A stretch of 50,824 bases of DNA, taken from NCBI GenBank assembly GCA_030668225.1, contig DAOUUI010000001.1:1-50824 (forward strand), in the 5' to 3' direction. Below, piece after piece: positions 1 through 50,824 of the stretch (positions are counted from its first letter, which is position 1; every line of letters begins with the position of its first letter). A program made the translations under genes and the position numbers. The notes under the pieces are model-generated. The model saw only the letters and a list, made by a program, of their open reading frames with translations, did no database searches and was not told the origin of the DNA. Source of the DNA: Deltaproteobacteria bacterium. Its GTDB lineage: Bacteria > Desulfobacterota > Deferrimicrobia > Deferrimicrobiales > Deferrimicrobiaceae.

Positions 1-159
1 GAGGAATCTATGCACCTTCTCGTCTGAATACGGACCCGTATTCATCTGTGCACAGCCGATTCAGTCGTCGAACCAGAAATCCTGGAAAACCGGTTTGCCG
101 GTCTTTTTCCCCTTTTCCAACGCCACGTCGAAGTCTCTTTCCCACTGGATCCCGGCCAT
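1..159 (-). CDS. Thioredoxin-fold protein, 5' part only (runs off the window); in-frame TGA at 63..61 read as candidate selenocysteine, giving a U-I-G-C redox motif
   Basis: ATG at 159..157 with GAGGAG 5 nt upstream. Translation is MAGIQWERDFDVALEKGKKTGKPVFQDFWFDD-TGA-IGCAQMNTGPYSDEKVHRFL, open in the same frame to position 1. It resembles N-termini of DUF255/Thioredoxin_7-type proteins (KP-hFhDF-x-WCxxC-x-M). Absent from the ORF track because the TGA splits it. Confidence 0.5.
25..44 (-). promoter_or_regulatory. SECIS-like stem-loop downstream of the in-frame UGA
   Basis: Minus-strand RNA UGAAUACG-GGUC-CGUAUUCA: perfect 8-bp stem with a 4-nt loop containing GU. It starts 16 nt after the UGA at 63..61. 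Confidence 0.4.
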
Positions 160-247
160 GTTCACTCCTCGCACCGGATGGTGCTTGCGGCTTTTCCCTT
201 TGGATGCGACGAGAATGCCGCAGGTTCCAATAGGGAAGGCGGGCCTG

Positions 248-276
248 TCCTCCGTAGCGCGAAGCGCGAAGGAGGA
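248..276 (-). other. Compound hairpin directly after the mutase stop codon
   Basis: TCCTCC-TTC-GCGC-TTC-GCGC-TAC-GGAGGA on the minus strand (outer 6-bp and inner 4-bp stems). No U-tract follows, so it is not a canonical terminator. Confidence 0.3.
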
Positions 277-1968
<1,692 letters not shown>

Positions 1969-1977
1969 CCCGTCCCC

Positions 1978-2478
1978 CTATTCCACCAGAAGCAGCTTCG
2001 ACCCCAACTCGACGACCTCCCCTTCCTTCACGAAGATCTCCTTGACCTTTCCCGTGACGGCGGACTTCAGCTCGTTCTCCATCTTCATCGCCTCGACAAC
2101 GATCACGCCCTGGTCGGTCTGCACCTCCTCTCCCTCGGCGACCAGCAGCTTCAACACCTTCCCCGGCATCGGCGAGGTGACCAGGGCCTTCCCCACCGCG
2201 CCCTTCCACCCCGCCCGGATGAGCGCCTTGCGTTGCTCGTTCATCAGGGAGAACTTGTAGCAGTCCCCTTCGATCAGCACCTCGTACTCGTCGTCCCTCC
2301 CCTGGACGTCCACCTCGAACGATTCGGTGCCGTACAGGATGGACCAGACGCTGTCCTGGACCTGGTGGGCGTCGACCAGATACTCCTTCTCGGCGCCCGT
2401 AACCATGTACCGGGCGACCCCGACCTCCTTCACCGTGACCTTGACTTCCCTCTCCCCGATTGTGGCAATGTAGTTCAT
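1978..2478 (-). CDS. Biotin carboxyl carrier (biotinyl/lipoyl attachment domain) protein
   Basis: 166 aa with a C-terminal VVEAMKMENEL biotinylation motif. GGAG lies 7 nt upstream of the ATG. Confidence 0.85.
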   Translation of the reverse strand: MNYIATIGEREVKVTVKEVGVARYMVTGAEKEYLVDAHQVQDSVWSILYGTESFEVDVQGRDDEYEVLIEGDCYKFSLMNEQRKALIRAGWKGAVGKALVTSPMPGKVLKLLVAEGEEVQTDQGVIVVEAMKMENELKSAVTGKVKEIFVKEGEVVELGSKLLLVE

Positions 2479-2487
2479 CGATCGCTC

Positions 2488-3999
2488 CTACAGGATTTTC
2501 GGCATTCCGGGGCGGGAGGAATACTTCCACATCGAGACCGGTTCCCCGGTTCCCGAGGGGCGCCCCGCGATCGCCTGCTTCCTCTCGTCGAGGTAAAGCT
2601 GGATCGCGGCGGCGATCACGGCGACCTCGAAGTGAGGGAGCTCACGCTCCCTTTCCGCCGGGAAAAACACCTTGTCGATGAAGTTGGTGTCGAAATCCCC
2701 CTCGAGGAAGTGTCGATTGTTCATCACCCGGATGTGGAACGGGATCGTGGTCTTGACTCCCGTCACGACGTATTCGTTGAGCGCCCGCCTCATCCGGGCG
2801 ATCGCCTCCTCCCGATCCTTCCCCCAGGCGACCAGCTTGGAAATGATCGGATCGTAGTAGATGGGAATCTCGAACCCCTCGAAGACTCCCGAGTCGTCCC
2901 GCACGCCGGGTCCACCCGGCGTCCGCAGCGAGGAGATGAGGCCGGGGCACGGCATGAAGTTCCTGTCGGGATCCTCTGCGTAGACCCGGCACTCGATCGC
3001 ATGGCCGGTCTGCTTCACGTCCTCCTGGCGGAGGGAGAGCTTCTCGCCCGCGGCAATCCGGATCTGCTCCTTCACGATGTCGACCCCCGTGACCATCTCC
3101 GTGACCGGGTGCTCGACCTGGAGCCGCGTATTCATCTCGAGGAAATAGAAGTTGATGTTCTGGTCCACGAGAAATTCGACCGTTCCGGCGCCCTCGTACT
3201 TCGCCGCCCGCGCGGCGTCCACCGCCACCTTCCCCATGGCCGCCCGAACTTCGGGCGTGATGACCACCGACGGGGACTCCTCGATCACTTTCTGGTGCCG
3301 TCTCTGGATCGAGCACTCCCGCTCGCCCAGGTGGACGTAGTTTCCGTGCCGGTCTCCCAGGATCTGGATCTCGACATGCCGGGGATTCTCGATGTATTTC
3401 TCGACGTAGACCGAGTCGTCGCTGAAGGCGGACTTTGCCTCCGATTTCGCCATCCGCAGCGCGGAGTGAATGTCCCCCTCGGTTTTCACCAGGCGCATCC
3501 CCTTCCCGCCGCCGCCCGCGGTGGCCTTCAGCATGACCGGGAATCCGATCTCCCCTGCTACCCGGAACACCTCCTCCTCGGTGGTGATCGGTTCCACCGT
3601 GCCGGGGACCACCGGGACACCCGCCGCCTGCACAGTTTTCCTGGCGATCGTCTTCGATCCCATAGCCCGCATCGAGTGTGCCGAGGGACCGACCAGCTTG
3701 ATCTTTTCCTTCTCACACCTTTCGGCAAACAACGGGTTTTCCGCAAGAAATCCATATCCGGGGTGGATCGCTTCCGCGCCGCTTTTTTTCGCAATGTCGA
3801 TGATCTTGTCGATGACCAGATAGGACTCGGAGGCGGGGGGCGGCCCGATGAGATACGCCTCGTCGGCGCACCGGACGTGGAGCGCGCGCCGGTCGACCTC
3901 GGAATAGACCGCCACCGTGCGGACACCCATTTCCCGGCATGCCCGAGCCACGCGGACGGCAATCTCTCCCCGGTTGGCAATCAGGATTTTCTGGAACAA
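2488..3999 (-). CDS. Biotin carboxylase subunit of an acyl-CoA (propionyl/acetyl-CoA) carboxylase
   Basis: 503 aa. MFQKILIANRGEIAVRVARACREMG start, ATP-grasp GGGGKGMR, and EMNTRLQVEHPVTE. Confidence 0.92.
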   Translation of the reverse strand: MFQKILIANRGEIAVRVARACREMGVRTVAVYSEVDRRALHVRCADEAYLIGPPPASESYLVIDKIIDIAKKSGAEAIHPGYGFLAENPLFAERCEKEKIKLVGPSAHSMRAMGSKTIARKTVQAAGVPVVPGTVEPITTEEEVFRVAGEIGFPVMLKATAGGGGKGMRLVKTEGDIHSALRMAKSEAKSAFSDDSVYVEKYIENPRHVEIQILGDRHGNYVHLGERECSIQRRHQKVIEESPSVVITPEVRAAMGKVAVDAARAAKYEGAGTVEFLVDQNINFYFLEMNTRLQVEHPVTEMVTGVDIVKEQIRIAAGEKLSLRQEDVKQTGHAIECRVYAEDPDRNFMPCPGLISSLRTPGGPGVRDDSGVFEGFEIPIYYDPIISKLVAWGKDREEAIARMRRALNEYVVTGVKTTIPFHIRVMNNRHFLEGDFDTNFIDKVFFPAERERELPHFEVAVIAAAIQLYLDERKQAIAGRPSGTGEPVSMWKYSSRPGMPKIL

Positions 4000-4011
4000 G
4001 GCCGGCCTCCT

Positions 4012-5556
4012 TTACAGGGGAATGTTGCCGTGCTTGCGCGGCGGGTTCGATTGCCGTTTGTTCGAAAGCATCTCGAGGGCCGTGATCACCTTGGGCCTGG
4101 TCTCCTCCGGCATGATGACCTCGTCGATGTACCCGAGTTCGGCCGCCTTGTAGGGCGATGCGAAACGGGTGCGGTAGTCGGCGACCAGCTCCGCCTTGGT
4201 CTGTTCCGGGTTGTCCGACTTGACGAGTTCCTTCCGGAAGATGATGTTGACCGCCCCGTCCGGGCCCATCACGGCGATTTCAGCGGTCGGGTAGGCGTAG
4301 TTCACGTCGCCCCGGATGTGCTTGGACGCCATGACGTCGTATGCCCCCCCGTAAGCCTTCCGGGTGATGACGGTCACCTTCGGAACGGTCGACTCGGCGA
4401 AGGCGTACAGAAGCTTCGCCCCGTGCTTGATGATCCCCCCGTGCTCCTGGCCGGTTCCCGGCAGGAAGCCGGGAACGTCGACGAACGTCAGAAGCGGGAT
4501 GTTGAACGCGTCGCAGAACCGTACGAACCTCGCTCCCTTGATCGAGGAGTTGATGTCGAGACACCCGGCGAGGACCGCGGGCTGATTGGCCGTGATCCCG
4601 ACGGGCCGCCCGTTCATCCGGGCGAACCCGATGACGATGTTCTTCGCGTAATGTTCCTGGATTTCGAAGAAGTATCCGTCGTCGACCACCTTTTTGATGA
4701 CGTCCCGAATGTCGTACGGCTTCGTCGGGATGTCGGGAACGATCTGGTTGAGGCTCTCGTCCATCCGGTCCGGAGGATCCTTGGTGGCGATGACGGGGGG
4801 GTCCTCCATGTTGTTCTGCGGCAGGAAGGAGAGGAGTTCGCGGATCAGGAACAGGCACTCCTTCTCGTCCTCGGCGGCGAAGTGCGCCACTCCGCTGCGC
4901 TCGTTGTGCGACATCGCCCCGCCCAGAGCCTCCTTGGTGACCTCTTCGTGCGTCACCGTCTTGATGACGTCGGGACCGGTCACGAACATGTAGGAGGTGT
5001 TCTTCACCATCAGGATGAAGTCCGTGATCGCCGGGGAGTACACCGCCCCTCCCGCGCACGGCCCCATGATGGCGGAGATCTGGGGAATGACACCCGAATA
5101 GATCGTATTCCGCAGGAAAATGTCCGCGTACCCGGCCAGGCTCTGGACCCCTTCCTGGATCCTTGCCCCCCCGGAATCGTTGAGGCCGATGAACGGCGCG
5201 CCGTTGCGGGCCGCGTGGTCCATGATCTTGCACACCTTCTCCGCGTATGTTTCGGAGAGCGATCCGCCGAATACGGTGAAATCCTGTGCGAATATGTAGA
5301 TCAGACGTCCGTTGATCTTCCCGTATCCGGTGATGATGCCGTCCCCCAGGAACTTTTCCATCTCGAAATCCGCGCACCGGTGCTGTACGAACCGGTCAAG
5401 CTCCACGAAGGAATTCGGGTCCAGGAGAAGCTCGATCCGTTCCCGTGCCGTGAGTTTCCCCTGTGCGTGCTGCGTCTCGATCCGTTTCTTCCCGCCCCCT
5501 TCCATTGCCTGGGCGTTTTTTTTGCGCAGTTCGTCGAACTTCTCCTGAAGAGACAT
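4012..5556 (-). CDS. pccB: Acyl-CoA carboxylase carboxyltransferase subunit (propionyl-CoA carboxylase beta / methylmalonyl-CoA carboxyltransferase type)
   Basis: Full-length similarity pattern ([48 protein letters not shown]). Start moved to ATG 5556 (MSLQEKF) because GAGGAGGGGGG lies just upstream; the track start at 5574 is a TTG. Confidence 0.9.
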
Positions 5557-5626
5557 GCCTTCCCCCCTCCTCAAGGCAATGTGCGAAGCGGTGATGGTGT
5601 TTCATATCATCCCGCCCGACGGGATG

Positions 5627-6895
5627 TCAACGACTCGAAAATGCTTTGGAAACGAGCTCCGCGATGTGGACGACCCGAAGAGAGGGGTCGGTGCGGGCGG
5701 CCATGTCCCGCATCTGGAGGATGCAGCCGGAACAGGCGGTGGCAATCACGGCGGCTCCTCCCCCCGCCGCAACGGAAACCTTGTTTTGCCCGATCTTCGC
5801 GGAAGTCGGGTAATCGCGGATATTGAACGTTCCCCCGTACCCGCAGCAGAGTTCCGCGCCCCGTAATTCGGAGTAGGAGTCCCCGACCGTCCTGCGCAGC
5901 ACTTCTCTGCCCTCCGGTCCCTTCCCCAGGGTCCCGGAGAGATGGCACGGATCGTGGTATCCGACCTGCCCGGCCCACTCTCCCTTCGGGCGGTCGGGAA
6001 GCCGTGAGAGCACGTCCGTTTCGAGGAGGAAGCTTGCGTAGTCCACGCACCGGTCCGCCACGCGGACGGCCTCCCCGTGCAGGGGATGGCCCGAAGGCAG
6101 AAGGAAGAGCATGTTCCGCCGGAACATGACGAGACAGGATCCGCACGGGAAGACGATCCGTTCGGGGGAAGCGTCGGAGAGCCGCCTCACGTTCTCCTCG
6201 ACGCACCGCAGGGCCGACAGCCGGTCCCCCGACACCAGCGCGGGAAGGCCGCAGCACGGGGCGTCGCGGAACACGGAAATCCCTTTCCCCGAGAGACGCA
6301 GCGTCTCGTAGGCGGCCCGGCCCACCTGGGGGAAGACGTGGTCAAAGACGCACCCGACAAAGAGAACCACTTCGCCGCGGACCGCCTCGCCGGGCGGGAG
6401 GGAGCCCAGAAAACTTTTCCCCGGCAGTGCCGGGACCGTCCGCCCCGAAAGCCCGAACGCCTCCGGGAACCGGTAGTGGAGCCCGCTTCCCGTGGGTACC
6501 CTGCGCAGGAAAACCTTCTGGGCGGCTGTCGCCGCCGTACGCGTCACATTCCTGGCCGTGACGGACGGCATCACCTTTCCGAAGACCACCTGTTTCCACG
6601 CCGGGATGCCCAGTTTCTCCGCCAGGTCGGCCCGCCCCTTCATGATGATCTCCTCCACCGCCACCTGGTTGGGACACTCCCGCTCGCATTTCCCGCAAAG
6701 AATGCAGTCGGACAGGGCCTCCTGCAATGCTTCCGCGTTGCCGTCCCGGTCGGAGAAAGCGGCCTCCACCAGGGTGATCTTTCCCCGGGCCACCGATATC
6801 TCCGCCTTCCGCTCCGGGTAGAGGGTGCAGACCGTTCTGCACGTTCCGCATTTTGCGCAGGCGGCAGTAAGCGTGGTGAAATCTTCGCGTTTCAC
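5627..6895 (-). CDS. (Fe-S)-binding CCG-domain protein, GlcF/HdrD-like partner of the upstream FAD oxidase
   Basis: Two 4Fe-4S motifs (CAKCGTCRTVC, CILCGKCERECP) and two CCG motifs (PCCGLPA, CCGYGG). Start set to GTG 6895, which overlaps the upstream stop as GTGA; the ATG at 6961 would overlap the upstream gene by 70 nt. Confidence 0.8.
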   Translation of the reverse strand: MKREDFTTLTAACAKCGTCRTVCTLYPERKAEISVARGKITLVEAAFSDRDGNAEALQEALSDCILCGKCERECPNQVAVEEIIMKGRADLAEKLGIPAWKQVVFGKVMPSVTARNVTRTAATAAQKVFLRRVPTGSGLHYRFPEAFGLSGRTVPALPGKSFLGSLPPGEAVRGEVVLFVGCVFDHVFPQVGRAAYETLRLSGKGISVFRDAPCCGLPALVSGDRLSALRCVEENVRRLSDASPERIVFPCGSCLVMFRRNMLFLLPSGHPLHGEAVRVADRCVDYASFLLETDVLSRLPDRPKGEWAGQVGYHDPCHLSGTLGKGPEGREVLRRTVGDSYSELRGAELCCGYGGTFNIRDYPTSAKIGQNKVSVAAGGGAAVIATACSGCILQMRDMAARTDPSLRVVHIAELVSKAFSSR

Positions 6896-8283
6896 CGGCT
6901 CACAACCTCTTCTTCCACGAATATCTTGCCCGGGTTGAGGATCCCGTTCGGATCGAAGCACCTTTTAAGCCTCTTCATCACGGAGACACCCAGAGGGCCG
7001 ACCTCCATTTCCAGGAAGGGCGCCTTGGCGATCCCGATGCCATGCTCCCCCGAAATCGTCCCCCCCAGGGAAACGGTCTTGCGGAATACCTCGGCGACCG
7101 CCTCGTCCGCCCGTATCCGCTCCTCCTCGTCCGTTCCCGAGATCATCAGGTTCACGTGGATGTTCCCGTCCCCCGCGTGGCCAAAATTGACGATCTTGAG
7201 CCGTTTTCGGGAAGCAAGGTCGCCAAGGAACGCCAGCATCTCGGGGAGACGGCTGCGGGGGACGACGATGTCCTCGTTGATCTTTACCGGGTTCACCTTC
7301 CGGAGGGCCGGAGAGATCGACCTGCGGAGCGTCCACAGCCGTTCCCGCCCCTCCGCGTCCGCCGCCCGGCTGACCTCGATCGCGCCGTACTTCCGGCATG
7401 CCTGTTCCACCCTGTCCGCCTCCCCGGTTACGGATTGCTTCGGCCCGTCCACCTCGATCAAAAGGGCGCAACCGGCGTCCTCCGGGACGGGAAGACCGGC
7501 GTTCTCGCGGACACAGTCGATCGCCGTCCGGTCCATCAGTTCCAGTGCGCAAGGGGTGATCCGCTCCCCGAAGATCCCCACCACCGCTTTCGACCCGTCG
7601 TGATTGTTGCGGAAGAAAGAAAGAATCGTCGCAGCCGCCTCAGGAAGGGGAATCAGCTTCAGGACCGCTTTCGTGACGATCCCCAGCGTCCCCTCGGAGC
7701 CCACGAGCAGCCTCGTGAGATCGTACCCGACGACTCCCTTCACGGTAGAGACCCCCGTGCGAACGAACTCCCCCGTGCCAAGCACCACCTCGAGCCCCCG
7801 GACGTAATCCCTCGTGACCCCGTACTTGACCGCGCACATCCCCCCCGCGCATTCCGCGATGTTCCCCCCGATCGTGCAGAACTTGATGGAAGCGGGGTCA
7901 GGGGGGTAGAAGAGTCCCCGTTTTCTCGCCTCTGCTTTCAGCGTCTCCGTCACCACGCCCGGTTCGACGACCGCAACGAGGTTTTCCTCGTCGATCGAGA
8001 GGATGCGGTCCATCCGCTCCGTCGACAGGACCAGTCCCCCCCGCACGGGCAACGACCCCCCCGAAAATCCGGAACCTGCTCCCCGGGGGACCACCGGGAA
8101 CCGGTGTTCGTTCGCAAGGAGAACGGTCCGGCGGACTTCCTCGGCGCTCACGGGGAAAACGACCGCCTCGGGGAGGAACATCTTTCCCGTGGCGTCGTAC
8201 GAATAGCATATCCGCTGTTCGTGGGATGTAAAAAGCCGCTCCCCGAATACCTCCCGGAGGGCGGAAAGTACCTGTTCGTCCAT
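6892..8283 (-). CDS. FAD-linked oxidase, GlcD / D-lactate dehydrogenase-like
   Basis: 463 aa. FAD-binding PCMH pattern (VVPRGAGSGFSGGSLP) and C-terminal GGTISGEHGIG. Confidence 0.88.
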   Translation of the reverse strand: MDEQVLSALREVFGERLFTSHEQRICYSYDATGKMFLPEAVVFPVSAEEVRRTVLLANEHRFPVVPRGAGSGFSGGSLPVRGGLVLSTERMDRILSIDEENLVAVVEPGVVTETLKAEARKRGLFYPPDPASIKFCTIGGNIAECAGGMCAVKYGVTRDYVRGLEVVLGTGEFVRTGVSTVKGVVGYDLTRLLVGSEGTLGIVTKAVLKLIPLPEAAATILSFFRNNHDGSKAVVGIFGERITPCALELMDRTAIDCVRENAGLPVPEDAGCALLIEVDGPKQSVTGEADRVEQACRKYGAIEVSRAADAEGRERLWTLRRSISPALRKVNPVKINEDIVVPRSRLPEMLAFLGDLASRKRLKIVNFGHAGDGNIHVNLMISGTDEEERIRADEAVAEVFRKTVSLGGTISGEHGIGIAKAPFLEMEVGPLGVSVMKRLKRCFDPNGILNPGKIFVEEEVVSR

Positions 8284-8327
8284 CGTTTTAGTTTATCACA
8301 CCGGCCGGGTTACCCCCGGGGCTTAGC

Positions 8328-8732
8328 CTACCTGCGCTCTCTCAGGAATGCCCCGAGTGCCTTGTCCATCCGACCGATGTGGTTGACGAGCCACTCTCCG
8401 ACCCGGTTCGCGATGCGAGCCGTGAGCTCGGGCGTCACCCCGTTGTTGTCGAGTTCCTGCCGGAGGTCGTAGAAATCGCTGATGAAGGTCGTGTGTTCGA
8501 TCTTGTGCGTGGGGTAGTCGGGGTAGTTGTGCCGCTTCATGTACGTCTCTTCCGTCTTGAAGTGGGTCTCCACGTATTCCTCGAGAAAGGCGACCATCTT
8601 CGTCACCTCGCCACGGCCTTCGTTCCTCTCGACGGCCGTAAGAAGAGAGTCGGCCGTGGAGAACAACTCCTTGTGCTGGTTGTCGATGACGTCCACACCC
8701 ACGGACAGGTCTTCCGTCCACCTCGCCCTCAT
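8328..8732 (-). CDS. Bacteriohemerythrin (hemerythrin-like metal-binding protein)
   Basis: MRARWTEDLSVGVDVIDNQHKELF, HFKTEE, HKIEH and NHIGRMD match the His/Glu/Asp diiron ligand pattern. Start set at ATG 8732, with GGGAGGA 7 nt upstream. Confidence 0.82.
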   Translation of the reverse strand: MRARWTEDLSVGVDVIDNQHKELFSTADSLLTAVERNEGRGEVTKMVAFLEEYVETHFKTEETYMKRHNYPDYPTHKIEHTTFISDFYDLRQELDNNGVTPELTARIANRVGEWLVNHIGRMDKALGAFLRERR

Positions 8733-9023
8733 GCTCGAATCCTCCCGGCCATCCCCCGCCACGCCGCCTCCTCCGGTTCTTCCCCGCCGAGGTGAACAGG
8801 AGACGGCAATGCTTTTCGCTTCGGCCGTCTTCTCTATAGGATCGCGATGTGCCCTGCGCCAACCAGGACGGAGACCTCTGCCCCGGTCTTCCGCACGGAG
8901 TAAAATTTGCCTTTCAGTATACCCAAAAACAGCTCCCGCGCAGGGGGGGGGGAGGATTTGTCTTTACGGCAGGCGCGTAGTTCTGATAGAAATATCGCCG
9001 AACCCTTTACAAGGAGCCCTCTC

Positions 9024-11042
9024 ATGAAATCCGTAGGCCGGGAAATCATGTGGAATCTGCCCCATCTGGCGGCTGTCATCATGTATTCCCTGCTGGGTGT
9101 TGTGATCATCATTTTCGCCTGGGGGCTGTACGAAAGGATCAGGTCGTATCGAAGAGGCAGGGCGGAACGGGAGGACCGGCTGGACAACCTGTGGGACCGG
9201 ACGGTGGATTTCCTGAAGATCGGTCTGGGGCAACAGAAGGTGCTCGAGAGGAAGGTCGGCGGGCTGACCCATCTTGCCATCTACTCCGCTTTCCTCGTCC
9301 TGTTTCTCGCTACCTGTCTCGTTGCGGTCGAGTACGACTTCGGTATCCGGATTCTGGACGGAAATTTCTACGTCGCATTCAAACTCTTCGCCAACGCGTT
9401 CGGGCTTATCCTTCTCGCGGGGATTTTCATCGCCCTGGTGCGCAGGCACCTCTTCCGGCCGAGAGGGCTTACCACGGACGGTGACGACCTCCTTCAGCTT
9501 CTGCTGATCGGAGCGATCGGGGTAACCGGATTTCTGGTCGAGGCGGTTCGTCTGGCGGCAACGGAGCCTGTCGTGGCCCCTGTGTCCTTTGTGAGCAACG
9601 CGATTGTTCCCGTTTTTCAGGGTGTGCCGCTTTCGAACCTGCTGTCGCTCCACCAGGGGCTATGGTGGACGCACCTTCTCCTCGCCTTCGGGTTCCTCGC
9701 GACGATTCCCTTCTCCAAGATGTTTCACATCGGCGCGGGCGCAGCAAACATCTTCCTGCGGACATCCCGTCCCAAGGGGGCGCTCCAGCCGGTCCCGAAC
9801 ATCGAGGAGGAGGAGAAGCCCGGAGTCGTGGACGTGGAGGACTTCTCGTGGAAACAGCTCCTCTCCGCGGACGCCTGCACGAAGTGCGGCAGGTGCCAGG
9901 ACGAGTGCCCGGCGTTCGCCGCGGAGATGTCGCTGTCCCCCCGGGACGTGGTTCTGAAAACGAGGGAACAGATGAGCCGGGACCTTTTCTCTCGGCTCGT
10001 CCCCTCCGCGGCAACCCTCGACAAGAAGACGGGGAAGCCCGTTGTCCCGGCCTTCAACCGTGACGTGCTCTTTCCGGACGAGATCTGGGCGTGCACGACG
10101 TGCCGCGCATGCATGCAGTCGTGCCCCGTGCTGATCGAACACATCGACATGATCGTCGACGTACGCCGCGGCTACGTCGCGGGAGCGAAGATCCCCGACT
10201 CCGTCCGCACCGCCCTTCGGAAGATGGGTGATACCGGGAACCCCTGGGGTCTCCCCCAGGACGACAGGATCCGTTGGGCTGACGGGCTTGCCGTCCCCTT
10301 TGCGGCAGACAAGAAAGAGTTCGAGTACCTGTACTGGGTAGGATGCGCCGGGGCATACGATCCTCGCAATCAAAAGGTGACACGTACGATCGTCTCGCTA
10401 TTGAATCTGGCCGGCGTGAACTACGCCACACTGGGTCTCGAGGAGATGTGCTGCGGGGAGTCCGCGCGCAGGCTCGGCGAGGAGGGCCTCTTCGAGTTGG
10501 GGTTGGTGGAGATGGTCAGGGAGGTGTTCGCCTCCTACAACGTCAGGAAGGTCATCACCCAGTGCCCGCACTGCTTCAACACGTTCCTGAACGAGTATCC
10601 GCAATTCGGGGTGAACGTCGAGGTGATCCACCACTCGGTGCTCCTCCAGGACCTCATCGCCCAGGGGAAGATCGTGCCTTCCAAACCCACCGACCGTCTG
10701 GTCGCGTTCCACGACTCCTGTTATCTCGGCAGACACAACGATCTCTACGACGCTCCAAGGGAAGCGCTTCAGGCGATCCCGGGAATAACGGTCAATGAAC
10801 CGGAGAAGAGCAAAGAGAGAGGATTCTGCTGCGGTGCAGGCGGGGGGGGAATGTGGGTGGAGGTTCCCGGGAAGAGAATCAACCACATCCGCTTTGATCA
10901 GTTGATGCGTACAGGCGCCAACGCAACAGGGTCCACCTGTCCTTATTGCCTCACGATGTTCGACGACGCAATCAAGTTCCACAATCTCGAGGACTCGGTC
11001 CAGGCGAAAGATATCGCGGAATTCATTGCTGAATCCTTGTAG
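9024..11042 (+). CDS. Membrane-anchored Fe-S oxidoreductase: N-terminal multi-TM (NarI/DsrM-like, His-containing helices) fused to an HdrD/DsrK/GlpC-like 2x[4Fe-4S] + 2xCCG domain
   Basis: CTKCGRCQDECP, CTTCRACMQSCP, MCCGESA and FCCGAGGG, with about 5 hydrophobic helices N-terminally. Start set to ATG 9024, with AAGGAG at 9011..9016. Confidence 0.82.
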   Translation: MKSVGREIMWNLPHLAAVIMYSLLGVVIIIFAWGLYERIRSYRRGRAEREDRLDNLWDRTVDFLKIGLGQQKVLERKVGGLTHLAIYSAFLVLFLATCLVAVEYDFGIRILDGNFYVAFKLFANAFGLILLAGIFIALVRRHLFRPRGLTTDGDDLLQLLLIGAIGVTGFLVEAVRLAATEPVVAPVSFVSNAIVPVFQGVPLSNLLSLHQGLWWTHLLLAFGFLATIPFSKMFHIGAGAANIFLRTSRPKGALQPVPNIEEEEKPGVVDVEDFSWKQLLSADACTKCGRCQDECPAFAAEMSLSPRDVVLKTREQMSRDLFSRLVPSAATLDKKTGKPVVPAFNRDVLFPDEIWACTTCRACMQSCPVLIEHIDMIVDVRRGYVAGAKIPDSVRTALRKMGDTGNPWGLPQDDRIRWADGLAVPFAADKKEFEYLYWVGCAGAYDPRNQKVTRTIVSLLNLAGVNYATLGLEEMCCGESARRLGEEGLFELGLVEMVREVFASYNVRKVITQCPHCFNTFLNEYPQFGVNVEVIHHSVLLQDLIAQGKIVPSKPTDRLVAFHDSCYLGRHNDLYDAPREALQAIPGITVNEPEKSKERGFCCGAGGGGMWVEVPGKRINHIRFDQLMRTGANATGSTCPYCLTMFDDAIKFHNLEDSVQAKDIAEFIAESL

Positions 11043-11112
11043 TCAATCCAACCAGGAAAAACAATGTGACTTTTTATGATGCAACTCTAGTTTTTTATAC
11101 AAAATATCCTAT

Positions 11113-11141
11113 TGTTTAATTACAAATTATATTGTAACATG
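11113..11141 (+). promoter_or_regulatory. Possible sigma70-type promoter in the AT-rich gap upstream of the HTH-ARH gene
   Basis: TTGTTT, 17 nt, TAACAT. It sits in a conspicuously AT-rich stretch (about 11043..11142) of an otherwise GC-rich window. Confidence 0.3.
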
Positions 11142-11181
11142 GTTGCCAAATGTCGCTCCTCTACCCGGAGGCATCGATCAT

Positions 11182-12816
11182 ATGGTTGAAAAAGAAACGA
11201 ATTATCTATCGAGGATATTGCGGAAACGGATCGAGACCCTCGGGTATACATCCCTCAAGAAATTCGTCGAGGACAAGAAGGATTTCCAGTACAGCTACGA
11301 ATTGCTCCGGCAGGTCGTGTACGGTGGGAGATTACCCCGGGCGGAAACCCTCCTCTCCATACTGCAGACAATGCGCTTCTCCCCCTCCCAGATCCATAAG
11401 TTGATGGATTTCCATTTCGGGGGATACCCAGGAGGCGGTACCGATAGCCCGGGGGAAACGGCAGGAATCCCTGATGCGGATAAACGGGAGCCGTTCTTCC
11501 GGCCGGAGAATCGGGAATCCTCGTCCACCGGGATCAAACTACTTGATGCCGACCCGAGCGGAGCACAAGCCGATCTATTGGCCGACTCCCCGGAAGAGAC
11601 CGCCATGAGCCTCAAGCAATCCCTTCCCAGGATTCCCTTCAAGGGGAACGAGGACTTCTGGGAGATGACACGGGCGCTCGCGCTGCAGGCCGAACGGAAG
11701 GCCTTGCGCATCGCGAGAAGGGAGGCGGACCAGCCGCTTCTTTTCGAGAAAGAGCCGGAGGCGATCTACCAGTTTCTCGTCCGGAAAGGGAAGGTTCCCT
11801 CGTACATGTCGAAAGGGGAGATGTTGTCGTTCGGATTCGTCGAGGGAGTCGACTACCGGGACCGCTACAGGGGCGCCCTGCTCGGCGCCGCGGTCGGTGA
11901 GATTCTGGGCAGGACTTCGCAAGGTCTGTCTCCCCGGGATATCCGGGAACTGTTCGGGGGAATCGATCAGGATTCGATGCCTACCGGGTGGGTCGGGGAA
12001 GGAAAGGAACTTGCCCCTCCCGCGTGCCTTCTTTTGTCCCGCGCGCTCCTTTCGGCCCGGAAACTCGATCCCGAGGGGATAGCCTCCGTCTACGCGAAAT
12101 CCCGACGACTGCCCGGGGCGGGACACCATGCGGAGTTCGTCCGCAATCTGCTCGACCGGGGATTCCCCTGGTTCGAGGCGGGAGCATCCGTTCCGGAAAC
12201 CGCTCCCTCGGCACGTGTCACTCCCCTTGCCCTTCTCCGCGCGGCAGACTTCCGCCGTCTGAAGATGGAAGCCGGGATCGAGGCTGCCGTCACCCACCCT
12301 CACGGAGCGGCGATCGCGGGAGCCATTGCTCAGACTGCCGCCATCGCACGGGTCCTGCACACGCCTGCAGGCACCCTCGACGTGCTGGGATTCGCCCGGG
12401 GGCTGTCCCACGCCGTATCCGGGATCGAAGCCGACCGATCCCCGCGAGGGAAAGGGGGGAAACCCGTTCCCACGCTCTGGAGGAAGCTCAGCACGGAGCT
12501 CACGGCACTTCTCCTCCGCCGGGCGGAGATGGAGGACGTCCAGGAGGCTCTCGGAAACGGAGCATCCGTTCCCGAGGGAGTTCCCTTCGCGTGGGCCTGT
12601 TTCCTTCGCTACCCCGACGATTACGCCGCCGCAGTGCTCGCAGCGGTGAACCTCGGCAACGAAGCGGAAGCCAACGGTGCGATGGTGGGAAGCCTCGCGG
12701 GGGCCTACGTCGGGGCGGCGGGAATCCCGGAGGCGTTTCTCACGGGTCTGTCGTGGCGGGAGGAGCTGGAAGCCTCGGCGGACGGGCTCCTCGCGCTCGC
12801 CCGCCGCGACTCCTGA
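11182..12816 (+). CDS. Fusion protein: N-terminal Cro/C1 (XRE)-type HTH, low-complexity linker, C-terminal ADP-ribosylglycohydrolase (ARH/DraG)-like domain with substituted metal-ligand motifs
   Basis: HTH: LSRILRKRIETLGYTSLKKFVEDKKDFQYSYELLRQVVYGGRLP. ARH-like: DRYRGALLGAAVGEILG (11863..11910) and LGNEAEANGAMVGSLAGAYVGAAGIP (12649..). Start at ATG 11182, with GGAGG 10 nt upstream. Confidence 0.7.
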   Translation: MVEKETNYLSRILRKRIETLGYTSLKKFVEDKKDFQYSYELLRQVVYGGRLPRAETLLSILQTMRFSPSQIHKLMDFHFGGYPGGGTDSPGETAGIPDADKREPFFRPENRESSSTGIKLLDADPSGAQADLLADSPEETAMSLKQSLPRIPFKGNEDFWEMTRALALQAERKALRIARREADQPLLFEKEPEAIYQFLVRKGKVPSYMSKGEMLSFGFVEGVDYRDRYRGALLGAAVGEILGRTSQGLSPRDIRELFGGIDQDSMPTGWVGEGKELAPPACLLLSRALLSARKLDPEGIASVYAKSRRLPGAGHHAEFVRNLLDRGFPWFEAGASVPETAPSARVTPLALLRAADFRRLKMEAGIEAAVTHPHGAAIAGAIAQTAAIARVLHTPAGTLDVLGFARGLSHAVSGIEADRSPRGKGGKPVPTLWRKLSTELTALLLRRAEMEDVQEALGNGASVPEGVPFAWACFLRYPDDYAAAVLAAVNLGNEAEANGAMVGSLAGAYVGAAGIPEAFLTGLSWREELEASADGLLALARRDS

Positions 12817-12835
12817 CAACGGATTTGGCTTCCTT

Positions 12836-13978
12836 CTACCGCATCATGATTTCCTTGGCGATCACCATGCGCTGGATCTGGCTCGTCCCCTCGTAAATCT
12901 GGAGGAGCTTCGCATCGCGCATCAGCTTCTCCACGGGATAGTCCCTCATGTACCCGTACCCGCCGAATATCTGAACGGCATCGGTGGTGACCCGCATCGC
13001 GAGGTCGGAGGCGAACGCCTTGGCGAAGGACGATTCCTTCGTGTTCCTCTTCCCCATGTCGAGCAGCCAGGCCCCTTTATAGGTGAGCAGTCGGGCCGCC
13101 TCGATTTCCATCGCCATGTCGGCCAGCAGAAAATGGATCGCCTGGTTCATGGCGATGGGGACGCCGAACTGAACTCGCTCCTTCGAATACTGCATCGCCA
13201 GTTCGAAGGCCGCGCGGGCGACACCGACGGCGAAGGCCGCGACCGTGGGGCGAGCGTAGTCCAGCGCGATCATTGCGATCTTGAATCCCTCTCCCTCCTT
13301 CCCGAGGAGGTTTTCCGCCGGAACCTTCACGTCCTCCAGGAGCACGTCCGCCGTGTCGGAGGCACGCTGCCCCATCTTGTCCTCTTTCTTGCCCACGGAA
13401 ACGCCGGGAAGCGATCTCGGCACGACAAATGCGGACAGCCCTTTGTGCCCCTTGGAGCGGTCCGTGGAGGCGAATACCGTGTATTGGGAAGCGTGGCTTC
13501 CGTTCGTGATGAAGCACTTGCGGCCGTTGAGGAGGTAACTGTCCCCCTCCTTTTTGGCGGTCGTCGCGATCCCCCCCGCGTCGGATCCCGCCCCGGGCTC
13601 GGTCAGACAGAAGGAGGCGTACTGGAGCTTTTCCGCGAAAGGCGCCACGAACTTCTTCTTCTGTTCGTCCGTTCCCGCAACGAGGACAGGCGTCAGCGCC
13701 AGCCCGTTGCAGGTCATGGAACTGGTAATGCCGGTACACCCCCATGCCAGCTCCTCTTCGATGATGCAGGAGTCAAGCGCCGAAAGCCCCAGACCGCCGC
13801 ATTCCTCGGGGATGAAACCGCTCATCAGTCCGAGGCCGAACGCCTTTTCGAAAATATCCTCGGGAAACTTCGATGCGTGGTCGTACTCGACCGCCTTGGG
13901 TCGGATCTCGTTGGCGGCGAATTTCCTCGCCATGTCCTGAAGCGCAACCTGCTCCTGCGTCAGTTCGAACCCGATCAT
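12836..13978 (-). CDS. Acyl-CoA dehydrogenase (short/medium-chain type)
   Basis: MIGFELTQEQ start, CLTEPGAGSD, the YARPTVAA region, and C-terminal IYEGTSQIQRMVIAKEI. ATG 13978 overlaps the TetR stop as ATGA. Confidence 0.92.
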   Translation of the reverse strand: MIGFELTQEQVALQDMARKFAANEIRPKAVEYDHASKFPEDIFEKAFGLGLMSGFIPEECGGLGLSALDSCIIEEELAWGCTGITSSMTCNGLALTPVLVAGTDEQKKKFVAPFAEKLQYASFCLTEPGAGSDAGGIATTAKKEGDSYLLNGRKCFITNGSHASQYTVFASTDRSKGHKGLSAFVVPRSLPGVSVGKKEDKMGQRASDTADVLLEDVKVPAENLLGKEGEGFKIAMIALDYARPTVAAFAVGVARAAFELAMQYSKERVQFGVPIAMNQAIHFLLADMAMEIEAARLLTYKGAWLLDMGKRNTKESSFAKAFASDLAMRVTTDAVQIFGGYGYMRDYPVEKLMRDAKLLQIYEGTSQIQRMVIAKEIMMR

Positions 13979-14604
13979 GTCCAGCCCTCCCTGTTCTGGC
14001 CTGTCCCGCACAATCCTTCCGCGAAGATGCGGTAGATTTCGGTCGCGGCATCGGCAGGATTGTATTTCCGTTTCCGGGACAGAACGTAGGCGAGCGCGAT
14101 CTCGTCGAGAGCGCCGAACACCGCCCGTCGGGCCACCGTCACGTTCAGCTCCTGCCGAAACGTTCCCTCACGCTTCCCCAATTCGAGGATCTCGCTGATC
14201 ACTTCGAGATATTCGAGAAACTTCACGGGAACGTATTCCTTCATGAACTTGTTGCTCTGGCGCAACTCTACCTGGAGAACCTCGATGAGACCGGCCTCCC
14301 GGACGAGCAGGTTCATGTGGTTTTCGATGAAGATCCTCAGGCGGGGAAGCGCCCCGTCCCCCGCTGCGACCTGCTCCCGGACGTCTGCCACGACTTCGGC
14401 CATCTTCTCTTCGAAAAGCGAAATAAGGAGATCGTCCTTGTTCTTGAAATACAGGTAGATCGTCCCGTCCGCAACGCCTGCCGACCGGGCGATTTCGGAT
14501 ACCTTGGAACTGAAAAACCCCTTCTGGGAGAAGATCTTAATCGCCGCCCGCAGGATGCGCTCCCGCTTCGCCGGCCCTCCTCCCCGCGTTCCCCGCTGTG
14601 CCAT
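13975..14604 (-). CDS. TetR/AcrR-family transcriptional regulator (FadR-like by context)
   Basis: RERILRAAIKIFSQKGFFSSKVSEIARSAGVADGTIYLYFKNKDDLL is a TetR HTH. Start is ambiguous: ATG 14604 follows a G-run SD; ATG 14628 is 8 codons longer and lies inside the palindrome. Confidence 0.85.
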   Translation of the reverse strand: MAQRGTRGGGPAKRERILRAAIKIFSQKGFFSSKVSEIARSAGVADGTIYLYFKNKDDLLISLFEEKMAEVVADVREQVAAGDGALPRLRIFIENHMNLLVREAGLIEVLQVELRQSNKFMKEYVPVKFLEYLEVISEILELGKREGTFRQELNVTVARRAVFGALDEIALAYVLSRKRKYNPADAATEIYRIFAEGLCGTGQNREGWT

Positions 14605-14613
14605 TGCCCCCCC

Positions 14614-14631
14614 TGAATGAATAGTCATTCA
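14614..14631. promoter_or_regulatory. Perfect inverted repeat TGAATGA-N4-TCATTCA, candidate TetR/FadR operator
   Basis: TGAATGAATAGTCATTCA, 10 nt upstream of ATG 14604 of the TetR gene. I found only one copy in the window. Confidence 0.45.
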
Positions 14632-14720
14632 TTAAAATAAGTACCATTCGGCGGAAGGGGTGTCAAGAAATTCCGGAGTCGATTCTGGTACCGGACGGGA
14701 CGGGGGAAACGCCTGTTCCT

Positions 14721-15500
14721 TTATTCCCGGAAGCCGAGGCGGGTCGAAAGGTCTTTTGCCAACTGGGCCACTTCGGCACCGATCGTGGTCTGGATCTTCT
14801 CGTCCGTGAGACGATTCGCCGGGCCGGAGACGCTCAGGGCGCCGATCACCTTTCTGGTGTAATCGCGGATCGGGGAGGCGATGCATCGCAGACCTTCCTC
14901 CAACTCCTCGAGATCGGTCGCATATCCTTGACTTCGCACGGACTCGAGGTCCCGGAAGAGTTCCTCGATGTTCCGGATGGTGTTCTTGGTGTAACCCTTG
15001 AGATCCTCCCCCAATCGCTTGCGAAGGTCTTCCTCCGATTCGAAAGCGATCAGCGCCTTTCCGGCAGCGGAGGCATGCGCCGGTATGTGGAGCCCGAGAC
15101 GGGAAACGACGCGGACCGTGGTCGTCGGTTCGACCACGTCGAGGTACACGACATCGCTCCCCCGCAGGATCGACATGTAACTCGTCTCCCCTGTCTTCTC
15201 GGCGAGTTCCTGGAGGATCGGTTTTGCCTGTTTCAGCATCCCCCTCTGCTGGATAAAGGTCTGCCCGAGGTGGAGACAGTTCAACCCCAAACGGTAGTTC
15301 TCGTTCGCCTTGTTCTGTTCGATGTAGTTCCGCGACTGCAGCGTCGCGAGAATGCGAAATACATTATTTTTGTGAAGTTTTAACTTCTTGCTCAGTTCGG
15401 TGACCCCGAGCTCATCCACGTCCCCCTGAAACTCCTCGAGCACGTCCAGCGCGTGCGAAACGGACTGGATGATATAATTCGACTTGTCGCGCCGTACCAT
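14721..15500 (-). CDS. IclR-family transcriptional regulator
   Basis: N-terminal wHTH (SVSHALDVLEEFQGDVDELGVTELSKKLKLHKNNVFRILATL) plus an IclR effector domain. Start at ATG 15500, with GGAGGAGAT immediately upstream. Confidence 0.87.
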   Translation of the reverse strand: MVRRDKSNYIIQSVSHALDVLEEFQGDVDELGVTELSKKLKLHKNNVFRILATLQSRNYIEQNKANENYRLGLNCLHLGQTFIQQRGMLKQAKPILQELAEKTGETSYMSILRGSDVVYLDVVEPTTTVRVVSRLGLHIPAHASAAGKALIAFESEEDLRKRLGEDLKGYTKNTIRNIEELFRDLESVRSQGYATDLEELEEGLRCIASPIRDYTRKVIGALSVSGPANRLTDEKIQTTIGAEVAQLAKDLSTRLGFRE

Positions 15501-15697
15501 ATCTCCTCCATGTGCGGAATCACGGCCAGCGTAACAAAACACTGTTACATATATTCCTTGTATCCGAAACTGTCAATACAAAAAATATAACCGATTTCTA
15601 TTTTTCAGGAATGGGAGAAACAGGGGACGACGCATCCCCTGGCATGGGCAGAAAAATTCCCTTTTCTTCCGCAGGATTGCCCAAAATAAAATTCGAC

Positions 15698-16264
15698 TCA
15701 CTTCGTTTTTGGCTTCATCGATTCGACCGTAACACGCATCTTCGTGATCTCCGCTTTCAGGGAATCGCGGTAGGGATAATCCGGAATGTTTTCCAGCAGT
15801 CCCTCCCACGCCTTTATGCCGCCCTCGATGTCGTTCTTGTCATGGATCAGGATGACGCCCAGGTTGTACCTGGACTGCGCGTGGCGGGGATCGATCGAAA
15901 TCACCTTCTTGAGCTCCTCGACAGCCTTGTCGGGATTCCCCCTCCGTCGGTAGCAGACGGCCATGTCCGTCCTGACGTTCACGTTGCGCGGGTCGATGGA
16001 AAGCGCCCGCTGGTAATGGTCAATGGCCAGCTGATCCTGCCGGGTGTCGAAATAGAGGTTTCCGATGTTGATCAGGGCCTGGAGGTTGTTCGGGTCCTTC
16101 CGCAGGATCTCCTGGTAATTATCGACCTCGCGCAAGGCGCTAAGCGTGATCGCCTCCCCCTCCTGACTTCGGGGAGGCTCGTTCTTGCGGCAGCCGACGA
16201 CCGCAAGATGAAAGAGCAGCACCACTCCCACAGCCGTGACTTTCCACACCATGCTCGTTTTCAT
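15698..16264 (-). CDS. TPR-repeat lipoprotein
   Basis: Signal peptide with lipobox (LFHLAVVGC) and TPR-like repeats (ALINIGNLYFDTRQ, AIDHYQRAL). The ATG overlaps the folK stop as ATGA. Confidence 0.7.
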   Translation of the reverse strand: MKTSMVWKVTAVGVVLLFHLAVVGCRKNEPPRSQEGEAITLSALREVDNYQEILRKDPNNLQALINIGNLYFDTRQDQLAIDHYQRALSIDPRNVNVRTDMAVCYRRRGNPDKAVEELKKVISIDPRHAQSRYNLGVILIHDKNDIEGGIKAWEGLLENIPDYPYRDSLKAEITKMRVTVESMKPKTK

Positions 16265-16740
16265 ATCGGAGTCACCTCAAGAGGGTCCCGGCAATCCCCG
16301 AGAAGATCCCTCACAGTCCTTCCTCCGGGGGGTACGTGCGCCTCCGGAGCGATTTCGGCCACGGGCGCGAGGCAGAACCGGCGGACGGACATCAACGGGT
16401 GGGGAATCACCAGGTGCTCCTCGCTGACCACGCGGCTCCCCATCAGGATGATGTCGATGTCAAGCTCCCGCGGTCCCCAGCGCGGCCCCGACTTTCTCCC
16501 TGACCCCGCCTCGATTCTCTTGACGAAATGCAGGAGGGTCTCCGGGGCGAGGGCGGTCTCTCCCCGGACCGCGACGTTCAGATACCATGGCTGGTTCGCC
16601 CTCCCGCTTGGCTCCCCCGCGTAGATCCGGGAGACCCTTCCGACCTCCATTCCTCCGGCGAGCGCTGCGATGCCGCCCTGAAGCCTTCGAATCCGACGCC
16701 CGGAGTTGCTCCCGAGGAGCAGGATGACCTCTTCCTGCAC
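16261..16740 (-). CDS. folK: 2-amino-4-hydroxy-6-hydroxymethyldihydropteridine diphosphokinase
   Basis: 159 aa. LGSN start region, PRELDIDIIL and IPHPLMSVRRFCLAPVAEI are typical of HPPK. Confidence 0.85.
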   Translation of the reverse strand: MQEEVILLLGSNSGRRIRRLQGGIAALAGGMEVGRVSRIYAGEPSGRANQPWYLNVAVRGETALAPETLLHFVKRIEAGSGRKSGPRWGPRELDIDIILMGSRVVSEEHLVIPHPLMSVRRFCLAPVAEIAPEAHVPPGGRTVRDLLGDCRDPLEVTPI

Positions 16741-16779
16741 GCCGATCCCTCCCCCCCGTACAAGGCCTGCCTAGTGCAC

Positions 16780-17949
16780 CTAGAAACCCACCTTCCGCAT
16801 TCGGGAAAGGGCCTCCCGGATCCGCCCTTTCCCCTTCGTCAGGGCGATCCGCACGTACCCTTCCCCGCTTTTCCCGAACCCGCTCCCGGGAGTGGTGACG
16901 ATGCCGGTCTTCTCCAGCAGATGCGCGCAGAAGGAGGCCGACGTGTACCCCTTCGGAACGGGGATCCACACGTAGAACGTGGCCTTTGGAAAAACGGGGT
17001 CGAGGCCGAGCGCCCGAAGCCCCGGGACCAGAACATCCCTCCTGTCCTGGTAGGTTCGCCGTATGGAATCGGTTGCCTCGTCGTCGCTTTCCATTGCCTC
17101 GATCCCTGCGCCCTGCACCGCCTGGAACGCTCCGCTGTCCACGTTGGTCTTGACCTTTCCTAGCCCTGCAACGAGTTCGAGGTTTCCCACTGCGAAACCG
17201 ATTCGCCAACCCGTCATGTTGTAGGTCTTGGACAGGGAGTGAAACTCGATGCAACGCTTCTTCGCCCCCGGAAGCTCGAGTATGCTCATCGGCCTGTTCC
17301 CGTCGAAATAGATCTCCGAGTACGCCGCGTCGTGCGCCACGATCAGGTTGTGCTCTTCGGCCAGCCCAAGCACTTTCCGGAAGAATTTCCTGTCGGCGAC
17401 CGCGGACGTCGGGTTGTTCGGATAGTTGATGAACAGGATCTTCGTCTTCGCAAGGACGGAGCGCGGGATCGCGTCGAGATCGGGCAAAAACCCGTTCTCG
17501 CGCAGGAGCGGCATGAAATGTGACTTCCCGCCGGCGAACATCGTGGCGATGTGAAAAACAGGATAGCCCGGATCCGGCACCAGGACCACGTCACCGGGGT
17601 TCACGAAAGCGAGCGGGAAATGAGCGATCCCCTCCTTCGTTCCGATGAGCGCGACCACCTCGGAGGAAGGGTCAAGCGAAACGTTGAACCGCCGCCGGCA
17701 CCATTTCGCCGCAGCAGCCCGAAACTCCGGGAGCCCTTCATAGGACGGATACTGGTGGTTGGCCGGAACGGCCGCCTCCCGCTTCATCCGGTCGACGATG
17801 AATTTCGGCGTCGGTCGGTCCGGATCCCCGACCCCGAGGTCGATGATATCCACGCCGCGGGCCCGGACCTCCTCCTTTTTCCGGTCGAGCTCGGCGAACA
17901 GGTACGGGGGAAGGGCCTTGATCCGTGCGGAAAGCGAAAATCGGCTCAT
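16780..17949 (-). CDS. dapL: LL-diaminopimelate aminotransferase (class I/II aminotransferase)
   Basis: LPPYLFAELDRKK, DLGVGDPD and the SLSKTYNMTGWRIG PLP-lysine motif. It sits inside the dap/lys cluster. Confidence 0.8.
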   Translation of the reverse strand: MSRFSLSARIKALPPYLFAELDRKKEEVRARGVDIIDLGVGDPDRPTPKFIVDRMKREAAVPANHQYPSYEGLPEFRAAAAKWCRRRFNVSLDPSSEVVALIGTKEGIAHFPLAFVNPGDVVLVPDPGYPVFHIATMFAGGKSHFMPLLRENGFLPDLDAIPRSVLAKTKILFINYPNNPTSAVADRKFFRKVLGLAEEHNLIVAHDAAYSEIYFDGNRPMSILELPGAKKRCIEFHSLSKTYNMTGWRIGFAVGNLELVAGLGKVKTNVDSGAFQAVQGAGIEAMESDDEATDSIRRTYQDRRDVLVPGLRALGLDPVFPKATFYVWIPVPKGYTSASFCAHLLEKTGIVTTPGSGFGKSGEGYVRIALTKGKGRIREALSRMRKVGF

Positions 17950-17978
17950 CTTGTCACATTCTCCTCGCGGAAGGTGGG

Positions 17979-18743
17979 CTATTGGACTACGACCCGGTTG
18001 GTCAGGGATCCGATCCCTTCGATCTCGACGGTCATGACGTCCCCCACCTGCACTGGACCGACCCCCGGAGGAGTGCCGGTCGCGATGACGTCGCCGGGGT
18101 ACAGGGTCATGACGTGGGAGATGTGATCCACCAGCGAGAATACCGATGCGCCAATCTCGCGCGTGTTGTAATTCTGCTTCACCTGGCCGTTCACTAAACA
18201 GCGGACCTGCAGGGCGGACGGGTCAAGATCCGTTTCGATCCAGGGGCCAAGGGGCGCGAAGGTGTCGAACCCCTTCGCCCGCGCGAACTGCACGTCCTTC
18301 GCCTGGAGGTCCCGGGCGGTCACGTCGTTGATGCAGGTGTACCCCAGGATCACCGACTGCGCATCCTCCGCCGACACGTTTTTCGCCTTTTTCCCGATGA
18401 TGACAGCCAGCTCCGCCTCGTAGTCCACCCGTTGGGAGGCGCGAGGGTACACCACGTCGCCGCCGGGGTCGTTGAGTGCGGAGGGGGCCTTGAGGAAGAT
18501 GAGCGGCTCTTCGGGGATCACCTTCCCCATCTCCCGCGCGTGACCCTTGTAGGTAAACCCGAGGGCGACGATCTTGGAGGGAACCACGGGAGCGAGGAGG
18601 CGGACATCGGCAAGCGGCCGCACGGAACCGGTATCCCGGATACCCTCGAACGGCGGGCCGTCAAGTTCCCGGATCTCTCCCTTTTCCGGATCGACAAGGC
18701 CGTACCCGATATTTCCCCGATATTCAAACCGCGCGATCTTCAC
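17979..18743 (-). CDS. Fumarylacetoacetate hydrolase (FAH) family protein
   Basis: VKIARFEY start and the GTPPGVG motif region. Start set to GTG 18743 (G-rich SD, 5 nt after the dapB stop); the track ATG at 18767 would overlap dapB by 20 nt. Confidence 0.8.
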   Translation of the reverse strand: MKIARFEYRGNIGYGLVDPEKGEIRELDGPPFEGIRDTGSVRPLADVRLLAPVVPSKIVALGFTYKGHAREMGKVIPEEPLIFLKAPSALNDPGGDVVYPRASQRVDYEAELAVIIGKKAKNVSAEDAQSVILGYTCINDVTARDLQAKDVQFARAKGFDTFAPLGPWIETDLDPSALQVRCLVNGQVKQNYNTREIGASVFSLVDHISHVMTLYPGDVIATGTPPGVGPVQVGDVMTVEIEGIGSLTNRVVVQ

Positions 18744-18747
18744 GGAA

Positions 18748-19551
18748 TCACCCCCCCAGAACCGCATGCATGTCGTAGAGACCCGCCGGTTTCCCGATTA
18801 CCCATGAGGCGGCCCTCACTGCGCCCCACGCAAACGTGTCCCGGCTGTGGGCCCGGTGGGTGATCTCGAACCTTTCCCCGATCCCGCCGAACACGAGGGT
18901 GTGTTCGCCCACGACGTCGCCCGCCCGAACCGCAAATACCCCGATCTCCTTCCGGGGGCGCTCTCCGATCAATCCGTGACGCCCGTACACACCCGCCGCC
19001 TTCATATCCCTGCCCAGCGCGCCGGCCACCACGTCCGCCAGTCTCACCGCCGTCCCCGAGGGGGAGTCCTTCTTGAACCGATGGTGGGTCTCGACGATCT
19101 CCACGTCGTAGTCGTCGCCGAGGACGCGGGCGACCTCGGCCGCCACCCGGAACATCAGGTTCACCCCCACGCTCATGTTCGGGGACAGGACGCACGCGAT
19201 CCCTTTTGCCGATGCCCGGATCTCCCCGGTCTGCTCCTGCGTCAGCCCGGTGCTCCCGATCACGATCGGTTTTCCCGCGGCTGCGGCCTCTCCGGCGTGC
19301 TGGACGGACGAAACCGCGTGCGTAAAGTCGATCGCCACGTCCGCCCGGGAGATCGCCGAGGGAAAATCGCTCGTGACAACGACCCCCCCCTTTCCCGCCC
19401 CGGCAACCTCGAGGGCGTCTTGTCCCAGCAGGGGATGATCCGGGGGTTCCACCGCTCCGGAAAGAACCAGTCCCTGCGGCCGGTCCCGGAGAACGCCCAG
19501 GATCGCCCTTCCCATTCTTCCCATCGCCCCGCACACGACTACGTTCGCCAC
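18748..19551 (-). CDS. dapB: 4-hydroxy-tetrahydrodipicolinate reductase
   Basis: VVVCGAMGRMGRAI NAD(P)-binding start, and ETHHRFKKDSPSGTA. Start set at GTG 19551, with GGAGG 5 nt upstream; ATG 19581 is the alternative. Confidence 0.9.
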   Translation of the reverse strand: MANVVVCGAMGRMGRAILGVLRDRPQGLVLSGAVEPPDHPLLGQDALEVAGAGKGGVVVTSDFPSAISRADVAIDFTHAVSSVQHAGEAAAAGKPIVIGSTGLTQEQTGEIRASAKGIACVLSPNMSVGVNLMFRVAAEVARVLGDDYDVEIVETHHRFKKDSPSGTAVRLADVVAGALGRDMKAAGVYGRHGLIGERPRKEIGVFAVRAGDVVGEHTLVFGGIGERFEITHRAHSRDTFAWGAVRAASWVIGKPAGLYDMHAVLGG

Positions 19552-19573
19552 GTCTTCCTCCCCCGGCGCGCCC

Positions 19574-20446
19574 TCAGGCAAGTCTCATGTCGGAAAGGAC
19601 CCTGGCGAGCGCTTTCCGGTTTGCATCCCCCATCGGAGAGAGGGGCAGCCGGAACTCCTCGCGGATCATCCTCATCATCGCCAGGGCCGTCTTGGCGGGG
19701 ATGGGGTTGGTCTCGAGGAACAGCGCCTGGAACAGCGGCCACAACCGGTAATGGATGTCTCTCGCACGGGAAATCTCTCCGATGACGTAGGTGTCGTACA
19801 ACTCCGCCATCAGCCTTGGGGCGACGTTCGACGTCACGGAGATCACCCCCCTCGCGCCCAGTGCCATCATCGGGAAGAACAGGGAGTCTTCCCCGGAGAG
19901 AACGCAGAACTTCCTCGGGGTCATCCGGATGATGTCGCATACCTGGCTCAGGTTGCCCGAAGCCTCCTTCACCCCCACGATGTTCGGAATCTCGGCCAAC
20001 TGGGCCACGGTTTGGGCCGTCATGTTGACGCCTGTCCTTCCCGGCACGTTGTAGAGAATGATCGGGATGTTGGCCGACTCGGCGACCGCGCGGAAGTGCC
20101 GGCAAAGCCCGTCCTGCGTCGGTTTGTTGTAGTACGGCGTGATGACGAGCGCCGCGCTGGCCCCCGCCCGCTTCGCAAACCGGGTAAGGGCAACGGCCTC
20201 CTTCGTGTTGTTGGATCCGGTTCCGGCGATCACGGGGACGCGTCCATCCACGGCCTGGAGCACGGTATCGATGACGCGTTCGTGCTCTTCGAAGGACAGC
20301 GTCGCCGACTCCCCTGTCGTCCCGCACGGGACGATCCCGTCGGTGCCGCTATCGATCTGGAACTTCACGAGTTTCTTCAACGCGCTCCTGTCCAGCTTCC
20401 CGTTTCGGAACGGCGTCACCGTCGCGACAATGGCACCATGAAACAT
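19574..20446 (-). CDS. dapA: 4-hydroxy-tetrahydrodipicolinate synthase
   Basis: 290 aa. GAIVATVTPF, GTTGESATLS, YNVPGRTG and VGVKEASG. Confidence 0.93.
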   Translation of the reverse strand: MFHGAIVATVTPFRNGKLDRSALKKLVKFQIDSGTDGIVPCGTTGESATLSFEEHERVIDTVLQAVDGRVPVIAGTGSNNTKEAVALTRFAKRAGASAALVITPYYNKPTQDGLCRHFRAVAESANIPIILYNVPGRTGVNMTAQTVAQLAEIPNIVGVKEASGNLSQVCDIIRMTPRKFCVLSGEDSLFFPMMALGARGVISVTSNVAPRLMAELYDTYVIGEISRARDIHYRLWPLFQALFLETNPIPAKTALAMMRMIREEFRLPLSPMGDANRKALARVLSDMRLA

Positions 20447-20461
20447 CGGTCCCTCCCCTCT

Positions 20462-21289
20462 TTAATACCGGTACGCTTCTTCTGTGATCACTCCGTCGCA
20501 GGACCATGAGGTGTCCCCTTCCAGGTACACCTCGCCAAATCCCCTTTCCTCCTCATCGAAGTGGATAAGGAGTTCCTCCCCGCCCCTCGTACGAACGGTA
20601 ACCGGCGGACGGACAAGACCATGGACGGCAGAGAGGATGGCGCAGGCCACCGCACCCGTCCCGCAGGCAAGCGTTTCCCCTTCCACCCCCCGCTCGTAGG
20701 TGCGGACCGAAACCACGCCGTCGCGCACATGTGCGAAATTCACGTTGGTCCCCCGCGGCGCGAACGCGCGGTGCATGCGGATCCCCCGCCCCACACCGAT
20801 AAGGTCTGACTTTTCGATCCCGGGAACGAACAGCACGACGTGCGGCACGCCCGTATCGAGAAAGGAGTACCGGATTTTCCTTCCGCGAAGCGTGAGCGTC
20901 CTGTCGATTGCAAGCCCGCCGGGGGCAGTCATCTGGAGCTTCACGCGACGACCTGAAACATCGGCACGGATGAGCCCGGCCAGCGTCTCGAACACCATCG
21001 ACCGGCCTGCGATCCCGCGCTCGGCCGCGTACCGCGCTGCACAGCGGCCCCCGTTCCCGCACATTTCCGCGACGGAACCGTCCGCATTGAAGAAGTTCCA
21101 CCGGAAGTCGGCTCTGCGGGATCGCTCGAGGAAGATCATCCCGTCGGCCCCGATCGACCGGGATCGGTCGCATACCTTTCCGGCAAATGTCGGAAGGTCG
21201 ATCCTTTTCATGGCACCGTTGCGATTGTCGACCAGAAGGAAGTCGTTACCGCTGCCATTCAGTTTGGAAAAGGGAATTTCCTTCTTCAC
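20462..21289 (-). CDS. dapF: Diaminopimelate epimerase
   Basis: FSKLNGSGNDFLLVD, plus both catalytic Cys contexts (EMCGNGGRC, ACGTGAVA). GTG start. Confidence 0.92.
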   Translation of the reverse strand: MKKEIPFSKLNGSGNDFLLVDNRNGAMKRIDLPTFAGKVCDRSRSIGADGMIFLERSRRADFRWNFFNADGSVAEMCGNGGRCAARYAAERGIAGRSMVFETLAGLIRADVSGRRVKLQMTAPGGLAIDRTLTLRGRKIRYSFLDTGVPHVVLFVPGIEKSDLIGVGRGIRMHRAFAPRGTNVNFAHVRDGVVSVRTYERGVEGETLACGTGAVACAILSAVHGLVRPPVTVRTRGGEELLIHFDEEERGFGEVYLEGDTSWSCDGVITEEAYRY

Positions 21290-21380
21290 GTTCGTTTCGC
21301 CCCCGGAAATGTTCCGTTATGGTAGCAGATTGCATCCTCCCATTCCAACATCGCCCGGGGATCTTCCGGATCGCAGAATC

Positions 21381-22676
21381 CTACGCCTTCCCTCTCCGCC
21401 GGGTGAGAAACGATGCGGTCCGCTCCCCCCGGGTCAGGTCCCGTATCGACTCCCGTTCCCTCACCACCTCGAACCGGGAACCGGACACCATCACTTCCGC
21501 GGCGCGGGGCCGCGAGTTGTACGTCGAGGACATCGAAAAACCGTAGCCACCGGCGCTCATCACCGCAACGAGATCGCCCCCCGTCAAGGCGGGAAGTTCC
21601 CGGTCCTTCGCGAGGAAATCCCCCGATTCGCAGATGGGGCCCACCACGTCCGCCACCACCCTCCTCCTCGACGAACCCGCCACGGGTACGATGGCGTGGT
21701 ACGACCCGTAGAGCGACGGCCGCGCAAGATCGTTCATCGCCGCATCGACGATGAAAAACTGCTTCTTCTTCGCCTTCCCGTCCGTCTCCTGCGAGGGCTT
21801 CGTGTAAAGCACGCGTGTAAGAAGCACCCCGGCGTTCCCCACGAGCACCCGCCCTGGCTCGAGGACGATCGTGACGGGCAGCCCCCGGAACGCATCCACG
21901 ATACCATCCGCGTATTGCTGCGGATCCGGCGGGACCTCGTTTTCGTAGGTGATCCCCAGCCCTCCCCCGATATCGACGAAGCGGATGTCGAGCCCCTTGC
22001 GGATCAGACGGTCGACCAGAACACGGACCCTGCCGGCCGCATCCAGGAAGGGGGAAATCTCCGTGAGCTGGGAGCCGATGTGGCAGTCCACCCCGATGAC
22101 CTCGATGTGCCTGCGTCTTGCCGCCCATTCGTAATCCCGAACCGCCTGATCGATGTGGATGCCGAACTTGTTCTTCTTCAACCCCGTGGAGATGTAGGGA
22201 TGGGTCCTCGGGTCCACGTCCGGGTTCACGCGAAGGGAGATGGGCGCCTTTTTCCGCATCTTCCGCGCAATGCCGTCGATCGTCTCCAGTTCCTGCCGGG
22301 ACTCGACGTTGAACATCAGGATCCCCTGACGGAGGGCCTCCACGATCTCCCACTCCATCTTCCCGACACCGGAGTATACGATCTTCGAGGGAGGCGCTCC
22401 CGCCGCGAGCGCACGCGAGAGCTCTCCTCCGGAGACGATATCCACCCCGCTCCCGAGGTTGGTAAACGTCCGGATGACGGAACCGTTCGGGTTCGCCTTC
22501 ATGGAGTAGCAGATGATGTGCGGGATGCCGGAGAACGCCCGGTCGAACGCGCTGTAGTGGTGGGCGAGAGTAGTGTGGCTATATACGTAAACGGGAGTTC
22601 CCACGGCATCCGCGATGCGCCGGAGGGGAACACCCTCGCAAACCATCTCTCCTCGCTTCCTTTCGAAATGGTTCAT
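21381..22676 (-). CDS. lysA: Diaminopimelate decarboxylase
   Basis: 431 aa. [23 protein letters not shown] and CESGD. Confidence 0.93.
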
Positions 22677-22680
22677 CGGT

Positions 22681-22833
22681 TCACCTCGGTTGGAATGAAA
22701 CCTGCGAAGAGGCCAATTTCGCCCACAAGGGCTCAGGCTTCGCCTTGCGCCCGCATGCGGACAGAAGACATGCGACGATGAGAATCAGGAAAAGGGCGAA
22801 ACGGGCCCGGACGCCCCCGACCCGGAGGTTCAT
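22681..22833 (-). CDS. Small (50 aa) lipoprotein, LptM/YifL-like by size, lipobox and position
   Basis: [50 protein letters not shown]. Lipobox is LLSAC. The ATG overlaps the argH stop as ATGA, and the stop is 4 nt before the lysA ATG. Too short for the ORF track. Confidence 0.5.
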
Positions 22834-24206
22834 GGTTTTTTCAGGGCCTCCATGCGGCTCTTTACTCTCCTCGGTCCGGTCCCGCCGCGGACGTTGCGCA
22901 TTCGGACGGAGTTAGTGAGGGACACGACATCACGCACGTCTTCCCCGATCTTGCGCGAGAAGGACCGTAACTCCTTCAGGCTCAGGTCCTTGAGCCGCTT
23001 CCCGTTATTCTCGCAATGGCGTACGATCTTTCCGGTGATCTCATGGGCTTTCCGGAACGGTATCCCCTTCCGGGCGAGGTAGTCGGCGAGGTCCGTGGCG
23101 GTCAGGAACCCGTCGTCGCAGGCAGCCCGCATCCGCTCCTCGTTCACCGTCATCCCCCGGATAAGCAGCGCCGCGCCGATCAGGGACTCCTTCACCGTCC
23201 GCGCCGAATCGAACACGGGCTCCTTGTCCTCCTGCATGTCGCGGTTGTACGCAAGGGGAAGCCCCTTCATCATGGTGAGCAGGTTCATGAGGTTCCCGTA
23301 CGCCCGGCCCGCCTTTCCCCGGATGAGCTCGGGAACGTCGGGGTTCTTTTTCTGCGGCATGATGCTGCTGCCGGTGCACAACGCATCGGGCAGGGAAAGG
23401 AACCCGAATTCGGCGGAGGACCAGTAGACCATCTCCTCGGAAAGACGCGACAGGTGCATCATGGTCACCGCGCAGGCGTACAGAAAGTCCGCCGCGAAAT
23501 CCCGGTCGGACACGGCATCGATGCTGTTTTCACACACGCCCTCCATCCCGAGATCCGCCGCGACAGACTCCCGATCGATCGGAAAGGTGGTTCCCGCGAG
23601 CGCCCCCGCCCCGAGAGGGGAGACGTTCGCCCTCCTGCGGGCGTCCCGGAACCGGTCCTGGTCTCTCGAGAACATCTCGTAGTAGGCAAGCAGGTGATGG
23701 GAGAAGAGGACCGGCTGGGCTCTCTGCACGTGCGTATACCCGGGCATCACGACACCGAACAGTTCTTCCGCGCGAGCGAGAACCGCCTCCTTGACCTTGC
23801 CCGTCAACACGACGATATCGTCGATCGTATCGCGCAGGTACAGCCGCAGGTCCAGCGCCACCTGGTCGTTCCGGCTTCTTCCGGTGTGAAGCTTCCCCCC
23901 CACCGTTCCCAGCCTCCGGATCAGGAACTGCTCCACCGCCATGTGAATGTCTTCCTGGGAAAGATCGAACGAGAGTTTCCCTTCCTCGATCTCCTCCCGG
24001 ATGGCCGTCAGGGCGGCGACGATCCTTTTGGCCTCCCCCTGCGGAATGATCTTCTGTCTCCCGAGCATTTTCGCGTGCGCGATGCTCCCCTCGATGTCAT
24101 GCCGGTACAGGAGGACGTCGTAAGGAATCGAGGCGGTGAACTCCTCGATGAAAGCATCTGTCTGCCCTTCGAACCTGCCGCTCCACGCTTTCTTCTTCTT
24201 CGCCAT
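22830..24206 (-). CDS. argH: Argininosuccinate lyase
   Basis: 458 aa. WSGRFEG, GRSRNDQV, and the GSSIMPQKKNPD signature. Confidence 0.94.
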   Translation of the reverse strand: MAKKKKAWSGRFEGQTDAFIEEFTASIPYDVLLYRHDIEGSIAHAKMLGRQKIIPQGEAKRIVAALTAIREEIEEGKLSFDLSQEDIHMAVEQFLIRRLGTVGGKLHTGRSRNDQVALDLRLYLRDTIDDIVVLTGKVKEAVLARAEELFGVVMPGYTHVQRAQPVLFSHHLLAYYEMFSRDQDRFRDARRRANVSPLGAGALAGTTFPIDRESVAADLGMEGVCENSIDAVSDRDFAADFLYACAVTMMHLSRLSEEMVYWSSAEFGFLSLPDALCTGSSIMPQKKNPDVPELIRGKAGRAYGNLMNLLTMMKGLPLAYNRDMQEDKEPVFDSARTVKESLIGAALLIRGMTVNEERMRAACDDGFLTATDLADYLARKGIPFRKAHEITGKIVRHCENNGKRLKDLSLKELRSFSRKIGEDVRDVVSLTNSVRMRNVRGGTGPRRVKSRMEALKKP

Positions 24207-24207
24207 G

Positions 24208-25416
24208 TCAACGCTTCCTTTTCGTGTGCATCGCCCGGATTTTCAGCCGGAGCGCGTTGATCTTTATGAATCCCTCCGCGTCGCGCTGGTTGAACACGGT
24301 CTCCTTTTCGAAGGTGGCGAAATCGGTCCGGTACAGCGACACGGGGCTCGACCGCCCCGCGACGATGCAGTTTCCCTTGTAAAGCTTGAGCCTGGCGGTG
24401 CCGGTCACGTTCTCCTGGCTCTTCTCCACCATCCCCCTGAGCAGCTCCATCTCCGGGGAGTACCAGTATCCGTAGTAGATGAGCTCGGCGAACTTGGGGA
24501 CCAACGAGTCCCGGAAATGCATTACTTCCCGGTCAAGGGTGATCGATTCGACTGCCCGGTGCCCGGCGTGGAGGATGGTCGCCCCCGGAGTCTCGTACAC
24601 GCCGCGAGACTTCATCCCCACGTACCGGTTCTCCACCATGTCCACACGACCGATCCCGTTCCGTCCCCCCAGCCTGTTAAGATGCGCCAGGAGTTTCGCC
24701 GGTCCCATCTTTTTCCCGTCCACCGCCACGGGGACCCCCCGCACGAAATCGATTTCCACGTACGTCGGCCTGTTCGGAGCTTTCTCCGGGGAACGGGACA
24801 GGACGAACATTTCCTCGGGCGGCTCCGCCGCCGGGTCTTCGAGGATCCCTCCCTCGAAGCTGATGTGCATGAGGTTCCGGTCGCTCGAGTACGGCTTCCG
24901 CACCGTCACCGGGGTCGCAATGCCGTGCTTCTTCGCGTAATTCACCAGATCGGTGCGTGACTGGAAATCCCACTCCCGCCACGGGGTAATGACGCGTACG
25001 CCGGGCATGAGCGAGTAATAGGTGAGCTCGAACCGAACCTGGTCGTTCCCCTTGCCCGTCGACCCGTGCGACACAGCCTCCGCTTTCTCCTTGCGTGCCA
25101 CCTCGATCTGCTTCTTCGCGATGAGAGGCCGCGCGATGGAAGTCCCGAGGAGGTATGTCCCCTCGTACACCGCGTTTGCCATGAGAGCGGGGTAGATGAA
25201 GTCCCTGACGAACTCGTCCTGGACGTTTTCCACGTAAACCTTCGAGGCTCCCGTCTTCTTCGCCTTGGCGCGGACGGGCGTAAGCTCTTCTCCCTGGCCA
25301 AGATCCGCCACGAAGGCGATCACCTCGCAGTCGTACGTCTCGATCAACCACCGGAGAATGACCGAGGTGTCGAGTCCCCCCGAATACGCAAGCACTACCT
25401 TCTTCACCTTTCCCAC
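24208..25416 (-). CDS. argG: Argininosuccinate synthase
   Basis: 402 aa. [26 protein letters not shown]. Confidence 0.94.
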
Positions 25417-25437
25417 GTATTCCTCCTCCCCCTCCGG

Positions 25438-26352
25438 TCAGTGCGGAATGAGTTTTTCCAGGATGGCCATCTGCACGTGGAGACGGTTCTCGGCTTCGTC
25501 GAACACGGCGGACCGGGGGCCCTCGATCACCTCGTCGGTGATCTCCTCACCGCGATGGGCGGGAAGGCAGTGCATCACGATCGCCCCCTTCCCGGCAACC
25601 CGGAGAAGTTCGTTGTCGATGCGGTAGCCGCGGAACGTCGCGAGGCGTTTCCTCCGCTCCTTTTCCTGTCCCATGCTTGTCCACACATCGGTGTACAGGA
25701 CATCCGCCCCCCGCGCCGCCTCGAACGGATCCCGGAGCACCCGCACGTCCCCCCTGCCGACCGCCTCCGCTTCCCGGCGGATCCTCACGGAAGGTTCGTA
25801 CCCCTTCGGGCATGCGATGCGAAGCGTGAACCCGAGGAGGTGGGCCGCTTCCACCCAGGAGTTCGCCACGTTGTTTCCGTCACCGACATAGGCGACCTTC
25901 ATCCGGCGGAGGTCGAAGCCGCGCTCCTGGGCCGTCATGAGGTCGGCAATCACCTGACAGGGGTGGTGGTCGTCCGTGAGCCCGTTGATCACGGGAACGG
26001 AGGACGCGGTCGCCATCTCCTCGGCAACGGCATGGGAGAAAGTCCGTATCATGATCCCGTCCGCATACCGGGAAAGAACGCGGGCGGTATCCCGGATGGG
26101 CTCCCCCCGTCCTATCTGTGTATCCTCCAGGGACAGGAAGAGGGCGTGGCCGCCCAGACGGGTCATCCCCACCTCGAACGACACCCGGGTCCTCGTGGAC
26201 GCCTTCTGGAACACCATCGCCAAAGACTTGCCGGCAAGCGGGCGCGGAACGCTCCGTCGTCCCCATCTTCGCTTCCATGCCCGGCCGGAGGAGACGAGAG
26301 AAAGTACCTCGCGTCCCGCAAGGTCGAGAACCCGAAGGAGATCCTTTTTCAC
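25438..26352 (-). CDS. argF: Ornithine carbamoyltransferase
   Basis: FQKASTRTRVSFE, HPCQ, HCLPAHRGEE. Start set to GTG 26352, which overlaps the argD stop as GTGA and gives 304 aa. The track start at 26490 adds an implausible R-rich extension overlapping argD. Confidence 0.9.
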   Translation of the reverse strand: MKKDLLRVLDLAGREVLSLVSSGRAWKRRWGRRSVPRPLAGKSLAMVFQKASTRTRVSFEVGMTRLGGHALFLSLEDTQIGRGEPIRDTARVLSRYADGIMIRTFSHAVAEEMATASSVPVINGLTDDHHPCQVIADLMTAQERGFDLRRMKVAYVGDGNNVANSWVEAAHLLGFTLRIACPKGYEPSVRIRREAEAVGRGDVRVLRDPFEAARGADVLYTDVWTSMGQEKERRKRLATFRGYRIDNELLRVAGKGAIVMHCLPAHRGEEITDEVIEGPRSAVFDEAENRLHVQMAILEKLIPH

Positions 26353-27548
26353 TTCCGCCCCCCCTGCGGCAGGGATTCCTCGAGGATCAAGAGGCACTGC
26401 TGTATCTCCCCTTCGCTGACGGTCAACGGCGGAAGGAACCGGAGAACGTTTCCCGCCGTGCTGTTGACGACGAGCCCACGCGCAAGGCACCGGTCCGCGA
26501 TCTCCCGGGTCTCCCCGTCCATCTCGATCGCCAGCATGAGACCCATCCCACGGACCTCCCTTATGTCCTGCCGGCGGCCTGCCACCTCCCGCAGCCCCTC
26601 CGCGAACAGATCCCCTTTCAGGCGCACCCCGTCGAGGAACCCGGGGGACCGAAGCGCCTCGAACACGACCCGGGCCGCAGCGCAGCAGACCGGGTTCCCG
26701 CCGAAGGTGCTCCCATGGGTACCCGGTCCGAGGGACGCAGCCACTTCCTCGGCCGCCACTACCGCGCCCAGCGGGAGGCCGTTGGCCATCCCCTTTGCCA
26801 GAGTGACAACATCCGGTGTGACCCCGAAGCGTTCGCTTGCGAGAAAAGAGCCGGTGCGCCCCAGGCCCGTCTGGATTTCATCCGCCATGAGCAGAATTCC
26901 CCTTGCCCTGCAGAGCCGTTCGGCCTCCGCAAGATATCCGGGAGGGGGCATCCGGACTCCGCTCTCTCCCTGGATCGGCTCGATCAGAAACGCGCACGTC
27001 CCGTCTGTCAAAGCTGCATCGAGCGCTTCAGCGTCCCCGAACGGCACCGTCCGGAACCCGGGGAGCAGCGGTTCGAACCCCTTGTGTAACTTCGGTTGGG
27101 CCGTGGCGGACAGCCCCCCGTATGTGCGTCCGTGGAACGAACCTTCCGCCACGACGATTTCGTGCGCCCTCTCCCTGCCCCGGTCGACGGACCACTTCCG
27201 GGCAAGCTTGATCGCTGCCTCGTTCGCCTCGGTCCCGCTGTTGCAGAAGAAAACCTTGCCCCCCGTTGTGGACTGGGACACCAGCCTCCCCAGTTCCGCC
27301 TGGACGGGAACGTGAAAGAGGTTGGAAACGTGGACCAGGTTCTTCACCTGCAAGGAGACCGCCTGGGAGACGCCGGGGTGGGCGTGCCCCAGGAGGGCGA
27401 CCGCTATCCCCCCCAGGAAATCGAGATACTCCCTGCCGTCGGCGTCGAACAGGCGCGTCCCCTCTCCCCGTACGAAGACGACGGGGTGGCGGGTGTAGTT
27501 CCCCATCTGGTACTTCCCGGTCATGGCGATGATGTCGGAAGATGTCAT
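26349..27548 (-). CDS. argD: Acetylornithine aminotransferase
   Basis: 399 aa class-III aminotransferase. GHAHP, DEIQTGLGRTG, LAKGMANGLP. Confidence 0.9.
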   Translation of the reverse strand: MTSSDIIAMTGKYQMGNYTRHPVVFVRGEGTRLFDADGREYLDFLGGIAVALLGHAHPGVSQAVSLQVKNLVHVSNLFHVPVQAELGRLVSQSTTGGKVFFCNSGTEANEAAIKLARKWSVDRGRERAHEIVVAEGSFHGRTYGGLSATAQPKLHKGFEPLLPGFRTVPFGDAEALDAALTDGTCAFLIEPIQGESGVRMPPPGYLAEAERLCRARGILLMADEIQTGLGRTGSFLASERFGVTPDVVTLAKGMANGLPLGAVVAAEEVAASLGPGTHGSTFGGNPVCCAAARVVFEALRSPGFLDGVRLKGDLFAEGLREVAGRRQDIREVRGMGLMLAIEMDGETREIADRCLARGLVVNSTAGNVLRFLPPLTVSEGEIQQCLLILEESLPQGGRK

Positions 27549-28453
27549 TCCCGCTCTTCTTCCGGTTCCGGGGCGGTGATTTCCGTCCCGATCCCCGCAT
27601 CGGTGAAGATCTCAAGCAGAACGCTGTGGGGGACCCGCCCATCGAGAATGTGCACCTTCCTTACTCCCTTCCCCAGCGCCGTCAGCCCGCATGCCACCTT
27701 GGGAATCATGCCGCCGCTGATCGTCCCGTCCTGGATGGCGGCCGCCGTCTCGGCGGCGGTCATGGTGGAGATGAGTTCGCCACGGGCGTCTATCACCCCG
27801 GGAACATCGGTCAGGAGGATGAGTTTTTCCGCGGAAAGCGCCGCGGCCACCTCGGCGGCGACGGTGTCGCCGTTGATATTGTACGCCTCCCCCTCCGCCC
27901 CCAATCCGATCGGCGCAATGACGGGCACGAAGCCGCTCCTCTCCATCGCGTGAAGCACGCCCGGGCGGACCTCGACGACATCTCCCACGAGCCCCAGGTC
28001 CAGCAGGTCGGTATCCCCCCCCTTCGGGGAGGGAGCGAAATACTTTCGGGCGCGGATCAGCTCTCCGTCCTTCCCCGTCAGCCCGACCGCCTTTCCGCCG
28101 TACAGGTTGATCAGGGCGACGATCTGCTTGTTCACCGTCCCGCCGAGCACCATCTCCACCACTTCCATCGCATCGGGGGAGGTCACCCGCAGCCCCTCCT
28201 TGCGCTGGAAAGGAATCGAGAGTTTCTCCAGCATGCGGTCGATCTGGGGGCCGCCCCCATGGACGACGACCGGGCGGATTCCCACATACTGCAGCAGGAC
28301 GATGCTTTCCGCGAAGGAGGACATCCTCTCCTCGCCCACCATCGCCGCCCCGCCGTACTTGATGACGACGGTCTTCCCGCTGAACTCCCGGATGTAGGGG
28401 AGAGCTTCGATGAGCGTCCGGGTCTTCTGGAGGTATTCCCGCATCTCTGCCAT
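27545..28453 (-). CDS. argB: Acetylglutamate kinase
   Basis: 302 aa. VIKYGGAAM, VVVHGGGPQI, NINGDTVA. Confidence 0.92.
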   Translation of the reverse strand: MAEMREYLQKTRTLIEALPYIREFSGKTVVIKYGGAAMVGEERMSSFAESIVLLQYVGIRPVVVHGGGPQIDRMLEKLSIPFQRKEGLRVTSPDAMEVVEMVLGGTVNKQIVALINLYGGKAVGLTGKDGELIRARKYFAPSPKGGDTDLLDLGLVGDVVEVRPGVLHAMERSGFVPVIAPIGLGAEGEAYNINGDTVAAEVAAALSAEKLILLTDVPGVIDARGELISTMTAAETAAAIQDGTISGGMIPKVACGLTALGKGVRKVHILDGRVPHSVLLEIFTDAGIGTEITAPEPEEERE

Positions 28454-28467
28454 GTTCTCTCGCCTCG

Positions 28468-29844
28468 CTAGAGAATGTACCGGCTGACGTCCACGTCGCG
28501 TACGATGCCGGCGAGTTTCTCTTCCACATACGCAGCCGGGACGGTGATATCCTGCCCGGCGATCTCCGGCGCGGAGAACAGGAGATCCTCCAGCAACTTC
28601 TCCATGATCGTATGAAGCCGGCGCGCCCCGATGTTCTCCGTGCGTTCATTCACTTCGCAGGCCATCTCGGCGATCCTGTCTACCGCCTCCGGGGTGAAGA
28701 TCAGGCGAATCCCCTCCGTGGCAAGCAGCTCCGTGTACTGCCGGGTGAGGGAGCATTGCGGCTCCGTCAGGATGCGCACGAAATCCTCCCGCGTGAGGGC
28801 GTCAAGCTCGACCCGGATGGGGAACCTGCCCTGCATCTCGGGAATGAGATCGGACGGCTTCGTCATGTGGAACGCCCCGGCGGCAATGAACAGAATGTGG
28901 TCCGTCCGGACCATCCCGTATTTCGTGTTGACGTTCGAGCCCTCCACGATGGGCAGAAGATCCCGCTGAACCCCTTGCCGCGAAACGTCCGGACCGACCG
29001 CGGACTCACGCCCCGCGATCTTGTCGATCTCGTCCAGGAAGACGATCCCGCTCTGCTCGGTGCGCCGAACGGCCAGCGCCTTCACCTGGTCCATGTCGAC
29101 CATCCGCGATGCCTCCTCCTTCTCGAGAAATGCGAGGGCCTCCTTGACCCGCATTTTTTTCCGCCGGACCTTCTTGGGGAAAAGGTTTCCCAGCATCTCC
29201 TGGAGGTTCCCCTCGAGTCCCTCTCCGCCGCCTCCCGTGACCCCGATCAAGTCGATCGCCGGCATTCCGCTCTCGCTGACCTCGATCTCCACCATCCGCT
29301 CCGCGAGCTTCCCTTCCCGGAGCATGGTCCGCATCCTCTCCCTCGATTCCCTGCCCGCCTCCGCCGGTTCTCCTTGCGGCTCCCCCTGGCGATGCGGGCG
29401 GGGAGGAAGAAGGATGTCCATCAGGCGCTCCTCGGCGGTTGCACGCGCCCGGATCGCCACCTTTTCCATCTCCTCTGCGCGCACAATGTGGACGGCGATC
29501 TCGACCAGATCACGGATAATCGACTCCACGTCCCGCCCGACGTATCCCACCTCGGTGAACTTGGAGGCCTCCACCTTGACGAACGGGGCATCGGCCAGGC
29601 GCGCGAGACGGCGCGCGATCTCCGTTTTTCCCACGCCGGTCGGCCCCACCATGATGATGTTCTTCGGGGCGATCTCCTCCCGGAGTTCCTCGGGCACCTG
29701 CATCCGTCTCCACCGGTTCCGGAGAGCAATCGCGACGGCGCGCTTCGCCTTCTGCTGCCCCACGATGAAGCGGTCCAGCTCCGCGACGATCTCGCGGGGA
29801 ATCATTGCGCGGCCGCCCGGCAACTCCGGCTCCCTCGTGCTCAC
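28468..29844 (-). CDS. hslU: ATP-dependent protease ATPase subunit HslU
   Basis: [33 protein letters not shown] 29844 overlaps the hslV stop as GTGA; ATG 29805 is an alternative start. Confidence 0.93.
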
Positions 29845-30383
29845 GTCGCAGCCACTTCCTCGGCCACGATGGCCGCGTTTGTATAGATACAGATCTCCGA
29901 GGCGATGCGAAGCGCCTCCCGGGCGATGTCGATCGCAGATTTATCGGTATGAAGCAGCATGGCACGGGCCGCCGCCATGGCGAAGGACCCACCGGACCCC
30001 ACCCCGATCACGCCGTCGTCCGGCTCGACAACGTCGCCGCTTCCGGAAAGGAGCATGAGGTCGCTCCCGTCCGTCACGACCATGAGTGCATCCAGCCGGC
30101 GGAGTACCCTGTCCGTTCTCCAGTCCTTGGCAAGCTCCACCGCCGAACGCCGGAGATTTCCATGGAACTCCACCAGTTTCCCCTCGAACTTCTCGAAAAG
30201 CGTAAAGGCGTCCGCAGTAGCGCCTGCAAACCCGGCTACGATGCGGTCCTGGTGCAGGCGACGGATCTTGCGTGCCGTGTGCTTCAAAACGGTGCTCCCT
30301 ATCGTCACCTGCCCGTCCCCCGCCATCGCCACCCGGCCCCCGCGGGAGACCGCGATGATCGTCGTTCCCCGTGCCTCCTTCAT
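29841..30383 (-). CDS. hslV: ATP-dependent protease subunit HslV
   Basis: 180 aa. GTTIIAV catalytic Thr context and GSGG. Confidence 0.93.
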
Positions 30384-31354
30384 TGTTCACACCCCTCTTT
30401 TCCGGAAGGCGCCGATTTCCGCCGGGAAGGCGACCCGGTCGCCCTCGGGTGGGCCTTCTCGTAGACGCGAACGAGGTGGCTCACGTTTACTCTTGCGTAG
30501 CGCTGCGTCGTGGAGAGCGAAGCATGCCCCAGCATCTCCTGAATGGATCGAAGGTCGGCGCCCGATTCCAGGAGGTGCGTGGCAAAGGAGTGGCGGATTC
30601 CGTGAGGAGAAAGATGCCTCCCGATCCCGGCACGCTCCAGGGCGCCGTCCAGGATGCGCGCCACGCTGCGCGCCGTAAGCGCTCCCCCCCGCAGGTTGCG
30701 GAAGAGCGCCCCCTCCCATTCGTCCTCCTCTCCCCGTTTCCCGGACCTCCCCCTTTCGGCCAGATACGAAGACAGGGTCTGCCGCGCCTTCTCCCCCACA
30801 GGGACGATCCTCACCTTTCGTCCTTTTCCCCGGACCCGGACGGTTCCCTCCTCCAGGGCAACGTCCATTCTCCGAAGCGAGACGAGCTCGCCGACGCGCA
30901 GCCCCGAGGAGTAGAGAAGTTCGAGGATCGCGGCGTCCCGTTTCCCCGCTTCTCCTTTTGTACAAAGGGAGCGCAGCAGGTCCATCATCTCGTCCACTGG
31001 AAGAAACTCCGGCAGGCGCATCGCCCGCCGCGGAGACGTGAGGCCGGCAGCGGGATTCCCCGGAATCTCCCCCACGGTTACCAGGAAGGAGAAGAAGGTC
31101 CTGAGGGCCGCGATCTTCCTCGCCATGGTCGACCCCTTCTTCCCGGGAAACCTTGCCGCAAGGTAGCGGCGCAGGTCTGCGACCGACACCGACGACCAGA
31201 ATCCGGAGCCGTCGCGGGGGGACGATTCTCTCACCATTTCCGAAAGGAAATTGTGAAGATCGGAAACCTCCCGGAGGTAGGCCCGGACCGTCTCGCGCGA
31301 GGCATTCCTCTCGGAAAGGAGGAACCGGGAGAATTGCTCGATGGCGGAATCCAA
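30380..31354 (-). CDS. xerC: Tyrosine recombinase XerC-type
   Basis: N-terminal SAM-like domain. Catalytic R..HxxR..Y pattern ([30 protein letters not shown]). Conserved position directly upstream of hslVU. Confidence 0.85.
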
Positions 31355-31451
31355 CTCCCTTGTCCGTCCCTTCTCCCCGTCAGGGGAAAAGTTTTATGTA
31401 ACACGACGCATATAGGATAGCAAGAATCAATGGTTTCGGAGACTTACATTT

Positions 31452-31477
31452 GACAGATCGTGACAGAAAGGGACAGA
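31452..31477. repeat. Three direct GACAGA repeats at exact 10-bp phasing
   Basis: tGACAGAtcg / tGACAGAaag / gGACAGAtaa at 31452, 31462 and 31472. Confidence 0.6.
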
Positions 31478-31483
31478 TAATAG

Positions 31484-31539
31484 GGTAACCCGCAACCCGG
31501 GCGCAACCGGATAACCGGATTCCGAGCGATAGGATAACC
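31484..31539. repeat. Cluster of five AACC(C/G)G-type motifs, including two GGATAACC copies
   Basis: GGTAACCCG (31484), GCAACCCGG (31492), GCAACCGG (31502), GGATAACCGG (31509), GGATAACCCC (31532). Confidence 0.45.
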
Positions 31540-31551
31540 CCCGAACAGCGA

Positions 31552-31587
31552 CCCTCATCGGGACGTTCCTGATTATTTCGATGAGGG
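31552..31587. other. 9-bp perfect stem (CCCTCATCG / CGATGAGGG) with an 18-nt loop
   Basis: Read directly from the sequence. It ends 3 nt before ATG 31591. No U-tract on either strand. Confidence 0.4.
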
Positions 31588-31650
31588 GAAATGTTCCTCG
31601 GTGACAACAGGTGGCAGACGAAGCGTTTAATATATCGAACGGAAGAGGAT

Positions 31651-31863
31651 ATGATGGATTGGCTCGAGTCTCCCACAATTTTTATCGCCGCGATATTGGC
31701 TTTGCCGGTGCTTTGGTTCGCAAAACGCTCACTTGCTGACGAGGATGATCGTGTCGGTGTCTTGGGCATCTGGTTCGTTATGGCGGCCATTGTGCTCTAT
31801 CTCTTATGGTACGGGGGGGCGTGGGGAGTCGCGAAGTTTATGGATACGGGTTCACAAGGATAG
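31651..31863 (+). CDS. Hypothetical small membrane protein (about 70 aa, two predicted TM helices)
   Basis: MMDWLESPTIFIAAILALPVLWFAKRSLADEDDRVGVLGIWFVMAAIVLYLLWYGGAWGVAKFMDTGSQG. GGAAGAGGA lies just upstream of the ATGATG. This is the only plausible ORF in the spacer. I recognise no family. Confidence 0.35.
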   Translation: MMDWLESPTIFIAAILALPVLWFAKRSLADEDDRVGVLGIWFVMAAIVLYLLWYGGAWGVAKFMDTGSQG

Positions 31864-31943
31864 GCCGGGGGTGTGCGGGCGCGTGTGAGGTTATTACCCC
31901 GTTATCGACTCAGGATGACCTACTGGACGCGCAAGGGGAAAGA

Positions 31944-31971
31944 ATAGTCGTCCGCTTCGGCCAGCGACTAT
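31944..31971 (-). terminator. Possible intrinsic terminator of trmFO
   Basis: On the minus strand, an ATAGTCG...CGACTAT 7-bp stem (inner CCG/CGG) overlaps the TAG stop and is followed by TTCTTT. Confidence 0.3.
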
Positions 31972-33329
31972 GTGTCACACAAGGGATTGAAATTAAAGAC
32001 TCTTCTGCGGAAATCCTCGATCGAGGAGAGGGCCCGGTTCGCCTGCCGCTCCTTCCGCTCCCGCTTCCTGCCTTCAGTGGGAAGAGGGAGAAGGCCGAAG
32101 TTGGCGTTCATCGGCTGGAACGATCCCCGGGGGAGGGTGGTGATGTGCCTCATCAGCGCCCCGATCATCGAATCTTCCGGAAATTCGGGGGGCTCCTTCC
32201 CGGCGACCCGCGCGGCGGCGGAGACTGCCGCAACGAACCCGGAGGCGATCGACTCCACGTACCCCTCGACCCCCGTGATCTGGCCCGCGAAGAAGAGTCC
32301 CTTCCGGTTCCTGTATTCCATGCTGGAATGGAGGTGACGGGGAGCGTCCAGGAAACTGTTGCGGTGAACCGACCCGTACCGGAGGAACTTCGCGCGACCG
32401 AGTCCCGGGATCAGGGAAAAAACCCGCTCCTGCTCGGGATAGGTGAGTTTCGTCTGGAACCCGACGAGATTGAACATCGTCCCCGCCTCGTTTTCCCTGC
32501 GAAGCTGGACGACGGCGTGCGGGATCCTTCCCGTCCGGGGGTCCCGGAGACCGACCGGCCGCATGGGTCCGAAGAGAAGCGTCTCTTCCCCGCGGCGGGC
32601 GAGAACCTCGACGGGCATGCACGATTCGAAGTACCGCTCCTCCTCGAATTCACGGGCCGGCACAACGCGCGCCGACATCAGGGCGGCGAAAAATGCCTCC
32701 CATTCGGGCCGCGTCATCGGGAAATTCAGGTAATCTCCCGATCCGGATCCGTACCGGTCGGCGAAAAATCCCCGGTGCGTGTCCAGAGAGGAAGCGTCCA
32801 CGATCGGGGAGATGGCGTCGTAGAAGTAGAGGCCCATTCCGCCGAGCAGTGTGCTGATGCTTCCCGAAATCTCCTCGGACGGAATCGGGCCGCAGGCGAT
32901 GATGACGACGGGATCGTCCGGGATCGTCCTCGCTTCCGCATCCACAACCCGGATGTTCCGACGGGCCCGCACCGTCCCGGTCACCGACTTTCCGAAGGCC
33001 TCCCTGTCCACCGCGAGTGCCTTCCCCGCAGGAACCCTGACCTGGTCGGCCACCCGGAGGAGATTGGACCCGAGAGTCCTGAGTTCGGCCTTCAACAGTC
33101 CCTTCCCGGAATCCGCCCGGTCCGCGCCCAGGGAGTTGCTGCAGACCAGCTCGGCGAACAGGCCGGTCTGGTGGGCGGGGGAGGAGACGCCTGGGCGCAT
33201 CTCGAACAGGTCCACCGGTGTCCCCGACGCGGACAGGACGAGCGCCGCCTCGGAACCGGCGAGCCCCGCCCCGACGACAGTGACCCGGGCGACGGAGTTG
33301 TCAGCTCCCGGCGATCGAGACGTCGCCAC
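31968..33329 (-). CDS. trmFO: Methylenetetrahydrofolate--tRNA-(uracil-5-)-methyltransferase TrmFO (Gid)
   Basis: VTVVGAGLAGSEAAL, AELVCSNSL, FAGQITGVEGYVES. Start placed at GTG 33329, the first in-frame start before the Rossmann motif, giving 453 aa. This overlaps the kinase gene by 29 nt. The track start at 33515 adds an S/P-rich extension. Confidence 0.88.
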   Translation of the reverse strand: MATSRSPGADNSVARVTVVGAGLAGSEAALVLSASGTPVDLFEMRPGVSSPAHQTGLFAELVCSNSLGADRADSGKGLLKAELRTLGSNLLRVADQVRVPAGKALAVDREAFGKSVTGTVRARRNIRVVDAEARTIPDDPVVIIACGPIPSEEISGSISTLLGGMGLYFYDAISPIVDASSLDTHRGFFADRYGSGSGDYLNFPMTRPEWEAFFAALMSARVVPAREFEEERYFESCMPVEVLARRGEETLLFGPMRPVGLRDPRTGRIPHAVVQLRRENEAGTMFNLVGFQTKLTYPEQERVFSLIPGLGRAKFLRYGSVHRNSFLDAPRHLHSSMEYRNRKGLFFAGQITGVEGYVESIASGFVAAVSAAARVAGKEPPEFPEDSMIGALMRHITTLPRGSFQPMNANFGLLPLPTEGRKRERKERQANRALSSIEDFRRRVFNFNPLCDT

Positions 33330-34983
33330 GGGATGATTCCACGAGCTCGGGGAGGAAGATCGAGAAGACGCTTCCGCCTCCCGGAGAGGAGCGGACTTCG
33401 ATGAATCCTCTGTGATAGTGGACGATCCTTTGGGATATCGCCAGGCCCAGCCCTGTCCCTTCCGGCTTGGAGGTGAAGAAGGGGTTGAAGATCTTTCCGA
33501 TGATGTCGGATGCAATACCGTTTCCCGTGTCGCTCACCGTAGTGACCACGTAACGTTGACGGTGTCGGATCTGTGAGAAGATGTCGATCGTCACGGAACC
33601 GCCGCGGGGAGTCGCCTGCAAAGCGTTGCGGACGAGGTTCCAGAGAACCTGTCTCAGTTGCTCCGCATCGCCTTCGACATGGTTGTCCATCGTCGCCAGA
33701 TCCTCCACGACCACGCCTTTTTCACGGGCCTCTCCCGCACATACCGCATCGACGATCTCCGACACCATCGCGGTCATGTTCACGGGCCCCACGTTCTTCA
33801 ACTTCGGCCCCGCGTACGCGAGAAAATCGGAGATGAGGCCGTTCAGACGGGTGCTCTCCCTCTCGATGATGTCGAGAAGGGTTTGGGAAATCTCCGGCAG
33901 GTCCGGCGTCTCGCGAAGCATCTGGGAGGACCCGGTGATGGAAGCCAGGGGGTTTCGTATCTCGTGGGCGAGACCCGCGGCAAGTTCCCCGACCGTCGCC
34001 AGCCGGTCGGCGATCCGAACCCGCTCCTCCATCTCCTTGACCGGGGTGAGGTCCTGGAAAATCACAACGCTACCTGTCACGGTACCGTCGGCGTCCTTCA
34101 TGGGGGAAGAGGAGAACCCGAGGAAAATCTCCGCCCCATCCGACCGACGAAAGACGATCTCCGGGCGCGGCATGGAAAAGTCGGTGCGGTCCTCCCCCTG
34201 GTCCAGCCCGGAAAGAACCTCCCCCACCGGCTTCCCCGTGACATCCCCCTTGCCGACACCGAGAATGGAGCACGCGGTGTCGTTGATCAGGCTCACCAGG
34301 CCTTGCGTGTCCACGGTCACGATCCCGGAGGGGATGTTATCCACGACGTGCTTGTGGAAGGTCTCCAGACTTTGCAGGACATTCTCCCGATCCTGCGTCC
34401 TATCGCGCGCCCTCCGGATGTCCTCCCCGAGGATCCCGGACAAGACCCCGGTCAGGATGAAGCCGAGGGAATTGATGAGGCTCGGCCGGAGGAACTGGGA
34501 CCACCCGAGATTCGTTGTCGTGGTACCGGGAGGAAACAGGACACCCCGAACCTGGAGGTAAAGGAGCGTCACGTAGGCAGCCGCCGAGAGCGCCGCCCAG
34601 ATCATCGCCCCCTTCATGTAAAGCTCCAGGCTCCCCAACAGGATGATGATGATGTACATGAACACGAAGACGCTGTCGTAGAGCCCGGTAGCAAAAATGA
34701 TGATGGAGACGAATCCCACGTCCACGAACGCCTGGAGGATGAGAAACGGCAGGGGAACCTCGCCGCCCCCCCAGAAGGCGTACCGGGCGAGCAGCCACCC
34801 GTACGACAGCACCGCGGCGACGTACAGATACTGGATTCCGACGGGAAAGACGAGTTCGGGCTCCCGGATCTGGACGGAGAGCGCCGACACCAGGAGAGCG
34901 AGGGTGACCCCCGATCGCAGCAGGAGGAGATTCCTGCCCTTGGCCTCCACTTCCTTCCGGCCCCGTCCGGGGACCGAGGACAA
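33301..34983 (-). CDS. pilS: Sensor histidine kinase, PilS-like (multi-TM N-terminus, PAS, HisKA, HATPase_c)
   Basis: About 6 hydrophobic helices, H-box GLAHEIRNPL, N/G boxes (NLVRNALQA, DTGNGI, GTGLGL). It sits immediately downstream of pilC. The symbol is assigned by context only. Confidence 0.7.
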   Translation of the reverse strand: MSSVPGRGRKEVEAKGRNLLLLRSGVTLALLVSALSVQIREPELVFPVGIQYLYVAAVLSYGWLLARYAFWGGGEVPLPFLILQAFVDVGFVSIIIFATGLYDSVFVFMYIIIILLGSLELYMKGAMIWAALSAAAYVTLLYLQVRGVLFPPGTTTTNLGWSQFLRPSLINSLGFILTGVLSGILGEDIRRARDRTQDRENVLQSLETFHKHVVDNIPSGIVTVDTQGLVSLINDTACSILGVGKGDVTGKPVGEVLSGLDQGEDRTDFSMPRPEIVFRRSDGAEIFLGFSSSPMKDADGTVTGSVVIFQDLTPVKEMEERVRIADRLATVGELAAGLAHEIRNPLASITGSSQMLRETPDLPEISQTLLDIIERESTRLNGLISDFLAYAGPKLKNVGPVNMTAMVSEIVDAVCAGEAREKGVVVEDLATMDNHVEGDAEQLRQVLWNLVRNALQATPRGGSVTIDIFSQIRHRQRYVVTTVSDTGNGIASDIIGKIFNPFFTSKPEGTGLGLAISQRIVHYHRGFIEVRSSPGGGSVFSIFLPELVESSRGDVSIAGS

Positions 34984-34985
34984 AC

Positions 34986-36197
34986 CTACCCCCCCACGAC
35001 GCCGGCCAGCTTGAAGATCGGAAGGTACATCGCGATTACAAGCCCTCCGATGACCACCCCGAGGAAGATCATGAGCATCGGCTCCAGGAGGGAGGTTAGC
35101 GCCCCCACTGCAGAATCGACCTCATCGTCGTAGAAATCCGCGATCTTATTGAGCATCGTATCGAGAGCGCCTGTTGCTTCCCCCACGCTGACCATCTGGG
35201 TCACCATGACGGGGAAGACCTTGCTGTCCGCAAGCGGTTCCGCGATCGTCTTTCCCTCGCTGATGCTCGTCCGGGCCTTGAGGATGGCCTCTTCGATGAT
35301 CTTGTTCCCCGCGGACTTTGCCACGATGTCCATGCTCTCCAGGATCGGGACACCGCTGGAAACCATCGTCCCCAGCGTGCGTGAGAACCGGGCCACTGCG
35401 ATCTTCCGGAGGAGATCGCCAAAGATCGGCACCCGGAGGAGGAGTCGGTCGATCCTGCGGCGTCCGTTTTCCTGCTTGTAGTACCAGCGGATGCCCATGA
35501 CCAGCAGCACGAGCAGTACGACGCCGACCAGAAAATATTTCCGGGTATAGGCACTGATGGCAAGGACGAACTGGGTAGGCACGGGAAGAGTTGCCCCGAA
35601 ATCATCGAACATCGCTCCGAAGATCGGGATCACGTAAACGAGCAGGACCACGGTCACGATGAGGGCGACCGCGAGAATCGTCGAGGGATACACCATCGCG
35701 CTCTTGACCTGCTTGGCGAGCTTCATCGCTTTCTCGATGTAGGCGGCAAGGCGCGACAGGATCGTGTCGAGGATACCGCCCACCTCCCCGGCGGAGACCA
35801 GGTTGACAAAGAGCTCATCGAACACGTGCGGGTGCTTGCCCAGCGCGTCCGCGAAGGTCGAACCGCTCTCCACGTCCTCTTTCACTTTCAGGATCACCTT
35901 CTTGAATGCCTGGTTCTCCTGCTGCAGCCCGAGGATGTCCAGACATTGGACCAGCGGAAGTCCCGCATCGATCATCGTGGCGAACTGCCGCGTGAATATC
36001 GCCAGTTCCCTCTTCGAGACCTTCCCCCTCCGACCGAGGAGACGGAAACCCAGATCCCTCGGTTTGGGCTTGATCTTCACAGGAACGATCTGCTGCCGGC
36101 GGAGTTGCGCGATGACAAAGGCCTCGTTCGGGGCCTCGATCTCTCCCGTCATCGTTCCGCCTACCCTGGTCTTTCCTTCCCACATGAATTTTCCCAT
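34986..36197 (-). CDS. pilC: Type IV pilus assembly platform protein PilC (GspF family)
   Basis: 403 aa with duplicated GspF domains (FTRQFATMIDAGLPL / FSRTLGTMVSSGVPI). Confidence 0.9.
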   Translation of the reverse strand: MGKFMWEGKTRVGGTMTGEIEAPNEAFVIAQLRRQQIVPVKIKPKPRDLGFRLLGRRGKVSKRELAIFTRQFATMIDAGLPLVQCLDILGLQQENQAFKKVILKVKEDVESGSTFADALGKHPHVFDELFVNLVSAGEVGGILDTILSRLAAYIEKAMKLAKQVKSAMVYPSTILAVALIVTVVLLVYVIPIFGAMFDDFGATLPVPTQFVLAISAYTRKYFLVGVVLLVLLVMGIRWYYKQENGRRRIDRLLLRVPIFGDLLRKIAVARFSRTLGTMVSSGVPILESMDIVAKSAGNKIIEEAILKARTSISEGKTIAEPLADSKVFPVMVTQMVSVGEATGALDTMLNKIADFYDDEVDSAVGALTSLLEPMLMIFLGVVIGGLVIAMYLPIFKLAGVVGG

Positions 36198-36218
36198 CGT
36201 TTCCTCCGCGATGCGGCC

Positions 36219-37322
36219 CTACACCTTCCTGCCGAGGGATTGCGAGACCCCGGAAGCGGGAGACGCCGACAACAGGTTCCTGAATTCCTCGGGGTCGGAG
36301 CTCCTCCCGACCGCGTCGTCCAGTGATATGTTCCGCTTGAGATATGCTGCGAGAATGGACTGGTTCATGGTTTGCATTCCGAACTTGGCCTGCCCCACCT
36401 GCATCTGGGAGTAGATCTGGTGGACCTTCTCCTCCCGGATCAGGTTCCGGATGGCGGCGTTCGGGATCATGACCTCCAGCGCCAGGACCCGCCCACCGCC
36501 CGACGCCTTGGGGATGAGGATCTGCGACATCACTCCCTCGAGGACAAACGACAGCTGGGCACGCACCTGCGGCTGCTGGTAGGGCGGAAAAACGTCCAGG
36601 ATGCGGTTGATCGTCTGGACAGCCGAGTTCGTATGGAGGGTCGCGAACACCAGGTGCCCCGTCTCCGCCACGGTCAGGGCAGCCTCGATCGTCTCGAGGT
36701 CCCTCATCTCGCCGATGAGGACGACGTCCGGGTCCTGCCGCAGGATGTATTTCAAGGCCCTCTTGAAGCTCTGGGTATCCGCGTTCACCTCACGCTGGTT
36801 GACGAGGCACTTCTTGTGGGGATGCAGGTACTCGATCGGGTCCTCGACCGTGACAATGTGTTCCTGGCGCTCCGAGTTGATCTTGTCGATCATCGCGGCG
36901 AGCGTCGTCGACTTCCCTGATCCCGTCGGCCCGGTCACCAGGACAAGCCCCCTCGGCTTCTTGCACAACTCCCTGGCCACCATGGGAAGTCCCAGATCAT
37001 CGAACGACCGGATCTTGAACGGAATCGTGCGGAACGCTCCGGCCGCGGCTCCGCGCTGCATGTAGATGTTCGCCCGGAAACGGCTCAGGCCCTTCACGCC
37101 GAAGGAGAGGTCAAGCTCCCAATCCTCCTCGAAACGCTGCTTCTGCGCCTCCGTCAGGATGCTGTAGCAGATACGCTTCGTATCCTGCGGGGTCAGCGGT
37201 TCGGAGGGAAGCGGAAGAAGCCTGCCGTCGATACGTACCGTGGGGGGGACCCCGGTCGTGATGTGGAGATCCGACGCTCCCTTTTCGTACATCGCGCTCA
37301 GAAGATCGTGTATCGTTAACAT
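36219..37322 (-). CDS. pilT: Type IV pilus retraction ATPase PilT
   Basis: ASDLHIT, Walker A GPTGSGKSTT, AIRNLIRE. Confidence 0.9.
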   Translation of the reverse strand: MLTIHDLLSAMYEKGASDLHITTGVPPTVRIDGRLLPLPSEPLTPQDTKRICYSILTEAQKQRFEEDWELDLSFGVKGLSRFRANIYMQRGAAAGAFRTIPFKIRSFDDLGLPMVARELCKKPRGLVLVTGPTGSGKSTTLAAMIDKINSERQEHIVTVEDPIEYLHPHKKCLVNQREVNADTQSFKRALKYILRQDPDVVLIGEMRDLETIEAALTVAETGHLVFATLHTNSAVQTINRILDVFPPYQQPQVRAQLSFVLEGVMSQILIPKASGGGRVLALEVMIPNAAIRNLIREEKVHQIYSQMQVGQAKFGMQTMNQSILAAYLKRNISLDDAVGRSSDPEEFRNLLSASPASGVSQSLGRKV

Positions 37323-37347
37323 CTTCTCTTTTCTCCCTTCTCTCGCG

Positions 37348-39045
37348 TCAATCCGGAGCCGTCACGCGCAGAACCTCGTCGAGGGTCGTCATCCCTTCCT
37401 CCACCTTCGTCAGGCCTGCCTGCCTGAGCGTCTTCATGCCCAGGCGGAAGGCTTCGCGCTTGATGTCAAGCGCCGACCCTCCACGCAGGACGAGATCCTT
37501 GATCTCCTCCCGGACCGGCATCACTTCATAGAGGGCAACACGCCCCCGGAACCCCGTCCTGGTGCACTCCTCACACCCCTTTCCCTTCCGCAGCTGTACA
37601 TGCTTGAGCCGATCGGGATTCATCCCGGCGTCGACAAGCGCCTTCGGGGGTATCTTGATCTCCTCGCTGCAGTTCGCGCACACCCTCCGGGTCAGCCGCT
37701 GGGCGACGATCAGATTGAGCGACGAGGAGACGAGAAACGGCTCGATTCCCATGTTGAGCATACGGGTCACGGTGCTTGGGGCGTCGTTCGTGTGAAGGGT
37801 GGAGAGGACGAGGTGGCCGGTGAGGGCGGCCTTCACGCCGATCTCGGCCGTCTCGTAATCGCGGATCTCGCCCACCATGATGATGTCCGGGTCCTGCCGC
37901 AGGAAGGATCGGAGAGCGGACGCGAAGGTGAGCCCGATCTCGTCCCTGACATGTACCTGGTTGATCCCGGCGAAGTTGTACTCCACCGGATCCTCGCACG
38001 TGGAGATGTTTTCGCTCGTCTTGTTCAGGTCCGACAGGGCGGAATACAGGGTCGTCGTTTTTCCCGAACCGGTAGGACCGGTAACCAGGACCATACCGTA
38101 GGGCAGGTGGATCGCCTCCGTGAAATACTTCAGCTGGTCCGGCTCGAATCCGAGCTTGGTCATGTCGAGCTGCAGGCTGGACTTGTCCAGGAGACGAAGG
38201 ACGGTCTTTTCCCCGTAGATCGTGGGCAGGGTGGAAACACGGAAATCCATCTCCCTCCCCTTCCCGATTTTCAACTTGATCCTGCCATCTTGCGGAAGCC
38301 GACGTTCCGCGATGTCGAGGGAGGCCAGGATCTTGAGCCGCGAGGAGATGGCGTTACGCATTTTCAGCGGCGGACGCATCATCTCGTACAACACGCCGTC
38401 TACGCGGTACCGGACCCGGAACTCCTTCTCGTAAGGCTCGACGTGGATGTCCGATGCCCTTCTTTTGATTGCGTCCGTCAGGATGAAGTTGACGAGCTTG
38501 ACCACGGGAGCATCGTCCAGGCCGCGCTCGATCTCGGATATGTCGACTTCCTCCTCATGGACGACTTCCAGCTCTTCGTCCAGCTCCGAGATGATGTCCT
38601 TGAACTCGAGGGACTGGTCGAAGAACTTGTTGATGGCGGTGGCGATTTCCTTCTCGGAGGCAAGCACGAGTTCCACGGCGTAGCCGGTCTTGAACCCGAT
38701 GGCGTCCAGGATTGCCATATTGGAGGGATCCGCAACCGCGACGATCAGCTTCGCCCCGACCCGGTTGATCGGGAGCGCCAGGTTCTTCTGGACCATCTCC
38801 TCGGGAAGGAGGCGGACCACTTCCGGATCGATCTCGTACTTGGAGAGGTCGACCACCGGGATGTTGAACTGCCTGCCGAGAAAGGAGAGCAGTTCGGCCT
38901 CCTGGATGGACCCCGCCTTCACGAGGACCGCTCCGATCCGCTCTCGGGTCTTTTTCTGGGTATCGAGAGCGGTCCGGAGCTGCTCCTGCGTAATGATATT
39001 CCCTTTCAGGAGCATTTCCCCGATCTTAGTGGCCATTACGGACAT
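37348..39045 (-). CDS. pilB: Type IV pilus assembly ATPase PilB (GspE family)
   Basis: 565 aa. N-terminal MshEN/GSPII domain, Walker A GPTGSGKTTT, tetracysteine CxxC...CxxC (CANCSEE, CEEC). Confidence 0.92.
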   Translation of the reverse strand: MSVMATKIGEMLLKGNIITQEQLRTALDTQKKTRERIGAVLVKAGSIQEAELLSFLGRQFNIPVVDLSKYEIDPEVVRLLPEEMVQKNLALPINRVGAKLIVAVADPSNMAILDAIGFKTGYAVELVLASEKEIATAINKFFDQSLEFKDIISELDEELEVVHEEEVDISEIERGLDDAPVVKLVNFILTDAIKRRASDIHVEPYEKEFRVRYRVDGVLYEMMRPPLKMRNAISSRLKILASLDIAERRLPQDGRIKLKIGKGREMDFRVSTLPTIYGEKTVLRLLDKSSLQLDMTKLGFEPDQLKYFTEAIHLPYGMVLVTGPTGSGKTTTLYSALSDLNKTSENISTCEDPVEYNFAGINQVHVRDEIGLTFASALRSFLRQDPDIIMVGEIRDYETAEIGVKAALTGHLVLSTLHTNDAPSTVTRMLNMGIEPFLVSSSLNLIVAQRLTRRVCANCSEEIKIPPKALVDAGMNPDRLKHVQLRKGKGCEECTRTGFRGRVALYEVMPVREEIKDLVLRGGSALDIKREAFRLGMKTLRQAGLTKVEEGMTTLDEVLRVTAPD

Positions 39046-39079
39046 TTCAAATTCACCTAATTATACATAATTTATGCAA

Positions 39080-39108
39080 AATTTATAAAATTTATCGGCC
39101 TTTGTCAA
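39080..39108 (-). promoter_or_regulatory. Sigma70-type promoter upstream of pilB
   Basis: On the minus strand: TTGACA (39108..39103), 17 nt, TAAATT (39085..39080). AGGTGA SD lies 7 nt before the pilB ATG. It sits in an AT-rich gap. Confidence 0.5.
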
Positions 39109-39128
39109 GCTCGAATTCCCCCTCCGGA

Positions 39129-40007
39129 TCATCTCCTGGCCAACTCCTTGAGAGCTATTTCCAAGAATTCCTCCCCTGTCACCTTGATCCCCGTCCAGAC
39201 GGCAAAGCTCAACGCCGCCTGGTAGGCAAGCATCGGCAAGCCATCCATGGCGGGGACGCCCCTCCTGCGTAAAGCCCTCACGAGGGAAGTCCCTCCTTTC
39301 TGGTAAACTATATCGACAAACCTTGTTTCTTTCTTTAACGCCTCCACGGGAAAAGAACGCCACTTCGATGTCAGGCCAAGCGAGGTGCACTGGACCACCA
39401 GGTCGGCTCCGGAAAATTTCCGGGCCATTTCCCGAGGATCCAGTTCCCCTGCGGAGACGGCGGTTCGGGGGAACTTCCGGGAGAGGAGTTCCGCGACGGC
39501 GTGCGCGCGCGCCGGTGTCCGGTTCAGGATCACCAGTTCGCGCGTTCCCGCGCGCGCCAGCTCATAGCCGATCCCGCGAGCCGACCCTCCCGCACCCAGC
39601 AGGACCACCCGGGGAAATCGCCTCCCCCAACCGGCCCCGGCGAGCGCCGCGAGGAGACCACGCCCGTCCGTGTTGTCGGCAAACAGGCGCCCCGACCGGA
39701 CACGAAGCACGTTCGCCGCCCCGGACACGCGGACCGCCTCCGACATCCCGTCCGCGACAGCGGCGGCCTCTTCCTTGTAGGGGATCGTGACGTTCCCTCC
39801 GAGAAAGTTCCCGCCCCGGATGACGCGAAAGAAATCGGGTAATTCCCCCGGGGAGAGATCGAACGCCTCGTAGCGGAGGGGAAGATTCCGGCTCGCGATC
39901 ACACCGTTGTGCATCGAGGGACTGAGCGAATGAGAAAGGGGATGGCCGACGATGAAGAGCAGCGATTCCGTGGTTCCGCAACCTCTTTCCCCGGAAGACC
40001 CCCTCAA
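39129..40007 (-). CDS. aroE: Shikimate dehydrogenase
   Basis: GHPLSHSLSPSMHN, GGNVTIPYKE, GAGGSARG. Start proposed at TTG 40007, which overlaps the HNH stop as TTGA and gives 292 aa. The track start at 40112 would overlap the HNH gene by more than 100 nt. Confidence 0.85.
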   Translation of the reverse strand: MRGSSGERGCGTTESLLFIVGHPLSHSLSPSMHNGVIASRNLPLRYEAFDLSPGELPDFFRVIRGGNFLGGNVTIPYKEEAAAVADGMSEAVRVSGAANVLRVRSGRLFADNTDGRGLLAALAGAGWGRRFPRVVLLGAGGSARGIGYELARAGTRELVILNRTPARAHAVAELLSRKFPRTAVSAGELDPREMARKFSGADLVVQCTSLGLTSKWRSFPVEALKKETRFVDIVYQKGGTSLVRALRRRGVPAMDGLPMLAYQAALSFAVWTGIKVTGEEFLEIALKELARR

Positions 40008-40600
40008 TTTTCGAGTTCGAGGTTCCAGTAGGTGAAGTCGACGATGGACAGGAAGGGAAGCCACTCCCGGTGGATGGAGGTCCGCGGGGAGAAAGCGAAA
40101 TGGTGGGCCCATTGGGGCCGTTTCGGCTTCCGGATCAGACGCATCCTCGCCTGTTCCGGAAGCTCCCCCCCCTTCTGCTTGTTGCAGGAGATGCAGCTGC
40201 AGACGATGTTATCCCACGTCGTGATGCCGCCCCGGGACCGGGGGATCACGTGGTCGAGGTTCAACTCGCTCGTCGGGAACGTTATCCCGCAATACTGGCA
40301 TGTGTTCCGGTCCCGCACGAAGATATTGCGGCGGCAGAACCGGACGTTGCGGCGGGGAACCCGGTCGTATGCGGTGAGAACCACCACCCGGGGGACCCGG
40401 ATCATCCTGCCCACGAGGCCGATGGCCTCCGCGTGGGTGTGGACGGAGAGTTCGCTCCACGACTGAAAATCGAACATCTCGTACTGGGAATTGATCGCCC
40501 TGGCCAAATCGGCGTAGAGCAGGCAGAAAGCGCGTCTGACGCTGGTGATATGAACGGGAAAGAAGGCCCTGTTAAGCACGAGCACACCAGAGTTAAGCAT
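40004..40600 (-). CDS. HNH endonuclease-domain protein
   Basis: 198 aa. CQYCG...LNLDHVIPRSRGG...WDNIVCSCISCNKQKG is a classic HNH with a Cys4 zinc site. Confidence 0.82.
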   Translation of the reverse strand: MLNSGVLVLNRAFFPVHITSVRRAFCLLYADLARAINSQYEMFDFQSWSELSVHTHAEAIGLVGRMIRVPRVVVLTAYDRVPRRNVRFCRRNIFVRDRNTCQYCGITFPTSELNLDHVIPRSRGGITTWDNIVCSCISCNKQKGGELPEQARMRLIRKPKRPQWAHHFAFSPRTSIHREWLPFLSIVDFTYWNLELEN

Positions 40601-40654
40601 CCGTCCCCCGGTTCACGTTTTCCAGAACCACTTTATCCACCCCTCCGCCCCGGG

Positions 40655-42151
40655 TCAATCATTTCCGGTGGTCCGGCTTCGCGCCGCGGTGACAACCGCA
40701 GCGGCAAGCCCCGGCAGTTCCTCGTCCCGGACCGTCCGCATGTCGAGGAGAAGTCTGCCTTTCGAGATTCTGCCTACGACGGGGGGCTTTCCCGACCGGA
40801 GCATCGCATCCAGTTCTTCAACGCGAACGCGCACGTGGGACAGGGCGACGCACGCCGTGGGGATCTCGATCTCCGGCATCGCTCCTCCCCCGGGGGAGGA
40901 GAAAGAGCGCTCCACCTGCATTTTCAAACCTCCGCCCTCCGGCCGGGCAATTCCCGAAGCAGGTCGGTGTTCCGCCGGGGAAGCGCCGTCACGGATCGCG
41001 GAGCGGGCCTGCTCCCGTCTCACCCTCGCAATCAGTTTCCTCGCCCGCGCCCTCGTGATCCCTTCCCCTTCGAGAATCATTCCCAGGACCGGGACGCACG
41101 CGGTCGCCCTTCTCTCGTCGGCATACAGCCGGAGGGTGGCGGCGAGTGCGGCGAGGCACAACTTGTCGAGCCGGAGCGCCCGGGAGAGGGGGTGGGTTTT
41201 CAGCGGCTCCACCAGGTCTTTCCGACCCGCTATGATTCCGGCCTGCGGCCCCCCGAGGAGCTTGTCGCCGCTTACGGTGACGATTCCCGGCCCCCGGCCC
41301 AAAGCCTGCTTTACGGTCGGCGTCCCGGGGATGCCTGCCGCCCCGAAATCGAATATGGCTCCGGAGCCCAGATCCTCCATCACGGGGATTCCGAGCTTCT
41401 CCCCGAGAACGACGAGGTCGGCCGTTTGTACCTCCTCCGTGAACCCCGTGACGTGGAAGTTGGACCGGTGGACCTTCAGAAGCAGCGCCGTGGAGGGGCC
41501 AGCGGCCCTCTCGTAGTCGGCTTGGCGGGTCCGGTTCGTTGTCCCCACCTCCACGAGGTTTGCCCCGCTGGCGGCCAGGATCTCCGGGATGCGAAAGGAT
41601 CCGCCGATCTCGACGAGTTCCCCCCGGCTCACGATCACGTCCCTTCCCTTAGCCAGGGCCGCAAGGCACAGGAACACCGCCGCCGCGTTATTGTTCACGA
41701 CGTGCACGGACTCCGCCCCCGTGAGTTCCAGGAGCGCCTCCTCGACGTGAGCCAATCTCCGCGAGCGGGTTCCTCCGGTCAGATCGAACTCCAGGTTGGA
41801 GTACCCCGAAGCCACATCTACGATAGCGCGGATCGCGTCCCCGGGTAGAGGGGCTCTGCCCAGGTTTGTGTGCACCACGATTCCCGTTGCGTTGATCACC
41901 TTTCGGAGGGAGCCCCCCTCATCTGCCGTGATCGCGTCGGGAAGGGCGGAGAGCAGGAGGGAAGTCCACTCCTCGCGCGAGCGCCCGCTCCCCTTCTCCC
42001 GCAGCGCCTCGCCACGGTAAACGTCCAGGAGTCTCCTCATGGCTCCCAGGACCACTGCGCGAGGATAGCGTGCGAGAAGGGAACGGATTTCGCCACGTGC
42101 CAGGAGGGACGTAATCGAGGGAATCTGGCGAAGACGGTCCGGTGCGGGCAT
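40655..42151 (-). CDS. selA: L-seryl-tRNA(Sec) selenium transferase
   Basis: 498 aa. LRQIPSITSLL N-terminus, INATGIVVHTNLGRAPL, SGDKLLGGPQAG (PLP lysine). Confidence 0.9.
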   Translation of the reverse strand: MPAPDRLRQIPSITSLLARGEIRSLLARYPRAVVLGAMRRLLDVYRGEALREKGSGRSREEWTSLLLSALPDAITADEGGSLRKVINATGIVVHTNLGRAPLPGDAIRAIVDVASGYSNLEFDLTGGTRSRRLAHVEEALLELTGAESVHVVNNNAAAVFLCLAALAKGRDVIVSRGELVEIGGSFRIPEILAASGANLVEVGTTNRTRQADYERAAGPSTALLLKVHRSNFHVTGFTEEVQTADLVVLGEKLGIPVMEDLGSGAIFDFGAAGIPGTPTVKQALGRGPGIVTVSGDKLLGGPQAGIIAGRKDLVEPLKTHPLSRALRLDKLCLAALAATLRLYADERRATACVPVLGMILEGEGITRARARKLIARVRREQARSAIRDGASPAEHRPASGIARPEGGGLKMQVERSFSSPGGGAMPEIEIPTACVALSHVRVRVEELDAMLRSGKPPVVGRISKGRLLLDMRTVRDEELPGLAAAVVTAARSRTTGND

Positions 42152-42160
42152 ACCGGGGGG

Positions 42161-42793
42161 TTACCCCTTGGCGAGTTCCTGGAGAAGGATCTTCTTCCCG
42201 TAGAAGGCGTTTTTCTGGACGAGGGATTCCGCCAGCACCCCGTCCTGCTTCCGGAATGCATCGATGATCTCCCAATGCTGCTGGATGGAACCCTCGATAC
42301 GCCCCGGCACCGCCAGGATCAGGCGGAACCTCTGGAACTGCATCACCAGGTTCTGGACAATGGTGTGGAGCTTCTCGTTTCCGCACGCCTTCACGAAGAT
42401 GTCGTGGAACTCGTTGTGGTGGGCGAGGACCTTCCGGACGTCTTTCTTGGCTACTGCAGCCTCTATCTGGTGGTTCAGCGATTCCATCTTCGCGATGTCC
42501 TTCTCGGTGAGATGCGGAACCGCAGCGCGGGCCGCGTATCCTTCGAGGATGGCTTTCAGATCGTAGAAGTCGGAGACATCCTTGGACGACAGGGAGGCAA
42601 CGATCGCCCCCTTCCGGGGGATGACGGTGATGAACCCCTCCGACTCCAGCTGCCGGAACGCTTCCCGGATCGGCGTACGGCTTATGCCGAACCTGCCTGC
42701 GAGGTCCGGCTCGGCAACCCGGCTGCCCGCGGGCAACTGCCCGTTTACGATCGCATTTCGGATCGTCTCGACAATTTTTTCCCGGAGTGTCAT
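42161..42793 (-). CDS. GntR-family transcriptional regulator (FadR/FCD subfamily)
   Basis: wHTH LAGRFGISRTPIREAFRQLESEGFI plus a helical FCD-like C-terminus. First ATG is at 42793 (MTLREKIVETI); the track start at 42826 is a TTG 11 codons upstream. Confidence 0.82.
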   Translation of the reverse strand: MTLREKIVETIRNAIVNGQLPAGSRVAEPDLAGRFGISRTPIREAFRQLESEGFITVIPRKGAIVASLSSKDVSDFYDLKAILEGYAARAAVPHLTEKDIAKMESLNHQIEAAVAKKDVRKVLAHHNEFHDIFVKACGNEKLHTIVQNLVMQFQRFRLILAVPGRIEGSIQQHWEIIDAFRKQDGVLAESLVQKNAFYGKKILLQELAKG

Positions 42794-42857
42794 ATGGTTA
42801 TCGATCTGAATTTTCAGTTTCGGCAAGGATCCTGTACCTCGTGGGATTGACGGATAA

Positions 42858-42872
42858 TGTATGCAGTATACA
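42858..42872. promoter_or_regulatory. Inverted repeat TGTAT-N5-ATACA in the divergent GntR/isomerase intergenic region (candidate GntR operator)
   Basis: TGTATGCAGTATACA, which contains the GT...AC core typical of GntR/FadR-type operators. Confidence 0.3.
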
Positions 42873-42995
42873 ACGATATGTCAAGGGATTTCCTTCCGGT
42901 CGGCCAGCCGGAAACCGGTCCGGTTGCGGGGATTACCCCGATACGATATCTTCTCACGGTTCCTTATACGTTGGATGCGGAGGTTCCCAAGCCGG

Positions 42996-43784
42996 ATGGT
43001 CAGGACGATCCACTCCACGGTCCCGTTCCCCATGCTGGAAAAGGAGGATACGGTCAGCCGACTCTCCCGGGCCGGGGTCGGGCCGGAAATCTACTTCTCC
43101 GGGAACACACTCGACCTGCTCAAACCGGAAACCGCGGAAAAGGTGGCGGAGTCGCTCCGGTCGGCAGGCATCGCCACCACCACGTTTCACGCCCCCTTCA
43201 ACGACATCAGTCCGGGAGCACGCGACGAGGAGGTCCGGCGCATAACCGTGCGGCGGCTGCGACAGGCCGTCTCCCTTGCCCCTCTGTTCCGCCCGCTCGG
43301 GATCGTGATGCACGGCGGGTACTCGAACTGGCTCTACGACTTCGAGTCGGAAGCCTGGCTGGAGGGGGCGAAAAGGACGTTTTCCGAAGTGGCGGAGACG
43401 GCGGAAAGTGCGGGCGTCGACATTTACCTTGAAAACGTCTTCGACGAGGTTCCGGACCATCTCCTTCGCCTTCGCGCGGCCGTCGGGTCGAAGCGGCTGG
43501 GATTCTGTTTCGACGCGGGACATGCCTTTCTCTTCTCCCGCCTCCCGGTCCAGAAATGGATCCATGCGTTCGGCCCGGACCTTCGGGAAATGCACATCCA
43601 TGACAACCGCGGTCTTCGGGACGACCATCTTCCGGTGGGAGAGGGTTCGATCAACTTCCGGGGGGTCCTGCTCGCCGCCGGGGACGCGGGAACAACACCC
43701 ATCCTCACCGTAGAACCGCATCGAGAGGATCATTTCTTCCGGTCCGTCGTCTCTCTGCGGGCCATTCTGGCGGATATCGCCTAG
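42996..43784 (+). CDS. Sugar phosphate isomerase/epimerase (xylose isomerase-like TIM barrel) family protein
   Basis: FHAPF, MHGG, YLENV, CFDAGHA and HIHDN form the ladder of metal/active-site strands typical of the AP_endonuc_2 fold. Start is ambiguous (42975, 42996 or 43032). Confidence 0.72.
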   Translation: MVRTIHSTVPFPMLEKEDTVSRLSRAGVGPEIYFSGNTLDLLKPETAEKVAESLRSAGIATTTFHAPFNDISPGARDEEVRRITVRRLRQAVSLAPLFRPLGIVMHGGYSNWLYDFESEAWLEGAKRTFSEVAETAESAGVDIYLENVFDEVPDHLLRLRAAVGSKRLGFCFDAGHAFLFSRLPVQKWIHAFGPDLREMHIHDNRGLRDDHLPVGEGSINFRGVLLAAGDAGTTPILTVEPHREDHFFRSVVSLRAILADIA

Positions 43785-43869
43785 CGGGGAACGATCCTTC
43801 CAGGGCAGACGCAAGCAGACGCGCGCCCCGTCTCCGGACGAGAGAGCCTTCGACCGGGGAAGAGCGGGG

Positions 43870-44226
43870 TCAGACGCTCTGTGCGAAGTAGGAAAGCGCC
43901 TCTTCTTCCGAATCGAATGCCCGGACGTACCGGGAGACACCGGTGATCCGGAGAAGCTCCTGGTTGATCCGGTTGAGCGAGCAGAACGCAAGCGTTCCCT
44001 GTCGTTCCGTCATCCGCTCCACGACCCCGATGATGGAGGAGATCCCGATGCTGTTGATGAGTCTGGTCCTCTCGAAGTTGAGGACGACCCTCGGCCGTTC
44101 GGCGTCCAGTACGTCATGAATCACCCGCTCCAATTCCTTCCCCGTGCGGCTGTTCAAGTATCCGTTGACGTACACGACAGATGTCCCCTCGCCCGCTTCC
44201 CTCGTTTTCACTGTCCAATCGCTCAC
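43870..44226 (-). CDS. STAS-domain anti-sigma-factor antagonist (SpoIIAA/RsbV-like)
   Basis: 118 aa. VVLNFERTRLINSIGISSIIGV has Ser59 (codon 44052..44050) at the canonical phospho-acceptor position. The ATG is 4 nt after the stop of the upstream kinase-fusion gene. Confidence 0.85.
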   Translation of the reverse strand: MSDWTVKTREAGEGTSVVYVNGYLNSRTGKELERVIHDVLDAERPRVVLNFERTRLINSIGISSIIGVVERMTERQGTLAFCSLNRINQELLRITGVSRYVRAFDSEEEALSYFAQSV

Positions 44227-44230
44227 GTCA

Positions 44231-46525
44231 TTATCCCTCGTCGTCTGGTGTTGTGCTTCCTTCGCCGGTCCCGTGCCGGAGATTCTTCACCATCCGTACC
44301 GTCGTCCCCTGCTCTCCCGTGGTGATATCCACATCGTCAACCAGCTCGCTGATCAGCTTGAGCCCCCATCCCCGGTTTCGTTTCGACTCGTCGCCGGCCG
44401 AAGACGGACGGAACCCCTTTCCCTCGTCCTGAACGAACAACTCGATCCGTTCGGGGGAGAGGATGTACCGGAGGCGGACTTTCCCCGCCTCCGACCCGCT
44501 GTGCTCGAACGCGTTGATACAGGCTTCGATGATCGCCATCTTGATCTGGTCCACCGTATCCTTGTCCACCGCCGCGTAGGCCGCCACCTCTTCCGCCACC
44601 CGCGCGGCCACGATCTCCGTGTCCGCCTTTATCGGCAGGACAAGCTCGAACTCCAGCGGCTTCTCGTCCGCCCGTGTCTCCGGCGGAGGCTTCTCTTCCT
44701 TCCCCTTCTCCAGTTCCTGCATCCCGAACAGGTTGAGAAAAAAGCGCATCTGCGTCCGGTGGGTCAAATAAATCCCGTACCGGTCCGAAAGCTCCACGAT
44801 CACGGGATCCGCGGCGCCATCGAAGAGAATCCATTTTCGGAGCTGATCCGGATTCAGGCCTTTGTCCAGGCTCAGCAGCCGGCATCGGTTCTCGAAATGT
44901 TCCACCGCGGCATGCTTAAGGGTCTTCTCCGTGTTTACATCCACGGCCCAGATGACCAGGTTCTCTTCGGAGAAGTCGCCGTCCTGGAATCCGTACGCGA
45001 CGAGGTCGAAATCGAACCGGCTCCCGCCGCGGAGGGTCCGGTATCCCGTCGATACCGAACTGATCTTGGGAAGTCGTACCTTCCCTGCATCCTCCTCCAG
45101 CCCGATCACGATTTCCAGGAGCCCTTTTTCGCGGAACCTCTCCTGAAATTTTCCGAAGTCGAACAGGAGAGCGGGCACCTCCCGGCAGTCCCACCGCCGC
45201 ATCATTTCCTTCGCCACCTCGGCGCTCTCCTCTTGCGCCTCCCGATCTCCCTCCACCAGGCTGCCGGAGATCTTCGCTTGCACGATGCTCGCCGCGACCT
45301 GCGACGTGTTCTTTCCCAGGACGCCGCGCTCAAAAGCCCAGAAAAGGAAATCGGAGAGGACCGGATCGCGGATGAACTCGATGTGCTCGAAGTCGGACTT
45401 GAGCAACCCCTTGAATTCAAGGGCCGAGAGGATCTCCCCCCCCTCCTCCGGCGTAGTCCCCAGCAGCGAGAACGCCCCCTCGAACGTGTCGATCGGGAAC
45501 TGGTCGAACATGACCCGCTTCAGGAACTTGATGGCGCGGGCCCGATTTACGCGGTCCGGAATGGCGTTTTCGAAAAATTCCCTCCAGTACCGGTTTAGCT
45601 TCCCTTCGGTAATGGAGAACGCGAACAGGTTCTCGAACGCCACCTCGTCCTCGATCTGGGCGTTCCGGAAGGACACCTCCTCGGCGAACATCCTCTGGTA
45701 GATGGGAACGTGGCCGAGCCGGGCCGCCGCACGGACCATCAGGTGCTCCGGCATCCGGATCTTCCTCCGCTCGAAGAGAGGGGCCCACGCCCTCACCGAG
45801 TCATCCGGGGAGAGCCCGCCGACCTCGAGCAGTTGGAACGAACCGTACAACCCCTCCCGCTTGAGGGACGACGTTACGTGCCCGGGGGAGGAGCCGGAGA
45901 CGATCATCGGGAAATGGCCGGACTTGATGTAGGGGCGGAGGATGGAAAAGATCGCCCCCTCGGGAATGTTCTGAAGTTTAATCGTATACTGGAAGTCGTC
46001 GAAGAGGAAAACGGGGTACAGCAGGTCCCCCCCCGTGGCGAACGGGAAGGAGAAGGCGTTCGCCAGGGCGGAAAGGCCGTCCCCTTTCTCCGAGTACCGA
46101 CGGTGGGCGGACAGGAAATCCCGGCATTCCGTGTGCCCGCGAGCGGTCAGACTCTCGCACAGGGCATCGAGGTCAAACGCCGCGGGGGGCGATTCCCCCA
46201 GGAAGGCAAGAAGTTGCCAGAGGTATTCCTGAAGGAAATGCTGGGAGAGGGCAAGCGGGTGGGACAGGATATTGCTGAACGAATAATAGAATGCGAAAGG
46301 GGACGGCGGCGCGGCGCTCTCCGGAAGCAACTTCAGCTCCGATTTGAGCTTCAGGAGGAGGGAGGATTTTCCGATGTTCGGCGGGCCGTAGAGGAGGACC
46401 GATGCCCCGATGCCGGATTTTCCTTCCAGGCATACCCGCAGAAGGGATGTCAGTTCCTCCTCGCGGCCGAAGAACTCCCCCGGGCGAAACGAAAACTCCG
46501 CCCCCTGGCTCCACAAGAGACGCAC
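44231..46525 (-). CDS. Multidomain protein: N-terminal AAA/Arch_ATPase-like P-loop NTPase, about 400 aa of unassigned region, and a C-terminal RsbW/SpoIIAB-type anti-sigma serine kinase (HATPase_c_2)
   Basis: FFGREEEL..LLYGPPNIGKSSLL (Walker A, 46364..46387), VFLFDDF (Walker B). C-terminal N-box EACINAFEH (44527..44501), DEGKGF, GWGLKL. Start set to GTG 46525 because the upstream in-frame extension to 46711 would overlap the divergent radical SAM gene. The exact start is uncertain. Confidence 0.75.
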   Translation of the reverse strand: MRLLWSQGAEFSFRPGEFFGREEELTSLLRVCLEGKSGIGASVLLYGPPNIGKSSLLLKLKSELKLLPESAAPPSPFAFYYSFSNILSHPLALSQHFLQEYLWQLLAFLGESPPAAFDLDALCESLTARGHTECRDFLSAHRRYSEKGDGLSALANAFSFPFATGGDLLYPVFLFDDFQYTIKLQNIPEGAIFSILRPYIKSGHFPMIVSGSSPGHVTSSLKREGLYGSFQLLEVGGLSPDDSVRAWAPLFERRKIRMPEHLMVRAAARLGHVPIYQRMFAEEVSFRNAQIEDEVAFENLFAFSITEGKLNRYWREFFENAIPDRVNRARAIKFLKRVMFDQFPIDTFEGAFSLLGTTPEEGGEILSALEFKGLLKSDFEHIEFIRDPVLSDFLFWAFERGVLGKNTSQVAASIVQAKISGSLVEGDREAQEESAEVAKEMMRRWDCREVPALLFDFGKFQERFREKGLLEIVIGLEEDAGKVRLPKISSVSTGYRTLRGGSRFDFDLVAYGFQDGDFSEENLVIWAVDVNTEKTLKHAAVEHFENRCRLLSLDKGLNPDQLRKWILFDGAADPVIVELSDRYGIYLTHRTQMRFFLNLFGMQELEKGKEEKPPPETRADEKPLEFELVLPIKADTEIVAARVAEEVAAYAAVDKDTVDQIKMAIIEACINAFEHSGSEAGKVRLRYILSPERIELFVQDEGKGFRPSSAGDESKRNRGWGLKLISELVDDVDITTGEQGTTVRMVKNLRHGTGEGSTTPDDEG

Positions 46526-46613
46526 TATAAAAATACCCGGAACAAGGTCTTCATCCGGACTAATGTAACTTGAACGGCTTGATTTTTCAAAAAAATAGTG
46601 GACACTCGCGGCA

Positions 46614-49115
46614 ATGGGAAATATTCCTGATTTCGTAAAAAAACCTTCGCGGTATAGCGGAGCCGAAGTAAGGCCCGCTCTCCTTCCGTGGGAAGAGGCG
46701 GAAACCCGCATTCTCCTGGCCTTCCCGGATGTCTACGAGATCGGCATGTCGCACCTCGGCATCCTCCTGCTTTACGAGCTTCTCAACGCCCGGCGGAAAA
46801 CGCTCTGCGAGCGGGTCTTTGCGCCCTGGAGAGACATGGAGGAGCACCTGCGAGACACAGGGGCACCCCTCCTCGCGCTCGAATCCGGGCGGCCCGCCCG
46901 CGATTTCGACGTGCTCGGGTTCTCCCTAAGCTACGAACTGACCTACACGAACGTTCTGGCCATGCTCGAGCTGGCCGGGATCCCCCTCGTTCACCGGGAG
47001 CGCGGAGAGAGCGATCCGCTTGTCCTGGCGGGAGGCGTCTGCACCCTCAACCCGGCACCCGTGGCGGAATTCTTCGACGCTCTCCTCGTTGGCGACGGCG
47101 AAGAGGCGATCCTGGAAATCGTGGAACTGGTGGAGGAGAGGAAGAGGCGAAACGGGAAAAGGGTCGAACTGCTCCGCAACCTGTCTGCGATCAAGGGGGT
47201 TTACGTCCCGGAGGTCTCCACGACGGTTTCCCGAAGAGTCCTTCCCGACCTGGCGGATTCGCCCCTTACCTCCTCCCCCATCCTGCCCGCAATGCGCGTC
47301 GTGCACGACCGTCTGAGCGTCGAGATCTCCCGGGGATGCACCCGCGGGTGTCGGTTCTGCCAGGCGGGATACGTGTACCGGCCCGTCCGGGAGAGAGACC
47401 CGAAGCGATTGCTTCGCTATCTCCAGGAAGTCGCGCCGAAGACCGGCTACGACGAGATCGGCCTTCTTTCGCTTTCGGCAGCAGACTACGGCTGCATCGA
47501 CCGGTTGATCACCGACGCCATGGAGACCCTCTCCCCCGAGAGAATCTCCCTGTCCCTCCCGTCCCTTCGGATGGATGCGCTCCGGGAGAATACCGTTCGA
47601 GAGATCCGGAAAGTCCGGAAGAGCGGATTCACGCTCGCGCCGGAGGCCGGAACGGAGAGGCTCCGCCGGACCATCAACAAGGAGATGGGCGATGGCGACC
47701 TGTTGCGCGCGGCCGAGTGGATATTCGCCAACGGATGGCAGACGCTCAAGCTCTATTTCATGGTAGGTCTTCCGGGGGAGACGGCGGAGGACGTCCGGGC
47801 AATCGGGGAACTGATCCGGAAGGTGGCCGCGGTCGCACGCCGGCACGGAAAGCGGAATTCCGTGACTGCGAGCGTCTCATCCTTCATCCCCAAGCCGCAC
47901 ACTCCCTTCCAGTGGGAGCGGCAGATCGGAAGGGAGGAAACCAGGGAGCGCGTGGGGATCATCCGGGCGGCGGTCGGACGGGACCGGAACGCGGACGTCA
48001 AGTTTCACTCGCCGGAAGTTTCCGAACTGGAGGGTACCTTTTCGCGCGGAGACAGCCGCCTCTCCGCGGTAATCCTTTCCGCCTATCGCCGGGGTGCGAG
48101 ATTCGATGCATGGACCGAGGAGTTCCGTCCGGATGCATGGAGCGAGGCGTTCCGGGAAGCGAGGATCGACCCCGCCTCGTACCGACGGGAACGGGATCCG
48201 GCCGCTCCGCTGCCCTGGGACATGGTGGACGCGGGGATCGACCGGGACTTCCTTCTGTCCGAACGGGAGAAAATGCGCGCGGAAGAGACGACGCCCGATT
48301 GCCGCGCGGACGGGATATGCGCTTCCTGCGGTGCATGTCCCCCGGGCATTGCCAACATCACCTATTCCCCCGGTCCGGTTCGGGAGGACGGGGAGAACGC
48401 GCACCGGCAGGCGCCCGACGCGGATCCCCGAAGCGACAGCGGAGTCCGTCATATCGTGCGAATACGGTATGCCAAGGAGGGCCCGGCAAGAACCCTGAGC
48501 GGCCTGGAGATCCAATCCCTGTGGGGGCGATCCCTGCGCCGGGCCGGGTTCCCCGTGGCGTACAGCCAGGGATACAATCCCGCTCCCCGGCTGTCCTTTT
48601 CCCACGCCCTCCCCGTCGGTACGGAAAGCCTCGCGGAGTACGTGGAGACGGAATTTCGTTTCCCCGTTCCTCCGGCCGAGATCGAAAGGAAACTCCCTCC
48701 CTGTCTCCCCCGCGGGATCTCCCTCGGGGAAGTCCGGCAGGTGCCCCCGGGGACACCGCGGCTCTCCGACTTCGACCTGTCCTGCTGCTACGCCATCCAC
48801 CCGGTCCCCCCCCACTCAACGCCGGAGGAGATCACCCCGAAAAGGGTGGAGGCGGCATGGCGCACCTTCCGTGCTTCCTGCGGATTTCCGATGGTCGTAG
48901 AGAAGGAGAGGGGCAGATCCGAGATCGATCTCAAACCGCTGGTCACCAATTTCTTGGTGAACGGGGAGGCCCTCTTCATTACAATCATTCATGGAACCGG
49001 CAAGGGGGCCCGGCCGCTCGACGCAGCGGGTGCGATTCTGGGGAATGCGCTTCCGCCCCGCCGATTCTCGGTAAAAAAGTTGTCTGCCGATTTTATTCCC
49101 CGTCGGAAGGAATAA
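46614..49115 (+). CDS. Radical SAM protein, fusion of a TIGR03960-like B12-binding-domain/radical SAM module with a TIGR03936 (DUF2344)-like C-terminal module
   Basis: FVKKPSRYSGAEV start, CTRGCRFCQAGY (CxxxCxxC). The C-terminal VRIRYAKEGPARTLSGLEIQSLWGRSLRRAGFPVAYSQGYNP resembles DUF2344. Confidence 0.85.
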   Translation: MGNIPDFVKKPSRYSGAEVRPALLPWEEAETRILLAFPDVYEIGMSHLGILLLYELLNARRKTLCERVFAPWRDMEEHLRDTGAPLLALESGRPARDFDVLGFSLSYELTYTNVLAMLELAGIPLVHRERGESDPLVLAGGVCTLNPAPVAEFFDALLVGDGEEAILEIVELVEERKRRNGKRVELLRNLSAIKGVYVPEVSTTVSRRVLPDLADSPLTSSPILPAMRVVHDRLSVEISRGCTRGCRFCQAGYVYRPVRERDPKRLLRYLQEVAPKTGYDEIGLLSLSAADYGCIDRLITDAMETLSPERISLSLPSLRMDALRENTVREIRKVRKSGFTLAPEAGTERLRRTINKEMGDGDLLRAAEWIFANGWQTLKLYFMVGLPGETAEDVRAIGELIRKVAAVARRHGKRNSVTASVSSFIPKPHTPFQWERQIGREETRERVGIIRAAVGRDRNADVKFHSPEVSELEGTFSRGDSRLSAVILSAYRRGARFDAWTEEFRPDAWSEAFREARIDPASYRRERDPAAPLPWDMVDAGIDRDFLLSEREKMRAEETTPDCRADGICASCGACPPGIANITYSPGPVREDGENAHRQAPDADPRSDSGVRHIVRIRYAKEGPARTLSGLEIQSLWGRSLRRAGFPVAYSQGYNPAPRLSFSHALPVGTESLAEYVETEFRFPVPPAEIERKLPPCLPRGISLGEVRQVPPGTPRLSDFDLSCCYAIHPVPPHSTPEEITPKRVEAAWRTFRASCGFPMVVEKERGRSEIDLKPLVTNFLVNGEALFITIIHGTGKGARPLDAAGAILGNALPPRRFSVKKLSADFIPRRKE

Positions 49116-49116
49116 G

Positions 49117-50646
49117 ATGGAAAAAGGAAACAAGCTCATCGTCATCAACTCCGCCCCGTACGAGACGCGCGTCGCGACGCTCGAATCCGGGATCCTCGTT
49201 GATTTCCTCCTCGAACGCGGTGACGACCGGGACATCATCGGCAACATCTTCAAGGGGAAGGTCATCCGCGTCCTCCCGGGGATGCAGGCCGCCTTCGTGG
49301 ATATCGGGATCGAGAAGGCGGGGTTCCTGTACGCCGGCGACTTCGTTACCCCCCGGCTCGAGTTCGACTCCGACGAACACGGGAATGAGGACCACGCGGA
49401 AGACATCGACATCCACGAGGCCCGGTTCCCCCGGGAGCAGTTCATCCCCCCGATCGAGGGATTGATCCGGGAGGGCCAGCATCTCATCGTGCAGGTGGCC
49501 AAGGAGCCACTGGGGACCAAGGGGGCGCGGATCACCAGCCACATCACTCTCCCCGGCAGGTACCTCGTGCTCCTCACCTGGTCCGGGCACATCGGCATTT
49601 CCCGACGGATCGAGGATCCCGTGGAGCGGGAGAGGCTCCACGAGATCGTGGAAAAGATCCGCCTGAACGGGATGGGAGCCATCGTCCGTACCGCGGCGGA
49701 GGGAAAAACGGATTCCGAAATGAAGGCGGACATGGATTACCTGGTCCACCACTGGGACACGATCCGGAAGAAGGGCGAGGCTGCGAGCGCTCCCGCCCTT
49801 ATTCATCGCGAGCTCTCCCTTTCCCTCCGTGCCGTGCGCGACATGTTCACCGCGGACATGGACAGGATCGTCGTCGACTCGGAGGAGGAACACCTCCGCA
49901 TCCGGGAATTCGCGTCCCAGTTCTTTCCCGGCCTGCGGGACCGGATCGAGCTGTTCCAGGGGGGCCAGCCGATCTTCGAGCATTACGGCATCGAGATCGA
50001 GCTCGCCCGGGCCCTCGACAAGAAGGTATGGCTGAAAAGCGGTGGCTACATCGTGATCGAGCAGACCGAGGCGCTCACCGTCATCGACGTCAACACCGGG
50101 AAATACGTGGGCCGATCCTCCCTCGAGGAGACGACCGCCAAGATCAACCTCGAGGCGGTGAAGGAGATCGTCTACCAGCTCCGCCTGCGCAACATCGGCG
50201 GGATCATCATCATCGATTTCATCGACATGAAGACCGAGGAGAACCGGGAGAAGGTGTACCAGACGCTCGTCGACGCTTTACGCGCCGACAGGAGCAAGAC
50301 GACTATCTGCAAGATCTCGGAGCTCGGCCTTGTCGAGATGACGCGCAAGCGGGTGCGGGAGAGCCTCTCCCGCTCGCTTTCGGAAGCGTGTCCCTACTGC
50401 TCGGGAGAAGGGATCATCAAGTCGAAGAAGACGATCTGCTACGAGATTTTCCGTGCATTCGAGCGCCAGGCGCCCCTCCTGGCGGGGAAGCAGGCTTCCC
50501 TGTACGTCCACCCTGCGCTCGCGGAGGAGATGTTCGGCGAGCATCGCCGTTTCATCGAGATGATCGAGAACCGGTTCGGGATGAAGGTGAACATCTCCGC
50601 CTCCGAGAAGTTCCACGTCGAGCAGTATCAGATCGAGATTTCCTGA
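49117..50646 (+). CDS. rng: Ribonuclease G / RNase E-G family endoribonuclease
   Basis: 509 aa. S1 domain (GNIFKGKVIRVLPGMQAAFVDIG), VIDVNTGK, IIIIDFIDM, and a CPYCSGEG zinc link. Confidence 0.9.
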   Translation: MEKGNKLIVINSAPYETRVATLESGILVDFLLERGDDRDIIGNIFKGKVIRVLPGMQAAFVDIGIEKAGFLYAGDFVTPRLEFDSDEHGNEDHAEDIDIHEARFPREQFIPPIEGLIREGQHLIVQVAKEPLGTKGARITSHITLPGRYLVLLTWSGHIGISRRIEDPVERERLHEIVEKIRLNGMGAIVRTAAEGKTDSEMKADMDYLVHHWDTIRKKGEAASAPALIHRELSLSLRAVRDMFTADMDRIVVDSEEEHLRIREFASQFFPGLRDRIELFQGGQPIFEHYGIEIELARALDKKVWLKSGGYIVIEQTEALTVIDVNTGKYVGRSSLEETTAKINLEAVKEIVYQLRLRNIGGIIIIDFIDMKTEENREKVYQTLVDALRADRSKTTICKISELGLVEMTRKRVRESLSRSLSEACPYCSGEGIIKSKKTICYEIFRAFERQAPLLAGKQASLYVHPALAEEMFGEHRRFIEMIENRFGMKVNISASEKFHVEQYQIEIS

Positions 50647-50650
50647 CCGA

Positions 50651-50678
50651 ACATCCCGCATTCTTCTGTGCGGGATGT
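50651..50678 (+). terminator. 10-bp perfect hairpin just after the rng stop
   Basis: ACATCCCGCA-ttcttctg-TGCGGGATGT, starting 5 nt after the TGA. No clear U-tract follows, so this is a terminator or an RNA-stability element. Confidence 0.35.
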
Positions 50679-50724
50679 ACTCCGGCGAACCGACCCGCTT
50701 CTGTCTCTGGTTCATGGGAGAAAG

Positions 50725-50763
50725 GAAAAAAAATCCCCCGGGAAACCATCTCCCGGGGGATTT
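50725..50763 (-). terminator. Intrinsic terminator for a convergent minus-strand gene entering from the right edge (A-tract/hairpin/T-tract, potentially bidirectional)
   Basis: AAATCCCCCGGGA-N7-TCCCGGGGGATTT is a 13-bp stem. On the minus strand it is followed by an 8-T run. A minus-strand frame ends with TGA at 50798..50796, about 33 nt upstream of the hairpin. Confidence 0.55.
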
Positions 50764-50824
50764 CCTTTCCGCCCGATTTTCCTACGATGTCGAACTCACG
50801 GCTCAAGGGGGCAGGGCTCGTTGC

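Follow-up and report, generated by a model that had tools for sequence, protein, structure and literature searches.

What does an RsbW-type kinase control when it is fused to a P-loop NTPase and encoded beside a STAS protein, with neither of the usual companions of such kinases nearby? This question is raised by a two-gene locus in the stretch of DNA analysed here (the window, 50,824 nucleotides), which a sequence-only reading had described as an orphan partner-switching module of uncertain output. The reported absence of a sigma factor and of a PP2C phosphatase was confirmed for the whole 50.8-kb window: most of its approximately 45 genes were named by recognition from their translations, the 13 ambiguous ones were searched against Pfam, and neither gene type was found. 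HMMs for GGDEF and HD-GYP also gave zero matches there, with a threshold as permissive as E<=10.

The coordinates of the locus are collected in Table 1. The kinase ORF is unbroken from 44231 to 46711 on the minus strand and would yield 826 aa if the first ATG were used. The GTG start at 46525 (764 aa) agrees with where all homologues begin (MRLLW..., 761-765 aa) and keeps the gene clear of the divergent radical-SAM gene, whose start is at 46614. The stop codon of the kinase gene is followed by four nucleotides (tgac) and then by the GTG of the STAS ORF, and this spacing suggests translational coupling of the two genes. Both the uninterrupted frame of about 764 codons and the four-nucleotide spacer had been noted before and were recovered here. 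A consensus scan for sigma-70-like promoters gave one site where 0.6 was expected by chance, and this weak match is no evidence of function.

Table 1. Features of the NTPase-kinase and STAS locus in window coordinates.
Feature	Position	Strand	Basis
Gene for NTPase-winged helix-REase-like-RsbW kinase, 764 codons	44231..46525	minus	GTG start 46525, stop 44231..44233
AAA+ P-loop NTPase core, residues ~17-220	45866..46477	minus	AAA_16, Foldseek, motifs
AAA+ helical lid and winged-helix region, residues ~221-400	45326..45865	minus	Foldseek, secondary structure
Helical linker, residues ~401-480, most variable part	45086..45325	minus	secondary structure, lower pLDDT
REase-fold (PD-(D/E)xK-like) domain, residues ~481-606	44708..45085	minus	domain model, Foldseek
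Disordered linker preceding kinase	44660..44707	minus	
RsbW/SpoIIAB-type GHKL serine kinase, residues ~623-750	44276..44659	minus	HATPase_c_2, phmmer, Foldseek
STAS gene, 118 aa, presumed kinase substrate	43870..44226	minus	PF01740, Ser59 alignment, 4-nt spacer
Deletion scar, ~64 bp	43785..43848		blastn of window vs L088
Weak sigma-70-like promoter match TTGAAA-17-TACATT	46562..46590	minus	consensus scan, 88-bp divergent intergenic region

The C-terminal part of the 764-aa protein is a kinase domain. It matches HATPase_c_2 in Pfam (E 2.3e-23, 83.1 bits; cut-off 27.4), RsbW 6m36 in a phmmer search (E 4e-7) and the structures 6m36, 1th8 and 1l0o in Foldseek searches (target-normalised TM 0.73-0.90) with the AF2 model of the protein, which has a mean pLDDT of 78. 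The N-box (EACINAFEH), G1 (DEGKGF) and G2 (RGWGLKL) are intact, as anticipated from the sequence, and E667, N671, G702, G719 and G721 show little or no variation within the window's clade. E667, N671 and G2 are kept family-wide; in the wider family, Asn or Ser occupies the position of the G1 Asp in 56 of 60 members.

The adjacent 118-aa protein is a STAS protein (PF01740, E 5.3e-11, 42.7 bits against a cut-off of 22.6; TIGR00377 scored 47.2, slightly under its cut-off of 53.45). Its LINSIG motif holds Ser59 (codon 44050..44052), which aligns with SpoIIAA Ser58, the first serine in MDSSGLG and the residue mutated to Ala in 1tid/1til. All 67 partner STAS proteins, from several phyla, have N-S-[IV]-G at this site. 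The earlier placement of a serine at the phospho-acceptor position is thereby upheld, and on this alignment Ser59 is the probable phospho-acceptor of the kinase.

The N-terminal part is best modelled as an AAA+ NTPase of the ORC/Cdc6/Arch_ATPase kind with a lid and a winged helix, in line with the first assignment of its NTPase. The core carries FFGREEEL, Walker A GPPNIGKS (46364..46387) and Walker B VFLFDDFQ; the AAA_16 match lies just above the cut-off (E 4.4e-8, 34.2 bits against 32.6) and that to ATPase_2/Arch_ATPase under it (E 8.8e-6, 26.1 bits against 33.2). The three domain families HATPase_c_2, AAA_16 and STAS, all of which the sequence-only reading had led one to expect, are accordingly found above their Pfam cut-offs. 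In Foldseek searches the best matches were 2QEN, Cdc6/Orc1 and CED-4/Apaf-1, and a plant NLR was also matched. The single best structural match to residues ~1-400 was 2QEN (E 1.4e-8, target-normalised TM 0.61, 409 columns), and the Cdc6/Orc1 structures 1fnn, 2v1u and 2qby aligned over 424-455 columns at E of about 1e-6 to 1e-5. A helical stretch (240-371) followed by a beta-hairpin (375-384), modelled at pLDDT 85-94, corresponds to the lid and winged helix, the region with the lowest omega (0.08). About half of the approximately 400 residues that had been left unassigned are now accounted for by this region. The Walker A and B motifs of the NTPase, with G52, K53, D176 and D177, do not vary within the window's clade. 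At 55 of 88 loci of the wider family, another residue stands in place of the Walker A lysine. Considered together with the altered G1 Asp of the kinase, this means that not every member of the family can depend on NTP hydrolysis.

The remainder of the middle region consists of the helical linker (omega 0.34) and a domain with the motifs RLPKISSVS, FDFDLVAYGF, VIWAVDV and EHFENRCR. A loose resemblance of FDFDLVAYG...VIWAVDV to DUF234 or PD-(D/E)xK modules had been proposed. No match to DUF234 was found in the 764-aa protein, and no Pfam family matched the domain except for a faint NA-iREase3 match (E 0.15) in one of 18 members. The restriction-endonuclease fold gains weak but consistent support from Foldseek likenesses to Cdn1, Card1, AF1548, MspJI, Mus81, VC1899, Can2 and Hjc (E 4.5e-3 to 0.5, model pLDDT 63), and also to the nuclease domain of Avs4. 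The catalytic D...(D/E)xK is absent, position +2 after D529 being N, V or A and never Lys; D507 and D529 are invariant within the clade only and give way to hydrophobic or small amino acids in the wider family. The domain may thus be a degenerate, non-catalytic REase fold, and of the original guess the fold is retained, weakly, and the catalytic motif is not.

The fusion of these parts is a property of a family. When clustered at 90% identity, full-length homologues in Deferrimicrobiaceae-like MAGs form more than 120 groups, and all non-truncated homologues listed are about 760-780 aa long. Distant relatives with the same architecture (20-27% identity) occur in Acidobacteriota, Thermodesulfobacteriota, Rokubacteriota, Sumerlaeota and Brocadiaceae. 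When the non-kinase part alone was used as query, 187 representatives were obtained, and HATPase_c_2 was still present in 59 of 60 distant ones (20-27% identity). Because full length is conserved in so many clusters and the same architecture recurs across phyla, an assembly artefact or a chance fusion was rejected. The family is widespread and unstudied; a literature search found no published description of an NTPase-kinase fusion, in agreement with the earlier failure to recognize it as a characterised system.

A neighbourhood survey of 80 species-representative genomes from at least six phyla revealed the recurrent third partner that had been sought, and a fourth. The conserved same-strand order is PocR-GAF-GGDEF, NTPase-kinase, STAS and GAF-HD-GYP. 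The GGDEF gene lies just upstream at 66 of 71 loci, the STAS gene just downstream at 65 of 78 and the HD-GYP gene after STAS at 59 of 72, with all four together at 48 of the 66 loci whose flanks were long enough, and median gaps of -4, 19 and 37 bp. By Pfam, the cyclase partners carry GGDEF (32/32), GAF (32/32) and PocR (31/32) with a GGEEF and RxxD site; the phosphodiesterase partners carry HD_5 (37/37), in 25 of 37 cases GAF, and an intact HHExxDGxGYP. Adjacency of STAS is not obligatory, since 12 of 66 loci consist of GGDEF and NTPase-kinase only, with kinase motifs intact. No other operon neighbour recurs across phyla in the surveyed loci, sigma factors and PP2C included, and no phosphatase was found in the conserved operon. 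The one cluster with PP2C belongs to an FHA/STPK block that lies on the opposite strand and occurs in acidobacterial loci only. The description of the module as an orphan is therefore apt at the window's locus and does not extend to the family, in which a GGDEF cyclase and an HD-GYP phosphodiesterase adjoin it.

From this conserved operon the most likely ancestral output of the family is c-di-GMP turnover, a link read from gene order. We favour, with a probability of roughly 60%, the interpretation that the kinase and STAS protein form a partner-switching core with this ancestral output, reduced here to two genes. The C-terminal kinase would phosphorylate Ser59 of the co-translated STAS protein, and the phosphorylation state would decide the binding partner. 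The AAA+/winged-helix/REase-fold module may gate the kinase via nucleotide state, oligomerisation or ligand binding. Ancestrally, STAS would bind the cyclase and/or the phosphodiesterase and so control c-di-GMP synthesis and/or breakdown; in the window's genome the pair would presumably have its target encoded at another locus and act on it in trans.

It may be argued that the pair is instead a classical anti-sigma system, as are RsbW/RsbV-SigB and SpoIIAB/SpoIIAA-SigF, in which the kinase sequesters a sigma factor encoded elsewhere, unphosphorylated STAS frees it, and the NTPase is an added sensor. The kinase is indeed most similar in sequence and fold to RsbW and SpoIIAB, the nearest match of the STAS protein is SpoIIAA, and no c-di-GMP enzyme is encoded at the window's locus. 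Yet the NCBIfam equivalogs score far below their cut-offs (RsbW PRK04069, 51.2 against 145 bits; TIGR01924, 40.6 against 155; SpoIIAB TIGR01925, 37.5 against 135). Moreover, no sigma-factor family recurs in the neighbour clusters that the surveyed loci share or among the Pfam-annotated genes of 12 annotated loci, whereas the GGDEF and HD-GYP genes are tightly linked, and we regard this explanation as unlikely.

The reduction to two genes is documented in the window's own Deferrimicrobiaceae-like clade, where no GGDEF gene is present at the locus. Relatives at 86%, 70%, 69% and 48% identity retain HD-GYP after STAS, and in the window and its relatives at 98% and 89% it has been cleanly deleted. 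In blastn comparison with L088, a scar of ~64 bp replaces a 1.46-kb segment that carries the GAF-HD-GYP gene in close relatives; the HD_5 gene is present in L088 and L089, and the identical HD-less junction is found in the independent assemblies L092 and L093. The orphan state of the module in the window is thus explained by recent gene loss. After this loss kinase and STAS have remained under purifying selection: between the window and L093, both without HD-GYP, the kinase gene has an omega of 0.14 and STAS one of 0.25, and across all domains the values range from 0.08 to 0.34.

One may speculate that the pair has been rewired in this clade, once its c-di-GMP partners were gone, to another local function, with the type IV pilus genes or the divergently transcribed radical-SAM/RNase G pair as candidates. 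Synteny is kept clade-wide, down to 48% identity: the locus is flanked by radical-SAM/RNase G and, at its other end, by GntR-SelA-HNH-AroE-PilB/T/C. PilB has an MshEN domain by Pfam. Furthermore, STAS diverges faster than the kinase relative to L088 (70% against 86% identity; STAS omega 0.40). The same synteny is nevertheless seen in relatives that retain HD-GYP and may stem from vertical transmission of a housekeeping region, and nothing indicates a direct link between the pair and these neighbours; rewiring is accordingly as improbable as the anti-sigma reading. That the pair is a functionless, decaying remnant, as loss of both c-di-GMP genes from the locus and of STAS too in the relative P0108 might suggest, is very hard to reconcile with two intact ORFs, with the retention of all catalytic motifs and Ser59, and with the omega values between two genomes each without HD-GYP. 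Equally remote is a STAND/Avs-type anti-phage or conflict system, with the NTPase sensing the invader and the REase-fold domain or kinase as effector: the AAA+ fold does resemble CED-4, Apaf-1 and a plant NLR, and the middle domain is similar to the nuclease domains of Card1, Can2, Cdn1, MspJI and Avs4, with the one faint NA-iREase3 match, but no PADLOC model matches either protein, the canonical nuclease motif is missing and its acidic residues are not conserved family-wide, and the genes are vertically inherited in a housekeeping context, linked to signalling enzymes and not to defence islands, under strong purifying selection with no sign of diversification.

More tentatively than the partner-switching core itself, the four-gene operon may be viewed as a self-contained c-di-GMP toggle operating without PP2C. 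Governed by the phosphorylation of Ser59, one STAS protein would alternate between activation or inhibition of the cyclase and of the phosphodiesterase, and the kinase would be gated by the ORC/STAND-like NTPase and an inactive-nuclease sensor. If true, it would represent a class of partner switching not described before, with a wide distribution over Acidobacteriota, Thermodesulfobacteriota, Deferrimicrobia and further phyla that are poorly studied.

Among known systems, RsbW/RsbV and SpoIIAB/SpoIIAA of Bacillus share the kinase fold with N, G1 and G2 boxes, the STAS fold with its serine, and adjacent genes. They differ in kinase size (about 140-160 aa against 764 aa), in the phospho-site motif (D-S-S-G against N-S-I-G here) and in the sigma factor and PP2C, neither of which is associated with the present family; the window's kinase also scores far under the NCBIfam equivalog cut-offs for theirs. 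The archaeal 'Walker-type ATPase' PABY2304 (2QEN) and ORC/Cdc6 have FxGRExEL, Walker A and B, lid and winged helix in common with the NTPase; unlike in the 2QEN/ATPase_2 family, the ATPase_2 score is here below cut-off and a REase-fold domain and a GHKL kinase are appended.

The Bgr system of Sinorhizobium meliloti (BgrSTUWV-BgrR) and SiaABCD of Pseudomonas aeruginosa are closer in output. Compared with both, the family operon has no conserved phosphatase and co-encodes a phosphodiesterase. The dedicated phosphatase of the Bgr system is BgrU. Encoding of a kinase and a phosphorylatable STAS protein together with GGDEF is true of the family (GGDEF 66/71, STAS 65/78) and not of the window, where no GGDEF occurs in 50.8 kb. 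As summarised in PMC8457831, the kinase BgrW or SiaB sets the phosphorylation of BgrV or SiaC, these STAS or STAS-like proteins bind and regulate the GGDEF cyclase encoded alongside, and SiaABCD has the dedicated phosphatase SiaA. The family kinase has an N-terminal module of ~620 residues, and the passages of PMC8457831 consulted describe no accessory domains for BgrW/SiaB.

In the HptB-HsbR-HsbA-HsbD pathway of P. aeruginosa, the multidomain HsbR has RsbW-type kinase activity and phosphorylates the STAS protein HsbA at Ser56, and phosphorylated HsbA binds and acts through the diguanylate cyclase HsbD, encoded nearby (PMC5085249). Control of diguanylate cyclases by phosphorylation of STAS proteins is hence already known (PMC5085249; PMC8457831). 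Multidomain RsbW-type kinases and sigma-independent STAS outputs have precedents in HsbR/HsbA-HsbD, BgrV-BgrR and SiaC-SiaD; for the NTPase fusion itself no paper was found. The present family resembles HsbR/HsbA-HsbD in joining a multidomain RsbW-type kinase to a STAS protein, with an output that would be c-di-GMP and not only a sigma factor. HsbR has a receiver domain as input and its own phosphatase activity (PMC5085249), whereas the input here is an AAA+ NTPase with winged helix and REase fold, without phosphatase. Finally, in contrast to the HsbD pathway, the family operon also encodes an HD-GYP phosphodiesterase, and its cyclase is a soluble PocR-GAF-GGDEF protein.

Partner switching is textbook bacterial signalling logic, with receiver or PP2C/stressosome modules as its usual inputs and a sigma factor as the classic output. 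Here, the kinase is permanently fused to an ORC/STAND-like AAA+ NTPase and an apparently degenerate nuclease-fold domain, and in at least six phyla the gene for this NTPase-kinase lies between those for a diguanylate cyclase and an HD-GYP phosphodiesterase.

Positions of the features discussed (window coordinates unless a surveyed locus, L, is named)
Feature	Position	Strand	Remarks
Uninterrupted ORF	46711 to 44231	-	from the ORF listing
NTPase-kinase start	46525	-	GTG; 764 aa
Walker A motif	46364..46387		GPPNIGKS, coding position
STAS ORF	43870..44226	-	118 aa; GTG start; 4 bases after the NTPase-kinase stop
LINSIG with Ser59	44041..44061		
Deletion scar	43785..43848		~64 bp; stands in place of 1.46 kb that contains the GAF-HD-GYP gene in L088 (8681..10136); window-L088 alignment
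PilB, type IV pilus ATPase	37348..39045	-	MshEN domain PF05157, E 1.4e-24
pilT	36219..37322		beside PilB
pilC	34986..36197		beside PilB
PilS-like kinase	33301..34983		with the pilus genes
Radical-SAM gene	46614..49115		separate gene
RNase G gene	49117..50646		separate gene, adjacent
Radical-SAM/RNase G fusion	L003 3858..7892		single 1344-aa annotation
ADP-ribosylglycohydrolase-domain protein	11143..12816	+	557 aa; domain at 244-530
FHA/STPK-FGE/PP2C examples	L038 14453..16117; L049 11378..12364; L014 2270..4759		Acidobacteriota

The positions given in the sequence-only reading hold up. The GTG is the sensible start, since the equivalent of MRLLW forms the N-terminus in all aligned homologues and an upstream ATG would run into the divergent radical-SAM gene. 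The downstream protein matches Pfam STAS (E 5e-11), and its phmmer alignment with SpoIIAA places Ser59 on the first S of MDSSGLG, i.e. Ser58, the residue mutated to Ala in 1tid/1til. The N-S-[IV]-G motif around it does not vary among 67 partner STAS proteins, which cover every phylum sampled. A promoter and terminator scan at the locus was uninformative: it picked up a single weak match to a promoter and nothing convincing as a terminator.

In the NTPase-kinase, Pfam recognises HATPase_c_2 (E 2e-23), with AAA_16 barely over the cut-off and ATPase_2/Arch_ATPase under it, while the NCBIfam matches to RsbW, RsbA and SpoIIAB are all partial and below threshold, and no curated family there covers the fusion. 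A full-length AlphaFold2 model was built on 33 homologues (mean pLDDT 78). Its C-terminus matches RsbW (6m36) and SpoIIAB (1th8, 1l0o) in Foldseek with target-normalised TM of 0.73-0.90. Residues ~1-400 match best the Pyrococcus 'Walker-type ATPase' 2QEN (E 1.4e-8), followed by Cdc6/Orc1, CED-4/Apaf-1 and clamp-loader subunits. The window protein joins an intact RsbW-type kinase to an intact AAA+ NTPase. From the same N-terminal match, about half of the long stretch that the sequence-only reading had left unassigned can be attributed to the AAA+ lid and winged helix. A Pfam search of the middle region at E<=10 across 18 members gave no usable family, no DUF234 and one NA-iREase3 match (E 0.15). 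When the middle domain was modelled separately (residues 425-612), residues ~481-606 best resembled the restriction-endonuclease folds of Cdn1, Card1, AF1548, MspJI, Mus81, VC1899, Can2 and Hjc; these matches are weak by E-value (4.5e-3 to 0.5) but agree in theme. The canonical D...(D/E)xK motif is absent from this domain, and the acidic residues D505, D507, D529, E542 and E545 are invariant within the window's Deferrimicrobia-like clade but unconserved in the wider family. Residues ~481-606 are read as a non-catalytic nuclease-fold domain, a tentative call since the domain-only model is less confident (pLDDT 63 versus 78 for the whole protein).

A word-indexed search yielded 128 matches from Deferrimicrobiaceae, 'Deltaproteobacteria' and Thermodesulfobacteriota MAGs; truncated entries aside, all are full-length, with ~760-780 aa and an identity of 48-98%. 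The fusion as an assembly error is ruled out by more than 100 independent full-length homologues and by two independent assemblies with the same locus. An exhaustive HMMER search with residues 1-617 only, leaving out the kinase, gave 187 representatives. Distant relatives (20-27% identity, 730-830 aa) align over residues ~16-600, and since 59 of 60 nevertheless end in HATPase_c_2, the three-part architecture is, judged from these alignments, old and conserved. Some relatives are shorter (510-560 aa) and have the kinase attached straight to the NTPase and winged helix, without the nuclease-fold domain; this short form joins NTPase-winged helix to HATPase_c_2 in 18/42 members of one alignment (A3; P0132, P0156 and others). 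A one-genome-per-species scan found relatives in numbers of at least 591. Its 80 best matches are all full-length and belong to Acidobacteriota (Blastocatellia, Pyrinomonadaceae, Chloracidobacterium), Thermodesulfobacteriota or 'Deltaproteobacteria', Rokubacteriota, Sumerlaeota, Brocadiaceae and others.

In the wider family (L008-L087, alignment A4), V, A, S or L stands in for the Walker A lysine in 55/88 loci, among them nearly every locus that lacks an adjacent STAS, and the kinase G1 box has Asn or Ser instead of Asp in 56 of 60; the window's clade is canonical at both positions. These replacements argue that NTP hydrolysis cannot be a universal requirement across the family. Kinase-motif integrity did not discriminate loci by adjacent STAS, as E, N and G2 are retained in 13/14 loci lacking one, and some such loci carry a STAS 2-5 kb off.

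Around two distant members, the same four genes were found in unrelated contexts: PocR-GAF-GGDEF, NTPase-kinase, STAS and an HD_5 gene of the HD-GYP type. Neighbours were then counted with local HMMs seeded with Pfam-annotated neighbours, scoring only loci with sufficient flank. The NTPase-kinase gene is directly preceded by a GGDEF gene in 66/71 loci and directly followed by STAS in 65/78, with an HD-GYP-type gene behind STAS in 59/72. The complete set is present in 48 of 66 loci, and 12 of 66 have GGDEF and NTPase-kinase only. All operon genes share one strand, and the apparent gaps between them have medians of -4, 19 and 37 bp. Both enzymes carry their signature motifs: the cyclases (GGDEF 32/32, GAF 32/32, PocR 31/32 in Pfam) GGEEF and an RxxD site, the phosphodiesterases (HD_5 37/37, GAF 25/37) an intact HHExxDGxGYP. 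The NTPase-kinase and STAS pair is tightly linked family-wide to a c-di-GMP cyclase and phosphodiesterase.

Clustering of the other flanking ORFs for a fifth conserved gene gave only lineage-specific neighbours, such as an Opp transporter and FHA/STPK/PP2C in Acidobacteriota and secDF/recJ in Thermodesulfobacteriota, and no operon sigma factor or PP2C. Many acidobacterial genomes encode, on the opposite strand downstream of the four-gene module, a PP2C together with an FHA protein and a Ser/Thr kinase that carries an FGE-sulfatase domain as a fusion; this cluster, the only place where a PP2C was seen near it, is probably unrelated.

These observations suggest a mechanism in which the RsbW-type kinase would phosphorylate Ser59 of STAS, whose state would decide whether it binds the cyclase, the phosphodiesterase or both, thereby setting c-di-GMP, while the N-terminal module of AAA+ NTPase and nuclease fold may gate the kinase. 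If this wiring is right, the operon is a compact module setting local c-di-GMP, with an input type not previously described for such systems.

In the window's clade, the pair is flanked on one side by the radical-SAM (DUF2344)/RNase G genes, which are divergent, and on the other by AP_endonuc_2, GntR, SelA, HNH, AroE and PilB/T/C; in one relative (L003) the radical-SAM (Radical_SAM_N2/DUF2344) and RNase G parts are annotated as one protein. The upstream GGDEF gene was not found at any clade locus examined. HD-GYP lies behind STAS in relatives at 48%, 69%, 70% and 86% identity and is absent at 60% and 64% and in the window, where an HMM search found no GGDEF or HD-GYP ORF anywhere. Its deletion is real and recent, since independent assemblies at 98% and 89% identity (L092, L093) have the identical HD-less junction and the 86% relative (L088) retains the gene. 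What the window carries is a reduced copy without its partners, and other parts of the genome are where its target has to be looked for. The MAGs GCA_049645285.1 and GCA_975957445.1 likewise have the reduced locus. At the locus of a further clade member, P0108 (L091; 53% identity), STAS, HD-GYP and AP_endonuc_2 are all lost and GntR directly follows the NTPase-kinase gene; its G1 and G2 boxes read EEGHAG and HGRGLEL. The P0106 and P0108 kinases were considered as degenerate, which was rejected as the differences amount to a few G1/G2 substitutions. Elsewhere in the window, the ADP-ribosylglycohydrolase-domain protein has ~240 N-terminal residues without a Pfam match.

The reduced pair could have been rewired to a local function such as the pilus genes, but this reading is unsupported. 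MshEN, present in PilB, is a c-di-GMP-binding domain, and in all of the clade the pilus genes are 5-10 kb away from the module; the two may be functionally linked. A classical anti-sigma role is less likely, with no genomic association in its favour. The window's genes include neither a sigma factor nor a PP2C. A defence system is unlikely and was rejected since PADLOC matches none; the nuclease motif is absent, and the gene is vertically inherited under purifying selection. Decay of the pair after partner loss is contradicted by omega between two HD-less genomes, 0.14 for the NTPase-kinase gene and 0.25 for STAS. With every domain constrained (0.08-0.34), the reduced pair in the window is real and probably functional. 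Close relatives with and without the HD-GYP partner, with the pair under selection in both, offer a natural experiment. The module occurs in Pyrinomonadaceae, Blastocatellia, Thermodesulfobacteriota and Deferrimicrobia, lineages abundant in soil and sediment in which, to our knowledge, signalling has hardly been explored.

No description of an NTPase-RsbW kinase fusion was found in the searchable literature, the coverage of which is incomplete. Among known systems, HsbA in its phosphorylated form attaches to the cyclase HsbD, and HsbR, a multidomain protein, acts as kinase as well as phosphatase (PMC5085249); the BgrV-BgrR and SiaC-SiaD pairs operate in a similar way (PMC8457831). In contrast to these three, the input module here is new, an HD-GYP enzyme is co-encoded and a phosphatase is not conserved. 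The family is best placed as partner-switching control of c-di-GMP enzymes.
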